A stretch of 64,000 nucleotides of DNA from Candidatus Babeliales bacterium (GTDB lineage: Bacteria; Babelota; Babeliae; Babelales; JBFXEV01). The stretch is from positions 1,606,807 to 1,670,806 of the forward strand of contig OY970310.1 of the NCBI GenBank assembly GCA_963716425.1, read 5' to 3'. Position numbers and translations under genes: made by a program. Shown one piece after another: positions 1 to 64,000 of this stretch. Within the stretch, counting starts at the first letter, position 1. Every line of letters starts with the position of its first letter. The notes under the pieces were generated by a model that saw nothing but the letters and a program-made list of their open reading frames with translations, was not told where the DNA came from and did no database searches.

Positions 1-467
1 TTCTTATAAATCATACACATAATGGCAAGATCAAGATCTTGCGTTCTTGGATTAAGTAATGCTAATAGTTCAACAGAAGCATGTGCGCGTTCTGCGCAAT
101 CAAAAGGTATTTCGCATTGATTATTTAATTGAGTTCTCTTTACATTTGCCAGCGCCAATTGATGCATATAGTATCTTTCAGAAAGGAACATAAATGGTGC
201 CATTCTTGTCATAGCTTGCTGATAGGGCTTGGATTGCTCTTCCGGGGATTTACTTTTATCAAAGTGCTTTCTTATTTCCTTATGTGCTTCTTCATCATAT
301 GTAGCTATTTTTATCTGACCTTTTGTAAGCCATGTTGGTTCTACAAGAAGATTAAAGCATCCTGCATAATCGCCTTTTTTTGCAAGCGCATGAAGATCGG
401 TAGCTACGTCCATTGCATGAGTGGTTGCTGCAATCAACATTAAGGCTGCTAATAATTTTAATTTCAT
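1..467 (-). CDS. Exported hypothetical protein, N-terminal part only (ORF runs off the left edge); paralog of 483..1088
   Basis: The minus-strand ATG at 467..465 opens a stop-free frame down to position 1. It is absent from the ORF track because no stop lies in the window. Translation: MKLKLLAALMLIAATTHAMDVATDLHALAKKGDYAGCFNLLVEPTWL... The leader and the LH..A....Y..C...LV...WL block match 483..1088. The + ORF 129..443 is its antisense shadow. Confidence 0.6.
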   Translation of the reverse strand, partial: MKLKLLAALMLIAATTHAMDVATDLHALAKKGDYAGCFNLLVEPTWLTKGQIKIATYDEEAHKEIRKHFDKSKSPEEQSKPYQQAMTRMAPFMFLSERYYMHQLALANVKRTQLNNQCEIPFDCAERAHASVELLALLNPRTQDLDLAIMCMIYK

Positions 468-482
468 AATAAAAACTCGCGA

Positions 483-1088
483 TTATGTGTTTGAACCATC
501 AAAATAGAGTACTTTTTCTTCCGATGTACATTTATATGCAACGCCGTCAATGATAGTTTCAGTACCCGGTTTAAATATAGGAGCATGTGGATTTGCGGTA
601 GGTATTGCAGCAGTCAATGAGCCCTCTGGAGTTCTTAGTTTAGTACTAAGATGTGCTAAAATGGCACGTTCAACAATAATTGTGTTATTTTGGTTAAGTA
701 AACCAAGCAATTTGCCCGGAGCTTGAGCCTCACGTGCGATATCCTGTGGTGTTTGTTTTTGCGCATTAAGAGTTCTTTTCATTCTTTGCGCGGCTTGCAA
801 TTGATATTCTGCAAATTCGTTAAATCTCTTTGCAAATAACAATACTCTTTGTTGTGCAGCAACACGTTCAGTGGGATTTGTATCAATATTTGTCATTGCT
901 GCAAAGGCCTCTTGCGGAAAAAGTGCTTTTTCGAGTAGTTCACCCTCAAGCCATGCGGTGTTCACCAATTGTTGCAAGCACGCATCATAATTGTTTTGGC
1001 GCGCAGCTACATGTAAGGCAGATTCTTGGTCCATTGCTTGAGCAGTTGCACCAGCTATAGAAAAAGCAAAGAGTAAGCGTAATTTCAT
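483..1088 (-). CDS. Exported hypothetical protein (leader plus one ANK-like helix pair)
   Basis: Leader MKLRLLFAFSIAGATAQAM|DQ. LHVAARQNNYDACLQQLV resembles an ANK helix. The central and C-terminal parts (QTPQDIAREAQAPGKLLGLLNQ; KPGTETIIDGVAYK) parallel 1113..2447. Confidence 0.65.
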   Translation of the reverse strand: MKLRLLFAFSIAGATAQAMDQESALHVAARQNNYDACLQQLVNTAWLEGELLEKALFPQEAFAAMTNIDTNPTERVAAQQRVLLFAKRFNEFAEYQLQAAQRMKRTLNAQKQTPQDIAREAQAPGKLLGLLNQNNTIIVERAILAHLSTKLRTPEGSLTAAIPTANPHAPIFKPGTETIIDGVAYKCTSEEKVLYFDGSNT

Positions 1089-1112
1089 ATAAAACCTTTC
1101 TAATTGCTATAA

Positions 1113-2447
1113 TTATTTAACTTTTTCAACTTTAGCAACTACATATCGTTCACCAAAAATGATGACTTCCTCACCGACTTTGCATGGCGGTTGTTGAGAA
1201 TCATCTTTTAATTTGGCTTTTTCTTTTTTGTTCGGAGCTTTTTTAGTCTCTTGCTGTTTTGCTTTGTTTGGATCCCTAGGTTCTTCAGTCATAAACCGTT
1301 GTTCGTAATTTTGATATATTGCGTCTTTAATAGCATCATCATTTTTTGCATCAAGTAGCGTGATGAGTTTTGCTTGCGCTTTTGCTGCAATTGCTATCTC
1401 TTGAGCGGTGCGACCCTTACTATCTTTTGCGGTTCGTTGTTCCTCTGCTAATCTAAATCGTAGCACATAATGGTTTTTCATATTTACCGTAAATGCAGAC
1501 ACTTGTCGTGACGCAGCTCTAACTTCTGCAGATTGATCCTGCAAGCTCTTTTTTTTATTATGCTTAGTCCCTATCGTGCTTAAAGCCTCGTGTGGAAACA
1601 TAGAATCTTCAGTTAATGGCCCAGACCATTGAGTCAGATATGCAAAGCTTGTTTCATAATCGCCAGCTGCTGCTGCGCGATGGAGTGGCGTTTCATCTGC
1701 ATCTTCACTCATACCCAACCTTGGTGGATAGAGTCTCTCACCCAAAAGTCTTTTTACTTCATCTTGCGCATGTGCAGGAATAGTGCGAAAATCTAACTCA
1801 AACATAGTTGGAACATCTTTTATCGCTGCGCGATTGAGTATTGTCTTGAGAATTGCCAAACGCTGAGCATTAGTTGCTGCATCATCATGGTAAGATAATG
1901 CATCGATAGCATCGCGTATGAGCGAAGAAACGTGGGGCAATCCAGTTGCTCCTATATTTAAGAGCGCTTGAAATCTTTCATGTTGCCCTTTGTCAATCGT
2001 ATCACATACTGCGTTTACTGTGTATTCTGTACCAAATGTTTTTTCTACATAATCAAAAAGTGCAGGATGATTATTTTCTAGTGCCGCAATAAGTAATTTT
2101 TCAGGATTCTTAATGTAGGTAGGGTCTATTTTAGTGAGTAAATAGTTTATAACATCAACAGTTTCACTAGGATTAACGCAGTCTTTTTCTAGTCCACTTG
2201 CAGCATAGTGTAATGCGGTGACAGCTTCTTGTTGATAATGCTCATGAGCGCTTATGTCTGTTAAGGGTTTGGGGCTACCGGATTGAGCTTTTCCAGTAAT
2301 TGGATGTGTATGGACTGCCCTATGCATAAGGTGGGTGCCGTTAGACGAGAGCACTGGTACTTGAGCAAATGAGCCATTGCTCGTGTGCATTGCATTAATA
2401 TGCGTGCATGGCAGTAACGTTAAGACTACAAATAAGATCATTATCAT
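1113..2447 (-). CDS. Exported ANK-like protein with a Lys-rich C-terminal region
   Basis: Leader MIMILFVVLTLLPCTHINAM|HT. Degenerate ANK motifs (TALHYAASG, ETPLHRAAAAGDYE, GRTAQEIAIAAKAQAKLITLLDAK). Basic tract KAKQQETKKAPNKKEKAKLK, followed by the KVGEEVIIFGERYVV motif shared with 483..1088. Confidence 0.65.
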   Translation of the reverse strand: MIMILFVVLTLLPCTHINAMHTSNGSFAQVPVLSSNGTHLMHRAVHTHPITGKAQSGSPKPLTDISAHEHYQQEAVTALHYAASGLEKDCVNPSETVDVINYLLTKIDPTYIKNPEKLLIAALENNHPALFDYVEKTFGTEYTVNAVCDTIDKGQHERFQALLNIGATGLPHVSSLIRDAIDALSYHDDAATNAQRLAILKTILNRAAIKDVPTMFELDFRTIPAHAQDEVKRLLGERLYPPRLGMSEDADETPLHRAAAAGDYETSFAYLTQWSGPLTEDSMFPHEALSTIGTKHNKKKSLQDQSAEVRAASRQVSAFTVNMKNHYVLRFRLAEEQRTAKDSKGRTAQEIAIAAKAQAKLITLLDAKNDDAIKDAIYQNYEQRFMTEEPRDPNKAKQQETKKAPNKKEKAKLKDDSQQPPCKVGEEVIIFGERYVVAKVEKVK

Positions 2448-2566
2448 TATTGGTTCCTTATGATGTATATATTATTATTTCTTCTCTATTAATGTACACG
2501 ATTAGCCAATGTGGATTCTAAAAATATATACTTTTGCTTACACATTGGCAAACGGGAAAAGTATTT

Positions 2567-4117
2567 TTATAGCACCGATTCCGGTTCTTTTTTTTCCTCT
2601 GCTATGGTGATTCCTATAGAGGCATACAGTTCTTGTAAGATTGTTACTCTATGTTGTTCGATTTTCTCTGGGTCAAGAAGTGCTTTTATTTCAGGTGTTT
2701 CTGCACTATCGACCAAAGATTGTTTTTTAGCCAATCCATGATCATAACGAGGTCTCAGCACACATTTTTTTCTAGCTAGACTATTGATTGTTTCTAGTTG
2801 CGCTTCTGTTGCATTAAATATGACATAGGGAGCGATGCAGCTTCTGAGCACATCTTTTGGTAAGATCATATTCAAACGTTTATATGCCAACCAAACAAGT
2901 TTTAAGGCTGGTTTAATGCTAGGGCACGTAGTAAGGAGTGCGCGAGTCAATGGAAATGATTTTTTGTATATGGCCGCAAGATACAATGCATTTTTGTCTT
3001 GTTCATGAGCACAAAATGGGCTTGCGCCTTTGCGCAGTAATATTCTGCATGTTTCTAGAGAAGTGGGTTCACTCTCTTCGGCTATTAATACCGCTAGGCT
3101 AAAGGCTGTTTGGTGTTTATTATCTTGAATAGATAGTAACGATCGCACTAATTCAAGTTGCTCATGAGCATATGCTTGTGTATTCTTGAATGTACCATGT
3201 AAGACGCGAGGTAAAATAAGTGTTACGAGCATATCTTTGGGTATTTTGCCAAGAGGTGAATCTTTCCTAAATCTTTGAATTGCAAGGAGAGTTAATCCTC
3301 TCTGTAATTCTGGATACCTTTGATATCTTGATAGCATGATAGGTAAAGTTATTGCCGCTTCTCTATTTGGTTCCTGTTGTCCGTGTATAGGCCGCATAAG
3401 ATTAGATTCATCATAATAACGATAGGTTGAACATAGATCTGCAGTATATTGTGCAAGTCTATGCATAATAGTTTTACCAAGAGTATCCTGCGTTTCAAGC
3501 CGAGCACCAAAACCGAATGCTAGGTATAAACGTTCATCAATAGAGTTGTGATCAGTACGCAGAACTATTTTATCAAGAATAGTTTTTCCATGCAATTTGT
3601 TTTTATAAGGAACATCCAATTCTACTTGAGCTCCGCGTTGTCTTAATAACGTTAAGACCTTTTTGAGGTCCGGTATTTTTTTTATATTACCAAAAAGTAT
3701 GGCTTCTTGTGCTGGCGTTCTTGAAGCGCCGTTGAGTGCATCAACAGGGAGCGCCTTTACATCGAGGAGAAATTGGCAGAATGCGATATAGCCAGCTGAT
3801 GCTGCCTTATGTAAAAGATCTACCCTATCCTTATCACGTATCCAGAGCAGTTTACTTTCAGCTAACAACACAACAGAAGTATCAACGTCATGACCAGTTA
3901 TAATATCTTTAACCTTTTTTGAGCTTTTTTTAGTTCGAGTGTTTTCTAATGCTGGTTTGTAGAAAGCACTGGAAGTTCCTTTTAAATAAGCATCTTTGAG
4001 TTTCTCTGCATCTTCTTGACATTTTTCAATCAAAGTTCCCTTTGCAAGATCCATGGCATGGAACAGGTGCGTATTCAAGAAAAGCATAATAAGGCATAGT
4101 TTATATGTTAGTTTCAT
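2567..4117 (-). CDS. Exported ANK-repeat protein with C-terminal F-box-like module (full-length member of the 2567..5959 array)
   Basis: The likely start is the internal MKLTYKLCLIMLFLNTHLFHAM|DL; the ORF track extends 16 codons further, to 4165. ANK motifs: DLLHKAASAGYIAFCQFLL, RTPAQEAILFGN, NALYLAAIYK. F-box-like ILPKDVLRSCIAPYVIF. Tail LLDPEKIEQ...ELYASIGITIAEE. Confidence 0.75.
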   Translation of the reverse strand: MKLTYKLCLIMLFLNTHLFHAMDLAKGTLIEKCQEDAEKLKDAYLKGTSSAFYKPALENTRTKKSSKKVKDIITGHDVDTSVVLLAESKLLWIRDKDRVDLLHKAASAGYIAFCQFLLDVKALPVDALNGASRTPAQEAILFGNIKKIPDLKKVLTLLRQRGAQVELDVPYKNKLHGKTILDKIVLRTDHNSIDERLYLAFGFGARLETQDTLGKTIMHRLAQYTADLCSTYRYYDESNLMRPIHGQQEPNREAAITLPIMLSRYQRYPELQRGLTLLAIQRFRKDSPLGKIPKDMLVTLILPRVLHGTFKNTQAYAHEQLELVRSLLSIQDNKHQTAFSLAVLIAEESEPTSLETCRILLRKGASPFCAHEQDKNALYLAAIYKKSFPLTRALLTTCPSIKPALKLVWLAYKRLNMILPKDVLRSCIAPYVIFNATEAQLETINSLARKKCVLRPRYDHGLAKKQSLVDSAETPEIKALLDPEKIEQHRVTILQELYASIGITIAEEKKEPESVL

Positions 4118-4206
4118 CGTTTTTTTCTTCTCTTTAGATTTTTGGATTGTTTGCAGTTTGCGCATTGGCCAATGATTCTTCCTCAGTCATTTTTTGACCA
4201 TTCCAC

Positions 4207-5262
4207 TTAATAACGTAGATTAAATAGCAATGATCGCAATAGTTCAAGTTGTTGAAAATGTCCTTGAGTATTCTTGTATTTGCCATGCAAGATGTGAGGT
4301 AATATAAATGATATGAGGACATCTCTGGGTACCTTGCCAAGTAGTGAATTCTTTCTAAATCTTTGAAGTGCAAGGAGGATAACTCCTCTCTGCGATTCTA
4401 GATACTTTTGATATTCTATTACCATGGTATGTAGAATATCTGCCACTTGTGTATTTTTTTGAATATTATCATGATAGTCTTCATATTTGTTTGAACACTG
4501 TTCTGTAGTATGCTCTACAAGTCTATGCATTATAGTTTTACCAAGATCATCTTGCGTTTCAAGCTGAGCACCAAAAATGAATGCTATGCGTAAACGTTCA
4601 TTCATAGAATCGTGATCAGTGTGCAACACTATGCTATCAAGAACAGCTAGGCACATTTGCGCTCCATGTTGTCTTAACAATGTTAAGACCTTTCTGAGGT
4701 TTTGTATTTTTTTTATATGACCAAAAAGTATGGTTTCTTGAGCTGGCGTTCTTAAAGCGCTGTTGAGTGCATCAACCTGTGCGCCATAGTGCATCAAAAG
4801 CTTGCAGGTTTCAACATGTCCTTCAACTGCAGAGAGATGTAAAGGTGTGGAACATTGCTTATCTAATGCATCAACAGGGAATGCTTTTATTTCAAGTAAT
4901 AATTGGCAAAATGGTGTATAGCCGATTGATGCTGCCTTATGTAAAAGATGTGCCCTATCCTTCTTGCTTATCCAGAGCAGTTGACATTCAGCTAGTAACA
5001 CAATGCTAGTATCAATGTCATGATCAGCAAGGATATTCCTTACCTTTCTGGAGCTGTTTTTCTTCCAGCTGTTTTCTCGTGCGAGTTGGTAAAATGGGCT
5101 TGATTTTCCGTTTATATAGGCATCCTTGAGTTTTGCTGCATCTTCTTGATGCTTTTCGCCCAATTTTTCAAGTAAAGTTCCTTTTGAAAGCTCCATGGCA
5201 TGGAACAGGTGCATATTCAAAAGGAGTGTAACGAGGCACAGTTTATACGTTGGGTTTAGCAT
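4207..5262 (-). CDS. Exported ANK-repeat protein, C-terminally truncated paralog of 2567..4117
   Basis: Collinear with residues 1-~330 of 2567..4117 (MLNPTYKLCLVTLLLNMHLFHAM|EL ... ILPHILHGKYKNTQ). It stops just before the position where the paralog continues into the F-box-like module. Confidence 0.6.
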   Translation of the reverse strand: MLNPTYKLCLVTLLLNMHLFHAMELSKGTLLEKLGEKHQEDAAKLKDAYINGKSSPFYQLARENSWKKNSSRKVRNILADHDIDTSIVLLAECQLLWISKKDRAHLLHKAASIGYTPFCQLLLEIKAFPVDALDKQCSTPLHLSAVEGHVETCKLLMHYGAQVDALNSALRTPAQETILFGHIKKIQNLRKVLTLLRQHGAQMCLAVLDSIVLHTDHDSMNERLRIAFIFGAQLETQDDLGKTIMHRLVEHTTEQCSNKYEDYHDNIQKNTQVADILHTMVIEYQKYLESQRGVILLALQRFRKNSLLGKVPRDVLISFILPHILHGKYKNTQGHFQQLELLRSLLFNLRY

Positions 5263-5959
5263 TGTTCTTTTCTGCTATGGTAATGCCTATTGAAGCATAT
5301 AGTTCTTGTATGATTAATGGTCGTAGTTGTTCTATGTTCTTAGGATCAAGTAACTCTTGTAATTCTTTAGTTTTTACAAGGTCGCAAAGTCTTTTTTCTG
5401 TTTGCACAAGCACGTTTCTAGCTGCCATTGGATTTGGCCGATAGATTTTACTTTCTAGAATTTCTGTGAGTAGTGTCTTTACAACAGCAAGCTTGGTTTC
5501 TGTCTCATTAAAAATGATATATGGCACAATGCATTCGAGAAAAACATCTTTTGGAATCGTAATTTTCCATCGGCGACAAGACAATAAGAGTGTCTTTAAT
5601 TCCGGTTTAATGCTTGGGCAGGTCGTAAGCAGAATTCTTGTTAAAGGTGCAGATGCTTTGTTTACCGCTGCAAGATACAAGGGCGTTTGATCTTGCGTAT
5701 TTTTAAAAGCAATACTTGCCCCTTGTCTAATGAGTGATTTACATGTTTCTAAAGATGCGGGATCCGTTTTTTCAGCCAATATTATTGTTAAATGTAAACG
5801 TGTTTGCCCACAATTATTGGTAGCATCAATGTGAGGATCTGTAGGTAGTATCTGCGCAAGCGTCTCAAGTAAGTTGTTCTCACCAGTTGATATTAGTTTC
5901 ATTGCGTATAATGAGCTTTGTAAAAGACAACTCATAAGAATGAAATATATTTTGTGCAT
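5243..5959 (-). CDS. Exported protein equal to the C-terminal (F-box-like) half of the 2567..4117 family, with its own leader
   Basis: Leader MHKIYFILMSCLLQSSLYAM|KL. Then DPASLETCKSLIRQGAS...PLYLAAVNKASAPLTRILLTTCPSIKPELK...TIPKDVFLECIVPYIIF...LLDPKNIEQ...ELYASIGITIAEK, collinear with the last ~200 aa of 2567..4117. Overlaps the next gene by 20 nt. Confidence 0.65.
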   Translation of the reverse strand: MHKIYFILMSCLLQSSLYAMKLISTGENNLLETLAQILPTDPHIDATNNCGQTRLHLTIILAEKTDPASLETCKSLIRQGASIAFKNTQDQTPLYLAAVNKASAPLTRILLTTCPSIKPELKTLLLSCRRWKITIPKDVFLECIVPYIIFNETETKLAVVKTLLTEILESKIYRPNPMAARNVLVQTEKRLCDLVKTKELQELLDPKNIEQLRPLIIQELYASIGITIAEKNNAKPNV

Positions 5960-5965
5960 AGAGGT

Positions 5966-7384
5966 TTATATCCTAAAAAAGTGAGTAAATATATTGAACA
6001 ATGCGGTGCCACAGAAATAACTTGCTGCAAGATGGAGTATATAGCTGAATATCAAAGTAGTTGCCAGCAAAAAGCAAATCTTTTTGAGCGGATATCTAAT
6101 ATGGTATTTGCGATATACTGCATATCCCATGATTCCCATAGATAGCAACCGAACGCCATACAAGGCTATAATAAAAGTGATCAGATGTATATATCCGTAT
6201 GCCATTGCGCCAAAAATAATAGAAATATTTACGATGTAAAAAAGATAGGCGTAAGCAAGGTCGCTGTAATCTGCATGAACTTCAAGCATTCGTTCATAAG
6301 GTATGAACAGTAATTCCAGGAGCAATCCAATTGAAGTAATAAAAAAGAGATTAAAACCATAAGAAGACGTGCCGCAGCAAGAAACTTGGCATTGCATAAA
6401 CCACACAACACCAATTAAAGGAATTGCAAAGTAAGCAAATTTGGTTGCAAGCTTGGTGAACGCATTTTGAAATACGTGGCTCTCTGCATGGGCATTATGA
6501 GCATGCTTTAGGTAGGCAAATAGTGAAGTATCTGTTGTGCCAATAGTTCTGAAAATTAACCGCTGAAAAAGTAACGCACCATCTTGTGCGACTTTAAATA
6601 TATTACCTAAGGCGGGTCCTAAAAAATAGGTGACAAATGGTACGGTGATATTCCGCTCGGTAAGACTTTTAAGTATCGCAGCACCCCACATAAGCCCGGC
6701 GTGCTTAATAAATTGCAGGAGAAAGTCGTGCGATAGAGGTTCAAGTGCTTTGTTGGTATCAGGTAATCGTTTGTTTAAAAGTGCTGCGCTAAGGATTGCA
6801 CACATCAAGCTTGCAATTCCTTTGCCAAGCACTATATAAAAGACCATGCTCAGTGAGGGTGTAAAAATAAATGCTGCACCAATCACCAACACCATATACA
6901 CAAACTGAATTGTTGCCAGTAGTTTATTATATGTCTTTTGCCAGAGATATGCATGAAATATAGTTTGGAAGAGCATTTCAAAGCCGTGGCCAAAAAAGAG
7001 TAGTGCACTTGCAAAAAGAAGAGCATTATTCATGGGCAGATTAACTTGGTAAGCATAACGTGTGACAAGCCACAATGCAAAAGGACAGGCTATGGTTATT
7101 ATAACGGTATACGCGCTTACAAGTAAGAAAGTGTATTGTTTGCGATTGCCTTCTATAATAAGCGGGAAAAAAGTGGGTATGGTTTTTCGCATGCCCATAT
7201 CTGCCCAAACGAGTATGAGATATATCAAGCTATTAATACCTGTCCATACAGCAAAATCGATAGTGCTTAATTGTTTGAATAATACAAACGTGAGTAGTGT
7301 GCTTGTGAGTTTAAAAACAGCATAAGAGAAGGCATTCCAGCTTATGGCGGTATTAATGCGGCTATATAATTCATCAATATGCAT
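5966..7384 (-). CDS. Polytopic membrane protein, MOP/Wzx-like flippase family (tentative)
   Basis: 472 aa, about 12-14 hydrophobic spans. The N-terminus (NTAISWNAFSYAVFKLTSTLLTFVLFKQLSTIDFAVWTGINSLIYLILVWADMGMRKTI) resembles polysaccharide/lipid-II flippase starts. Not verified by search. Confidence 0.45.
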   Translation of the reverse strand: MHIDELYSRINTAISWNAFSYAVFKLTSTLLTFVLFKQLSTIDFAVWTGINSLIYLILVWADMGMRKTIPTFFPLIIEGNRKQYTFLLVSAYTVIITIACPFALWLVTRYAYQVNLPMNNALLFASALLFFGHGFEMLFQTIFHAYLWQKTYNKLLATIQFVYMVLVIGAAFIFTPSLSMVFYIVLGKGIASLMCAILSAALLNKRLPDTNKALEPLSHDFLLQFIKHAGLMWGAAILKSLTERNITVPFVTYFLGPALGNIFKVAQDGALLFQRLIFRTIGTTDTSLFAYLKHAHNAHAESHVFQNAFTKLATKFAYFAIPLIGVVWFMQCQVSCCGTSSYGFNLFFITSIGLLLELLFIPYERMLEVHADYSDLAYAYLFYIVNISIIFGAMAYGYIHLITFIIALYGVRLLSMGIMGYAVYRKYHIRYPLKKICFLLATTLIFSYILHLAASYFCGTALFNIFTHFFRI

Positions 7385-7395
7385 GGGAGCCTAGT

Positions 7396-8403
7396 TTATT
7401 TTCTTTTTTTGTCTTGGTCGTAGACTTTTTTTGCCAGAGAGTTACAGATACAGGTTGCAAGGCTTACGCATGCAATATACCCCCACCCGATCCAAAATTC
7501 TAACGTGTCAACGTGCTGTTTTGATAAGGCTTTGTCATCATCATCGGTCATGCATATGTGCTTGGGAATCGTAGGAAATTCATTCAAGATTTCCATTAAA
7601 TGGATTCTTGTTCTTTGGGGAATTTTGCATAAGTTTGCCTCAATTCCAATAGGCCGCGCATGCTCGGGCATCTTTTGGAGTAATCGTTGCACAATGCGCA
7701 GGCGCTGAGATATTGTGTCTCTAGAGTCGCCTGGCTCAAATCCATGTAATGCTGCAAAAATTGGTAAGTTCCTATTATTGTTCAAGCGCGTTGTTGAGGC
7801 ATTATGCATTAATAGCAAGTCTACAATTACACTCTTGCCGGTATACGCTGCCCTGTGGAGCGGAAAGCAACCTGACTTCTCATCAGGTGCAACACCAGCT
7901 TCTAGCAGATTGCTTACTCGTATGGGGTCACCTTGGTCTGTGTCAATGGCTTTAATTAATGCTGATTGCATGTCTGGAGACTTACTTGATAACCGTGTTC
8001 GTATGTAGCGTATAAGTTCAATATGTCCATTATCGATCGCATCTTCGAAAAGGCAATCTATGCGATCCAGATGATCTGGATCAAGCATTTCAAGCAAGAG
8101 TGGAATTATCTTTCCGGTTACCTTTTGGGGTCTTTGGGCAGTTTGGCACAAAGTTGTTGCAATGCATGCTGCATATTCCGCTGGTGAATACGTTCCCTGC
8201 CAGTTTGAATAATATGCCATTACTTGATTTGGGTCGCCATTGGCAAGTGCAACATCAAGGGGGAAACTGGGTGTATATGTTGGGCAAGGTATTACGCCAT
8301 GCTGCACGTTGGGCAATGTGTGGCCAGTAGTATGCACTCGTTGCATACATAAAGCAGTGTGGTATGAGCTTACGAGTAAGAAAGTTAATAATGTATTCTG
8401 CAT
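7396..8403 (-). CDS. Leader-bearing ANK protein with C-terminal TM anchor and basic tail (family member 1 of 3)
   Basis: Leader MQNTLLTFLLVSSYHTALCM|QR. YYSNWQGTYSPAEY, DRIDCLFEDAIDNGHIELIRYI, FPLHRAAYTGKSVIVDLLLMHNAS. CMTDDDD, then the TM FWIGWGYIACVSLATCICNSL, then KKVYDQDKKRK. Confidence 0.75.
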   Translation of the reverse strand: MQNTLLTFLLVSSYHTALCMQRVHTTGHTLPNVQHGVIPCPTYTPSFPLDVALANGDPNQVMAYYSNWQGTYSPAEYAACIATTLCQTAQRPQKVTGKIIPLLLEMLDPDHLDRIDCLFEDAIDNGHIELIRYIRTRLSSKSPDMQSALIKAIDTDQGDPIRVSNLLEAGVAPDEKSGCFPLHRAAYTGKSVIVDLLLMHNASTTRLNNNRNLPIFAALHGFEPGDSRDTISQRLRIVQRLLQKMPEHARPIGIEANLCKIPQRTRIHLMEILNEFPTIPKHICMTDDDDKALSKQHVDTLEFWIGWGYIACVSLATCICNSLAKKVYDQDKKRK

Positions 8404-8512
8404 ATTTGTTCTTTGAGTGTTATTCTGAGTTGCATTTATTGTACAAGTTTTGTATCATCATCCCCATTACTCACTAAAGGGGTGATGACATACATAGTAA
8501 ATCCTTTTTTTA

Positions 8513-9685
8513 TTACTGATTTTTCTTTTGAAATTCTTTTCGCAATGCATCTCTATGAATGAACAGGTCGATTGCAACTTTTGCTACCCATGAACAACAA
8601 ATAATAGACGCGCCAAGGGCAAAGCAAGATTCTTCCTGCCGTATTATTGGAACCTCATCACTCATACATGGTCTTTGCATGAGTCTGTTGCTTAATAGCC
8701 CTATAACTTTTGACTGCGTCTCTTGGGATACAGGAGCAATTATTTTTTGCACATGTTTCAGTGAAGGAATTGTTTCAATTGGCATTGCATTGAGCACAGT
8801 GCGCAGGATGTACAAACGCCTCCTGAGCGCTGATGTATCACCTGCATCTTTGGGGTTTGTAAAGCCCATGAGTGCTATATCAAGTGGCGATTCACCCATA
8901 CAAGTTGTTAAGGAGACGGATGCGCCATGTTCAAGTAGTAAGCGCACGGCATTTGCATTAGCGCGAAAGATTGCAGTGTGTAATGGATACTGAACGCCAT
9001 GGGCTATTTCCATTTCTTCATCCGTTTGCCTTATTACCACTTCTTTCTTTCGATCCCCAACGCCCACATCCGGATTAACGCCAGCTTTGAGTAAGGTACT
9101 AAGAGCGGTATCTTGGCGGTGAATGATTGCATCCACAAGTTCCCACGCCATAGGTTCGGGCGCATGCGGATTAAGATAGGTAAGTACTTCCACGTGGCCA
9201 TTGGCAATAGCGTTTTTTCGAACGCAGTCAGGTTGTTCAATCTCACTAAAAGTTACTTTTTCAAGAAGAAAACGAGCAACGGGAGCAGTAGTAGCAGCGG
9301 GGAAACGTGTTATATGATCTAATAATAGAGCCACATCTCTACGATAACAGTCCCAAGGGCTAAAATATTTTTGCCATGAATTAAAATATGATTGAACTAC
9401 CGTAAGATTGCCTTGTTCGGCAGCCACAACTACAGGATCTTTTTGCGGTGATGGTACATTTGTGCAACAGGTAAGATTTCGTGGATCATGAACAACAGTT
9501 GTTTTGCTTGGGTCCAAACCACACACATCAAGTTTATTACTATCGCTTGGTCTTGGAGTTCTTATTATGTAGCCATCTGTTTGTAGAGAGAGTTTTGGCT
9601 GAGTATACGGCTGACCTTTCGGGAGCATCGCATGAGAGCAAGGTATGCAAAGAGTGAGTGCGATCAAAAGTGAGATTTTATACAT
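8513..9685 (-). CDS. Leader-bearing ANK protein with C-terminal TM anchor and basic tail (member 2 of 3)
   Basis: Leader MYKISLLIALTLCIPCSHAM|LP. YFNSWQKYFSPWDC, NAIANGHVEVLTYL, YPLHTAIFRANANAVRLLLEHGAS. CMSDEVP, then the TM CFALGASIICCSWVAKVAIDLFI, then RKEFQKKNQ. Confidence 0.75.
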   Translation of the reverse strand: MYKISLLIALTLCIPCSHAMLPKGQPYTQPKLSLQTDGYIIRTPRPSDSNKLDVCGLDPSKTTVVHDPRNLTCCTNVPSPQKDPVVVAAEQGNLTVVQSYFNSWQKYFSPWDCYRRDVALLLDHITRFPAATTAPVARFLLEKVTFSEIEQPDCVRKNAIANGHVEVLTYLNPHAPEPMAWELVDAIIHRQDTALSTLLKAGVNPDVGVGDRKKEVVIRQTDEEMEIAHGVQYPLHTAIFRANANAVRLLLEHGASVSLTTCMGESPLDIALMGFTNPKDAGDTSALRRRLYILRTVLNAMPIETIPSLKHVQKIIAPVSQETQSKVIGLLSNRLMQRPCMSDEVPIIRQEESCFALGASIICCSWVAKVAIDLFIHRDALRKEFQKKNQ

Positions 9686-9707
9686 AGTAACCCTTTTTTA
9701 GTTATGT

Positions 9708-10934
9708 CTATTTTGTTTTTCTCTGTACTTTCACCGTAATGGGTGCAGCTTTTTGCTTCTTGGGTTCTTTTTCTTTTGCCGTTTTACAACATTTTTTATG
9801 TATGCATATGCATGTGGCTGCACCCACTGCTGAAAGTCCGATTGAAATTTGCGTTAATTTTCTATCCAGTTCTTCAAACTGCTCAGAAGTGAGCGACACT
9901 ACCTCGTCTGTCATACGCACTCGAGCAGGTGTTTGGGGTAAAAAAGACTGGAGAAGATTCCTAACTCGTCCTCGTGCGCTTGGCGTTAAATTGAATGATT
10001 CTGTTTGAATAGGCAGCGGTCTCATATCTGCGGGCATTGCCTCAAGTAAACGCCGCACGATATACAGTCTATTTTTGGTTATTGATTCAGTATCTTTGTC
10101 ACTAAATCCTTGTAATGCCGCAAAAAGAGGTGTTTGGTGGTAATGGTCTAAACGTGTTACATTCGCGTTATGCGTAAGAAGTAGATTTACTGTTTCAACC
10201 TGTCCTAGATGTGCTGCCATATGGAGTGGGTAGCGGCCATATCTATATTCTTCAAAAGCAAGTTTTGCATCATCATGTAGCACCACTTGTGCTTGGTCTT
10301 GGTTGCCAATGCCAATGTTTGGATCTATTCCTGCTTGTAAAAGGGCATCTACTTTATGGGGTTTATTTTCGCTTATGGCTTCTACAAGCGCCCATTCGGT
10401 AAATGGATAGGTAAATGAACGTTTGATATATTTGATAAGTTCGGTATGTCCCTTATCTACCTTGTCTACAGCTGCATCAAGAAGGCAATCAACACGATCT
10501 ACAAAAGTGGGATCTAACTTTGAAAGAAGGAAATCTATAATGATGGTTGTTTGCGGCGTTGAAGGTAATTGAGCGGTCTGCTTCAAGCTTTGGGCAATAC
10601 TTCTTTGATAATCAGAAAGAAGATAAGAACCGCGCCAATTTGAATAGTAATCTATAACGTGGCGTGCATCACCAAAGGAAATTGCAGTTGCTACGGGATA
10701 GTCGACCGCATGTCCTTTGCAAGTGCGGGGAAATGGGCGATCATCAGTAATAAGTTCAGTATTTTCGGGTAATTTGAGTGGGATCGCATGACCGTTTTTT
10801 GACTGTAACATGCCGATATCTCGATAATAGGTAGTAGTGCCAGAAAGAGGTGTTGGAGGTAACACTATTTGCATGCCAAAACTTAGAGTGCCAGATAAAT
10901 ATATGCATAAAAGAGCTACAAGTTTACCGTTCAT
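9708..10934 (-). CDS. Leader-bearing ANK protein with C-terminal TM anchor and basic tail (member 3 of 3)
   Basis: The preferred start is the internal MNGKLVALLCIYLSGTLSFGM|QI, with AGGA upstream; the ORF track extends to 11039. YYSNWRGSYLLSDY, DKGHTELIKYI, YPLHMAAHLGQVETVNLLLTHNAN. RMTDEVV ... ISIGLSAVGAATCICI, then a Lys-rich tail. Confidence 0.7.
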   Translation of the reverse strand: MNGKLVALLCIYLSGTLSFGMQIVLPPTPLSGTTTYYRDIGMLQSKNGHAIPLKLPENTELITDDRPFPRTCKGHAVDYPVATAISFGDARHVIDYYSNWRGSYLLSDYQRSIAQSLKQTAQLPSTPQTTIIIDFLLSKLDPTFVDRVDCLLDAAVDKVDKGHTELIKYIKRSFTYPFTEWALVEAISENKPHKVDALLQAGIDPNIGIGNQDQAQVVLHDDAKLAFEEYRYGRYPLHMAAHLGQVETVNLLLTHNANVTRLDHYHQTPLFAALQGFSDKDTESITKNRLYIVRRLLEAMPADMRPLPIQTESFNLTPSARGRVRNLLQSFLPQTPARVRMTDEVVSLTSEQFEELDRKLTQISIGLSAVGAATCICIHKKCCKTAKEKEPKKQKAAPITVKVQRKTK

Positions 10935-11078
10935 GAAATCCTGTGGTGTTATGAAGGAGTTGCAAAAAGTGTAGTATAAAAGCTCTTTAAACGCAATATG
11001 CTTACATCTCTTTTTTTGTGTGATAACTGTGTGGTACAACTAAGGTAGAAAAATGGCTAATTACTATAAGGGCAGACG

Positions 11079-11807
11079 ATGAAATACATATTAACATTTG
11101 GATTGCTGATCAGTACAGCATCACATGCACTAGAACCTGCAATGGTCAAACCGGATGAAGACTTTAATGTAGGGGAAGTAATTGTTCGGTTAGATGAGCA
11201 TATGACCAATGTAGAAACATGGTATCAGACAAGTAAGCACTGTGCTAAAAAAACAATGCGCGTTAAACAATTTGATATGGAGTTGTTGCGATCTATAGTG
11301 CAAGTAACACATCCAATAATGATTGCTTGTTTTGATGCCATGGAACATGAGGAAAGTCTTGAGCCATTTTTTGTGCTTTGGAGTAATTTTAAGAGAGAGT
11401 ATATGCAATCAGCACAAGACCAATTATTGTGCAAAGAAATAGCATTTCTTGTTATGCATCTTTATAGCAGCATGCTTGGGTCTTTACAACGCACGGGCAC
11501 TCGCGTAAACGTGGCACAAATGCTTGAATTATATCATATTATTGCAGCATTACCTATCTATAAATTGCTTGCTTTACTTGATAGTATTGCACGGCAGATA
11601 ATAACCATGTTGGATCAAACATATCATGACGAAACAAGTTTTTTTGTGTGGTTGTGGCATAATTGGTGGGTGCCCCCTACAATTATTTCAAACACGGTCA
11701 GCTCACTCGTAGATGGTATTACCTCTATTGTAACGTCAGAAGAGCCTCAAGAAGCGGGTGATGCAGATGACGATGACAAAAAAAGCTTGAGTAGCTGCGC
11801 TCTCTAA
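11079..11807 (+). CDS. Lineage-specific exported/membrane protein, single-module member of the family at 40326..42637
   Basis: Leader MKYILTFGLLISTASHA. Shares EPFFVLWSNFKREY...LCKEIAFLVMHLYSSML, LELYHIIAALPIYKLLALLD and WLWHNWWVPPTII with the two-module proteins at 40326..41621 and 41636..42637. Acidic tail. Confidence 0.7.
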   Translation: MKYILTFGLLISTASHALEPAMVKPDEDFNVGEVIVRLDEHMTNVETWYQTSKHCAKKTMRVKQFDMELLRSIVQVTHPIMIACFDAMEHEESLEPFFVLWSNFKREYMQSAQDQLLCKEIAFLVMHLYSSMLGSLQRTGTRVNVAQMLELYHIIAALPIYKLLALLDSIARQIITMLDQTYHDETSFFVWLWHNWWVPPTIISNTVSSLVDGITSIVTSEEPQEAGDADDDDKKSLSSCAL

Positions 11808-11905
11808 CATTAATTCATATTTATGTTGCGATGTGGTATACTAGTGATGTACAGGAATTTGCTTTATGTGATGGTGATGCGCCTCATCTATTTAAAGGAT
11901 TTTCC

Positions 11906-12433
11906 ATGTTCGAGCAATATGAAAAAGTAGTATATCCTGGTCATGGTGTTGCTCTTATCAATCGACTTATTACCAAAAAAATAGCCAATAATATCATGTC
12001 CTTTTATGAATTAAAATTCTTAAATCAAGAAATGACTATTTTGGTGCCCACAAGTAATGCTGTGGCTATTGGCTTACGCGTTGTCACACCGGCAGACACC
12101 TTAGAAACCATTTTTACTTTGTTATCAAAACCGGCCCGCAAATTAGAGTCGTGCGAGTTGGTGAATAACTGGTCAAGGCGGCATAAAGATTATCAACTTA
12201 AAATCATGTCGGGCAAGCTAGAAGAGATTTCCGCTCTTTATCATGAATTAAAGCATATTGAATCACAAAAAGAACTTTCATATGGTGAAAAGATGCTTCT
12301 TAATAGAGCTGAATCCTTGCTTGCAGAAGAAATTGCGGTTGCGCAACAAATGGCAGAAGAAAAGGCGCTTGAAAATATTAGATCACTCTTTGGAAGTGCT
12401 TTTAGAGCCTCATGTAAGCAATCACAGGCATAA
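11906..12433 (+). CDS. CarD/CdnL-family RNA-polymerase-binding transcription regulator
   Basis: FEQYEKVVYPGHGVALINRLITKKIANNIMSFYELKFLNQEMTILVPTSNAVAIGLR plus NWSRRHKDYQLKIMSGKLEEISALYHELKHIESQKELSYGEKMLLNRAESLL match the CarD N-terminal and C-terminal consensus. The start is taken at the internal MFEQY; the ORF track starts at 11831. Confidence 0.8.
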   Translation: MFEQYEKVVYPGHGVALINRLITKKIANNIMSFYELKFLNQEMTILVPTSNAVAIGLRVVTPADTLETIFTLLSKPARKLESCELVNNWSRRHKDYQLKIMSGKLEEISALYHELKHIESQKELSYGEKMLLNRAESLLAEEIAVAQQMAEEKALENIRSLFGSAFRASCKQSQA

Positions 12434-12500
12434 TGTGAGATTTCTTTACAGTGCCTGAGAGGATAGGTATTATAGCATAGAGACTACTATAAAGGTTTTT

Positions 12501-13448
12501 ATGCTTAGATACCCTTACATGCTTATTATTGCGGGTCCTACTGGCGTGGGGAAATCCGATTTCGCCGAAATGCTTGCTCGCGTACTCCCAGCAGAAATTG
12601 TGAATGCGGATATGGGTCAATGCTATACGCCTCTTACTATTGGGACTGCAAAGCCCAACTGGCGCTCAAGCCATATTCCTCATCATGGCTTTGATACTAT
12701 TAATGAACCACGTGATTTAACCGTGGTACAATATCGTGAACAACTCAAGGCAATTGTGACCGATATTTGGCAACGGGGTAACTTACCTATTGTGGTCGGC
12801 GGGTCTAGCTTCTATTTGGCATCATTATTTTTTCCGCCAAAAGCAGATGTGTCTGCAATTCCTATTGATGTAGAGTCATCTGAAGAAGGGCTGTGGGAAC
12901 AGCTTGCAATAATTGACCCTGCGCGGGCTTCCACTATTGATCCTCATGATCAATTTCGCATAAAGCGTGCGCTCGAAATATGGCGTACCACCAGCATTAA
13001 GCCATCTGAATATATGCCCACTTATGAGCCACTTGCTCCTTATCATATGGTATTTTTGACACGGGATACAGAAGAATTAAATGAACGAATATTCATGCGC
13101 GTGAATAAGATGCTCCAAGCAGGGTGGATAGAGGAAGTGTGGGCATTAAAAGGGACCGAATGGGAGCCATTCTTACTGCGAAAAAAAATTATTGGCTATG
13201 ATGATATACTCAAGTTTTTGGATATGCCAGAAATAACTTTCAAGGAGCGGGAGGCACTCGCCGTTCGCATAACCCAAAGAACGCGGCAATATGGCAAACG
13301 TCAACGTACGTTTTGGCGGATGCTTGAGGCTCGTCTTAAGGAGCATCCTTGTCCGGTAGAAACAGTGAATCTATCAGAGATAGACATGAAGAAATATGCG
13401 GATGAACTTGTGCAGGAATTGAAAAATAAGTTGCTGGCAGATCACTAA
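12501..13448 (+). CDS. miaA: tRNA dimethylallyltransferase
   Basis: P-loop IIAGPTGVGKSDFAEMLA; EIVNADMGQCYTPLTIGTAKP; PIVVGGSSFYL. 315 aa. Confidence 0.9.
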   Translation: MLRYPYMLIIAGPTGVGKSDFAEMLARVLPAEIVNADMGQCYTPLTIGTAKPNWRSSHIPHHGFDTINEPRDLTVVQYREQLKAIVTDIWQRGNLPIVVGGSSFYLASLFFPPKADVSAIPIDVESSEEGLWEQLAIIDPARASTIDPHDQFRIKRALEIWRTTSIKPSEYMPTYEPLAPYHMVFLTRDTEELNERIFMRVNKMLQAGWIEEVWALKGTEWEPFLLRKKIIGYDDILKFLDMPEITFKEREALAVRITQRTRQYGKRQRTFWRMLEARLKEHPCPVETVNLSEIDMKKYADELVQELKNKLLADH

Positions 13449-13519
13449 AAAGATGCTATACTGTTGCCATCATAGATTTTAAGGAATCACTCGTATTGAT
13501 TTGAAAAAGGATTGAGCAC

Positions 13520-14125
13520 ATGCAAAAAAATACATATAATGGACCATGCGCATGCCAAGATACTACCGTGCTCGCACTTAATCGTACGGCGGTTAGTCGC
13601 GTGGTGGCTGTAGGTAGTTTGGTATGTTTTTTTATTTTTGTTGCTGGATATTTTTGGGGTAAAAAACATGCTACCGAATCATTTATGAGCGCGGTAGCAG
13701 AAGAAGCAACAGTTGATAGGCTGCAAGTTTCCTTAAATACTATTGCGCCGGTAGGCGGTTCTGTAGAAGCAATGGCTGATGCCATGGAAGAGACGACTGC
13801 TCTGCCACAAGAGATTGAAACGCCAGGACCGGCACAAGAACAGGAACTTGAAGTTAATGAATCCGCTAAACGATATTTGGCACAACTTGTTGGATTTGGC
13901 ACAGCTCGCAATGCAGACCAATTTATAAGAAAACTTGCTCGGCATGGTATAACTGAAGTGGAAGTTTCTTCCCGAACCAGCCGCATGAATGGTGGTAAAA
14001 AGAGAACGTGGTATCAAGTAGTCACTAAACCATTTGCTGATCATCAGCGGGTAGTGGCATTAGTGGATCGTATAAAACAAATAGAAAAACTACATGATGT
14101 GCGCATAATCGCACAAAATGCATAG
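13520..14125 (+). CDS. Membrane-anchored SPOR-domain (peptidoglycan-binding) protein
   Basis: N-terminal TM VVAVGSLVCFFIFVAGYFW. The C-terminal YLAQLVGFGTARNADQFIRKLARHGITEVEV...WYQVVTKPFADHQRVVALVDRIKQ fits the SPOR pattern. Confidence 0.7.
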   Translation: MQKNTYNGPCACQDTTVLALNRTAVSRVVAVGSLVCFFIFVAGYFWGKKHATESFMSAVAEEATVDRLQVSLNTIAPVGGSVEAMADAMEETTALPQEIETPGPAQEQELEVNESAKRYLAQLVGFGTARNADQFIRKLARHGITEVEVSSRTSRMNGGKKRTWYQVVTKPFADHQRVVALVDRIKQIEKLHDVRIIAQNA

Positions 14126-14144
14126 AAGCGCAGAGAGGATTGCG

Positions 14145-16097
14145 ATGATAACCGAAATACGGCGTCGATTTAAAAAATATGGATTTCAGGTGGTGCTTTG
14201 GATAACAAGTGCTGCAATGTTTATTACCTTTTTACCCACGATTTTTGATCCAAGTCGCCGGCAACAAGTTGCAGCTACAGTAAATGGGTATGAAATAAGC
14301 TTTCCTGAATATGCAATGCGGTTGACTCATGAACAAGATCGTATTGCCATGTTTCGTGAGCGATTTGGCGCACAAGCTGATCTGTATTTGAGCATGTTTG
14401 GCATGGATAACCCAGAAAAGAATGCAGTTGATGGTTTGGTGCAAGATGTATTGTTAGACCAGGCAGCACAGCAAACTCATATGGCGGTTGATTCTGATAC
14501 TATTAGACGTAAAATCTTAGATCCACAATTTGTGATGACTCATTTGCTCAACGTTGTGCCAATGCACGTAATAGATCCGCGTACTGGTACAATACACCCA
14601 GGTGCTTTGGATCAGTATCTTGCTCAAAAAGGGATACATCAAGAGTTGTTTGATGCCTCAATTGAACGAGCGATACGTTCAAGCACATTAATGGGGCTTG
14701 CAGCAACAACGGTGTATATTGAACCGGAAGAACTTAAAGACTTTTATGAACGCACTACGCTTGGCCGTACATATGGTATTGCAAAGTTTGGCCATGATGC
14801 TTATGTAAAAAAAGCTGAAGCTGCAGGGGCAAGTGATCAACAATTGCAATCATTTTATCAAGTTGAAAATGCAAAAGATAACCGCTATATGATCCCTGAG
14901 AAACGTTCTGGTGACATATGGCAATTTTCACCAGCTGGCTTTGGCGTAGCAATAACTGATGAGCAAGCAAAAGCTCAGTATGAACGCACAAAGCATAAGC
15001 AATATATTGAATCGCCTGCGCAATTTCAGATTCGGTCAATTTTGATCGCAAGAGATCCAAAAGAGGGTGTAACTGATGCAGTGCGTGAACGTGCTTACAA
15101 AGTTGCAGAATTGGCAAAAAATGATTCTGCGCAATTTGCACAACTTGCAAAAGAATATTCGGATGACAAAAACACCGCATCAAAAGGTGGGCTCTCCGAT
15201 TGGATGACCCGTGAGCAGTTAACACCTGAAGTGCGCCGCGCATTGTTTGCCTTAAAAGATGATGGTGCCGTTTCTGAGCTGATTAAAAGCAAGGATGGCT
15301 TTGAACTTATTCAACGAGTGGCTCGTAAGCCAGTACAATTTAAGCCGTTTGAATCAGTTAAAAGTGCTATTATAGCACGCTTGGAACGTCAACAATTCAA
15401 TAAAGAGTTTGAGCGAGAAGCGCGTCAAGCTATCCGTAATGCGCAAGGTCTTGAGCAATTTATTAAAGATAAGGGTGGCATAAAGGAAACCATTGCCAAT
15501 GCAGAGCGGGGCACTGATGCTACGGTGAAAGCATTGTATACTGGTAAGATAGGCGACTATCAGGCAACTCTTTCAGGCGATAATGGCGTTATTGTGCATA
15601 TAACCAAGATTGATAAAAAGCATGAACCTGCTTTTGAGGATATAAAGAGCGTCGTTCGTAAAGACTATCTTGCAAAGCAGGCTACTGAACTTATGAATGC
15701 TGACCTTAAAAAGGCGGTAGGTTTGGCTCAAGAAATGCCTATTGAGCAAGTTGCACGAACGTTGGGAGCAACATATCAATCTACCCCCTTTATTACTCAA
15801 GACAATCAAGCCGAGCTTCAAAAGCTTACAAAAGAGGGCATACCAGCCGAGCGACTTTTAGGACTTACTAGAGTTGGAGCTCGTGAAACCTTTATGCAGG
15901 GTCAAAATGGATTCCTTGCTCAAGTGACAGGGGTTGAGCAGTTTGACCAAGTTCAATTTGATGCCAAAAAAGAAGCGATAGCGCAGCAGCTCTATCAGGA
16001 AGAAATAGCGCGTAAACAGCGTTCTTTGGTTGCTTCTTTGTATAGAAATGCTACACTGAAAACAAGCGATCAGATCAATTTACAACCGAAAGCATAA
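14145..16097 (+). CDS. PpiD-like periplasmic chaperone / parvulin-type peptidyl-prolyl isomerase
   Basis: N-terminal anchor [16 protein letters not shown], a long SurA-like chaperone region, and a parvulin block FQIRSILIA...[56 protein letters not shown]. The start is taken at the internal MITEIRR. Confidence 0.7.
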
Positions 16098-16102
16098 GCA
16101 GC

Positions 16103-17167
16103 ATGAGTCAAAAAATTGTTGAAAAGAAAGCTGGCCCGAACCCTGCTATTGCAATTGAACAAGAAGTAGCTCTTAAGAATAAGGCTTTAGAGGTTACTTT
16201 TTCTCAGATTGATAAGCAATATGGCAAAGGCTCTGTAATGAGATTGGGCGAAACTCCCAATATGACTGTTGATACTATTTCTTCTGGATCGATCCTTATA
16301 GATCATGCTTTAGGGGTAGGCGGCTACCCGCGTGGTCGTATTATTGAAATTTATGGACCAGAAGCATCTGGTAAAACTACCTTGGCCATGCATGCCATTG
16401 CCCAAGCCCAAAAGCGAGGTGGTATTTGCGCATTTATTGATGCAGAGCATGCTCTTGATGCAGCGTACTCTACAAGCCTTGGTATTAATATAGATGACCT
16501 TATTATTTCTCAGCCAGATTATGGTGAACAGGCTCTTGATATTGCCGAAATGCTTATTCGGTCTGGCGCTTTGGATATAGTGGTTATTGACTCGGTTGCA
16601 GCATTGGTGCCAAAGGCAGAACTTGATGGTGAAATGGGCGACGTCCATATGGGCCTTCAGGCTCGTTTAATGTCGCAGGCACTGCGTAAGCTGACGCCAG
16701 TCGTGCATAAATCTAAGACGGTACTTATCTTTATTAACCAAGTGCGGCATACTATTAATGCTATGCCATTTGCTCCTAAAGAGACTACTACTGGTGGTAA
16801 TGCATTAAAATTTTATTCATCAATGCGCCTTGAAGTGCGCCGGATTGCTTCATTAAAGAAAGACGAAAATCACTTTGGTAATCGTGTTTCCATTAAAATA
16901 GTGAAGAATAAGGTTGCACCTCCTTTTAAGCGTGTTGAACTTGATTTAATCTTTAGTCAGGGAATTAGTAAAGAGCTTGATTTACTCGATGCGGCTTTGC
17001 ACTATGAAGTGCTTGGCAAATCGGGAGCTTGGTTCTCGTTTGAGGGCAAGAATATAGCGCAGGGGCGCGAACAGGCATTGCAATATTTGTGTGATCATCC
17101 GGATGCAGCTCAAAAAATAGAAGAACGCATCCAGGTTGTATATCAAGAACGCCAACATAAAGCGTAG
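16103..17167 (+). CDS. recA: Recombinase A
   Basis: [12 protein letters not shown], Walker [49 protein letters not shown]. Confidence 0.98.
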
Positions 17168-17170
17168 AGG

Positions 17171-17740
17171 ATGAGCATTATTTTGAACGATACTAGTAGA
17201 AAACCACCACGCGCACAACTTCCGCCGATTAATAATAATATTAAGGCTGATAGGGTGCAAGTAATTGGCCAAGATGGTGGAAATCTTGGGGTACTACCGC
17301 TTAATGAAGCGATTAGTATTGCACGTGCTGCTGAACTTGATTTGGTGTTAATTGCGCCAACTGGCAAAGATGATGTGCCGGTTACCAAAATTATGGATTA
17401 CGGCAAATTGCTGTATGAAAAAAAGAAAAAGCAAACGGAAGCTAAAAAACACCAAAAGACCATTCAGGTCAAAGAAGTTAAGGTGCGCCCAAAAATTGGG
17501 GAGCATGATTTTTTGACTAAAATCAAGCAAGCTGCAGGCTTTTTAGAAGAAGGTAAGCATGTTAAGATGACGCTCCAATTTCGTGGTCGCGAAATGACAA
17601 CGCGCCAAGAACGTGGTACAGAAATGTTTGACCGTATTGAGCAGTTATTCAAAGAATTAGAAATTGGTAACTTTGCTCATGAAAAAGAGGCCAAACAAGG
17701 TCCTTTTTGGTCACGAGTCTATTTTGTTAAAAGTAAATAA
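17171..17740 (+). CDS. infC: Translation initiation factor IF-3
   Basis: INNNIKADRVQVIGQDGGNLGVLPLNEAISIARAAELDLVLI..., KEVKVRPKIGEHDFLTK, VKMTLQFRGREM. The exact start codon is uncertain. Confidence 0.93.
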   Translation: MSIILNDTSRKPPRAQLPPINNNIKADRVQVIGQDGGNLGVLPLNEAISIARAAELDLVLIAPTGKDDVPVTKIMDYGKLLYEKKKKQTEAKKHQKTIQVKEVKVRPKIGEHDFLTKIKQAAGFLEEGKHVKMTLQFRGREMTTRQERGTEMFDRIEQLFKELEIGNFAHEKEAKQGPFWSRVYFVKSK

Positions 17741-17764
17741 TGCATTAGTAGGAATTAGTAGCCC

Positions 17765-17959
17765 ATGCCAAAGATGAAAACAAAATCAAGCGCTAAAAAA
17801 CGCTTTAAAAAAATGAAGAGTGGTTTAATTAAATATTCTCGAGCTTTTAAGCGTCACTTGCTTGCAAAGAAATCAAGCAAGCGCAAACGTGACTTGAGAC
17901 AAAGTGCTTATTTGTGTCAATCTGACGCCAAAGTAATTGCACTGTTATTACCATATTAG
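17765..17959 (+). CDS. rpmI: 50S ribosomal protein L35
   Basis: [16 protein letters not shown]...; 64 aa; lies between infC and rplT. Confidence 0.93.
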
Positions 17960-17993
17960 ATCACTTCGCACATATTAAGAAGGAAATAAAACC

Positions 17994-18341
17994 ATGACAC
18001 GAGTTAAACGAGGTATTGTGGTCAAAAAGCGCCACAAACGCTTGCTCGATCAAACAAAAGGTTACTGGGGTCAACGTAAAAACATTTTCAAACGCGCACA
18101 TGAAACATTAATGCGTGCGTTGGCTTACGCTTATCGGAGCCGTAAGTTAATGAAACGTGATACTCGAGCGCTTTTTATTGCACGTATAAGTGCCGCATGT
18201 AAACAAAACGGTACAAAATACAATAAATTCATTCACGGTTTGAAATTGGCTAATGTGCCATTAAACCGTAAAATGCTCAGCCAGTTAGCTATTTTTGATC
18301 CTGCAGTTTTTACAAAATTAGTAAAAATGGCAGGTCAATAA
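17994..18341 (+). CDS. rplT: 50S ribosomal protein L20
   Basis: MTRVKRGIVVKKRHKRLLDQTKGYWGQRKN...AYRSRK; RBS AAGGAA upstream. Confidence 0.95.
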   Translation: MTRVKRGIVVKKRHKRLLDQTKGYWGQRKNIFKRAHETLMRALAYAYRSRKLMKRDTRALFIARISAACKQNGTKYNKFIHGLKLANVPLNRKMLSQLAIFDPAVFTKLVKMAGQ

Positions 18342-18350
18342 ACTCTCTTC

Positions 18351-18380
18351 TTGACACTCAATTTGAGAGAAGAGTATACT
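18351..18380 (+). promoter_or_regulatory. Candidate sigma-70-type promoter for the zapB-like/zapA/rny/ymdB block
   Basis: TTGACA (18351..18356), an 18-nt spacer, then TATACT (18375..18380). It overlaps an imperfect hairpin just after the rplT stop. Confidence 0.4.
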
Positions 18381-18475
18381 GCAAGTGTAAGAGATTGGTG
18401 ATATAACTATCACTAAGTAAATACTTATACTAATGGACTAATGTGCATGTAGCATGAAACAAAGGGGAGAGTACC

Positions 18476-18730
18476 ATGAATGCATTAAGTATGCTTGAAG
18501 AAAAAGTTGCCCAACTTGTTGGTGTAATGAATCAATTGAGAAAAGAAAACGTAGATCTTAAAGAAGAAAATGCGCTTCTTTTAGAACAGGTTCATATTCT
18601 TGAATCTTCAGCGTTACAAGAAACTAAAGCTCTTGATCAAATGCATCAAGAAAAAGAAGCAACTAAAGCAGCAGTAGATGATTTGATCAGAAATATTAAT
18701 GCCTTAGTAAGTAATGAAGTACAGCCATGA
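18476..18730 (+). CDS. ZapB-like coiled-coil cell-division protein (tentative)
   Basis: 84-aa heptad coiled coil, LEEKVAQLVGVMNQLRKENVDLKEENALLLEQ. It has a 4-nt overlap (ATGA) with zapA. Confidence 0.5.
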   Translation: MNALSMLEEKVAQLVGVMNQLRKENVDLKEENALLLEQVHILESSALQETKALDQMHQEKEATKAAVDDLIRNINALVSNEVQP

Positions 18731-19020
18731 GTGAAGCAGTAAAACGGTATGATGTGACTGTCTGTGGTCAGGCGTATTCATTGGTCAGTGATCGTCCTCT
18801 TGATTACATTAATCAAGCTGCAGCCTTGATAGATTCATCGCTTAAAGAGCTTAAAATCAAAGCTCCTCAGCTTGATGAAAAACGAGCAGCAGTATTAGTG
18901 GCGCTCCAAATGGCCAGTAAATTCCTTGAAACAGAAGCTGCACAATTGACATGCCATGACCATGCCTTGCAACTTGTTGAATTGATCCAAAAGGCATTGC
19001 CACCTCGTGTAGAGTTTTAG
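18727..19020 (+). CDS. zapA: Cell division protein ZapA
   Basis: YDVTVCGQAYSLVSDRPLDYINQAAALIDSSLKELK...RAAVLVALQMA fits the ZapA fold pattern. 97 aa. Confidence 0.75.
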   Translation: MSEAVKRYDVTVCGQAYSLVSDRPLDYINQAAALIDSSLKELKIKAPQLDEKRAAVLVALQMASKFLETEAAQLTCHDHALQLVELIQKALPPRVEF

Positions 19021-19137
19021 AGCAGTATCGCCTTTTTGTTTTTATTCACTTTTTTTCCAGATGAGCACGCATGGATGAGCATCGGGCGCGGGTATATGCC
19101 GCGTAATATTAATTAAATATGAATAGAAAGATAGGCT

Positions 19138-20706
19138 ATGGAAGTACTGACAATCTACCAAATAGTTGCGTTGATTGGTGGAATGGGTATTCTGCTGAGC
19201 ATGGGGCTATTATGGTTAGCAAAAACAAAATGGGCAGCTGCCAGTAAGCTTTTGCATGAAGCAAATGACATGTGGCAACAGTCCAAAAAGAATATAGAAA
19301 ATGAACGAAAAGATGCACTTACTCAGTTAAAAGATGAATTACGCAAGCGGCGTAATGAGTTTGATACTGAGTTGAAACGGGATAGACTTGATATAGAGCG
19401 GCAACTTGATAGAGTGAATGCCAAATCAACGCTCGTTGACCAAAAAGAAGAACGCGTTGAACAGTTAGCTCTTGAACTCCAGCAAAAGGAACGTCAGATA
19501 TCGCATACTGCCGATAAGTTGCGTGTGAATGAACAAGGGCTCAAGAAGCTATACACAGAACTGATTGCGAAATTAGAATCTATTGGTAATATGACACGTG
19601 AGGACGCTCGCAAAGAATTATTTAACACACTTGATGGTGAAGTAAAACTTGCCAATGAAAAGTGGATTCAAAAAGTTGAAGAAGATTCTCGGCAAGTCGC
19701 AAAACAAAAATCAATAGATATTATCGTAGGGGCAATGCAGCGGTATACAGCCGACCAAGTCTCAAGCCATTCATCTAACGTAGTCCATTTGCCTAGTGAA
19801 GAAATGAAAGGGCGTATTATCGGCAAAGAAGGCCGTAATATAAAAGCTCTTGAAATGGCTACTGGCATGGAATTTGTGATTGGTGAAACACCAGAAATTA
19901 TTACCATCTCAGGCTTTAACCCGATCAGACGGGAAATTGCACGCAGGTCGCTTGAAAAGTTAGTACAAGACGGTCGTATAAACCCAACCCGCATAGAAGA
20001 AACCGTTGCTTTATGTGAGCGTGAGCTTGATGAGAATATTATAGAATATGGTAAAAATGCCATTCTTGAATTTAATCTCCAAGGTATCCATCCAGAAATA
20101 GTAGCACTTCTTGGTAAATTACAATTTAGAACCAGTTTCTCCCAAAACGTACTTACCCACTCTAAAGAAGTAGGCTTTTTTGCTCGCATGATAGCGCAAG
20201 AACTGGGACTTGATGGTGATATTGCAGCTCGTGCTGGTTTGCTCCATGATATTGGAAAAGCAATAACGGCTGAAGTTGAAGGCCCTCATGCAATCCTTGG
20301 TGGGGAAATTGCAAAACGATGTGGTGAAAAAGACGTGGTAGTCAATGCTATTGCGGCTCACCATGATGATGTGCCCTTTATTTCTATATATGCGCCCATT
20401 GTTCAGATTGCAGATACTATTTCTGCATCACGACCTGGTGCACGCCGGGAAACTTTCTCTGCATATATTAAACGGCTTGCAAAGCTGGAAGAAATTGCTG
20501 CAACATTTGATGGGGTCAAAAAGGCATTTGCCTTACAGGCTGGCCGAGAGTTGCGCATTATTGTGCAAGAAGATTTTCTTGATGATGATAAAGCAGCAGT
20601 ACTTGCACGTGATGTAGCGCGCGTTATTGAAAAAGAAATGTCATTTCCTGGTCAAATTAAAGTGAACGTTATTCGCGAGAAGCGTTCTATTGAATACGCA
20701 CGATAG
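19138..20706 (+). CDS. rny: Ribonuclease Y
   Basis: N-terminal TM, a long coiled coil, KH domain (GRIIGKEGRNIKALEMATG) and HD domain (HSKEV...LLHDIGKA...AAHHDD). 522 aa. Confidence 0.93.
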   Translation: MEVLTIYQIVALIGGMGILLSMGLLWLAKTKWAAASKLLHEANDMWQQSKKNIENERKDALTQLKDELRKRRNEFDTELKRDRLDIERQLDRVNAKSTLVDQKEERVEQLALELQQKERQISHTADKLRVNEQGLKKLYTELIAKLESIGNMTREDARKELFNTLDGEVKLANEKWIQKVEEDSRQVAKQKSIDIIVGAMQRYTADQVSSHSSNVVHLPSEEMKGRIIGKEGRNIKALEMATGMEFVIGETPEIITISGFNPIRREIARRSLEKLVQDGRINPTRIEETVALCERELDENIIEYGKNAILEFNLQGIHPEIVALLGKLQFRTSFSQNVLTHSKEVGFFARMIAQELGLDGDIAARAGLLHDIGKAITAEVEGPHAILGGEIAKRCGEKDVVVNAIAAHHDDVPFISIYAPIVQIADTISASRPGARRETFSAYIKRLAKLEEIAATFDGVKKAFALQAGRELRIIVQEDFLDDDKAAVLARDVARVIEKEMSFPGQIKVNVIREKRSIEYAR

Positions 20707-20712
20707 GATAGC

Positions 20713-21531
20713 ATGAGCACGATAAAGGTATTATTTTTTGGTGATTTAGTTGGTGCGCCTGGCCGCGCCGTGTTTCAGAAACATATAAATAAATTGCGTG
20801 AAAAATATAATGCCGATGCAGTGCTGGTTAATGGTGAAAATAGTGCACAAGGCAGGGGTATAACTCCGCGCGTTATGAACTTTTTTAAACATAACCATGT
20901 GAACGTGGTAACCTCGGGTAATCATATCTGGCGGTTTTCAGAGATCAATGCCTATCTTGATGAACATGATGATTTGTTGCGGCCTGCAAATTTTCCTCCC
21001 GGGTGCCCGGGTAAAGGTTATACTACCTTTACCGTAGGTGCGTATACTATTGGGGTGATTAATTTGCAAGGCCGCATTTTTATGAAAGAATTGGTGGATT
21101 GTCCTTTTAGGGCAGTAGAAGCAATACTTCCTATCTTACGCAAAAAGACCAAAATAATTTTGGTTGATATGCACGCAGAAGCTACTTCAGAAAAATATGG
21201 TATTGGTTACTTTTTGGATGGCAAAGTGAGCGCAGTAGTTGGTACGCATACGCATGTGCAAACGGCCGATGAACGTATACTCCCGCATGGCACTGCCTAT
21301 ATTTCTGATCTTGGCATGGGCGGCGCGCTTAATTCTATGATTGGCATGCAAATAGAACCTATTATTAAAAATATGCGTATGCAAATGCCGGTGAAATTTG
21401 AAGTTGAAGAAACTGGTCCAATGCTTCTTTCTGGTGTATGCATTAGTATTAATACAGTGTCAGGACTTGCTACTGCCATTGAACGTTTTCGCTTGATTGA
21501 TGATTCGGTTTCACTCTCTAATGTGGACTAG
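20713..21531 (+). CDS. ymdB: YmdB-type metallophosphoesterase (2',3'-cyclic-nucleotide phosphodiesterase family)
   Basis: IKVLFFGDLVGAPGR, VNGENSAQGRGIT, SGNHIW, DMHAEATSEK, GTHTHVQTADERIL. Immediately downstream of rny, as in Firmicutes. Confidence 0.88.
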   Translation: MSTIKVLFFGDLVGAPGRAVFQKHINKLREKYNADAVLVNGENSAQGRGITPRVMNFFKHNHVNVVTSGNHIWRFSEINAYLDEHDDLLRPANFPPGCPGKGYTTFTVGAYTIGVINLQGRIFMKELVDCPFRAVEAILPILRKKTKIILVDMHAEATSEKYGIGYFLDGKVSAVVGTHTHVQTADERILPHGTAYISDLGMGGALNSMIGMQIEPIIKNMRMQMPVKFEVEETGPMLLSGVCISINTVSGLATAIERFRLIDDSVSLSNVD

Positions 21532-21611
21532 GATTTTTATATCCTTATTACTGAAACCTTAAAGATGTTATACTCATAGTATAAAGACGTATTCTAATTG
21601 GGTTCAAGACA

Positions 21612-22433
21612 ATGCATTCACTCATTCTATTTATTCTTCTATTCTGTTCATTCTACCAATATGCCATGGATGTTCCATCTCAACAAGCTGCTGCTGCTCA
21701 AGCTGGCGCAGAAGATAGTGAAACGTTATTTGGATATATTTATAAAGGTTGGGAAAATTTTTTTGAGCGCAAATTGGATAATGAAAAAATTCCCATAGAG
21801 AGCTGTGACGAACGGGGTTCTACCTTGTTACATGTAGCATCTGCGCAGGCCCAACCAAAAATAGTGAGAATATTATTAGCTCGTGGTGCCAATGTGCATG
21901 CAGTTTCTCGTAACACAGCAACTCCGCCTTTATATGAGGCGGTGAATGGCCATTCTGGAGCTCCGCAAGTGGTTGAACAATTATTAGTACACGGGGCTGA
22001 CCCATTTTGTGAAGGACAGTATTATAAAATAACTCCCTTATATTTGGCAGCAGTAGGAGGCTATATACCAATTGTGCGACTAATCCTTATTAAATCACGT
22101 TATCCAATTGAGCATAAAATTTCTGAAAGTGAAAATTTAGAAGAGGCAGTTAAGCGTATTACTTGGGAGCGAGTACAGAATGGAAAGAAACTGCTTGCAA
22201 TGCAAGATCCTTTAAATACATGTACAGCACGCCAAAAAGTAGAGATAGATTTGAGAGTATTATCTTTAAAACAAAAACAGCAAGAATTACAAGACTACGA
22301 AATCGAACGGAAAAAAAATTTTCTAAAACTTCTTCCGTTACTTGTTCTTGAATTGTTTGAAAAAAATTTTGAACAAGAAATTCAAGACGATGTTAGAAAA
22401 ATTTTAGCCGAGTTACAAAAAAAACACAAATAA
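21612..22433 (+). CDS. Exported ANK-repeat protein
   Basis: Leader MHSLILFILLFCSFYQYAM|DV. ANK motifs: GSTLLHVASAQAQPKIVRILLARGANVHA, TPLYLAAVGGYIPIVRLIL. Confidence 0.8.
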   Translation: MHSLILFILLFCSFYQYAMDVPSQQAAAAQAGAEDSETLFGYIYKGWENFFERKLDNEKIPIESCDERGSTLLHVASAQAQPKIVRILLARGANVHAVSRNTATPPLYEAVNGHSGAPQVVEQLLVHGADPFCEGQYYKITPLYLAAVGGYIPIVRLILIKSRYPIEHKISESENLEEAVKRITWERVQNGKKLLAMQDPLNTCTARQKVEIDLRVLSLKQKQQELQDYEIERKKNFLKLLPLLVLELFEKNFEQEIQDDVRKILAELQKKHK

Positions 22434-22553
22434 TTTTGCATATCCAATGTGCAATGTGGAAGCGATCCTGTAGATTGCACGCAAGACAAAAAAACATTTG
22501 CTATATCGTAAATTTAATCGATTCTAGAAAGCAAAGAAACTCTTACAATTAAA

Positions 22554-22603
22554 AATGGCATTTTGTATATTTTACAATATATAAAATGCCATTAGTTTTT
22601 TTT
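22554..22603. terminator. Bidirectional rho-independent terminator between convergent genes
   Basis: AATGGCATTTT (22554..22564) pairs perfectly with AAAATGCCATT (22583..22593). The intervening sequence extends the stem. An A-run lies upstream and T8 lies downstream. Confidence 0.75.
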
Positions 22604-22799
22604 AGACGCGATTATGTGGATTATGATGCGGGGGTTGGTTATCGCGCAATAAATGCATAACCAAAGAGGCTATGAATAATACTACGAATATATAGAAGAG
22701 GATTTTAGCAATTGCTGCAAATCCTACAGCGATTGTTGTGAACCCTAAAACACCAGCAACTACTGCTAGTAACGCAAAAGTTATAACTAAACCTAACAT
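22602..22799 (-). CDS. Small two-TM membrane protein, DUF1328/UPF0391 (YtjA-like)
   Basis: MLGLVITFALLAVVAGVLGFTTIAVGFAAIAKILFYIFVVLFIASLV matches the family consensus closely. Confidence 0.8.
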   Translation of the reverse strand: MLGLVITFALLAVVAGVLGFTTIAVGFAAIAKILFYIFVVLFIASLVMHLLRDNQPPHHNPHNRV

Positions 22800-23006
22800 A
22801 CCTACTCCTTTAGTATTGGGGTTACATGATATATATCACTAATTACAGGATACCATATCTGATTATCAAAAAGCTAGAGTTTAGGGTATTTTCCATGTCA
22901 ATAAATTTGAGTTTATTGACATGGAATTCTTCTGTTTTTAGAGAATAATGGTATGCTAATACCAGTAATAAATCAGTAAAAAACCCTTTTGAAAAAGAAA
23001 ACAAAA

Positions 23007-23784
23007 ATGAAAAAAAATATCTTAGCATTACTTGCTATCGTGACTTTCAATCCTTCAAGCGCTTGCGCGATGGATGCTATGCCTGCTGCCAAAACTTCAT
23101 CTGAGGTGTATTTTAAAAAATATCCAGTGCAAATACCATTGAGATGGGATAAGCAAGATGCGCCAACAACACAAAAAGATGTATTTCTTTCTCTTCCTGC
23201 AAATCTAGTAGAGGGGCTAAAAGATCCCTCAAAAGGCACGCCTATTCCTGCTGATATTGCACGGGGCGTTCTTGGCACTTTGCTGGCAGCTCAGGAAATA
23301 CAAGGAGTGAAGGAAATGCGGAAAGCGGCGTATAACTTGTGCTGCGCTCATGTTTGCCAATGATAAAGGTTGGGAATTTCCTAAAAATGAACCTGCCATG
23401 CGGCGGGTTAATCCCGAGTTATTTGCTCTCTTGCAAAAGAAAGAAACCTATTTTATGTTTTTCCCAGAGAAGAAAGTGCTCCTATTAAGATGGGATTTGG
23501 GTGAGCATAGAGAAGGGTGGGCATTTGATGAAATTATTCAAATTCAGTGTATAGACGATCACCCTAGAAAAGGGACCTGTTCTGATACCACTCTAAAATA
23601 TTATAATCAGGAAAAAAATGTTGTTGGTGAAGTACCGGTATCAGTTTTGCTTCAAGTATTTGAAAGAGCAGGTAAGAAGCCACAATCTCAAGATGTTGTG
23701 GTGAGCAAAGAAGATCTCATTGCAATGGGTCTGGATTATGTTTCTAATCCGGATAATCTTAAGGGAGCTTTAAGAATTAAATAA
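23007..23784 (+). pseudogene. Frame-split paralog of 24581..25303 (two ORFs, 22989/23007..23363 and 23350..23784, in different frames)
   Basis: ORF1 (leader MKKNILALLAIVTFNPSSACAM|DA; KDVFLSLPANLVEGLKDPSKG) aligns to the N-terminal half of the 240-aa protein. ORF2 (LLLRWDLGEHREGWAFDEIIQIQCIDDHP...VSVLLQVFE) aligns to the C-terminal half (IALRRDIGGNPKAWYFTELFKIEVDEQQP...EAVLLTQFE). The frames overlap over 23317..23363. It could still be two coupled cistrons. Confidence 0.5.
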
Positions 23785-24465
23785 ATGCATTACATCGTAT
23801 ATAAGTTGGATGCTACTTTAAAAGCAGCATCCAATCAAGAAATTGCACGAGCTCAAACTGCATATATGCGAGATCAGTTTCCCTTTTTTGGGATCAAAAA
23901 ACCAAATGCCATCAAGCTGATGCGTGCCATTTTTAGAGAGCATCCGATAACAAGTGAAGATGAATTGATTGAATGCGTACATCAATTATGGCGCTTGCCT
24001 GAACGGGACTTCCAATATGCAGCGTATGAGCTGTTAGTTTTTCATAAAAAATTATGGAGCGAAAATTTACTGCCCGTATTAACATGTCTGATAACTTCAA
24101 AATCGTGGTGGGATACGGTGGATGCATTAGCATCAAATGGGGTAGGATTATTACTACAAAAATATCCTAAACTGGTGCCGGTTGTTGATGCGTGGGTGGC
24201 CAGTGACAACGTGTGGTTACGAAGATCTGCACTTATATATCAGCTTCGTTATAAAGAGAAGACTGATGTAGTGCGCCTATTCCGTTACGTTGATATGCTC
24301 GCCCACGAGAAAGAATTCTTTATTAGAAAAGCTATCGGCTGGGCATTACGCGAATATGCAAAGACTGACCAAGAGGCAGTTTGCACATTTATTATAGCGC
24401 GCAAAGTTACGCTTTCACCGCTCAGTTTCCGTGAAGCAGCAAAGCATTTAGAGTTTAGTTTATAA
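23785..24465 (+). CDS. DNA alkylation repair enzyme (AlkC/AlkD-like HEAT-repeat glycosylase family)
   Basis: AQTAYMRDQFPFFGIKKP, WWDTVDALA, DNVWLRRSALIYQL, FFIRKAIGWALREYAKTD are typical of the DNA_alkylation family. Confidence 0.8.
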   Translation: MHYIVYKLDATLKAASNQEIARAQTAYMRDQFPFFGIKKPNAIKLMRAIFREHPITSEDELIECVHQLWRLPERDFQYAAYELLVFHKKLWSENLLPVLTCLITSKSWWDTVDALASNGVGLLLQKYPKLVPVVDAWVASDNVWLRRSALIYQLRYKEKTDVVRLFRYVDMLAHEKEFFIRKAIGWALREYAKTDQEAVCTFIIARKVTLSPLSFREAAKHLEFSL

Positions 24466-24580
24466 GACTCAAGCTGCACCAATACTTGAGTAAGATTTTG
24501 CAGTAGAATATCAATTTAGTGTATTTTAATATATATAATAAAAGAGCTAAGAAATCCTTCTTAAGTATGAAAGAAATAAG

Positions 24581-25303
24581 ATGCAAAAAATATTAATTTT
24601 AATACTTGTTACAGTGCTTGCCAATCCAAGTGCTTTTGGCATGGATAACGCGCCTAAAAGAAATAATAAGGGCCTTGCTCAAGGATTTAAAATTAAGCTG
24701 TCTCTACAAGTTGATGGTGTAGCTCGCGATTTAACAAAAAGTGTTTTTGTGCTGGCGCCTGAAGGAATGAGTAAGGGCAAAGCAGAAACTTATTTTAGGA
24801 AAAAAGAAAAGGAATTATTCCCCAAAGTAATGCAGTGTGTTGATGCATGTATTGCACAGATCAATGTGGCTCCTGTTGTAGCCCCTGGCCAACCCAGTCT
24901 TTGGGAAATGCTCCTTGATCCCAAGAGCATATTTGAGTTCAAAGAGGGTTCACCGAGCATAGCGCTCAGACGAGATATAGGTGGTAATCCAAAAGCATGG
25001 TACTTTACCGAACTATTTAAAATAGAGGTTGATGAGCAACAACCAGATCAAAGTAGTTGTTCGGCATTAATGGTCGGTTGTCATCATGATCAGCAAGGTG
25101 TGCATGAAGCTGTTTTATTAACGCAATTTGAAGAATTTTATACAAATCATTCGGGAGTTAAAAAAGCTGATGTTAAAGAGCTGTGCAAAGGTCAACCAGA
25201 AGAAGACTATGATACTCTACGCAGAGTTAAAGTGGTTCAAATGGCAACTTTTGCGTTGTTAAACCAAGCAAAATATCAGCAAATTTTTCTTAAGAGAAAA
25301 TAG
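24581..25303 (+). CDS. Exported hypothetical protein (intact paralog of the split gene at 23007..23784)
   Basis: Leader MQKILILILVTVLANPSAFGM|DN. Collinear with both split ORFs upstream. Confidence 0.7.
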   Translation: MQKILILILVTVLANPSAFGMDNAPKRNNKGLAQGFKIKLSLQVDGVARDLTKSVFVLAPEGMSKGKAETYFRKKEKELFPKVMQCVDACIAQINVAPVVAPGQPSLWEMLLDPKSIFEFKEGSPSIALRRDIGGNPKAWYFTELFKIEVDEQQPDQSSCSALMVGCHHDQQGVHEAVLLTQFEEFYTNHSGVKKADVKELCKGQPEEDYDTLRRVKVVQMATFALLNQAKYQQIFLKRK

Positions 25304-25327
25304 TTTTTTAACTTGAACACTTTTTAT

Positions 25328-25423
25328 GTGCTTGCCTATGAACGCGAGTTTTGTATCAGAAAAGCTATCGGGTGGGCATTGCGAGAATATGCAAGGTTGA
25401 CTAGAGCTGCAGTTGTGCTATGA
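25328..25423 (+). pseudogene. 3' remnant of a second AlkD-like gene
   Basis: Translates as VLAYEREFCIRKAIGWALREYARLTRAAVVL*, compared with the intact gene's MLAHEKEFFIRKAIGWALREYAKTDQEAVCTF. The nucleotide similarity to 24294..24390 is obvious. No upstream ORF remains. Confidence 0.75.
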
Positions 25424-25499
25424 TGTGTTTAAGAAGTCATGACTCTACTCAAACAAACCAGTTTAAAGTAATAATACTTCATCAATAAAGGAAACTCCT

Positions 25500-26141
25500 A
25501 TGAATAACAAACTTAATATCCTCTGTCTCGCTCTTCTTTCTCTTATTACCTGTTCAACGCAACCGAAGGACGCAGTACATATCTCAATTTGCATAGAATT
25601 TGCCAACAATACTGTTATAGATGAATCCATAAGACAAGAGTTGTTTGAGCATGCACTACAAAGTGTGCATGAAATTTGTGAAGTAGCTTCTTGTGAAGTT
25701 AAGCTTAATATTAAACAAACTAAATCTGAGCTTGAGATTGATTCAGAAGTAGTATCAACTTGTGAAAACGATGAGTTAGTGCGTACTTTAAATAATCATC
25801 TTGTGTGCAAATTGCTCACATTTGTTGATGCGTGCAATCAACATGCAGTAGAAGAAGGCTATGACATTACATTTCACATAGATACAACCAATGATGAAAT
25901 AGCTCTAGTTATTGTATGTGGTGAACTTGAACCAAAGCCAACCTATTGGCAATCAGTAAAAAATACCGTAAGCGTTGCAGCTAATGCAGTGACAACAAAG
26001 GCAACTAATGCTGGCGTATTCATGAAAGATGTAACACAAGCAGGTGCTCAAAAAGTATCAAATGCAGCGTACGTTGTTAAAGAGAAAACAAAACACGGTA
26101 TTCATTCTGTAGCTGAAAAAGTGTCAGATATAACTGCATAA
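25500..26141 (+). CDS. Exported hypothetical protein with KTKxG[IV]-type amphipathic repeat tail (paralog of 28776..29321)
   Basis: Leader MNNKLNILCLALLSLITCS. Shared blocks: ...HEICEVASCEVKLNIKQ; FVDACNQHAVEEGYDITFHIDT; YWQSVKNT...NAGVFMKDVTQAGAQKVSNAAYVVKEKTKHGIHSVAEKVSD. Confidence 0.7.
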   Translation: MNNKLNILCLALLSLITCSTQPKDAVHISICIEFANNTVIDESIRQELFEHALQSVHEICEVASCEVKLNIKQTKSELEIDSEVVSTCENDELVRTLNNHLVCKLLTFVDACNQHAVEEGYDITFHIDTTNDEIALVIVCGELEPKPTYWQSVKNTVSVAANAVTTKATNAGVFMKDVTQAGAQKVSNAAYVVKEKTKHGIHSVAEKVSDITA

Positions 26142-26165
26142 TTATTTTGATTTGTAATCTAATGG

Positions 26166-26199
26166 CCGTGGTTGGGACTATATCTCAACCACGGTTTTT
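26166..26199 (+). terminator. Rho-independent terminator after 25500..26141
   Basis: CCGTGGTTG (26166..26174) pairs perfectly with CAACCACGG (26186..26194), followed by TTTTT. Confidence 0.7.
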
Positions 26200-26210
26200 C
26201 TGTTCCATTC

Positions 26211-27321
26211 TTATTTTACCTGTTTACCGGCAGTATGATATTGAATATAGTGGCCACCACTTTTTTGCGCGAGTGCAGCCATACGAGATTCAAACTGTTG
26301 CCACGTTGCAGCGTTTTTTTGTTTATAATCCCCACTATAATATACAATAAGATTGATTTCCAAATTACCATATGTTAGGAATGGCGTGACTGCATGTTCA
26401 ATCGCTTGCATGATCCAAGAAAGATCATTTTCAAATACGCCACCACCGATTAACGTTAAAAAGACCTTTTTCTTACCATGTGCATAAGCGCTTCTGAGAG
26501 CACTTTCATACGCTGCATATAACAGCATTTGCGCAAGATTTTTGAAGCCCTTTGATTTAGCTTTATCACCATAGGGGTTCAATGCTGCTGCAAATATCTG
26601 GTTAATGCGTTGGCTTGGGTCAATAACTTTTACTGCCATATAGTTTGGCAATTCATTTTTAAGGGGTCCAAGCCCACCAGAAACTTGAATATCACTATGG
26701 AAAGCACTTTGCACCTTGCCAGCTAATGCTTTTAATTCAGCATCAGAGAGATTTGCAAATTCATCAATATTTGGGACCTGGCCAATGTACCCATTATGTA
26801 CCGGGATAACCGGTGCTGTATTGAATTGTTCAAGCAGATTCAGCTGTTCTTGCAATTGACCATAATAGGTTGTGCCATTGACTACATGAGGCATGTAATA
26901 CATGCGGTAGATAATACCGGGCATTGCAGAAATTGCTGCAGCTTCTCCTTGTACGTACAGGCTAGGGTCTTAAGTAAGGCATAATGCCAAAATTTGGATT
27001 GCCACTGCCTTCAAGGCCATTAAAATTAGAAGCTACTTGAAACACTGCATCCTTATTCTCTGGTGCAGCTTGTAAAGCAGTAACGTCAACATATTCTCTA
27101 AACCAATTATTCCATGGCGTGTCATGGCCTTCAATCACATTAAATACACTACCTGAGCCACCTTTTTTGATTTTGCGCAATGCCTCTACTGATGCAACTT
27201 CAACAGTTCCCATGTGCCATGGTTGACTGGTTTGTTTGTTTACAAGAGCGTTACCTTTGACCATTGCCTGTTTTTGCGTAGCATTTAATGTACTAAAATC
27301 TTTTTCAGACATGCCTACCAC
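26211..27321 (-). pseudogene. Bacterial-type PARG / DUF2263-like macrodomain-fold protein, interrupted by a single frameshift
   Basis: The upstream ORF 26962..27321 ends ...AVFQVASNFNGLEGSGNPNFGIMPYLRP*. The frame of 26211..26924 is already open from 26954, reading DPSLYVQGEAAAISAMPGIIY... The two frames co-exist only across about 8 nt, so one indel restores a ~368-aa protein. Motifs resemble bacterial PARG: hh-N/Q-[FV]-AS...G.G ... Q(G/E)E, and KKVFLTLIGGGVFENDL (compare LVLGAWGCGVFxNDP). Confidence 0.5.
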
Positions 27322-27383
27322 GTGAGCAAATGGATCAAATTGCTCACGTTTGCTTTCTTGTGAAGGCTCGTTATTACACGTAG

Positions 27384-28571
27384 CTACTTTTTTTTTGAAC
27401 TTGATAAAGTTGCTTCAAGTATATTGAGGTTCTTTTGTAAGATATCAAGAGATTGTGCAAGTGGTGAGGCCCCCAGTAAAGAAGGCTGCGTGGATGTTTG
27501 TGTAGTTGGTTGTGGAGCCACTGTTGCTTGCACTGCTTTTTTTTGTAATTCAGCTCGCACTTCCATAAGAATACGGCCTAACCAATTTTGTCCTAGATAG
27601 TCGTCTCCTGCACCAAAAAAGGAATCATTCTTGCCAGCATCTTCTACTAATATAGCATTGCCTGTTTGAAGGAGCATTGTGGCCAATTGAGGATACTGAG
27701 CAAATTTTTCATATATTGCTTTGCGCATGTTATCAAGATTTACATCATACCAATCTGGGCGTAAAGATTGCTTATTTTTATTTGCAAAATCAAAAGCTTT
27801 GCGAGGTGCGCTGCCCGAGGAATCAGATTTGAATTTTTGTATGATATTTTGGAGGTTGGGATCAGTGAATTTAGAAGCTTGGTAGTATTGCTCGGTAGTT
27901 GGCCATACTTTGCCATCTACTGTAATATCTTGCTCATAGAAATTAGTAAATTCATAATAGGGTTTATTCGATTGATAGAAATAAATGGCACCTGGAATAT
28001 TTTGCCATGAAGTAGCTTGAGGAACGTATTGTTTCCAAGGATCAGGGGTTATTGCTTTTGATTTAGGCTGCTCTAGAGCACTTACTTTTTTGGGCCAGAT
28101 AGTTTGAAACACATGTAAAAATTCTTTGGCAACAATTGTATTTGCATTTGGTTTTGGTTTTACCGGACCTTTTTGGAGTAGTTGATTTACAGGAATCCAT
28201 ACAAAGTCGGAGACTTGTGGCGTACGTCCATTAGTGTAAAGATCATTGCCACGAATAAAAATAGGCACAGGAACAATGTAATAAGTGAGATTATACATTT
28301 CTTCCATGGGCATGCCTTGCACATTTATTACATACATGCCATTTGTTCCGGCACTCAGAGCTTTCTGAGCAGCGGCATCTGCACTTTCACCATGTTGGAT
28401 TGGGGCTCGGAACGGCCACCACTGACCATTTTGTAGCCCTAGTAACACAGACCATTCATTATTTTGGGGATTTTTAGATACAGGAATGGCAACCGCATAT
28501 TCTACTGCACAGACAGTGCCTATTTGAAAGCTCATAAAACTTATTATTAATAGTGCTATTTTGTTCTTCAT
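27384..28571 (-). CDS. Exported two-domain protein: degenerate Nudix-like fold plus NADAR (YbiA/DUF1768) domain
   Basis: Leader MKNKIALLIISFMSFQIGTVCA. SVLLGLQNGQWWPFRAPIQHGESADAAAQKALSAGTNG follows the Nudix-box spacing, but REx2EE is replaced by KALSAG. NADAR: GAIYFYQSNKPYYEFTNFY...VDGKVWPTTEQYYQASKF...LVEDAGKNDSFFGAGDDYLGQNWLGRILMEVRAEL. Q/T/S/P-rich tail. Confidence 0.85.
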   Translation of the reverse strand: MKNKIALLIISFMSFQIGTVCAVEYAVAIPVSKNPQNNEWSVLLGLQNGQWWPFRAPIQHGESADAAAQKALSAGTNGMYVINVQGMPMEEMYNLTYYIVPVPIFIRGNDLYTNGRTPQVSDFVWIPVNQLLQKGPVKPKPNANTIVAKEFLHVFQTIWPKKVSALEQPKSKAITPDPWKQYVPQATSWQNIPGAIYFYQSNKPYYEFTNFYEQDITVDGKVWPTTEQYYQASKFTDPNLQNIIQKFKSDSSGSAPRKAFDFANKNKQSLRPDWYDVNLDNMRKAIYEKFAQYPQLATMLLQTGNAILVEDAGKNDSFFGAGDDYLGQNWLGRILMEVRAELQKKAVQATVAPQPTTQTSTQPSLLGASPLAQSLDILQKNLNILEATLSSSKKK

Positions 28572-28775
28572 GATTGATGCTTCCTAGTATAGTTACTTTT
28601 TATTCAACTTAATCTTTAGGGTAACAAATTCAAGAACTAAAACAACCTCTCTTTGCATGTACAGGTAGTGAGTTTGCCTGAGCAAATTACATACTACATT
28701 GATTAAAGGACGATATCTGCTATCATAAAATCAAGAAAAAACAGTATAATGTTATACCACTCAAGGACACTATTT

Positions 28776-29321
28776 ATGAATAACAAGCTTACTATTCTTT
28801 GTCTTGGTTTACTCTCTTTTGCAACTTTTGCTTTGCCAAATCCTACGGTGAATATCTCAATTGCTATTGAAGATATACAAGATGAAGATACCAAAAATGA
28901 GATATTTGGGAAGGCATTAAAATGTATCCATGATATTTGCGATGCTACTTCTTGTAAGGTGCAACTTAATCTTAAGCAAAGTCCACCAACATCCACTAAA
29001 GAAATGGGACAAGAAGTATCTTCTGATATGCAAGCATTTATAGATGCGTGTAACAAACATGCTCTCAAAGAAGGGCATAACATTAGATTCTCGCTTGATA
29101 CGCATAATGATATTGTTATATCTTGTAAAGAGACTGAACCAAGCTACTGGCAATCAGTCAAGAGTACTGCTACTACCAAAGCAAAAAATGCTGGTGGGTA
29201 TATTAAAGATGTTGCCCACACAGGCGCGGAAAAATTAACGACGGCTGCTTATACGGTTAAAGAAAAAACAAAAAAGGGCATTCACACTGTTGCTGAAAAA
29301 GTTTCTGAGTTCACAGAATAA
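28776..29321 (+). CDS. Exported hypothetical protein with KTKxG[IV]-type repeat tail (paralog of 25500..26141)
   Basis: The start is taken at the internal MNNKLTILCLGLLSFATFA; the ORF track starts at 28749. ...IHDICDATSCKVQLNLKQ; FIDACNKHALKEGHNIRFSLDT; YWQSVKST...NAGGYIKDVAHTGAEKLTTAAYTVKEKTKKGIHTVAEKVSE. Confidence 0.7.
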   Translation: MNNKLTILCLGLLSFATFALPNPTVNISIAIEDIQDEDTKNEIFGKALKCIHDICDATSCKVQLNLKQSPPTSTKEMGQEVSSDMQAFIDACNKHALKEGHNIRFSLDTHNDIVISCKETEPSYWQSVKSTATTKAKNAGGYIKDVAHTGAEKLTTAAYTVKEKTKKGIHTVAEKVSEFTE

Positions 29322-29334
29322 CTTATATAGTAAC

Positions 29335-30300
29335 CTATCTTACACTACGTAAAGACTTCTTTGGTTGTACTGTAGATTTTACTTGTTGAACTTGCGGCTT
29401 GGATTGCGACGTTGGCTTAGTTTGAGCTTGGCTGCTTGCTTGAGCAGCCGGTTGTGGTGTAATTTGAGCTGCTTGAGTTTGTGTTTGTGTACGAGAAGAA
29501 GGTGTTGCTGGTTGGCCAGATGTTGCAGCGGTAGTGGCTGACTGTGTAGCAGCTGGAGCCGGTATTGCTGCGATAGCTGATGCAGCTTGCGTAAGCGATG
29601 ACAACGCTGAAGATGCTTGAGTAGGCGATGATGTTGCTTGAGTTGTTGTTGCCTGTTTATTTTTTGCACGAGACTCAGGAGTTATTGTTTGATGCTTATA
29701 AGATGTTGATTGCTTGCGCAGGTCATCACGTAACGCCATAAGCAAGCGTCCATACCAATTTTTACCTTTATAATCTGTGCCAGTACCATACAACGTGTCA
29801 TGTGCGTCAGTTGTTGCATACACCAAAACTGCATTGCCAGTATTCAAAAGCTTTTCACGCAACTCTCTGTGTTGATCAAATGCTGCTCGCAGAGCTTTCC
29901 TTTTAATATTAAGGTTTGTGGTAGGCCAATCTTTACGCACCTGAGCTTGGTGCGTATGAGCAAATTCGAGTGCTTTGTGCGCAGCGCTGCCTAATGCATC
30001 TGAGGTAAAGTTTCTTATAGTTTCTTGGAGAGCACTATCTGTGAATTTCATAGCTTGGTAATATTGCTCAATGGTAGGCCATACTTTACCATCAATAAGA
30101 ACATTAACCTGCCATTGCGGTATAAATTCAGCATACGGTTTTTTAATGTCATAAAAATATATGGCACCCGGAATGTTGGCCCAAGAACGTGCTTTTGAAG
30201 CGTAAGTTCTCCACGGCTCTGTTTCTAGAGTGGTAGGTGCAGCGTGGGCTGCGCAATAAAGAGTAATGAGCAATAATGAAAATATGTGTTTTATAGCCAT
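29335..30300 (-). CDS. Exported NADAR (YbiA/DUF1768) domain protein with long A/T/S/Q/P low-complexity tail
   Basis: The preferred start is ATG at 30300, preceded by GAGAGG: MAIKHIFSLLLITLYCAAHA|AP. GAIYFYDIKKPYAEFIPQW...IDGKVWPTIEQYYQAMKF...YGTGTDYKGKNWYGRLLMALRDDL. It ends with ~120 aa of ATSSPTQASS.../TQTQTQAAQ repeats. Confidence 0.85.
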   Translation of the reverse strand: MAIKHIFSLLLITLYCAAHAAPTTLETEPWRTYASKARSWANIPGAIYFYDIKKPYAEFIPQWQVNVLIDGKVWPTIEQYYQAMKFTDSALQETIRNFTSDALGSAAHKALEFAHTHQAQVRKDWPTTNLNIKRKALRAAFDQHRELREKLLNTGNAVLVYATTDAHDTLYGTGTDYKGKNWYGRLLMALRDDLRKQSTSYKHQTITPESRAKNKQATTTQATSSPTQASSALSSLTQAASAIAAIPAPAATQSATTAATSGQPATPSSRTQTQTQAAQITPQPAAQASSQAQTKPTSQSKPQVQQVKSTVQPKKSLRSVR

Positions 30301-30320
30301 TAAACCTCTCAATTCATTTA

Positions 30321-31121
30321 TTAAGTAGATTGTACAGTTGATAATTTCTTTATTGCATCGTTCATATTTTTTTCAATTTCAACTTTAAGCGGTTCTGTCT
30401 TAGAATAAAATGGTAAATACTTTTTTGCAGCAGCCAATTTATTGTTAATTAATTCTGCTTTTTCTTGGGCACCTTTTTGGGCATATTGTGCTTCTTGTGG
30501 CGATATGGTTGTTAAGAATAATACAATAGTATCGGCATCAAATAGAGCGCTACCATTCTTGCGCCAATTTACCATTTCCCACGGCGATACACCAAATGTG
30601 CCGGTCGCATGCATATCTGCTCCAGCGCCAAGAAGTACTTTTATTGCATCTTGGGCAAAAGCTTTCTCTTTAGGCTTTTCAAGTATTGCATTAAGAAAGA
30701 GATGCAGCGGTGTGATGCCAGCATTATCACGAGCATTTGGATCAAGACCTGCTGTCAAAAGGATTTTTAATTGATCAGTATTTTCATTATCAATGGTTAG
30801 ATGCACGAGTGTTTGACCAGTAGCATCTTTTACTGTTATATCATTGCCTCGTTTAATCAATGCTTCGAGTATTGAAGGGTTATCATTATCAACTGCCTGC
30901 TGCATAATTGTCTGAGGTGTTATTTTTTTTGTAATTTTTTTCTGTTGTTCCTCATGCAGATTTTTTATAAAAGACACCCCACCCGGGACCTTCTTCCAAG
31001 AATTCATTTGGACAGCAGGTAATGTGCCAATGCCAGTTTCTGTTGTTTCTGCAAAGGCGTACCCTGCTATTGCCTGCATAGCGATAAGGCTCACAAGAGC
31101 ATATATGTTATTAATCTTCAT
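30321..31121 (-). CDS. Exported ANK-repeat protein
   Basis: Canonical leader ...AIAGYAFA|ET. ANK motifs: GQTLVHLTIDNENTDQLKILLTAGLDPNARDNAGITPLHLFL. Confidence 0.8.
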   Translation of the reverse strand: MKINNIYALVSLIAMQAIAGYAFAETTETGIGTLPAVQMNSWKKVPGGVSFIKNLHEEQQKKITKKITPQTIMQQAVDNDNPSILEALIKRGNDITVKDATGQTLVHLTIDNENTDQLKILLTAGLDPNARDNAGITPLHLFLNAILEKPKEKAFAQDAIKVLLGAGADMHATGTFGVSPWEMVNWRKNGSALFDADTIVLFLTTISPQEAQYAQKGAQEKAELINNKLAAAKKYLPFYSKTEPLKVEIEKNMNDAIKKLSTVQST

Positions 31122-31325
31122 TTTTTATCCTTTAAAATAGCTAAAAATCCCATTTATAGGTACTCTTCTCTATCTTCAGGATAACAAAAATGCAAGTGAA
31201 ATTGTTAGAGTTTTTTGGCAACTTGAAAATATTTGTGAATTTTAACCTATGTGCTCAGGGAAGAACTCAGGGGCTTTAGTTATGCTTGCGACTGTTTCTT
31301 TTTACATTTGATCATATCAATTTTT

Positions 31326-31961
31326 CTATTCAGTTTCATTAAAATTTGTTACTTGTGTTGCACTAAGCGCTTGAACTACTAATTCTGATACATGAGGTCG
31401 CGATGTTACCATGCTCAAGGGTGTTTGACCTTTTTTATTAACAGCACCTCTATCTACCCCTGCAGCAAGTAACATCATGATTATTTTGACCTGTTTACCT
31501 GTTTTAGAAGCGTCTGTGTACTGTTGTACTACTGCATGCAAGGCGGTGCCGGTGCAGTCAGCTGCACGAACGTCAGCTCCTTGTGCAAGTAATGCTTTTA
31601 CTGCGCCTACATGAAAATGTGAGGCAGCAAGCTGGAGAGGAAGGTGTCCAAACTCAGTCTTGGCCTCAAGCTGCGAGCGATCTTTTTCCACCAGGGCGGG
31701 GATTATTTTTTTGCAACCATATCTTGCAGCCAAATGCAAGCATGGCCACGTGAGCCATGGTGAAACTGCATGAGCTCCCTGCGCTAAAAGACGCTGGGCT
31801 TTTTCTCCTTTTTTCTTTTTAATCGTTTTGTACAATTTATAATCTAATTGCTCCTGTTCTTCGGGTCCTATGGCTTGTTCGTCGTGAACTACAAGCATGG
31901 GAAAAACTGGTACAGTACATAGCAGCTTGCACGCAAGGACTATTGTTAAGATCTTGTACAT
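31326..31961 (-). CDS. Exported ANK-repeat protein
   Basis: Leader MYKILTIVLACKLLCTVPVFPM. ANK motifs: PCLHLAARYGCKKIIPALV, HLPLQLAASHFHVGAVKALLAQGADVRAADCTGTALHAVV. Confidence 0.8.
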   Translation of the reverse strand: MYKILTIVLACKLLCTVPVFPMLVVHDEQAIGPEEQEQLDYKLYKTIKKKKGEKAQRLLAQGAHAVSPWLTWPCLHLAARYGCKKIIPALVEKDRSQLEAKTEFGHLPLQLAASHFHVGAVKALLAQGADVRAADCTGTALHAVVQQYTDASKTGKQVKIIMMLLAAGVDRGAVNKKGQTPLSMVTSRPHVSELVVQALSATQVTNFNETE

Positions 31962-31966
31962 GTCTT

Positions 31967-33526
31967 TTAGCCAATGGTAATCTGAGTGCCGTCAAAACGA
32001 GTGAGGGTAAACTTAGTTTCAGTTGTCTTTGCCCAATCAGAGAGTATTGCAAGCCCAATTTCTTCTCCCATAAGCATAGAAAGTACTGCATCAGAACGAT
32101 AATGAACTCCTGCCATATTACGTGCAAACGCAATATTTGCAGCAAACTTATTCAGTTCGTGCCCAACGGTTAATGTTTCGCCATTATACGGGACAAGGGC
32201 GGTGCCATCACTATTTGGTAGTACTGGATTTGGTATTGCAAAATCTTCATTAAAGAATGCTTTAAGAATCGTTATACAGCCTCCTGAAACGGAAGCATGT
32301 GCAGACGGAAATGTAGGATGCAGTGGGCAACCCTCAGGATACATTTGAGGCAGCAAATAGGTTCCTTCGCCATTGTTCAGTTTTGAGCTGAGCTTGTATA
32401 TTTCTTGTACTGCTTCCGATTTTATTACATCAGCATGAATGCCTGCATCAAATATGTTTTTAATTTGTTGGTCAATAAGGTAAGCACATTCCTCTGCGCG
32501 TAACGTGCGATGCACAAACCATTTTTGATAGCGGGCTGCGCGTAAGCACATTTCTGTGGTCATGGATACGAGTGATCCAATATGTAGTTTACAAAATTCA
32601 TTTTGTGCTGATTGAAGCGATTTTGTAAGAGGTGGGGCTCCTTGTTTGAGAGCTTGTGGTCCAAAGCTGAGTAAAATAATTTGTGTGCACATAAAATGCC
32701 ATTGTGGTGGATCTTGGTGTACGTAATTGCCAATATCCCGCATGGTGCGGACGTAATATTTATTGTTATCGTATTCAATTTTTCTCAAAGGATGATGGCC
32801 AAGTTCAATAAAACGCCATTCATCAAGGGCGGTCAGAAATTCATTCTTGAGCGTAGCTTGTTGTGTGCCATATTTTTGTGGGAGCTTTGCATCATTTTCA
32901 AGTGGTATATCCAAATAAAAGAATTGTGAAATAATAGGCCCGGTAAGTACACCATCAAAGGGTGCTCTAAAGAGCGTTTGTGGTGTTACCATGCCATTCT
33001 CTCTTGGGCCTTTAAAATCAGAGCAGTTTGAAAGATCCTGTGCAGATTGAGCTACATAGGGATGAGTTGCAAATTCAATAAATGGAATATCACGTAGCAA
33101 TGCATGCCAATACAGTTCCATCATTTCACTTGCTTTTTCTGCAGAAGCAAGAGCCGGCGGCGGTGGTGTGACTTGCAACCAAACTTCTTTGCCCATTAAA
33201 TGTTCTGGTAATGCTTCGCGCAATGAAGTATATATTAGTTCTGGTGGCTGTACACCCCAAGGAATTTTATTAAATTCTTCCATGCTGCGGGTTGCTATAG
33301 TATGCAACACTTGCTCAAATGCTGTAACATCAACAAGGCCTTGTTCAGTTTTAGGAAGTCCTTTGCCAAAACTGCCACGTTTATCAGCATAACGGGTTTC
33401 ATCACCGTTGGTTGTTTGATTGAGGAGTATCTTAGCTTCAGGTGTTTTATATACCAACTTGAAGGTAATTACACCTAAGATGATAAGTGGGATGAGTATG
33501 AGATATTTTGTTGATTTTTGTTGCAT
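31967..33526 (-). CDS. Membrane-anchored PAP2-superfamily protein of the vanadium-haloperoxidase / acid-phosphatase type
   Basis: N-terminal anchor YLILIPLIILGVITF. The C-terminal motifs PTFPSAHASVSGG and ARNMAGVHYRSD correspond to the PSGH and SR-x5-H-x3-D active-site blocks of PAP2/V-haloperoxidases. Confidence 0.65.
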   Translation of the reverse strand: MQQKSTKYLILIPLIILGVITFKLVYKTPEAKILLNQTTNGDETRYADKRGSFGKGLPKTEQGLVDVTAFEQVLHTIATRSMEEFNKIPWGVQPPELIYTSLREALPEHLMGKEVWLQVTPPPPALASAEKASEMMELYWHALLRDIPFIEFATHPYVAQSAQDLSNCSDFKGPRENGMVTPQTLFRAPFDGVLTGPIISQFFYLDIPLENDAKLPQKYGTQQATLKNEFLTALDEWRFIELGHHPLRKIEYDNNKYYVRTMRDIGNYVHQDPPQWHFMCTQIILLSFGPQALKQGAPPLTKSLQSAQNEFCKLHIGSLVSMTTEMCLRAARYQKWFVHRTLRAEECAYLIDQQIKNIFDAGIHADVIKSEAVQEIYKLSSKLNNGEGTYLLPQMYPEGCPLHPTFPSAHASVSGGCITILKAFFNEDFAIPNPVLPNSDGTALVPYNGETLTVGHELNKFAANIAFARNMAGVHYRSDAVLSMLMGEEIGLAILSDWAKTTETKFTLTRFDGTQITIG

Positions 33527-33551
33527 GTTACCAGTTCCTTTTTATATGGAG

Positions 33552-34496
33552 CTACTTGCCAAATTCTCTATTAAAGAGTTTCTCTAAGATTGTTGAACCA
33601 TGTCGAGAAATCTTTTGTTCTAATAGTACGTTCTTTGGTATTGAACTGTCAAGCGCTAATATGTAATGTCTTTGCGTTTGTTCATTAACAAGAATTTTCG
33701 CAGCATCAGCATGGCCATTTTGAATTGCAAGATCATATGCTAATAAGTTGCTATCAGTAAGAATATCAGAACGGGCACCACGTTGTAAGAGTAGAGTAAT
33801 TCCATAGAGGTTACCTGATGATGCGGCATCATGGAGTGGCGTATGTCCTAAAAAATCTTGCGCATTTACTTCTGCTTGTAATTTCAATAATTCTTCTGTT
33901 GATGAGTGCGCGTGATGTTGTACTGCAAGATGAAGGGGGGAATTACCTAGGGTATCGGTAGCTTGTAGACATGCTCCATGGTCAACAAGTAACCGTATGT
34001 TTGCTGAGGCTTTTTCATCATTACTCAGGGCGGCTATATGAAGAGACGTATTGCCTTCAGAGTCTTGTTTATCAATATCGCCATTTTTTGAAAGGAAAAG
34101 TGTAAGAAGTTCTAAAGCATGATTTTTAACTGCTTCATGCATAGCGGTCGTGGAAATACCATCTTCATCAAACACTGGGCAATAAGGATCTGCCCCATGC
34201 TTGAGTAAAAATCTTACCAGAGTGGGTCTATTGGATTGAGTGCAATTAATGAAGAATCGTTGTCTGCCGGATGCCATCACTCCTAGAGCGATACCACCTA
34301 AGGTAAGAGATCCCATAATTACGCCTACGGTTAAACTTTCACCAACGTTAATGCTAGTTCCTGTATGTATTGCAGCATTAACATAGGGTGAGGTGCGTTG
34401 GCATATGAGTGCTGGTTCAATGAGGCAAGACAATTCCATAGTATAGAGTTGAGTGCTAGAAAAGAGTATTATACCGAAAACTATATTTTTGATCAT
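33552..34496 (-). CDS. Leader-bearing ANK-repeat protein with an additional internal hydrophobic segment
   Basis: Leader MIKNIVFGIILFSSTQLYTM|EL. Hydrophobic segment LTVGVIMGSLTLGGIALGVMASG. At least 5 ANK repeats (GNTSLHIAALSNDEK, GNSPLHLAVQHHAHS, GHTPLHDAASSGNLYGITLLLQRGA). Confidence 0.8.
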   Translation of the reverse strand: MIKNIVFGIILFSSTQLYTMELSCLIEPALICQRTSPYVNAAIHTGTSINVGESLTVGVIMGSLTLGGIALGVMASGRQRFFINCTQSNRPTLVRFLLKHGADPYCPVFDEDGISTTAMHEAVKNHALELLTLFLSKNGDIDKQDSEGNTSLHIAALSNDEKASANIRLLVDHGACLQATDTLGNSPLHLAVQHHAHSSTEELLKLQAEVNAQDFLGHTPLHDAASSGNLYGITLLLQRGARSDILTDSNLLAYDLAIQNGHADAAKILVNEQTQRHYILALDSSIPKNVLLEQKISRHGSTILEKLFNREFGK

Positions 34497-34588
34497 ATAC
34501 TTCGTTCCCAGAAGAGAAGTTTATTGCGTGCTTGTGTTATTAGAATACTTGGGTGTATGTAGTATATGCAAGGATGATGGTGATGAGA

Positions 34589-34637
34589 TGAATAAAAAAC
34601 CCTCTTATAAAGCTTTGGTGCTTGCCAAGAGGGTTTT
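34589..34637 (-). terminator. Rho-independent terminator downstream of the BI-1/YccA gene
   Basis: AAAACCCTCTT (34596..34606) pairs perfectly with AAGAGGGTTTT (34627..34637). T-runs are present on both strands. Confidence 0.6.
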
Positions 34638-34653
34638 GTTTTTTATGTTGTAA

Positions 34654-35343
34654 TTAGTCTTTTCTTTTGCCCATTAAACGCAATAAACTTAAGAATAAGT
34701 TGAGAAAATCAAGATATAAAGTAAGTGCGCCCAATAAGGCGATCTTGCCTTCAGATTCATCATGCGCATACATGCTCAATTGTTTGATTTTTTGAACATC
34801 ATAGGCAGTGAGTAGTGTAAAGATGATCACACCACCAATTGCAAGTAAGAAGTCCATATGGCTGCTGCCTACAAACCAGTTAACAACGCTTGCAAGAACG
34901 AGACCGAATAATCCCATTAAGGCAATGTTGCCCATGGTGGTTAGATCTGAATCGGTAAAGTAACCATAGATTGCCATTGCGCCGAACATGCCACTTGCAA
35001 CAATAAACGTAGTATAAATTGATCCCATGGTATATACCAAAAAGATAGGAGCAAGGAAAATACCCATTAACATTGAATACACTATAAACATGGATGCTGC
35101 TACTGCAAAACTTAAGCGATTAATAGCTGCTGATAAACCGATCACAATGCCAAATATCGCAATGACAAGCACCCATTTTAAAGGTGAGCACATTATTTGA
35201 TACATAGCGTGCGGGAAGAATTCATATAAGCTATATGAAGTGGCTGCAGTAAGCGCAAGGCCTGCAAACATCCATCCATATACTTTATACATAAAATTTT
35301 CTATGGGCCGAGCCATAGGCATATTGTAATATGTTGAGTTCAT
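34654..35343 (-). CDS. BAX inhibitor-1 / YccA family (TMBIM) membrane protein
   Basis: Seven hydrophobic spans. FMYKVYGWMFAGLALTA...; C-terminal LYLDFLNLFLSLLRLMG is typical of the family. Confidence 0.85.
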   Translation of the reverse strand: MNSTYYNMPMARPIENFMYKVYGWMFAGLALTAATSYSLYEFFPHAMYQIMCSPLKWVLVIAIFGIVIGLSAAINRLSFAVAASMFIVYSMLMGIFLAPIFLVYTMGSIYTTFIVASGMFGAMAIYGYFTDSDLTTMGNIALMGLFGLVLASVVNWFVGSSHMDFLLAIGGVIIFTLLTAYDVQKIKQLSMYAHDESEGKIALLGALTLYLDFLNLFLSLLRLMGKRKD

Positions 35344-35493
35344 AATAATCCTTTCAAATGTATTAAAATTGTAGTTAAATTATAGCATATTAGCTCTTTT
35401 TGGTCAAGAAGCAGAATTTGCTATTTGTCATATAGTGCTACTGATATGACCTCCGAACGTTCTCTATTGCTTAGCACTTGTATGCTCTGTGAG

Positions 35494-35883
35494 CTATTTT
35501 AATTGTCTTAGTAAACTGGTAAGCTTGGCACTCTTTTTTCGCTCTGCAGCTCTGAGCGTCTCATTGTGATCCCATTGATATTTTACCCCTTCAGAGATGC
35601 TGTTTGCAAGTGAGTTCTCTTTCTGTTGTTTTGGGCTTCTGCAGCAGGAAAAACAAGATGAAATGGTTGGTCCACAATATTGCTTAATCGTTGCACTCAC
35701 TAAAATTACACCGCATACTAATTGCGCGCCCAAGAGCGGATAAGCAATATACGGATACTCGTCACAAAATTTAACTAGAGATCTTCTTTCTTCTGCATCC
35801 AGGGGAAGATACATCGCCTTTAATGGTACGGTTGAGCTATAACTATATAATAGTGTTAAGCACAAAAATACTTTTCTTATCAT
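35494..35883 (-). CDS. Small leader-bearing Cys-rich hypothetical protein
   Basis: Leader MIRKVFLCLTLLYSYSSTVPLKAM|YL, one further TM, then CFSCCRSP. No recognisable family. Confidence 0.5.
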   Translation of the reverse strand: MIRKVFLCLTLLYSYSSTVPLKAMYLPLDAEERRSLVKFCDEYPYIAYPLLGAQLVCGVILVSATIKQYCGPTISSCFSCCRSPKQQKENSLANSISEGVKYQWDHNETLRAAERKKSAKLTSLLRQLK

Positions 35884-35886
35884 ATT

Positions 35887-36264
35887 TTATTCATCCTTCA
35901 TCTTTATTTGCTTTACTGTAGTATCCGATCCTTGAGTTCTGAATGCAGCAAGAAGTCCTTTATCATGTGCTTCCATAAAGTTTTCGCGAGCTGTTTTTAT
36001 TTTTTTGCAACAATCATATGAAGCGATTGCTGTTCGCACACGGTCATAAGAGGGCGCTTTCTCCGCAACTCTTAAGAGTAATTCAAGCCCATATAATGTA
36101 TAAATGGGGCAACAAGCTACAAGAAGAAAAGTTCCGGGCTTACCATCATACGCACGAGCAATTCTATTTATTTCTTCTGGACTCAATATATCGAATGCAT
36201 ATATCGATACTGATACTCCAAATAAGCTGCCGATCAATACTGTTACGAACATAATTTTTTTCAT
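35887..36264 (-). CDS. Small leader-bearing hypothetical protein
   Basis: Leader MKKIMFVTVLIGSLFGVSVSIYA. Loosely parallel to 35494..35883 (internal hydrophobic segment, CC pair). Confidence 0.5.
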   Translation of the reverse strand: MKKIMFVTVLIGSLFGVSVSIYAFDILSPEEINRIARAYDGKPGTFLLVACCPIYTLYGLELLLRVAEKAPSYDRVRTAIASYDCCKKIKTARENFMEAHDKGLLAAFRTQGSDTTVKQIKMKDE

Positions 36265-36276
36265 GATTATCCTTTT

Positions 36277-37206
36277 TTATGTATCAAGTAATTGACTCAG
36301 TTTATGTTCCGGTGCGCCTTCAAGCCGCTTTATACGTTCAATATCTCCAAGATAAATCTGTGTAGTGCTGGGAGCAGTGTGCCGCATGGCAAGTTGTACT
36401 TCATGGAGCGATGCGCCTGCTTGCATAGAAAGCACCCCAAATGTATGGCGCAGACTATGAGCAGTGACGCGCTTGGTTTTGATACCTGCTTTCTGGTAGT
36501 ATTGCCTGATCAAGCGAGAAATGGAAAACGTTGTGAGCCGCTTGCCAAAATTTTTATCACTTACCGATGCAAAGAGGGGAGTGCGGGCAGTAGTTTCAAG
36601 ATTGCGCGCAGTAATATATTCTTGTAAAGGTGTAAGAGCATTTTCTGTGAGTATTACAAATTCATCTTTGCCATGCCTTCCCTTACCTTGGATCCAAAGA
36701 CGATAATTGCCATGATGGCTTTCTATATCGGCAAGTTCACATGATGCCACTTCTTTAAGGCGTAGACCCGTACGCACCAGCAAGTTAATCAGTGCATAAT
36801 CGCGTTTGCCTTGCAGAGTACCGCGATCAATAACAGAAAGTACCGCACGAATATCCGCAATGGATAATGAATCTTTGTGGTGACTTTTTTGTTTGGTGCG
36901 CGCAGTCTTAATGCCATGGGCCACATCGGGGTACATATTATTTTCATGGGTCCAGGAAAAAAATCTACGCACCAGCACAATGTACAGAGATTTGGTGAAA
37001 GCGCTTAACCTTCTACCATCGAGCGACGCCTTATACTCTAAAATAGTCATGCGGGTAGGAGCGGTTATTTTTTTTTGTTTGCACCAAAGGGCAAATTGAT
37101 AGAGCACGTGTTTATAGGTGATCAAAGAAGTTGCTGCAATATCTTGCGATGCCAAAAATGGTTCGCATGCTTGTGATATATCTAAGGAATGTTGGGTGAA
37201 CTGCAT
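36277..37206 (-). CDS. Tyrosine-type site-specific recombinase/integrase
   Basis: N-terminal SAM-like core-binding region (TSLITYKHVLYQFALW). Catalytic region: LVRTGLRLKEV (Arg I), HSLRHTFGV (His-x-x-Arg), AMRHTAPSTTQIY (His ... Tyr). Confidence 0.85.
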   Translation of the reverse strand: MQFTQHSLDISQACEPFLASQDIAATSLITYKHVLYQFALWCKQKKITAPTRMTILEYKASLDGRRLSAFTKSLYIVLVRRFFSWTHENNMYPDVAHGIKTARTKQKSHHKDSLSIADIRAVLSVIDRGTLQGKRDYALINLLVRTGLRLKEVASCELADIESHHGNYRLWIQGKGRHGKDEFVILTENALTPLQEYITARNLETTARTPLFASVSDKNFGKRLTTFSISRLIRQYYQKAGIKTKRVTAHSLRHTFGVLSMQAGASLHEVQLAMRHTAPSTTQIYLGDIERIKRLEGAPEHKLSQLLDT

Positions 37207-37296
37207 AATGTTCCTTTTTGCTATCGATTACTTAAGAGTAAGGATACTGCAAAAGGGAGATGGGTGCAAAGTGCATGGAGCATATAGCCTCTATAA

Positions 37297-37860
37297 TTAA
37301 TTGCTCGCTTGCGTAACATTTTCTAGCGCATCATACACTTCAGTGGTCATATCTTCTTCTTGCTTTTGTACTTTCTCGAGAATAAGTTCTATCTTTTCAA
37401 AAAAATGGTCTTGATCATCGAGCAATCCCATATATTCTTTTTTAATAAGTAGAAGCGTGTTATAAAGATCTTGTTCATAGGCAAGACATGCATCTATAAA
37501 GTTATCATATTCATTTTCAAGCAGTTCTAATTCAAAAGCAGATTGAGCAAGTTGCTCTTGTAAAGCAGCAATTTCTTTATTTTTTTGTTGCTCCATGGAG
37601 GTCAATTGTTCACGTAAATCTGCAATGGTTTCTTGATCCTTTTGATTTTGGACGTTTTGGATTTCTAACATATTTTGCATTTTTTTGATATCAGCCTTAA
37701 TTTGATTGAGCGCATCATTATGCTGTTCTTGATGCAGGGTAATCGTACTACTTAATTCAGCGAGTACTGTTTGACAAGCTTGCATTGCCTCACTGGTTGT
37801 CATTGCATGTATGCTACAGCCAAAAAGAAGTAGTGCTATAAGTAAGATTTTTTGTGTCAT
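37297..37860 (-). CDS. Exported coiled-coil protein (paralog of 37929..38672)
   Basis: The start is taken at MTQKILLIALLLFGCSIHAM|TT, with AAGGAG upstream. EIAALQEQLAQSAFELELLENEYDNFIDACLAYEQDLYNTLLLIKKEY parallels the neighbouring gene. Confidence 0.7.
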   Translation of the reverse strand: MTQKILLIALLLFGCSIHAMTTSEAMQACQTVLAELSSTITLHQEQHNDALNQIKADIKKMQNMLEIQNVQNQKDQETIADLREQLTSMEQQKNKEIAALQEQLAQSAFELELLENEYDNFIDACLAYEQDLYNTLLLIKKEYMGLLDDQDHFFEKIELILEKVQKQEEDMTTEVYDALENVTQASN

Positions 37861-37928
37861 AAGTGGTCTCCTTGGGTAGTAAGGGGGCATGAGTGCCCCC
37901 GTTAGACAATGTAAGCCGATAGTTGATT

Positions 37929-38672
37929 TTAAAGGGAAGTAAAAGCTTGCAGTAAATCAGTTACTTCACTGGTCATGCCTTGCGATTGTTGTAATGCATT
38001 AGTTAATGACTGTAGTGATGTAAAGAATTGAGTGCGTTCTCTTATCATCTTTGAATATTCTTGTTTTGCCAAGGCTAGCATGTTATAGAATCCTTGTGCT
38101 TGAGCAAAACTTGCATCAATAAACTCCCCATATTCGTCTTCAAGCACGTTAAGTTCATGAGTTGTTTCATCAAGTTGTTGTTGCAAGGCAATGATTTCTT
38201 GATCAGTTTGTTGCTGTAATTCTTGTAATTGAGTAGTCACTGCAACAACTGTTGCTTGGCAATTTTGCCCTTGATTTATTTGGTCTGTAAGCATTTGCTG
38301 TAATTTGCCAATAGCTAATCGTACTTGATTAATAGCACTCGTATGCTGCTGAGCGTTTACATCAAATGATCCTGCAAGCATGCTTAACTTCATATTCCAT
38401 TCTTGGAATATGTGCCGATCAGCAGTTAATACATTTAAGAAACTACAAAGTTCATCGTTAATGGCCTGACCAAAACCACAGAGACTTCCTGTGTGTGTAA
38501 AATCTGTTCCTGTGCAGAGTGTATGGGTGCCGCAAATATCGAAGGTTGATGTTTGAACGAAGGTAGTGGTAGTAATCCAAGTTGGCGTCGCAAGCACGTC
38601 AGTTTGGGCACTTTTGCCATGCATGGTACAAACTATAAATAGTCCTGAAATGAGTATTATTTTCTTGATCAT
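37929..38672 (-). CDS. Exported coiled-coil protein with Thr/Cys-rich N-terminal region
   Basis: Leader MIKKIILISGLFIVCTMHG. EIIALQQQLDETTHELNVLEDEYGEFIDASFAQAQGFYNMLALAKQEY. Confidence 0.7.
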   Translation of the reverse strand: MIKKIILISGLFIVCTMHGKSAQTDVLATPTWITTTTFVQTSTFDICGTHTLCTGTDFTHTGSLCGFGQAINDELCSFLNVLTADRHIFQEWNMKLSMLAGSFDVNAQQHTSAINQVRLAIGKLQQMLTDQINQGQNCQATVVAVTTQLQELQQQTDQEIIALQQQLDETTHELNVLEDEYGEFIDASFAQAQGFYNMLALAKQEYSKMIRERTQFFTSLQSLTNALQQSQGMTSEVTDLLQAFTSL

Positions 38673-38832
38673 TTTTTTCTCCTTTAGAAAAAGCAGTGTA
38701 ATTGGCTATATATAAAGACGATGCAATCTATTGATTCTCGATACCTCCTTTCATGTTTACTATGCTTTAGGTCTTTATAGTTCTATATCAGCATAATAGT
38801 CCATAAAATAGCAAGAGTTATTTTCGATAACC

Positions 38833-40356
38833 TCAATGAGTAAACCAACTGGATACGGTGTTGCATAACCTGCAGGCAATCGTAGCTGCTGGAAAGTCAG
38901 TGCGGTATTTTTCAAGGGCGAGCCACAACATATCAATATAACTTGGGCTTGTGTATACGTGGGATGAAAAAGAAATTAATTGCATATCAAGCCTTTTACC
39001 TACTTGCAGCAAATCAATAAGCTGACCTGCTTGTTCACCAAGAATATGAGCCCCTATAAGGATTCCATTTGTCGTATAAATAAATTTGGCAATACCTGTT
39101 GGTTTATTGTCAATTAATGCTTTAGACAAATAGTTGTAGTCAATACGATGGATAATAATAGCGTTACCAAATTGTTTGCGTGCTGCTTGCTCAGTTAACC
39201 CAATTGATGCTATCATTGGCTGAGTAAATGCTACTTTGGCAACATCTGAATATACTGCCTTTCTGCCTAGCTGCCACCATGCGCAGGTTGCATTATGTGC
39301 GGCAACGCGTGCTTGATAATAGGCGACTCTGCTTAATACGTAATGGCCTACTACGTCCCCACAGGCAAAAATGGAATCAATGCTGGTTTGCATATGTGAG
39401 TTCACCATAATACCGCGATTGGTTGTATGCACGCCAATTTGTTCTAGATTTAGATCAAGCATTCTGGCCCTACGATTGGTTGCAAGAAATAGGGTATCGG
39501 CGCTATATGATTCAGTTACTCCATTTTTATTCATACAATGTAAGAGAATGGTGCCATCTTCTTGGGTTTCTACTGCGCGTGCTTCAACATTGCATCTAAT
39601 GGTGACACCTTCATCGCTTAGGATGGCCATAAGGAGCTCAACCAGTTCAAAATCAAAGGTAGGCAAAATAACTCCGTACTTCATAATAAGCGTCACTTTT
39701 ACTCCCAGCCTGTTAAGCGCTGCAGCAAGCTCGGTACCCAGTGGCCCTGCGCCAATGATAATCATAGAATGTGGTAGTTCATCGTAACTAAAAAAGGTAT
39801 CTGCTGTCATGTATCGTATTGATTCGATGCCAACTACAGGGGGTATTTTTGGCGTTGAACCGGTGGCAATAATATATTTTTCAGAGGTAATCAAATCTTT
39901 GTCATCAATCAAGATGGCATGACTATCAACAAATCGAGCAGTACCATGAATAACCTTTATTTCACTACAAATAAAAAATTCGGGAGAATGAATATCATAT
40001 ACTTTCTGGCATACGCTTCTGATATAGGGCAGAACGTGTGACATGTTTACATTTACATTACGTGTATCACAGAGTCCAAATTTATTTGCGGTGATAATAT
40101 CATGGGACATGTTGGCAAGACTGATGAGTGTTTTGGATGGTATATCCCCTGTCCAAGTATGGCTTCCGCCGATTTTATCTTCCTTTTCTACGATGGCAAC
40201 GCGTTCTACTTTCTCTGCTGCTGCAAGGGCTGCAACAAGACCAGAAGCTCCCGCTCCGATTACTACTACATCATAATCATACTCAGCAAGTGCTGTTGGA
40301 TGTAGGCAGGATGCGAGAACGAATATTACGGAATAAACATATTTTGCATGAACCAT
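38833..40356 (-). CDS. FAD/NAD(P)-binding pyridine-nucleotide-disulfide-oxidoreductase-family protein lacking the redox-active Cys pair
   Basis: YDVVVIGAGASGLVAALAAA (FAD GxGxxG); IIIGAGPLGTELAAAL (NAD GxGxxG); IFACGDVVG. The canonical GGTCxNxGCIPSK reads GGSHTWTGDIPSK. The C-terminal HxHPTxSE reads HVYTSPSY. The N-terminus is hydrophobic and leader-like. Confidence 0.8.
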   Translation of the reverse strand: MVHAKYVYSVIFVLASCLHPTALAEYDYDVVVIGAGASGLVAALAAAEKVERVAIVEKEDKIGGSHTWTGDIPSKTLISLANMSHDIITANKFGLCDTRNVNVNMSHVLPYIRSVCQKVYDIHSPEFFICSEIKVIHGTARFVDSHAILIDDKDLITSEKYIIATGSTPKIPPVVGIESIRYMTADTFFSYDELPHSMIIIGAGPLGTELAAALNRLGVKVTLIMKYGVILPTFDFELVELLMAILSDEGVTIRCNVEARAVETQEDGTILLHCMNKNGVTESYSADTLFLATNRRARMLDLNLEQIGVHTTNRGIMVNSHMQTSIDSIFACGDVVGHYVLSRVAYYQARVAAHNATCAWWQLGRKAVYSDVAKVAFTQPMIASIGLTEQAARKQFGNAIIIHRIDYNYLSKALIDNKPTGIAKFIYTTNGILIGAHILGEQAGQLIDLLQVGKRLDMQLISFSSHVYTSPSYIDMLWLALEKYRTDFPAATIACRLCNTVSSWFTH

Positions 40357-41621
40357 GTCATATCCTTTTTTGCTGTTTTAGAGGAAGTGCTGGGTACCAT
40401 ATGAGATGTAGAAGGTGGTGGGGCTGCCGGTGTTTGAGCATGGGCAAGTATATTTTTACTTTCCCAGTTCATCAGTATATGGATTGCAATTGTTGCAATA
40501 ATAAACGGTGGTGCCCACCAATATTTATGCAGCCATACTTGCCATGAAAGATCAGAATCAAATTCATATTTTTCAAGCAACGGGGGCAGGTCGTGGGTAA
40601 TAATATCTATGATATCAAGTATTTCATTGAGCGGTAGTTTATCAATGAGCTGATAGAGCTCTAGCGCGGCTGAAATTGCATCTTTGTGAGGTGTTTGTTG
40701 TTGTTCATTATAATAGGTGAGTAGATCAGTGTAGGTAACGAGCACCAGTTGTGCAAACTCATGCATAAATAAGTCATCTTGCACAAATTTATACTGGAGC
40801 ACATCATCCCAGAGCTCAATGAGAGGTTCTAAAGATCCTGATTGTTCGATTACATGTATGGAAGAAATGATGCGTGGGTGATGCCAGTTTACAGCATTTC
40901 TCTGTTTATGTAGTGGCATATGATATTCATGCAATCCAAGTTGCGTGCATGCATCTTTTAACCGTTTAATGATATAGAAGCGCATCATAACGTCATCAAT
41001 ATGGGCAAAGGTATGCAAATCTACCGCGCGATCTTTGGCATGCATTTTTGCGACTGTGCCCTGATGGTAGAGGGCATAGAGCATCTGAGTCATAGTATCT
41101 ATGTCATTGAGAAGTTGCTCAACAGATGCATTCAAGCGGACTGGCGGCGCTACAACAAATTCGTCGTGTGCCGCCAATGTGATGAGCATATTACGTGAGA
41201 TGATAAATACTTCTTTGGTAAATTCTTCTACAAATATTTGATCTTTTATTGATTTATATCCCGTAAAATCATCCCAGATCATAAAAAGCGGCTTTAAGCT
41301 ACGCTTTTGTTTCATGATATCAATGGAACGTTGAATACGCATATCACGGAAGGTGTTACATTCGGTGAAGTTAAATAAACACTCAAGCTGTTTGTTTTTA
41401 TAACTCTTTTTTTTGATGCGATCTTCAACGTCCAAAAACAGAAGCATGGTATTATGCAGCCGTTTTACAAAATAGTAACGACGGTAAACATAATTACAAA
41501 ATTGACTACCATCAAGACCATGTTCTTCTTGAAGAAGTTGTTGCACAGTCTCATGTGTAGCTCTCAAGTTATCTGGTACTATCCATCCTACACATACAAG
41601 AAGTATCCATATTCGTTTCAT
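40326..41621 (-). CDS. Lineage-specific two-module exported/membrane protein (family of 11079..11807)
   Basis: The start is taken at MKRIWILLVCVGWIV. Two internal copies of the module RYYF[IV]KRL ... [EK]PL[IF].[IL]WDD...YK...D.[IL]F..EF...V. It ends with WLHKYWWAPPFIIATIAIHIL plus a P/S/T tail. Confidence 0.7.
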   Translation of the reverse strand: MKRIWILLVCVGWIVPDNLRATHETVQQLLQEEHGLDGSQFCNYVYRRYYFVKRLHNTMLLFLDVEDRIKKKSYKNKQLECLFNFTECNTFRDMRIQRSIDIMKQKRSLKPLFMIWDDFTGYKSIKDQIFVEEFTKEVFIISRNMLITLAAHDEFVVAPPVRLNASVEQLLNDIDTMTQMLYALYHQGTVAKMHAKDRAVDLHTFAHIDDVMMRFYIIKRLKDACTQLGLHEYHMPLHKQRNAVNWHHPRIISSIHVIEQSGSLEPLIELWDDVLQYKFVQDDLFMHEFAQLVLVTYTDLLTYYNEQQQTPHKDAISAALELYQLIDKLPLNEILDIIDIITHDLPPLLEKYEFDSDLSWQVWLHKYWWAPPFIIATIAIHILMNWESKNILAHAQTPAAPPPSTSHMVPSTSSKTAKKDMTWFMQNMFIP

Positions 41622-41635
41622 GCTATACTCCTTAA

Positions 41636-42637
41636 TTAATGTAAGGCATACCATGCTGCAAGCCCACTGCACACAATTGCTACTAAAGTTTGCAGCATCG
41701 GCAGTGACGTATCGTGGTTCGTGTGTCCGAATGCACGAGGTTCAATATGCGCTGTTAATATATCAATTGACTTTAACATTTCTTCAAGAGATAAGCCGTG
41801 AACATCATGTTGATAGTGGGCGCATAGCTCTCTCTTTCTAGGCAAATAGAAGGGGGCCAGCATATGCTGTTCTGTAACAAGAATTAACTGTAGCAACTCA
41901 TGAATAAATGATACATTTTCAATTGATTGAAATTGTTCAATCTCTCGCAGTATTTGTAACAATGGCTCTAGTGAATGGCATGTTTCAATATCATGAGCAC
42001 ATTGTAGTACCTTTTTATCTGTGCATTCCGGCAGATATGCAATAATAGTATATGAGCATGGTATATGTGCACTTTGCTTTAAAAGAGCATGCACCTTCTT
42101 AAGCCTTTTGAGCAGGTAATAACGGAATGAGACATCTGTTGAACTTACCTCTTTTTTAGGGGCTCGCGTGCAAAGTGAGGAAAGTATCTTTTGATCTGCC
42201 GGTGATAATTGATCATGCATGAGCATCACTAATTGATGTGCGACCAAGGCAACAAGGGTGGTATATTCTTTGGCAAATTGATCATCAGTAAGGTATTTAT
42301 ACGAAGTTACTTCATGCCAAAGCGCAAGAAGAGGATCACACGTGAGATCTTGTTGTAATGAAGCAATACAATGTTTGATTTTGGGATGTTGAGGCGCCAT
42401 ATGGACGAGGGTTTCAAAGTCATTGATTGTTATGACACAAGAACAATGTAAGGCTTTTATTAAGTTATGAACTGGCTCCAAACGAGCAATAAAATAATAT
42501 CTTTGGTGCACAGCGCTGGTGAATGTACTGATGGATACTTGGTCTTCTTCATCAATCCACAAAGCATCCATACTTGAAAGTGTATGTACGCTCCACAATA
42601 AACTTATAACTATGAGTTGCTTCATCTTGCTATTCAT
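41636..42637 (-). CDS. Lineage-specific two-module exported/membrane protein (family of 11079..11807)
   Basis: The start is taken at MNSKMKQLIVISLLWSVHTLSSM|DA. Module 1: RYYFIARL...DPLLALWHEVTSYKYLTDDQFAKEY. Module 2: RYYLLKRL...EPLLQILREIEQFQ. C-terminal TM LQTLVAIVCSGLAAWYAL. Confidence 0.7.
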   Translation of the reverse strand: MNSKMKQLIVISLLWSVHTLSSMDALWIDEEDQVSISTFTSAVHQRYYFIARLEPVHNLIKALHCSCVITINDFETLVHMAPQHPKIKHCIASLQQDLTCDPLLALWHEVTSYKYLTDDQFAKEYTTLVALVAHQLVMLMHDQLSPADQKILSSLCTRAPKKEVSSTDVSFRYYLLKRLKKVHALLKQSAHIPCSYTIIAYLPECTDKKVLQCAHDIETCHSLEPLLQILREIEQFQSIENVSFIHELLQLILVTEQHMLAPFYLPRKRELCAHYQHDVHGLSLEEMLKSIDILTAHIEPRAFGHTNHDTSLPMLQTLVAIVCSGLAAWYALH

Positions 42638-42690
42638 GTACCCTCTCCGTTCATGAGTTCTTATGTACGAGCGTAAACCGTTTCCAACTA

Positions 42691-43602
42691 TTATGCAAGA
42701 CCCTTTATTTCTGGTTGACATTCGGCCAATATTTGAAAACCTTGCTCAATCAAATCGCTATTATGCGGTAGTCCATAGCGGTGGTAAAATGCGTGTACGC
42801 AAGAAGCATAGATCATGCCTTGAGCTCCTTGAACAAGGCGCCCATGTCGTCCCATGGTAAGTTCTAATAAATATACATGCTGATGACCCGTTCTTCTGAG
42901 TGCAGAGTACAACTTTCTAATGCTTGAAATAGGGACTACATCATCAGAGTGCGAACCTATAATAAGGATGGGGATAGTGGAGGGAATATGGGTAATAAGG
43001 TTGAGAGGTAAAATACCTTGCGTATCAAGACATTCAAATTTTGTTTCTGCAAGCATCATGCCCATATCGCTGGAGAATGGCATCCAATGCAGTTTGAAAC
43101 GTTTTAATAAATGATCAACTACGCTTCTGATCGTATCAAAGGGAGATTCAACTACCAGAGCTTTAATATTTTCAGGTTGATGCGTTGCTACAAAATTGAT
43201 ACACGTTGCAGCACCCCGAGAAATGCCTGTTAACACAAACCCTTCGGCATCTGGCATTTTTTTATAGGCGTATTCATAAGCTTGGTTTATGCGCAATATA
43301 TCTTCTTCCTGGCCCAAATTAACATACTCATCCCTGCAATATCCTTTTTTTCGATGCGCATCAGGAAAATCAAATAATATAAATGGCTGCTGTATTATCC
43401 ATGTATGTTTATTATAATGATTAGAAAATAGTTTAAGGCCTTGCTCTTGCGATGATCGCAAACCATGGGCAAAAAGATATACTATATCATCCTGTTTTTT
43501 ATTGTGTTTATACAACGAAAAACAAGCTGGTGATGGTATTGCTTCTAGTACTTCTGCCCGCACTGCAATCAGCAAGGGCAGGGCAACATATAACCTCCTC
43601 AT
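42691..43602 (-). CDS. Alpha/beta-fold hydrolase with N-terminal leader
   Basis: Nucleophile elbow LTGISRGAAT (GxSxG); later GSHSDDVVP (Asp) and MGRHG (His) as triad candidates; VYLFAHGL oxyanion region. Confidence 0.65.
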   Translation of the reverse strand: MRRLYVALPLLIAVRAEVLEAIPSPACFSLYKHNKKQDDIVYLFAHGLRSSQEQGLKLFSNHYNKHTWIIQQPFILFDFPDAHRKKGYCRDEYVNLGQEEDILRINQAYEYAYKKMPDAEGFVLTGISRGAATCINFVATHQPENIKALVVESPFDTIRSVVDHLLKRFKLHWMPFSSDMGMMLAETKFECLDTQGILPLNLITHIPSTIPILIIGSHSDDVVPISSIRKLYSALRRTGHQHVYLLELTMGRHGRLVQGAQGMIYASCVHAFYHRYGLPHNSDLIEQGFQILAECQPEIKGLA

Positions 43603-43667
43603 GAACTCTCCCCCTTTTTTTATTGGTATAGTCTTTAAAGGTCTTTAAAATAAATTACATCAATTTT

Positions 43668-43695
43668 TTACCTATCATAATTTTTGCAGTATAAT
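43668..43695 (+). promoter_or_regulatory. Candidate promoter for proS
   Basis: TTACCT (43668..43673), a 16-nt spacer, then TATAAT (43690..43695), about 55 nt upstream of the ATG. Confidence 0.4.
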
Positions 43696-43748
43696 GAACC
43701 TGTTAAAGAGTTACCTGATTAATTTAAGTTTACTGTAAGTAAAACGCT

Positions 43749-45173
43749 ATGAGCAAGACATTACCTGATATCTCCACCCATTTTGCTGATTGGTACAATG
43801 ATGTAGTCTACAAAGCTGAGCTTGTTGACTTAGGTCCAGTGCGAGGCACCATGGTTATTAGACCATACGGCTATGCCATTTGGGATAATATAAAAATGGT
43901 CCTTGATGCTAAAATAAAACAAAACGGTACTGAAAATGCTGCTTTTCCTCTTTTTATTCCTCTCTCATTTTTCCAAAGAGAAGCACAGCACGTTGAAGGA
44001 TTTGCTCCCGAGCTTGCCATTGTAACGCATGCGGGTGGCAAAGTACTTGATGAACCTTTGGTTGTTCGTCCCACTTCAGAAACCATTATTCATTTTATGT
44101 TTGCCAAATGGATTAAGTCCTGGCGTGACCTGCCTATGAAAATAAACCAATGGGCAAACGTTGTCCGTTGGGAATTGCGTACGCGTCCTTTTTTGCGTAC
44201 TACCGAATTTTATTGGCAAGAAGGTCATACCGCTCATGAAACGGCAGAGCAAGCAGATCAAGAAGCTGACACTATGCTCAATGAGTATTTTGATACTATA
44301 GCGAACTATTTGGCCGTTCCAGCCGTAAAAGGATATAAATCAGAAAGTGAAAAATTTGCAGGAGCAGAGAGTACCCGTACCATAGAAGCACTTATGCCAG
44401 ATGGCAAGGCACTCCAAATGTGCACTTCGCACGTGATTTCCCAGAACTTTGCAAAAGCATTTGATATGAAGTTTCAAGATAGGAACGGCAACATGGCATT
44501 TCCTCATCTGACCAGCTGGGGCTTTACCACACGAGTGGTGGGAGCTGCTATTATGATGCATGGTGATCAAAAAGGGTTGGTTATTCCTCCAAAGATAGCG
44601 CCTATTCAAGTGGTGATTATTCCTATCTTTATAAAAGGTGCCGATATTAAAGAAATTTTAGAAGCTACCACCAAATTAAAGGAAACACTTGCAGCTGATG
44701 GTATTCGTGTAAAACTGGATGATGACGATCAGCGCTCGCCAGGCACCAAGTTTTATGAATATGAACTCAAGGGCGTGCCAATGCGTATTGAAGTTGGCCC
44801 GCGTGATGTGGCGACTGGTTCTGGACAAGTTGCGGATCGATTAGGCCTTAAAAAAGAAGCTGTTCATTTTGCAAACATAAACACCTATGTTAAAGAGCGG
44901 CTTACTGAAATTCAGCATGTGTTATATGAGCGTGCACACGAACGCATGAAGGCAATGTGGCATAAAGGGGCTAAGTTATCTGAATTTAGTAAAACTCTTT
45001 CAGATACTGGTGGATTCTGGCAAACTGGTTGGTGTGGTAATAAAGAATGCGAGAAGAAACTTAAAGAACACCAAGCAAGCATTAGATGCTTACTTGATCA
45101 TAAGACGTTTGCTCAATGCTTTAATTGTGATGCTAAGAGCGAGACCGATATTTTAGTTGCAAAATCGTACTAG
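43749..45173 (+). CDS. proS: Prolyl-tRNA synthetase, short archaeal/eukaryote-like type (no INS editing insertion)
   Basis: FADWYNDVVYKAELVD...GTMVIRPYGYAIWD, class II motifs (RPTSETI, FYWQEGHTAH), and a C-terminal Cys-rich module GWCGNKECEKKLKE...CFNC. 474 aa. Confidence 0.92.
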   Translation: MSKTLPDISTHFADWYNDVVYKAELVDLGPVRGTMVIRPYGYAIWDNIKMVLDAKIKQNGTENAAFPLFIPLSFFQREAQHVEGFAPELAIVTHAGGKVLDEPLVVRPTSETIIHFMFAKWIKSWRDLPMKINQWANVVRWELRTRPFLRTTEFYWQEGHTAHETAEQADQEADTMLNEYFDTIANYLAVPAVKGYKSESEKFAGAESTRTIEALMPDGKALQMCTSHVISQNFAKAFDMKFQDRNGNMAFPHLTSWGFTTRVVGAAIMMHGDQKGLVIPPKIAPIQVVIIPIFIKGADIKEILEATTKLKETLAADGIRVKLDDDDQRSPGTKFYEYELKGVPMRIEVGPRDVATGSGQVADRLGLKKEAVHFANINTYVKERLTEIQHVLYERAHERMKAMWHKGAKLSEFSKTLSDTGGFWQTGWCGNKECEKKLKEHQASIRCLLDHKTFAQCFNCDAKSETDILVAKSY

Positions 45174-45203
45174 GATATACTTTTGTTCTAAAAAAGGAGA
45201 AGT

Positions 45204-45644
45204 ATGCAGAAGCACACGCATAACTGGCATCAGCGCCATCTAAAAGAACATCATCATAATCTGGGTGGCAGGTTTGCCGATCAAATTGCTGGGTATATGG
45301 GTTCGTGGAAATTTATTATTATTCAAACAGTTATTGTAGCTCTTTGGATGGTACTTAACGTAACCGCCTTAGTCTATCAATGGGACGTATATCCATTTGT
45401 GTTGTTGAATCTTGTTTTTTCCACACAAGCAGCTTACGCTGCTCCTATTATTATGATGAGCCAAAACCGCCAATCGGCACGAGATCGCATTCAAGCAGAG
45501 CATGATTATGAAGTGAATGAAAACTCACTTAAGCTTATTAGTGTTAATAATCAACTTACTGAAGAAATCCATAAGTTGACTCAAGAGATTCATGGGCTCA
45601 CAAGAGATGTACATGAGCTGGTTAAAAACCATAAGGATATTTGA
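45204..45644 (+). CDS. DUF1003-family membrane protein
   Basis: FADQIAGYMGSWKFIIIQTVIVALWMVLN...YPFVLLNLVFSTQAAYAAPIIMMSQNRQ..RD matches the DUF1003 pattern. Confidence 0.75.
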   Translation: MQKHTHNWHQRHLKEHHHNLGGRFADQIAGYMGSWKFIIIQTVIVALWMVLNVTALVYQWDVYPFVLLNLVFSTQAAYAAPIIMMSQNRQSARDRIQAEHDYEVNENSLKLISVNNQLTEEIHKLTQEIHGLTRDVHELVKNHKDI

Positions 45645-45657
45645 GGTAAGGACTATA

Positions 45658-46194
45658 ATGAGCTTTCCCGTCAAATTAGCAATTATTTTGTGTGCGACAG
45701 GCAGTCTATATGCTGCTCAAACAAAAGATGTCATCTTAATGGGTCTTGTCAGTAATCATAATCTGGTCTTTGGAAAAGAAGATTTGTTTGTTAAGCCATT
45801 GCAAACGCAGGAGTGGTACCGCTTTCTTGATGAAGCAAAACAATTCGTTGCTCAAAATGCACGTGGCGATGCACTGCTTACCAAAGCTTTTGTCATTATC
45901 CTTTTTGATAACGATAGTATGATTAATAGTATCAAAATTGCCTATAATGCACTATTTACCAAACCACATGAGCATATACAAGAAGAAATTGCGCGCAATG
46001 CGCTTATTTCATTAGAAAATATAGTAGTAGAACTTGAATTATGGCAAAATATACTTTCTGAAGAATCATATATATTCACAAGCAAAAAAGACGTGCGTGA
46101 AGTGCTCATTAAGCTTGCATTATTTATAGAGGTTACTGCTCAAAAAGCTGCACGTGAACTGCTCAAACGAATGACCTATGAGCATTTAATGTAG
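45658..46194 (+). CDS. Exported hypothetical protein
   Basis: The start is taken at the internal MSFPVKLAIILCATGSLYA|AQ; the ORF track starts at 45592, inside the preceding gene. No family recognised. Confidence 0.55.
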   Translation: MSFPVKLAIILCATGSLYAAQTKDVILMGLVSNHNLVFGKEDLFVKPLQTQEWYRFLDEAKQFVAQNARGDALLTKAFVIILFDNDSMINSIKIAYNALFTKPHEHIQEEIARNALISLENIVVELELWQNILSEESYIFTSKKDVREVLIKLALFIEVTAQKAARELLKRMTYEHLM

Positions 46195-46719
46195 AAGAAG
46201 TGCAAGCGCCATAAGAGCCATTAAAAGATCTTCTACAAGCGAGATCCATGTTAGCGGTATTCTAAATAGATCACCAAGACATGCACATTCTATAGTTTGT
46301 TTGTTGAGCATTGCTTGAGCCACTCCCAGAGCACCGATGAGCATGAGAATCAAAGTAAGCATATTGGTTACCGGGGGATTCCACCGTGCAAGATAGGCAG
46401 TGCCAAGCATAAGCTCAATAATGGGATAGACGTAAGCATACGTTATACTTTGCTTTGCAAGAATATCATATGAGCGATACGCTTCTACAAAGCCATGCCA
46501 ATTATATACTTTAAGAGTGCCAAACAAGATAAAAAAGAAACCCATACCATCTTGCATGATTTCCATGCTGTGCCAATCATGTAGCCAAAAGCGCCGAGCA
46601 ACGGTACATATTATTACTAAGATAAACATGCCTATAAGAGGTAGATAGTCTTTGAATGAGTAGCCTGTGGTTGCATCATGTTGCATATTATGATCTGGAG
46701 GCATTGTCCCTCCATACAA
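46186..46719 (-). CDS. MauE/DoxX-like four-TM membrane protein
   Basis: Four hydrophobic spans plus IECACLGDLFRIPLTWISLVEDLLM, which resembles the MauE C(G)C...PL...ED motif. Confidence 0.55.
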   Translation of the reverse strand: MYGGTMPPDHNMQHDATTGYSFKDYLPLIGMFILVIICTVARRFWLHDWHSMEIMQDGMGFFFILFGTLKVYNWHGFVEAYRSYDILAKQSITYAYVYPIIELMLGTAYLARWNPPVTNMLTLILMLIGALGVAQAMLNKQTIECACLGDLFRIPLTWISLVEDLLMALMALALLLH

Positions 46720-47365
46720 CTCCTAATACTGAAAGACTAATTACTGCGGCAATGAAACACCACATTGAAATGAGGGCTGAAGGAGTAATGAGATACGTTG
46801 CAGCAAGTGAAATAATTGCTAAGGTACTCACTGCCATATTAAAAATAGGATTAGCTGATAAAAAGAAGGGTAATACTACCGGAATAAGATACCAGGCTAT
46901 GCTGCTGTCCGGACCAAAAAATTTGTTTTTAATGTGATATGCCAAATGACCTTCACTCACTGAAACAGAAACGGGAGTTGCCCACAGTAAAAATGCTGCG
47001 GTAATAGCAAACAACAGTCCGAGCAATTGGCACAGAGAAAGGAGCATTTTGCGAGTGTGATTATCTTCATACACTCTTACTGCAAAAGGCATCCATAATG
47101 GCCAAATAACAAATGCAAAACTTAAATAGATATACATGGCTATCATGTGCATCTTTGTTTCAGGCTGATCAAGTGTTAACCACACAACGCCTTCGGCTGC
47201 TTGCTGCAGTGCAAAGCCAAAAGGAATCAACGTTAATGGAATTTGTTTTGATTTAGAAGCATGTGTATAAGCTGCCACTCCCGCAACAGATAACAGCGAG
47301 GCTACCACAAAACTACTTGTTGCTGAAATACACATAGAGAGCCAGCTCCTTTTTTTGGTGTTCAC
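46688..47365 (-). CDS. Polytopic membrane protein, unknown family
   Basis: 225 aa, about 7 hydrophobic spans. It overlaps the downstream gene by 32 nt. Confidence 0.55.
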   Translation of the reverse strand: MNTKKRSWLSMCISATSSFVVASLLSVAGVAAYTHASKSKQIPLTLIPFGFALQQAAEGVVWLTLDQPETKMHMIAMYIYLSFAFVIWPLWMPFAVRVYEDNHTRKMLLSLCQLLGLLFAITAAFLLWATPVSVSVSEGHLAYHIKNKFFGPDSSIAWYLIPVVLPFFLSANPIFNMAVSTLAIISLAATYLITPSALISMWCFIAAVISLSVLGVVWRDNASRS

Positions 47366-47479
47366 ATATGCTACTCTTACTCTACTTGTGTTGCTCCATA
47401 AGAAGCAATAGTTTATTTATTTCCATTTGCTGTCGCTACTGCTTGGCAGTCATATTATTGGAAATTGTAGGCACTTTGC

Positions 47480-55754: not shown

Positions 55755-56837
55755 GTGCATATAACCAATCTGCTTATTAAAAATCTACGGTGCTTCAAAG
55801 AGTATACTCTACATCTTGAGGCACCCATTGTTTTGCTGTGCGGCAATAACGGCTCGGGCAAAACTTCTATTCTTGAAGCATTGCATTATGGCTGTTATTT
55901 GCGCTCATTCCGCACTCATTTGCCCCGTGAGCTTATTGCACATGGGCAAGATACCTTCTTTATTAATATTCAATTTAAAGCACAAGGCCAAATGCATGAG
56001 TTGCAAGTAGGTTTTAGTCAAACAGCAAAAAAGCGGCTTGTAAAAATTGATCAGCGCGCAATTCAAACATATAAAGAATTAACTGCTCGCTACCGCATTA
56101 TCACGCTCACAAGCGATGATTTGGCATTAATCCATGAAGGGCCAGAGCTCAGGCGTACTTTTATTGACCAAGCACTTGCGCTTGCCGATCCTGAATATGG
56201 CACACTGCTGCGAAAATATAAGCAAACTGTTGCCAACCGAAATGCACTGCTTTATAAAGGAAACATAAATCAAGAGTTGTATGAAACGTGGACACATCAG
56301 CTATGGCAGCAATCACAGCAGCTTCAAGATATACGGCGCACGCAGCTTGACGTGCTCCAAATGCATACCAATAGATTGCTCAGTGAATTTGTGAGTGAAA
56401 CGGTACGCATTACATTCACCTATAAGCCGCGTCTTATTGCGGATGCCCAGACCTGTGAGCAGTTCTTAAAAAATAAGCCTATGCTCTTTGAGCAAGAGCG
56501 CGCGATCGGCAGGTCACTCTTTGGGGCCCATCTAGATGACATAGCCATTCATTTTCAGGAAAAAGGATCAAAGGCCTTTGCTTCCCGGGGCCAACAAAAG
56601 CTTATTGTGCTGCTACTCAAGATTGCCCAGCTTCAAGAGCTGGTGGCCCTTAAGGGACCCTCAATATTGCTTGTGGATGACTTTATGACCGATTTTGATA
56701 CTGACCGTATACAGCGGCTTCTTGCCATGCTTGAAAGTCTGAATTGCCAGCTTATTCTGACCAGCCCTACAGGTTCAGGGGACCTTCCTGATACATTGCG
56801 CCAGATGGGGGCTCAAATAGCCTGTCTTTCTCTCTGA
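55755..56837 (+). CDS. recF: DNA replication and repair protein RecF
   Basis: GTG start. Walker A GNNGSGKTSILEAL, signature SRGQQKL, Walker B ILLVDDFMTDFD. Confidence 0.92.
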   Translation: MHITNLLIKNLRCFKEYTLHLEAPIVLLCGNNGSGKTSILEALHYGCYLRSFRTHLPRELIAHGQDTFFINIQFKAQGQMHELQVGFSQTAKKRLVKIDQRAIQTYKELTARYRIITLTSDDLALIHEGPELRRTFIDQALALADPEYGTLLRKYKQTVANRNALLYKGNINQELYETWTHQLWQQSQQLQDIRRTQLDVLQMHTNRLLSEFVSETVRITFTYKPRLIADAQTCEQFLKNKPMLFEQERAIGRSLFGAHLDDIAIHFQEKGSKAFASRGQQKLIVLLLKIAQLQELVALKGPSILLVDDFMTDFDTDRIQRLLAMLESLNCQLILTSPTGSGDLPDTLRQMGAQIACLSL

Positions 56838-56962
56838 AAAGAAGATTGAAAAAAAATATGCCTTTTTCTATATAATTGTTGACATCAGGGTAAATAAGGT
56901 ATACAGTTGTAATTGTTCGTTGAAATTAGTGCAAGGATTCACAAAAAAATAAATTTAATTTA

Positions 56963-56990
56963 TTGACATTTGCAGAATTTAGGGCATAAT
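56963..56990 (+). promoter_or_regulatory. Candidate sigma-70-type promoter of an orphan short transcript
   Basis: TTGACA (56963..56968), a 16-nt spacer, then CATAAT (56985..56990), in an A/T-rich context. Confidence 0.45.
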
Positions 56991-56996
56991 TGATAG

Positions 56997-57116
56997 TGAA
57001 CATGTCGAAGGACAAAGTATCTAGTATACAGGATCTCGACAACTTTAACTAAGGCTTCATTACTACTCTCCTTTTTTCCATCGCATTGAACTTGTTTCAA
57101 TGCGATGGTTTTTTTT
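56997..57116 (+). ncRNA. Candidate ~120-nt small RNA, or transcript of a 16-codon micro-ORF; ends approximate
   Basis: Bounded by the promoter at 56963..56990 and a perfect terminator at 57078..57116. It contains the micro-ORF 57002..57052 (MSKDKVSSIQDLDNFN*) with no clear RBS. I recognise no known RNA family. Confidence 0.35.
57078..57116 (+). terminator. Strong rho-independent terminator
   Basis: CCATCGCATTGAA (57078..57090), loop CTTGT, TTCAATGCGATGG (57096..57108), then T8 (57109..57116). A perfect 13-bp stem. Confidence 0.85.
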
Positions 57117-57219
57117 GGCCCATTTTCTTTACTACCCCATAAGGCAAGCAGCCTGGAAATCGACAGGAGTGCCTCCTGGGGATAAACTGGTAAGAGCAGG
57201 GTGACAGTCCCTTGCTGTA

Positions 57220-57247
57220 TTGACAAATAGAATTATTAATGTATGCT
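57220..57247 (+). promoter_or_regulatory. Candidate promoter for the ANK/F-box-like array
   Basis: TTGACA (57220..57225), a 16-nt spacer, then TATGCT (57242..57247), about 48 nt upstream of the ATG at 57295. Confidence 0.4.
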
Positions 57248-57294
57248 AAAGAATATATGTTTAAAATTGAGTTATTCAAAAAAGCGGGGTTTTT

Positions 57295-58053
57295 ATGAAA
57301 AGCATGACTAACCTGATTTTCTCATGTGTCATCTCCCTCACTCTTAGTAACGCGCATGGCACGCTTAATGCCATGGAGAAATTTCGCTCATCACCATTAA
57401 AACGCTCAAGGGTTGAAAATGGTGCGCAAGTTGTTCCTTCAAAAGTAGATTATATAGCTGCTCTTGACGCAGCGCTTTTAACGGTTGATGATGATGGTAC
57501 CACGGTGTTGCATGCGGCAGCGGGTGATGGCAATCTTGTAATGTGCCGTGACCTCTTGGCGCGGGGTGCAAGCCCGTTGTGGCAAAATAAATTAGGCCTA
57601 TCGCCAATGCATTGTGCAGTAGCCGGTAATCATTATGAAGTAGTGCAGCAACTTCTTGATGGTATCCCAAACGGAGCAAAGTGTGAGCGAGTAGTTGCGA
57701 CATTGTGTATACTGCGACGCTATCACATTCCACTGGACCTTAGACTAACAGTACTTTCATATCTGCCTGATCTTATTGCCGCATATCCTGGGCTATGCAA
57801 GCGATTAGTTCCAAACTATATTACTGAAGAGCAATTACGTAGTGCACACTACGCTTCTCAAGTAAAACTTCTTAAACTGCAAGACAAAGAAGGCCGTTCA
57901 GCTTATAGCATTGCAAAAAATAATAGAAATGGTTTTATGGCACGCATGACCAATCCTTCAAATAGAATGGCAGCATGTAAAGAAAAAATCACTCACTTGT
58001 TAGAAGATACTACTCCTGCTGACTCAAAAGAAAATAAAGAATCATCATTATGA
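57295..58053 (+). CDS. Leader-bearing ANK protein with F-box-like module (array member 1)
   Basis: Leader ...LTLSNAHGTLNAM|EK. ANK: GTTVLHAAAGDGNLVMCRDLLARGASPLWQNKLGLSPMHCAVAGNHYEVVQQLL. F-box-like: VVATLCILRRYHIPLDLRLTVLSYLPDLI. Confidence 0.75.
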   Translation: MKSMTNLIFSCVISLTLSNAHGTLNAMEKFRSSPLKRSRVENGAQVVPSKVDYIAALDAALLTVDDDGTTVLHAAAGDGNLVMCRDLLARGASPLWQNKLGLSPMHCAVAGNHYEVVQQLLDGIPNGAKCERVVATLCILRRYHIPLDLRLTVLSYLPDLIAAYPGLCKRLVPNYITEEQLRSAHYASQVKLLKLQDKEGRSAYSIAKNNRNGFMARMTNPSNRMAACKEKITHLLEDTTPADSKENKESSL

Positions 58054-59060
58054 AACAATTAGCCTTCGCATTATTACTTTGTATTTCTTCATGCAAACTC
58101 ATGTGCATGGAATCTTTAGCAAAAAAAGATACAACTACTACACAAGATATAATAACCTGTTTAAAAGCATGTAGATTAGGCGATCTCTCTACTGTACAAA
58201 CTATGCATCAAAAGGGGGTACAATTAGATAAACCTCTTGGCCCTCCCTTTGTAGAATATGGCTATGAAGGTTCTTCATTCTTGCTGTGGTCAGTGCGCCA
58301 TCCTGATTTGGTAACATTTCTTTTAAAATATGCCCCTGCACATGCTCCCGATGATGAGCAGCATACGCCACTGGCTGAAGCAATATGTCATGTGCAACCA
58401 AGAACGGTTGTGCTATTATTAGAACATGGGGCTAAACCGGCTTATACTGATCTTTCACTCAATAGTTCTTTGCATGAAGTAGCACGCAGTGCAGGCCAGG
58501 GATTTTTAGGAGTCGATTTGCCACCTCAAGAAAAAATGAGGCGTGCATGTGGGATCATTCACCTACTCAAAACAAAAAATGCACCTTTATTTTTGCAAAA
58601 TAGGGCACTGGATACACCATTCCATTTGGCTGCTCCATCAAAAGATCATGATATTATGGTGAGTTTATTGTTGCCTGCAGAGTCAGCACAATTAAAGGCT
58701 GATGCTCGTGCGCGATTTTTTACGTTTCTTTGCGTAAATAAACGACTTGCAAACGTGCAGGATAAAATGCTAGAATTACCAAAGGAACTCGTACATGGAA
58801 TATTTTCATATATGCCTATTGAATGTACCTACGCACGGATAGATGGTATAAGGGCAGATGTTTCAAACTTTATTGAAGAACTATATTCTCTTTCTTTTGA
58901 AGATAAAATAGTTCTTATTAATAGAGTATTAGTAGATGTTGATCGCAATATGTTACTGCAAACTCTTCAAACGCCAAATGTACGCGGGCTGACACCAATG
59001 CAACTTGCAACCGATCAAAATGTAAAGAAATTGTTTGACCCAGAGACCTGGAAAAAATAA
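58050..59060 (+). CDS. Leader-bearing ANK protein with F-box-like module (array member 2)
   Basis: Leader MKQLAFALLLCISSCKLMCM|ES. FFTFLCVNKRLANVQDKMLELPKELVHGIFSYMPIECTY. Tail TDQNVKKLFDPETWKK. ATGA overlap with member 1. Confidence 0.8.
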   Translation: MKQLAFALLLCISSCKLMCMESLAKKDTTTTQDIITCLKACRLGDLSTVQTMHQKGVQLDKPLGPPFVEYGYEGSSFLLWSVRHPDLVTFLLKYAPAHAPDDEQHTPLAEAICHVQPRTVVLLLEHGAKPAYTDLSLNSSLHEVARSAGQGFLGVDLPPQEKMRRACGIIHLLKTKNAPLFLQNRALDTPFHLAAPSKDHDIMVSLLLPAESAQLKADARARFFTFLCVNKRLANVQDKMLELPKELVHGIFSYMPIECTYARIDGIRADVSNFIEELYSLSFEDKIVLINRVLVDVDRNMLLQTLQTPNVRGLTPMQLATDQNVKKLFDPETWKK

Positions 59061-59063
59061 TTA

Positions 59064-60281
59064 ATGACAAAAAAACTATGCCTGTTAATCATGCTAACGT
59101 TTTACACAGCATCGTTAGTGAGTATGGAGTCACATCCAATCTCTATGCTGCATCAAGCGTGTTTGTCAGGTAATGTAGAAAGAGCAACGCAAGCACTCAA
59201 CCAACGAGTTGATCCTAACCAGACACTTTTTGTTGTTGTACCTGGCCCACAGCCCAGACGTATTGTAAGTTCTTTCTTGCACTGTGCTGCCTCCTGTGGC
59301 CATTGTAGCATTGTAACATTATTACTTGACCGCTGTGCCTTAATAGATCTAAATGATGGTATGGGCTATTCTCCTCTTGCAGCTGCCCTTATGGCAAATA
59401 AACCTGATGTTGCTGACTTACTAATCCGTAAGGGTGCCGATATTGAAAAGAGATCTTTCAGGGGTTGCACGCCTCTTGGAATTACCATGGTAACCTGCAA
59501 CGCGTTACTTGCCGATTGCCTTATTAAGGCAGGGGCAAATGTTAATAATATCTATCCTGATGGCGGCAATACTTTACATTTATTATTACATACGCTTGCA
59601 AAACGTGAACTTGCTCCGCCGCACGCCAAAGATCATGTCCTTGATATCATTGAATCACTCAGAAATTCCGACATTGAATTAGATGTGCAAGATGTAGAGG
59701 GTAATACACCGTTTCATCTGGTAGCAGATGATCCGAGCTTACTGTGCAGCTTGTTAGCGCCACTTACCACTGCTCAAGTTGCACAAAAGAAGCCACAGCG
59801 CACCAGAAGCTGCTTATCGTGTACCACGATAGCTACTACGCTGCGTAACGTTATCTATGGAAAAGTTCCTGAAGCTGCAAACTCCATTTCGCTTAAAACA
59901 AAAGCCCAACAGCGACTTATTGCTTTCTTATGGATTAATAAACCGCATGTAGCATCTAAGCATGGTTTGCCAAGTTTGCCAGAAGAAGTAGTATATGGAA
60001 TATTCTCACATATGCCGATTGAGTGTACATATGGTGGGCTAGAAGACAGAATTGTCCCACATTACATTACTAAATCAGTTTTTAGACAACGGTTTCTTGA
60101 TGCGTGTTTGCCTCAAATGCGCGCTCTTATAAACATAGATAGAACCGGCATATCGCAACGTAAGCTAGTGCGTGTGCTACAAAGAGTAAACAATGAGCAG
60201 AAAACAGCTGCAGAAATTGCAACTGATCCAGATGTGAAAAAACTACTTGATCCTAAAACGTGGCAAACACCAAAGGAATAA
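59064..60281 (+). CDS. Leader-bearing ANK protein with F-box-like module (array member 3)
   Basis: Leader MTKKLCLLIMLTFYTASLVSM|ES. ANK: SFLHCAASCGHCSIVTLLLDR, GYSPLAAALMANKPDVADLLIRKGADI. LIAFLWINKPHVASKHGLPSLPEEVVYGIFSHMPIECTY. Tail TDPDVKKLLDPKTWQ. Confidence 0.8.
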   Translation: MTKKLCLLIMLTFYTASLVSMESHPISMLHQACLSGNVERATQALNQRVDPNQTLFVVVPGPQPRRIVSSFLHCAASCGHCSIVTLLLDRCALIDLNDGMGYSPLAAALMANKPDVADLLIRKGADIEKRSFRGCTPLGITMVTCNALLADCLIKAGANVNNIYPDGGNTLHLLLHTLAKRELAPPHAKDHVLDIIESLRNSDIELDVQDVEGNTPFHLVADDPSLLCSLLAPLTTAQVAQKKPQRTRSCLSCTTIATTLRNVIYGKVPEAANSISLKTKAQQRLIAFLWINKPHVASKHGLPSLPEEVVYGIFSHMPIECTYGGLEDRIVPHYITKSVFRQRFLDACLPQMRALINIDRTGISQRKLVRVLQRVNNEQKTAAEIATDPDVKKLLDPKTWQTPKE

Positions 60282-60283
60282 AC

Positions 60284-61426
60284 TTGATAAAAAATTGTCG
60301 CTTCTTTCTTCTTATTTTAATGAACATAACAAATATGATTTCTGCAATGGACAGCACGCATACTATTAAACAAATGCTTGAGGCATGCCAAAACGATGAT
60401 ATACAAAAAGCAACTACTTTGCTGGATGCTGGATTTAATGTAAATACAGTATTACAGGGAGCTGACCCGTTTTCTAATAAAGAACCCGTAGTATCATATG
60501 CATTCCACCGATGTACTTTATTGCATTGGGCGGCAAAGGAAGGTAAAGTAGATTTTGCGCGTACTCTGCTTCTGCGCGGAGCAAACAAAAACGCACGAGA
60601 TTATTTTGGCAATACCCCTTTAGTGTATGCAATAAAAGCAGTAAGTCCTGTATTTGATCTACTGCTTGATGAGGGAGCCGATATTGTTACGCCCATGATT
60701 CAAATGGATGATTGTAGGCCCATTGATATTGCAGTGAACAGTTTACAGCCACGTATGGTTAAAAAATTAATTGAGCGGGGAGGGGATGTTCTTAAGGCAT
60801 CTTTAAACAAATTGCGGTTCAAATCTTTAGGATACGCGTTAATGACACTAGAGTGTGAGAAAATTGAGAAGACATTTGGTCTTGAAAACCCAGACTATGT
60901 GGAAACTTGCGCACTTGATATAATAGAATTATTGCGAACACATGGTGAGTTACATAGCCCATATCTTGAGCATGAGGGCACTGTTTTCCATGATCTTGGA
61001 CAGCTTAAGACTAAGCGTTATGTATGCGCTCTTATAGCACCGCTTATGCATGAAGGCAAGCGTAAAGAAGCATATGCACGCCTCTTTGCGTTTTTGTGTG
61101 TAAATAATCGATTTGGGCATTTACGGCTTCCCAGAGAAGTTTACCATCGTATTTTTTCACATTCGCCTATTGATTGTAAATATAGTGGGCTCGAAGAAAC
61201 ATTTGTGCCAAAAGAAGAAAGACGCCAACAAAGAACACGCTTTCTAGACGAGTGTTGGCCTTTATTGCCTTCTTTAGTATCACAAGAAGAAGCAGCATTA
61301 TTGTATGGTACACTTTCCATAAAAACACCACTTGGCAAGCAAGCGTCTGAGCTCACCAAAGACCCCGAAATGCAAAATATGCTTAATCCAAAGACGTGGA
61401 AACACTTAGCAGTAACCGATCTTTAG
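60284..61426 (+). CDS. Leader-bearing ANK protein with F-box-like module (array member 4)
   Basis: The start is uncertain. TTG at 60284 gives (M)IKNCRFFLLILMNITNMISAM|DS, like its neighbours; the ORF track starts at GTG 60260, inside the previous gene. TLLHWAAKEGKVDFARTLLLRGANKNARDYFGNTPLVYAI; LFAFLCVNNRFGHLRLPREVYHRIFSHSPIDCKY; tail KDPEMQNMLNPKTWK. Confidence 0.7.
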   Translation: MIKNCRFFLLILMNITNMISAMDSTHTIKQMLEACQNDDIQKATTLLDAGFNVNTVLQGADPFSNKEPVVSYAFHRCTLLHWAAKEGKVDFARTLLLRGANKNARDYFGNTPLVYAIKAVSPVFDLLLDEGADIVTPMIQMDDCRPIDIAVNSLQPRMVKKLIERGGDVLKASLNKLRFKSLGYALMTLECEKIEKTFGLENPDYVETCALDIIELLRTHGELHSPYLEHEGTVFHDLGQLKTKRYVCALIAPLMHEGKRKEAYARLFAFLCVNNRFGHLRLPREVYHRIFSHSPIDCKYSGLEETFVPKEERRQQRTRFLDECWPLLPSLVSQEEAALLYGTLSIKTPLGKQASELTKDPEMQNMLNPKTWKHLAVTDL

Positions 61427-61452
61427 CCATGATTCTATGAAATTATAAAACT

Positions 61453-62691
61453 ATGATTAAAAAAATATTCCTGTTTCTATCGTTCATAACGGCTTCAGTG
61501 CAGTTATTTTGCATGGAGCCGAATCATGCCTTGGTTCCTCGGGGTCAACGGCAACGGGCAGCTCATCAAGATAATGCAGAACAAATCAAAGAATTATGGC
61601 TTGCGTGTAAAAATGGCGATGAAGCTAAAGCTGCTCAATTACTGCAAGCAGGTGTGAGTGCCAATACTAGGTTGTTTTTTGGTGCTCCACTTGATGAAGA
61701 AGGGTGTGATGATACCACCTATTTGCATTATGCAGCAAGTGGCGGCCATCTGAACATTGTTGATCTCTTGTTTGCTCATCGCGCTCATACAAATCCGCGT
61801 GACCAAAATGGATGGATTCCGCTGATTAGTGCTCTTGCAATGGGCCATGAAGCAGTTGTAGATCGCTTGATTGCAAGAGGAGCACAGGTAAATAGTATTG
61901 ATGCTTTTTTAGGGCATAGGCCAATTGCTACACCTGTGCAGTGTTTGAATCCTCGCTTAGTGAGCATGTTACTGAAAGCGGGAGCTGTAGTAATACCGCC
62001 TATCATGACGTTCCATAACAATGTGCCTTTACAAGTTATATATCAAGGTAGCGCCTTACATATACTCTGTGAGCGTTTGCAACATAGACCTTTATATACA
62101 CCGGAATATGATACACAAGAAACTGAAGATCGCGCGCTTGAAATTATCGAGATAGTGCGGGCTCATGGGATTAATATGAGCCATCAAGATATCAACAACA
62201 ATACGGTTTTCCATGCAGCTGCTCGATTGAATGATAGAAGAATAATGGCTGCTTTGATGGTAAGCACTAACTATACTAAACCTATTAGACAAGCGGCTTT
62301 GGCAACGCTGAAAGCTTTATTGCTTGTAAATCAAAGAACTGTATCTAATGGTAGTGTATCTGCAGTATTACCTCAGGAGGTCGTCTTTCGCATATTTTCA
62401 CATATGCCTATTGAATGCAAACAAGCTGGCATTACATCGCTTATAGTTCCGCATTGTACAACTGCAGTGGCAATGAGAACAAGGTACCTTGATGCTTGTT
62501 TGGCTGATTTGAAAAAGCATAGTTGGCATACCGTTTTGGCTGATTTGAAAAAGCATAGTTGGCATACCGTTCCTGAAGTTCAAACTTTGCTTAAAGTTCT
62601 TGGTATCCTCAATAGTGCTCAAAAGCAAGCATGTGATTTAACTCAGGATGCTTACTTACAAAATGTGCTCAATCCTATTTGTTGGTATTAA
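61453..62691 (+). CDS. Leader-bearing ANK protein with F-box-like module (array member 5)
   Basis: Leader MIKKIFLFLSFITASVQLFCM|EP. TYLHYAASGGHLNIVDLLFAHRAHTNPRDQNGWIPLISALAMGHEAVVDRLIARGAQVN; LKALLLVNQRTVSNGSVSAVLPQEVVFRIFSHMPIECKQ; tail QDAYLQNVLNPICWY. Confidence 0.8.
   Translation: MIKKIFLFLSFITASVQLFCMEPNHALVPRGQRQRAAHQDNAEQIKELWLACKNGDEAKAAQLLQAGVSANTRLFFGAPLDEEGCDDTTYLHYAASGGHLNIVDLLFAHRAHTNPRDQNGWIPLISALAMGHEAVVDRLIARGAQVNSIDAFLGHRPIATPVQCLNPRLVSMLLKAGAVVIPPIMTFHNNVPLQVIYQGSALHILCERLQHRPLYTPEYDTQETEDRALEIIEIVRAHGINMSHQDINNNTVFHAAARLNDRRIMAALMVSTNYTKPIRQAALATLKALLLVNQRTVSNGSVSAVLPQEVVFRIFSHMPIECKQAGITSLIVPHCTTAVAMRTRYLDACLADLKKHSWHTVLADLKKHSWHTVPEVQTLLKVLGILNSAQKQACDLTQDAYLQNVLNPICWY
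62500..62571 (+). repeat. Perfect in-frame 36-bp tandem duplication inside array member 5
   Basis: TTGGCTGATTTGAAAAAGCATAGTTGGCATACCGTT occurs at 62500..62535 and again at 62536..62571, giving LADLKKHSWHTV twice. Confidence 0.95.
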
Positions 62692-62777
62692 TTTCTGCTT
62701 GCATTCTCAACGTATGTACGATTATTCCTTCGTGTGCTAGACTACCAAGTAGGGTACTAGCGCATGAAGGGATAGTC

Positions 62778-64000: not shown

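Follow-up and report, generated by a model that had tools for sequence, protein, structure and literature searches.

Where does an ankyrin (ANK) repeat domain come to lie when the protein has an export-type leader at its N-terminus and a hydrophobic helix with a basic tail at its C-terminus? The question is raised by three neighbouring, co-directional ORFs on the minus strand of a 64,000-nucleotide stretch of DNA (the window) from Candidatus Babeliales (Dependentiae), an uncultured bacterium of the amoeba-parasite type. Paralogs A (7396..8403, 335 aa, Pfam Ank_2 3.9e-10), B (8513..9685, 390 aa, Pfam ANK families) and C (9708..10934, 408 aa from the ATG at 10934) align with 33-39% pairwise identity, showing that they are paralogs, and the protein A sequence has an exact match in ENA, on a 249-kb contig. 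The gene count and coordinates of the initial annotation matched these ORFs exactly, and its description of tandem ANK paralogs with a leader, a single C-terminal hydrophobic helix and a basic tail was borne out by the ORFs and the alignment. The parts follow in the same order in all three: leader, disordered linker, ANK solenoid of about seven repeats, acidic hinge (CMTDDDD in A), Cys-rich hydrophobic helix and Lys-rich tail. Every sequence block that had been listed as shared was found in A, B and C, respectively: YYSNWQGTYS, YFNSWQKYFS and YYSNWRGSYL; DRIDC..NGHIELIRYI, EQPDC..NGHVEVLTYL and DRVDC..KGHTELIKYI; LLEAGVAPD, LLKAGVNPD and LLQAGIDPN; PLH.A, as listed; CMTDD, CMSDE and RMTDE in the hinge; and ATCICN, IICCSW and ATCICIHKKCC at the C-terminus. 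C departs slightly from the listed forms, with KGH for NGH and PN for PD.

Each leader consists of 19-20 residues, of which 10-13 form the h-region after a short n-region. The leader of A (8347..8403, minus strand, aa 1-19, MQNTLLTFLLVSSYHTALC) is a hydrophobic N-terminus followed by Met20, and its Ala at -3 and Cys at -1 agree with the von Heijne rule. The leader of B (9629..9685, minus strand, aa 1-19, MYKISLLIALTLCIPCSHA; KD12 2.49) ends in S-H-A before Met20, and that of C (10875..10934, minus strand, aa 1-20, MNGKLVALLCIYLSGTLSFG; KD12 2.08) ends in S-F-G before Met21, a residue that does not vary in alignments A2 and A5. In all leader-bearing family members (19/19), A, G or C occupies position -1 and a small or aliphatic residue position -3. 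A Shine-Dalgarno (SD)-like AGGA, kept in four genomes, precedes the leader ATG, and in B an AAGGG stands 7 nt before it; no SD-like motif was found before the post-leader Met, that of A included. Because of this -3/-1 pattern and the position of the AGGA, the leader appears to be translated. A longer, TTG-started ORF of C, up to 11039, was rejected as non-coding because the upstream DNA, which is conserved in the four genomes, carries indels of lengths not divisible by three and because the AGGA stands before the leader ATG. The interval 10935..11078, which is non-coding and separates C from the divergently transcribed gene of a 242-aa leader protein, has a mean column identity of 77% with long invariant blocks in the four genomes, against 40% identity of the C proteins there, and probably holds promoters and a 5' UTR.

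The ANK core, encoded on the minus strand, was placed in A at 7555..8265 (aa 47-283) by alignment to the core of C, which was modelled with confidence, with Pfam ANK at residues 122-214; in B at 8669..9433 (aa 85-339) from alignments A2 and A5, with Pfam ANK at residues 232-273; and in C at 9921..10700 (aa 79-338) by AlphaFold2 and Foldseek. The AlphaFold2 model of C was all alpha-helical with a pLDDT of 80-96 over approximately residues 70-335, and its confident fold, starting at about residue 70, includes Cys72. A Foldseek comparison of this model with the PDB returned matches only to ANK proteins, over 220-295 aligned columns. By this model, the entire core has the ANK fold, and the N-terminal blocks, which had been listed apart from the ANK repeats, are instead divergent ANK repeats within a single solenoid of about seven. 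Cys72 and Cys150 (C numbering) of this domain occur together in 17 members and are both missing in 4, which fall in two separate subfamilies, and no member has only one. Because they are always present or absent together, this pattern suggests that the two residues form a disulfide; if formed, it would imply folding in an oxidising compartment.

At the other end of the proteins, hydrophobicity was scored as Kyte-Doolittle 19-residue means (KD19) and as an estimated insertion delta-G with a re-implemented Hessa predictor. The helix of A (7432..7503, minus strand, aa 301-324, LEFWIGWGYIACVSLATCICNSLA) contains 3 Cys and scores KD19 1.46 and delta-G +0.14 kcal/mol, and is followed by the basic tail KKVYDQDKKRK (7399..7431, minus strand, aa 325-335), as read from the sequence. 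The segment of B (8555..8629, minus strand, aa 353-377, SCFALGASIICCSWVAKVAIDLFIH; KD19 1.92, delta-G +0.90 for residues 353-372) is the weakest transmembrane (TM) candidate of the three because K369 and D373 lie in its C-terminal part; the L004 ortholog of B has an uncharged segment of 22 residues. The tail of B (8516..8554, minus strand, aa 378-390, RDALRKEFQKKNQ) was likewise read off directly. The helix of C (9801..9857, minus strand, aa 360-378, LTQISIGLSAVGAATCICI; KD19 1.73, delta-G +1.69) lies within one long helix of the AlphaFold2 model, residues 350-382, that has low confidence, and leads into a Cys-rich polybasic tail (9711..9800, minus strand, aa 379-408, HKKCCKTAKEKEPKKQKAAPITVKVQRKTK), of which a K-C-C-K-type motif is kept in C-type orthologs. 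Lys and Arg make up 6 of 14 tail residues in A, 5 of 18 in B and 12 of 30 in C, with net charges of about +4, +2 (over those 18 residues) and +10; orthologs of A and C reach +5 to +10. C-type tails have 30-43 residues with 9-14 K/R, and short family forms have neutral or acidic tails.

The anchors of A, B and C are only moderately, indeed marginally, hydrophobic. Their delta-G values range from +0.1 to +1.7 kcal/mol, within a family range of -2.2 to +1.7 by the re-implemented predictor, against -1.2 to -3.0 kcal/mol for four single-span anchors in the same window, and an additive hydrophobicity scale ranked the two groups likewise. The most hydrophobic family helices reach -2.2, -1.8 and -1.1 kcal/mol, and uncharged stretches of 19-24 residues are kept in 17 members. 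Cys accounts for 14.4% of anchor residues, whereas its share is 1.6% in the proteome, 4.2% among leader residues and 1.5% among those of polytopic TM helices, and the enrichment is located at the helix end and just after it. The hinge motif P-x-[RH]-hydrophobic-x-M-[TS]-[DE]-[DE] lies 15-30 residues before the helix; its Met is invariant wherever this region is present, and the acidic residues that follow are conserved too, even in the TM-less X_L004 and P0140.

At 50% identity, about 12 of 1.84 billion representatives belong to the family, which is confined to one Babeliales subclade; no relatives were found in viral contigs. Orthologs of B (L002 2013-3200, L004 8784-9986) and C (P0002-P0004, P0022, P0025, P0026, P0028) were collected, and in four genomes the gene neighbourhood is the same and the orthologs there have the same architecture. 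The anchor is kept in 17 of the 21 collected members. Within the window, leader-bearing ORFs other than the family itself and multi-span membrane proteins have no hydrophobic segment in roughly their last 45 residues. This absence, together with the recurrence in four genomes, the retained anchors and the Cys enrichment, argues from sequence that the shared architecture is not due to chance. Most ortholog pairs share only 10-47% identity in leader and anchor, with the hydrophobic character retained, as is typical of the evolution of signal peptides and single-pass anchors. The family is small and fast-evolving: orthologs of B and C are about 40% identical, compared with 60-72% for neighbouring genes. 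Copies also turn over: L003 and L004 have no A, and all that the window retains of a fourth, short paralog (S) is a relic of its start (8436..8495, minus strand). The relic forms a direct repeat with the start region of B and aligns to the B-S junction of L002, where S is intact (3214-3888; leader, 3 ANK repeats, TM and CC). The genes lie in a variable island rich in exported ANK, WD40 and LRR proteins, and other leader-ANK proteins of the same array have different conserved C-terminal motifs and no TM helix. Encoded in the same direction is a 472-aa membrane protein, a divergent MOP/Wzx-type flippase that is widespread in Dependentiae and part of a conserved housekeeping backbone.

The most parsimonious reading, to which we give a little less than an even chance, is that A, B and C are Sec-inserted type-I proteins with a periplasmic ANK domain and a cytoplasmic tail. 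The leader would act as a Sec signal of the signal-peptidase-I type, cut just before the invariant Met; the disordered, Pro-rich linker and the solenoid would be threaded into the periplasm, where the solenoid would fold, probably pinned by the Cys72-Cys150 disulfide; and the moderately hydrophobic Cys-rich helix with the Lys-rich tail would serve as a stop-transfer signal. The outcome, at least as a biogenesis intermediate, would be a type-I bitopic inner-membrane protein with its ANK domain in the periplasm and its basic, Cys-rich tail in the cytoplasm. Such a protein could serve as a protein-binding scaffold tethered to the inner membrane on its outer side and, by analogy with the periplasmic RARP-1, AnkB and Bd3460, might keep other exported proteins in place or organise them. 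The type-I topology had been predicted in the initial annotation, and as the simplest reading it stands, on the -3/-1 rule, the AGGA in four genomes and the basic tail after the helix; the final location, like leader cleavage, the disulfide, the stop-transfer in the inner membrane and the binding partners, is something that we infer. By the positive-inside rule, basic tails stay cytoplasmic at an energised bacterial inner membrane, and the basic cluster comes right after the helix, which is the classical arrangement of a stop-transfer signal. Stop-transfer may nevertheless be inefficient because the helix is marginally hydrophobic, as in secreted membrane effectors, and the neutral or acidic tails of the short forms count against it. 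A role at the bacterial cytoplasmic face also leaves the 9-fold Cys enrichment and the KCCK motif unexplained, and the fast divergence, copy turnover and variable island are effector-like, which speaks against an inner-membrane role.

A rival reading, which we regard as rather unlikely, is that the proteins leave the cell by Sec and then type II secretion or outer-membrane vesicles and that the C-terminal module anchors the ANK domain on a host membrane. Exit would be possible since a marginally hydrophobic helix may escape stop-transfer, and the delta-G values lie in or near the range of about 0 to +1 kcal/mol reported for secreted membrane effectors, which presumably escape capture by the inner membrane; leader-bearing ANK proteins of the phylum are assumed to be secreted effectors, and vesicle budding has been seen. 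The fast divergence and copy turnover also favour this reading. The other C-terminal motifs in the array suggest exchangeable C-terminal address modules, and the post-leader Met would, speculatively, give a eukaryote-like, N-degron-safe N-terminus. The module could be a tail-anchor-like signal, in which a moderately hydrophobic TM segment and a strongly basic tail lead to peroxisomes or mitochondria; KD values of 1.4-1.9 with tail charges of +4 to +10 in A and C (B, +2) fit this targeting rule, by which highly charged tails lead to peroxisomes and less charged ones to mitochondria, and Chromulinavorax, of the same phylum, remodels the host mitochondrion. It could alternatively be a Cys/polybasic membrane-binding module S-acylated by the host, in line with the Cys enrichment and with the earlier suggestion that the juxtamembrane cysteines may be host palmitoylation sites. 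Tail anchoring and palmitoylation, which had been proposed side by side, exclude each other, since they need opposite topologies: tail-anchored insertion puts the juxtamembrane cysteines and tail in an organelle lumen, beyond the cytosolic DHHC enzymes, whereas palmitoylation could occur only with the tail in the host cytosol, which would put the ANK domain in a lumen. The classical stop-transfer arrangement weighs against exit, the proton-motive force would oppose export of the tail, and the long C-type tails are poor candidates for post-translational translocation. The probable disulfide conflicts with function in a reducing cytosol, and Babela grows in a vacuole, so that the first membrane face open to a secreted protein would be the lumenal one. 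We also know of no Sec/type II substrate with an uncleaved TM helix.

Another reading, which we consider improbable, is that type-I insertion is followed by a cut in the acidic hinge or in the helix, releasing the ANK domain in soluble form for type II secretion, by a logic like that of GlyGly-CTERM/rhombosortase substrates such as VesB. A signal peptide at the N-terminus and a motif, TM helix and basic cluster at the C-terminus are a general bacterial C-terminal sorting layout, type II secretion is kept across the phylum, and the conserved hinge (small residue, Met, acidic) resembles the post-leader junction. The hinge motif is not adjacent to the helix, however, and TM-less members keep it as a plain domain boundary; no CTERM sorting-domain model matched (NCBIfam, E up to 1), and the search for a nearby processing enzyme yielded no candidate, the 472-aa neighbour being the flippase. 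Least probable, in our judgement, is that the ends are misread, the C-terminal segment being amphipathic, oligomerising or metal-binding, or the leader being no export signal because translation starts at the post-leader Met. The marginal hydrophobicity, the charged residues in the B segment, the low AlphaFold2 confidence for the helix and Cys clusters that could bind metal are compatible with the former, and the gene calls of several orthologs (P0002, P0003, P0004, P0022) begin at the post-leader Met. Against it stand the uncharged stretches of 17 members, some with clearly negative delta-G, and the fact that in every ortholog the leader ORF persists, stays hydrophobic and has an SD upstream, which the internal Met lacks.

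Several known systems resemble parts of this architecture. Type III/IV TM effectors and eukaryotic tail-anchored proteins also have a moderately hydrophobic single TM segment near the C-terminus, and the hydrophobicity and tail charge of A, B and C resemble peroxisomal and mitochondrial tail-anchor signals; unlike them, A, B and C have a Sec leader, and the tails of A, B and C exceed those typical of tail anchors in length and basicity. LPXTG, PEP-CTERM, GlyGly-CTERM and MYXO-CTERM proteins share the N-terminal signal peptide, C-terminal TM helix and basic cluster, but in A, B and C the helix is not immediately preceded by a signature motif, no model matched and no sortase-like partner gene lies nearby. 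Phage WO has a conserved ANK gene with a C-terminal TM. Its protein, also from an obligate intracellular bacterium, has ANK repeats followed by a single TM helix as in A, B and C, but the gene is part of a phage lysis module. To our knowledge it has no N-terminal signal peptide, which would give a tail-anchored orientation with the N-terminus inside.

Precedents for our preferred reading are the periplasmic ANK proteins RARP-1 of Rickettsia parkeri, AnkB of Pseudomonas aeruginosa and Bd3460 of Bdellovibrio, which are Sec-exported and act outside the bacterial cytoplasm. RARP-1 was at first taken for a secreted effector, and it illustrates that, even in an obligate intracellular bacterium, a protein with a leader and ANK repeats is not necessarily a host effector. 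A, B and C have only the ANK repeat in common with these proteins and lack a KatB or peptidoglycan-hydrolase context. We know of none among the three with a C-terminal TM helix, Cys cluster and polybasic tail. Counterparts also occur in the phylum itself, where signal peptides are predicted for 79 of the 126 ANK proteins of Babela massiliensis and for 78% of those of Chromulinavorax destructans, and where Sec and type II secretion are the sole export route found, with no type III/IV system on record. These proteins likewise have a Sec-type leader followed by ANK repeats, are clustered in ANK-rich islands and are presumed to be exported by Sec and then type II secretion or vesicles; the accounts of Babela and Chromulinavorax consulted here treat them as secreted and mention no C-terminal anchor. 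The initial annotation had called ANK domains displayed in this way unusual, which was overstated, given how common signal-peptide ANK proteins are in Dependentiae and that periplasmic ANK and ANK-TM proteins are known elsewhere. Leader-bearing ANK proteins are already the rule in the phylum, and to this the present family adds the ANK Cys pair and the Cys-rich helix with its basic tail, the anchor being the new element.

The three minus-strand open reading frames that the initial annotation had described as paralogs, A (7396-8403, 335 aa), B (8513-9685, 390 aa) and C (9708-10934, 408 aa counted from the ATG), were found where it had placed them, and every sequence block that it had listed was present. 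The three proteins are 33-39% identical and can be aligned over their whole length. The intergenic gaps are 22 bp between C and B, 109 bp between B and A, and 11 bp between A and the next gene downstream, a co-directional gene at 5966-7384 that encodes a 472-aa polytopic membrane protein. In a simple promoter and terminator scan, neither the C-B gap nor the B-A gap showed a terminator-like site, and promoter-like sites were fewer than in shuffled sequence. Because the gaps are short and the C-B and B-A gaps hold no terminator-like site, A, B and C probably lie in one transcription unit, which would reach into the gene of the 472-aa protein and into further leader-bearing ankyrin repeat (ANK) genes.

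A 249-kb metagenome contig at ENA encodes a protein identical to A at every residue, and identical copies of the 472-aa protein were found on contigs of up to 1.87 Mb. Among 185,579 species-representative genomes, a related locus was present in just one contig, a 1.5-Mb contig of Candidatus Babeliales. These matches place the organism in the Dependentiae (TM6), whose cultured members parasitize protists and are obligately intracellular. Four relatives of C came from a word-indexed search of 5.8 billion proteins. HMMER, run exhaustively on 1.84 billion representatives, recovered about a dozen full-length family members; the remaining matches were giant generic ANK proteins in which one repeat was matched many times. 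Viral contigs yielded no relatives of the family, and a viral or giant-virus origin was rejected for this reason.

The locus is syntenic in four genomes, represented by the window and by three related loci (L002, L003 and L004). The genes carD and miaA lie on one side, followed by a divergent gene for a 242-aa leader-bearing protein, the ANK family, the 472-aa membrane protein and more leader-ANK genes. The family copies are C, B and A in the window, C, B, a short form (S) and A at L002, C and S at L003, and C and B at L004, where a relative lacking the transmembrane (TM) helix is found further along. The B-A gap of the window also holds a 60-nt relic of the start of S (8436-8495), consisting of a ribosome-binding site and the first codons, and the intact S gene at L002 (3214-3888) encodes a leader, three ANK repeats, a TM helix and a CC. 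The short paralog has been deleted in the lineage of the window. From genome to genome, B and C orthologs share about 40% identity and the neighbouring genes 60-72%; the A/B/C family is young, fast-evolving and in flux. Two further variants were seen: on an ENA contig (L001, 614-1696) that is 99% identical to C of the window, the C gene is called from another N-terminus (MRSHSNYPKILNLLLMIAHFPASCKG..), which implies that a frameshift in the linker region has cut off the leader, and a B variant of 330 aa (P0024) stops short of the TM helix. Both variants reflect either errors in assembly or decay of the family at the strain level.

The non-coding gap between C and the divergent 242-aa gene (10935-11078) is conserved more strongly than the flanking coding DNA. 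Its mean column identity in the four genomes is 77%, compared with 40% for their C proteins, and its invariant blocks include GCTTTTATACTACACTTTTTGCAA and AAAGAGATG. An Rfam scan of the whole window gave no match, and the gap probably acts as a shared promoter, operator or 5'-UTR element. The 242-aa leader-bearing protein itself (11079-11807 in the window, 9068-9793 at L003 and 6629-7378 at L004) has kept 60-63% identity, has no family match, and is always encoded divergently from the C-type ANK gene.

The 472-aa protein, which is syntenic in the four genomes, has no match in Pfam, NCBIfam or PDB sequences. Its homologs carry Polysacc_synt domains, and one of them is named 'lipopolysaccharide biosynthesis protein' at NCBI. 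Because its relatives carry these domains, we regard it as a divergent flippase of the MOP/Wzx type. A sortase-like or insertase-like partner of the family had been considered at this position, and was rejected because the flippase-like homologs are widespread in the Dependentiae. Distant Dependentiae (loci L005, L006 and L007) have a conserved carD-miaA ... flippase-dnaK-ychF backbone, and inside it lies a variable island with genes for ANK, WD40, LRR and phospholipase proteins.

In each protein Pfam recognizes just one or two centrally placed ankyrin repeats, with Ank_2 scores of 40.6 (A), 32.1 (B) and 39.9 bits (C) against a cut-off of 27.3, which places all three in the ANK clan. An AlphaFold2 model of C, built on an alignment of eight sequences, extended the repeat region. 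Residues 1-69, comprising the leader and a Pro-rich linker, were disordered with low confidence; C was confidently placed from residue 71 onward, and the stretch from about 70 to 335 (pLDDT 80-96) consisted of paired helices only, the pairs spanning residues 81-329. Residues 350-382 formed a single long helix of low confidence, followed by a disordered tail. Foldseek comparison of the model with the PDB returned only ankyrin proteins, over 220-295 columns, including gankyrin, ankyrin-1, DARPins, KANK and Bcl-3. The model and these matches indicate that the YYSNW, DC...NGH.E and LL.AG..PD blocks, which had been set apart from the ANK repeats in the initial annotation, are themselves divergent repeats of one predicted solenoid of about seven repeats; they also rule out a separate non-ANK domain at the N-terminus.

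Two cysteines of this region vary together. Cys72 of C lies about nine residues ahead of the first ANK helix, and Cys150 belongs to the 'DC' motif with which the third repeat opens. Of the 21 collected family members, 17 have both cysteines and four, from two separate subfamilies, have neither; no member has one alone. The all-or-none pattern fits a disulfide, so that Cys72 and Cys150 would form a probable bond pinning the N-terminal extension to the solenoid, with folding in an oxidising compartment. The C-terminal helix is joined to the solenoid by an acidic hinge, in which acidic residues come after an invariant Met (CMTDD, CMSDE, RMTDE and the like; aa 284-290 of A, 340-346 of B and 340-345 of C). 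The two TM-less members have kept this motif too. In its make-up (small or basic residue, Met, [TS], [DE], [DE]) it resembles the post-leader junction (small residue, Met, [DE]), and one protease might conceivably act on both.

The leader has a short n-region and a hydrophobic core of 10-13 residues, and in all 19 leader-bearing family members its last residues include A, G or C at -1, with -3 small or aliphatic. Signal peptides for Sec and signal peptidase I run to about 18-25 residues in an n-h-c layout, small and neutral at -1 and small or aliphatic at -3, and by these sequence criteria the leader qualifies as one. Ribosome-binding motifs support translation of the leader: AGGA or AAGGG lies 6-9 nt ahead of the leader ATG in B and C, while the Shine-Dalgarno (SD) sequence of A itself is weak. 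In all four genomes the AGGA of C stands a few bases upstream of the leader ATG, within the strongly conserved non-coding region, where indels among the four genomes are not multiples of three. The conserved SD and the non-triplet indels show that the leader is translated and that a longer, TTG-started open reading frame for C (to 11039) is not coding; with conserved non-coding sequence upstream and an SD before the ATG at 10934, this longer frame was ruled out. A start at the Met that follows the leader, which would make the leader an artefact, was ruled out too, because the leader is kept as an open reading frame with a hydrophobic segment in all orthologs (at 20-40% identity in most ortholog pairs) and no SD-like motif precedes that Met. 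A lipoprotein signal for signal peptidase II, with the lipobox [LVI][ASTVI][GAS]C, was likewise excluded: the leader of A ends in T-A-L-C and that of the C-type member at L003 in S-I-C, so that -1 is not G, A or S, and B and C have no Cys at +1.

Leaders of this kind are common in the phylum. Among the ANK proteins of Babela, 79 of 126 have been reported to bear a leader, and in Chromulinavorax a signal peptide is predicted for 78% of ANK proteins and 44% of all proteins; type II is the sole secretion system found in Dependentiae. Since leader-bearing ANK proteins are the rule in this phylum, the leader of the A/B/C family is real and is not special.

What follows the leader is a more local habit. 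Among 62 leader-like N-termini of the clade (window, L002, L003 and L004), 51 have a small residue and then a Met directly after the leader, the residue after the Met usually being D, E or Q (..A|MD.., ..A|ME.., ..G|MQ..). Examples in the window are at 483-1088, 1113-2447, 4207-5262, 5243-5959, 21612-22433, 24581-25303, 33552-34496, 50236-51291 and 57295-62691. The Met is invariant in the alignments of the family, and is missing in one (P0121) of the 19 leader-bearing members collected. The proteins bearing it are mostly ANK proteins, gene callers often place starts at it, and at the distant Dependentiae loci L006 and L007 leaders end in an ordinary AxA|[ADES] without a Met. One idea is that the Met is a retained ancestral start codon; another is that selection favours an N-degron-safe, eukaryote-like N-terminus. 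Ordinary leaders without the Met were seen in the window on a pyridine-nucleotide-disulfide oxidoreductase (FAD/NAD-binding; 38833-40356) and on two NADAR-domain proteins (27384-28571 and 29335-30300), which is odd for enzyme families that are normally cytoplasmic.

It is the C-terminal module that sets the family apart. A C-terminal hydrophobic segment is present in 17 of the 21 members, and no other leader-bearing open reading frame of the window has one near its C-terminus, the family and multi-span membrane proteins excepted. Its hydrophobicity is moderate. A position-dependent delta-G predictor, re-implemented here with approximate absolute values, gave marginal values of +0.14 (A), +0.90 (B) and +1.69 kcal/mol (C), with a range of -2.2 to +1.7 in the family and -2.2 to +1.4 in the orthologs, again approximate. 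The same predictor gave +3.4 to +6.8 for the TM-less members, -1.2 to -3.0 for control anchors and -2.6 to +1.9 for the flippase helices. On the additive Hessa scale the segments of A, B and C scored +2.2 to +3.0, and five single-span anchors of the window -1.4 to +0.9. The segment of B contains K369 and D373, while its L004 ortholog has an uncharged stretch of 22 residues.

Cysteine makes up 14.4% of the anchor helix plus the next six residues, compared with 1.6% of window proteins, 1.5% of polytopic helices and 1.5% of the rest of the family proteins. It is 9-fold enriched at the tail-proximal end of the helix and just beyond, and C-type members have a K-C-C-K-type motif straight after the helix. 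Cys-richness as a general habit of the hydrophobic segments of this organism proved only partly true, leaders having 4.2% against the 14.4% of the anchor. The helices end 11-43 residues before the C-terminus, and in A, B and C the flank C-terminal of the helix is net positive, in line with the positive-inside rule. The net charge of the tail is +4 in A, +2 in B and +10 in C; among orthologs it is +5 to +10 in A-type and C-type members, 0 in B-type members and 0 to -2 in the short forms. C-type tails comprise 27-43 residues with 9-14 K/R.

Other leader-ANK proteins of the same arrays have conserved C-terminal motifs and no TM helix, one motif being ..ELYASIGITIAE.. near the C-terminus and another ..[LM][LF][DN]P[KE]TW... 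Such proteins are encoded in the window at 5243-5959, 2567-4165, 58050-59060, 59064-60281, 60260-61426 and 61453-62691, and in relatives at L002 (6421-9747), L003 (16926-17594) and L004 (11421-12296). The sequences suggest that ANK proteins of this clade may be built of a leader, an ANK domain and an exchangeable C-terminal module.

A cleavable leader with one later hydrophobic helix and a basic cluster directly behind it is the textbook layout of a Gram-negative type-I protein. The initial annotation had proposed this topology, and it stands as the best and simplest reading, which we hold tentatively and at somewhat less than an even chance. Sec would thread the linker and the ANK domain into the periplasm, and the helix and basic tail would stop transfer, leaving a protein of the inner membrane whose ANK domain is periplasmic and whose tail is cytoplasmic. 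The positive-inside rule favours such a tail, 9-14 K/R would be hard to export against the membrane potential, the probable disulfide agrees with a periplasmic location, and periplasmic ANK proteins exist: RARP-1 of Rickettsia parkeri, initially regarded as a secreted effector, was afterwards placed in the periplasm. However, the hydrophobicity is marginal, with values inside or close to those reported for secreted membrane effectors that escape being caught in the bacterial inner membrane, and the type-I reading leaves the Cys cluster unexplained and fits poorly with an effector-like evolution and genomic setting. That the helix does not span a membrane, or that the leader is not used, is highly improbable, since both features are conserved over 17-19 members. 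Release of an anchored precursor by cleavage at the conserved hinge is suggested by a layout resembling bacterial C-terminal sorting signals, but no known sorting-signal model matches, and the neighbouring polytopic protein is a flippase of the housekeeping backbone rather than a dedicated processing enzyme; we consider this quite improbable. An NCBIfam scan at E up to 1 gave no CTERM model (PEP-CTERM, GlyGly-CTERM, MYXO-CTERM or LPXTG), the family alignment has no conserved motif abutting the helix, and there is no sortase, exosortase or rhombosortase among the neighbouring genes.

The alternative destination is the host. A helix that slips through SecYEG, with exit by type II secretion or vesicles and anchoring of the C-terminal module in a host membrane, seems rather unlikely to us. 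The hydrophobicity of the helix and the charge of the tail match the published targeting rule for tail anchors, by which a moderately hydrophobic TM domain with a highly charged tail goes to peroxisomes and one with lower charge to mitochondria, and the cultured relative Chromulinavorax remodels the host mitochondrion. Against this, long polybasic tails would have to cross the membrane post-translationally, Babela grows inside a vacuole, and a tail-anchored orientation would make the Cys cluster and tail lumenal, which excludes palmitoylation. Tail-anchored insertion and palmitoylation of the juxtamembrane cysteines, which the initial annotation had offered together, thus require opposite topologies and do not hold as a pair. 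The definition of tail-anchored proteins asks for a single TM domain within the last 65-70 residues, and the family does have its single candidate TM helix near the C-terminus, but a eukaryotic-type tail-anchored protein was rejected on two other defining features, the presence of a leader and the long, basic C-type tails. It is unlikely that the family consists of Sec/type II (or vesicle) effectors that plant an ANK scaffold on host organelle membranes by means of a C-terminal address. The mature protein would then begin with a deliberately retained Met, eukaryote-like and N-degron-safe; the address would be a marginal helix able to pass the bacterial translocon, a strongly basic tail and a Cys cluster S-acylated by the host, and the targets would be membranes of peroxisome or mitochondrion type. 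Dependentiae have been reported to be without type III, IV and VI systems, and such a route, if true, would be a new bacterial delivery of membrane-anchored effectors without a dedicated injection machine. By the evidence to hand, these could simply be envelope proteins.

Up to a tenth of the genes of Dependentiae are given to leader-bearing ankyrin proteins, and the built-in anchor offers a tractable handle on where these exported ankyrins go. If the helix stops in the bacterial inner membrane, some 'effector' ankyrins would be envelope proteins, as with RARP-1; whether it is an inner-membrane stop or host-membrane targeting, the answer would alter the interpretation of the large ANK repertoires found in amoeba-associated bacteria. 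Three features are concrete and open to testing, namely the Cys pair, the Cys-rich anchor and the clade-specific post-leader Met; none of them was found in the literature searched, where the combination of a leader, a Cys-paired ANK solenoid, a Cys-rich marginal helix and a polybasic tail was likewise not found described.

Compared with known systems, the family does not belong to the Ank effector families of Legionella and Coxiella: Dot/Icm type IV Ank effectors were rejected with a best score of 30.8 bits against a cut-off of 550, and only type II has been reported in the phylum. It also matches neither the CTERM sorting classes nor lipoproteins. It does fall within a class already known from Dependentiae, that of leader-bearing ANK proteins, and its ANK domain has the same predicted location as that of periplasmic ANK proteins, so that the initial description of this ANK display as unusual was overstated. 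With the ANK protein of phage WO it has a C-terminal TM segment in common.
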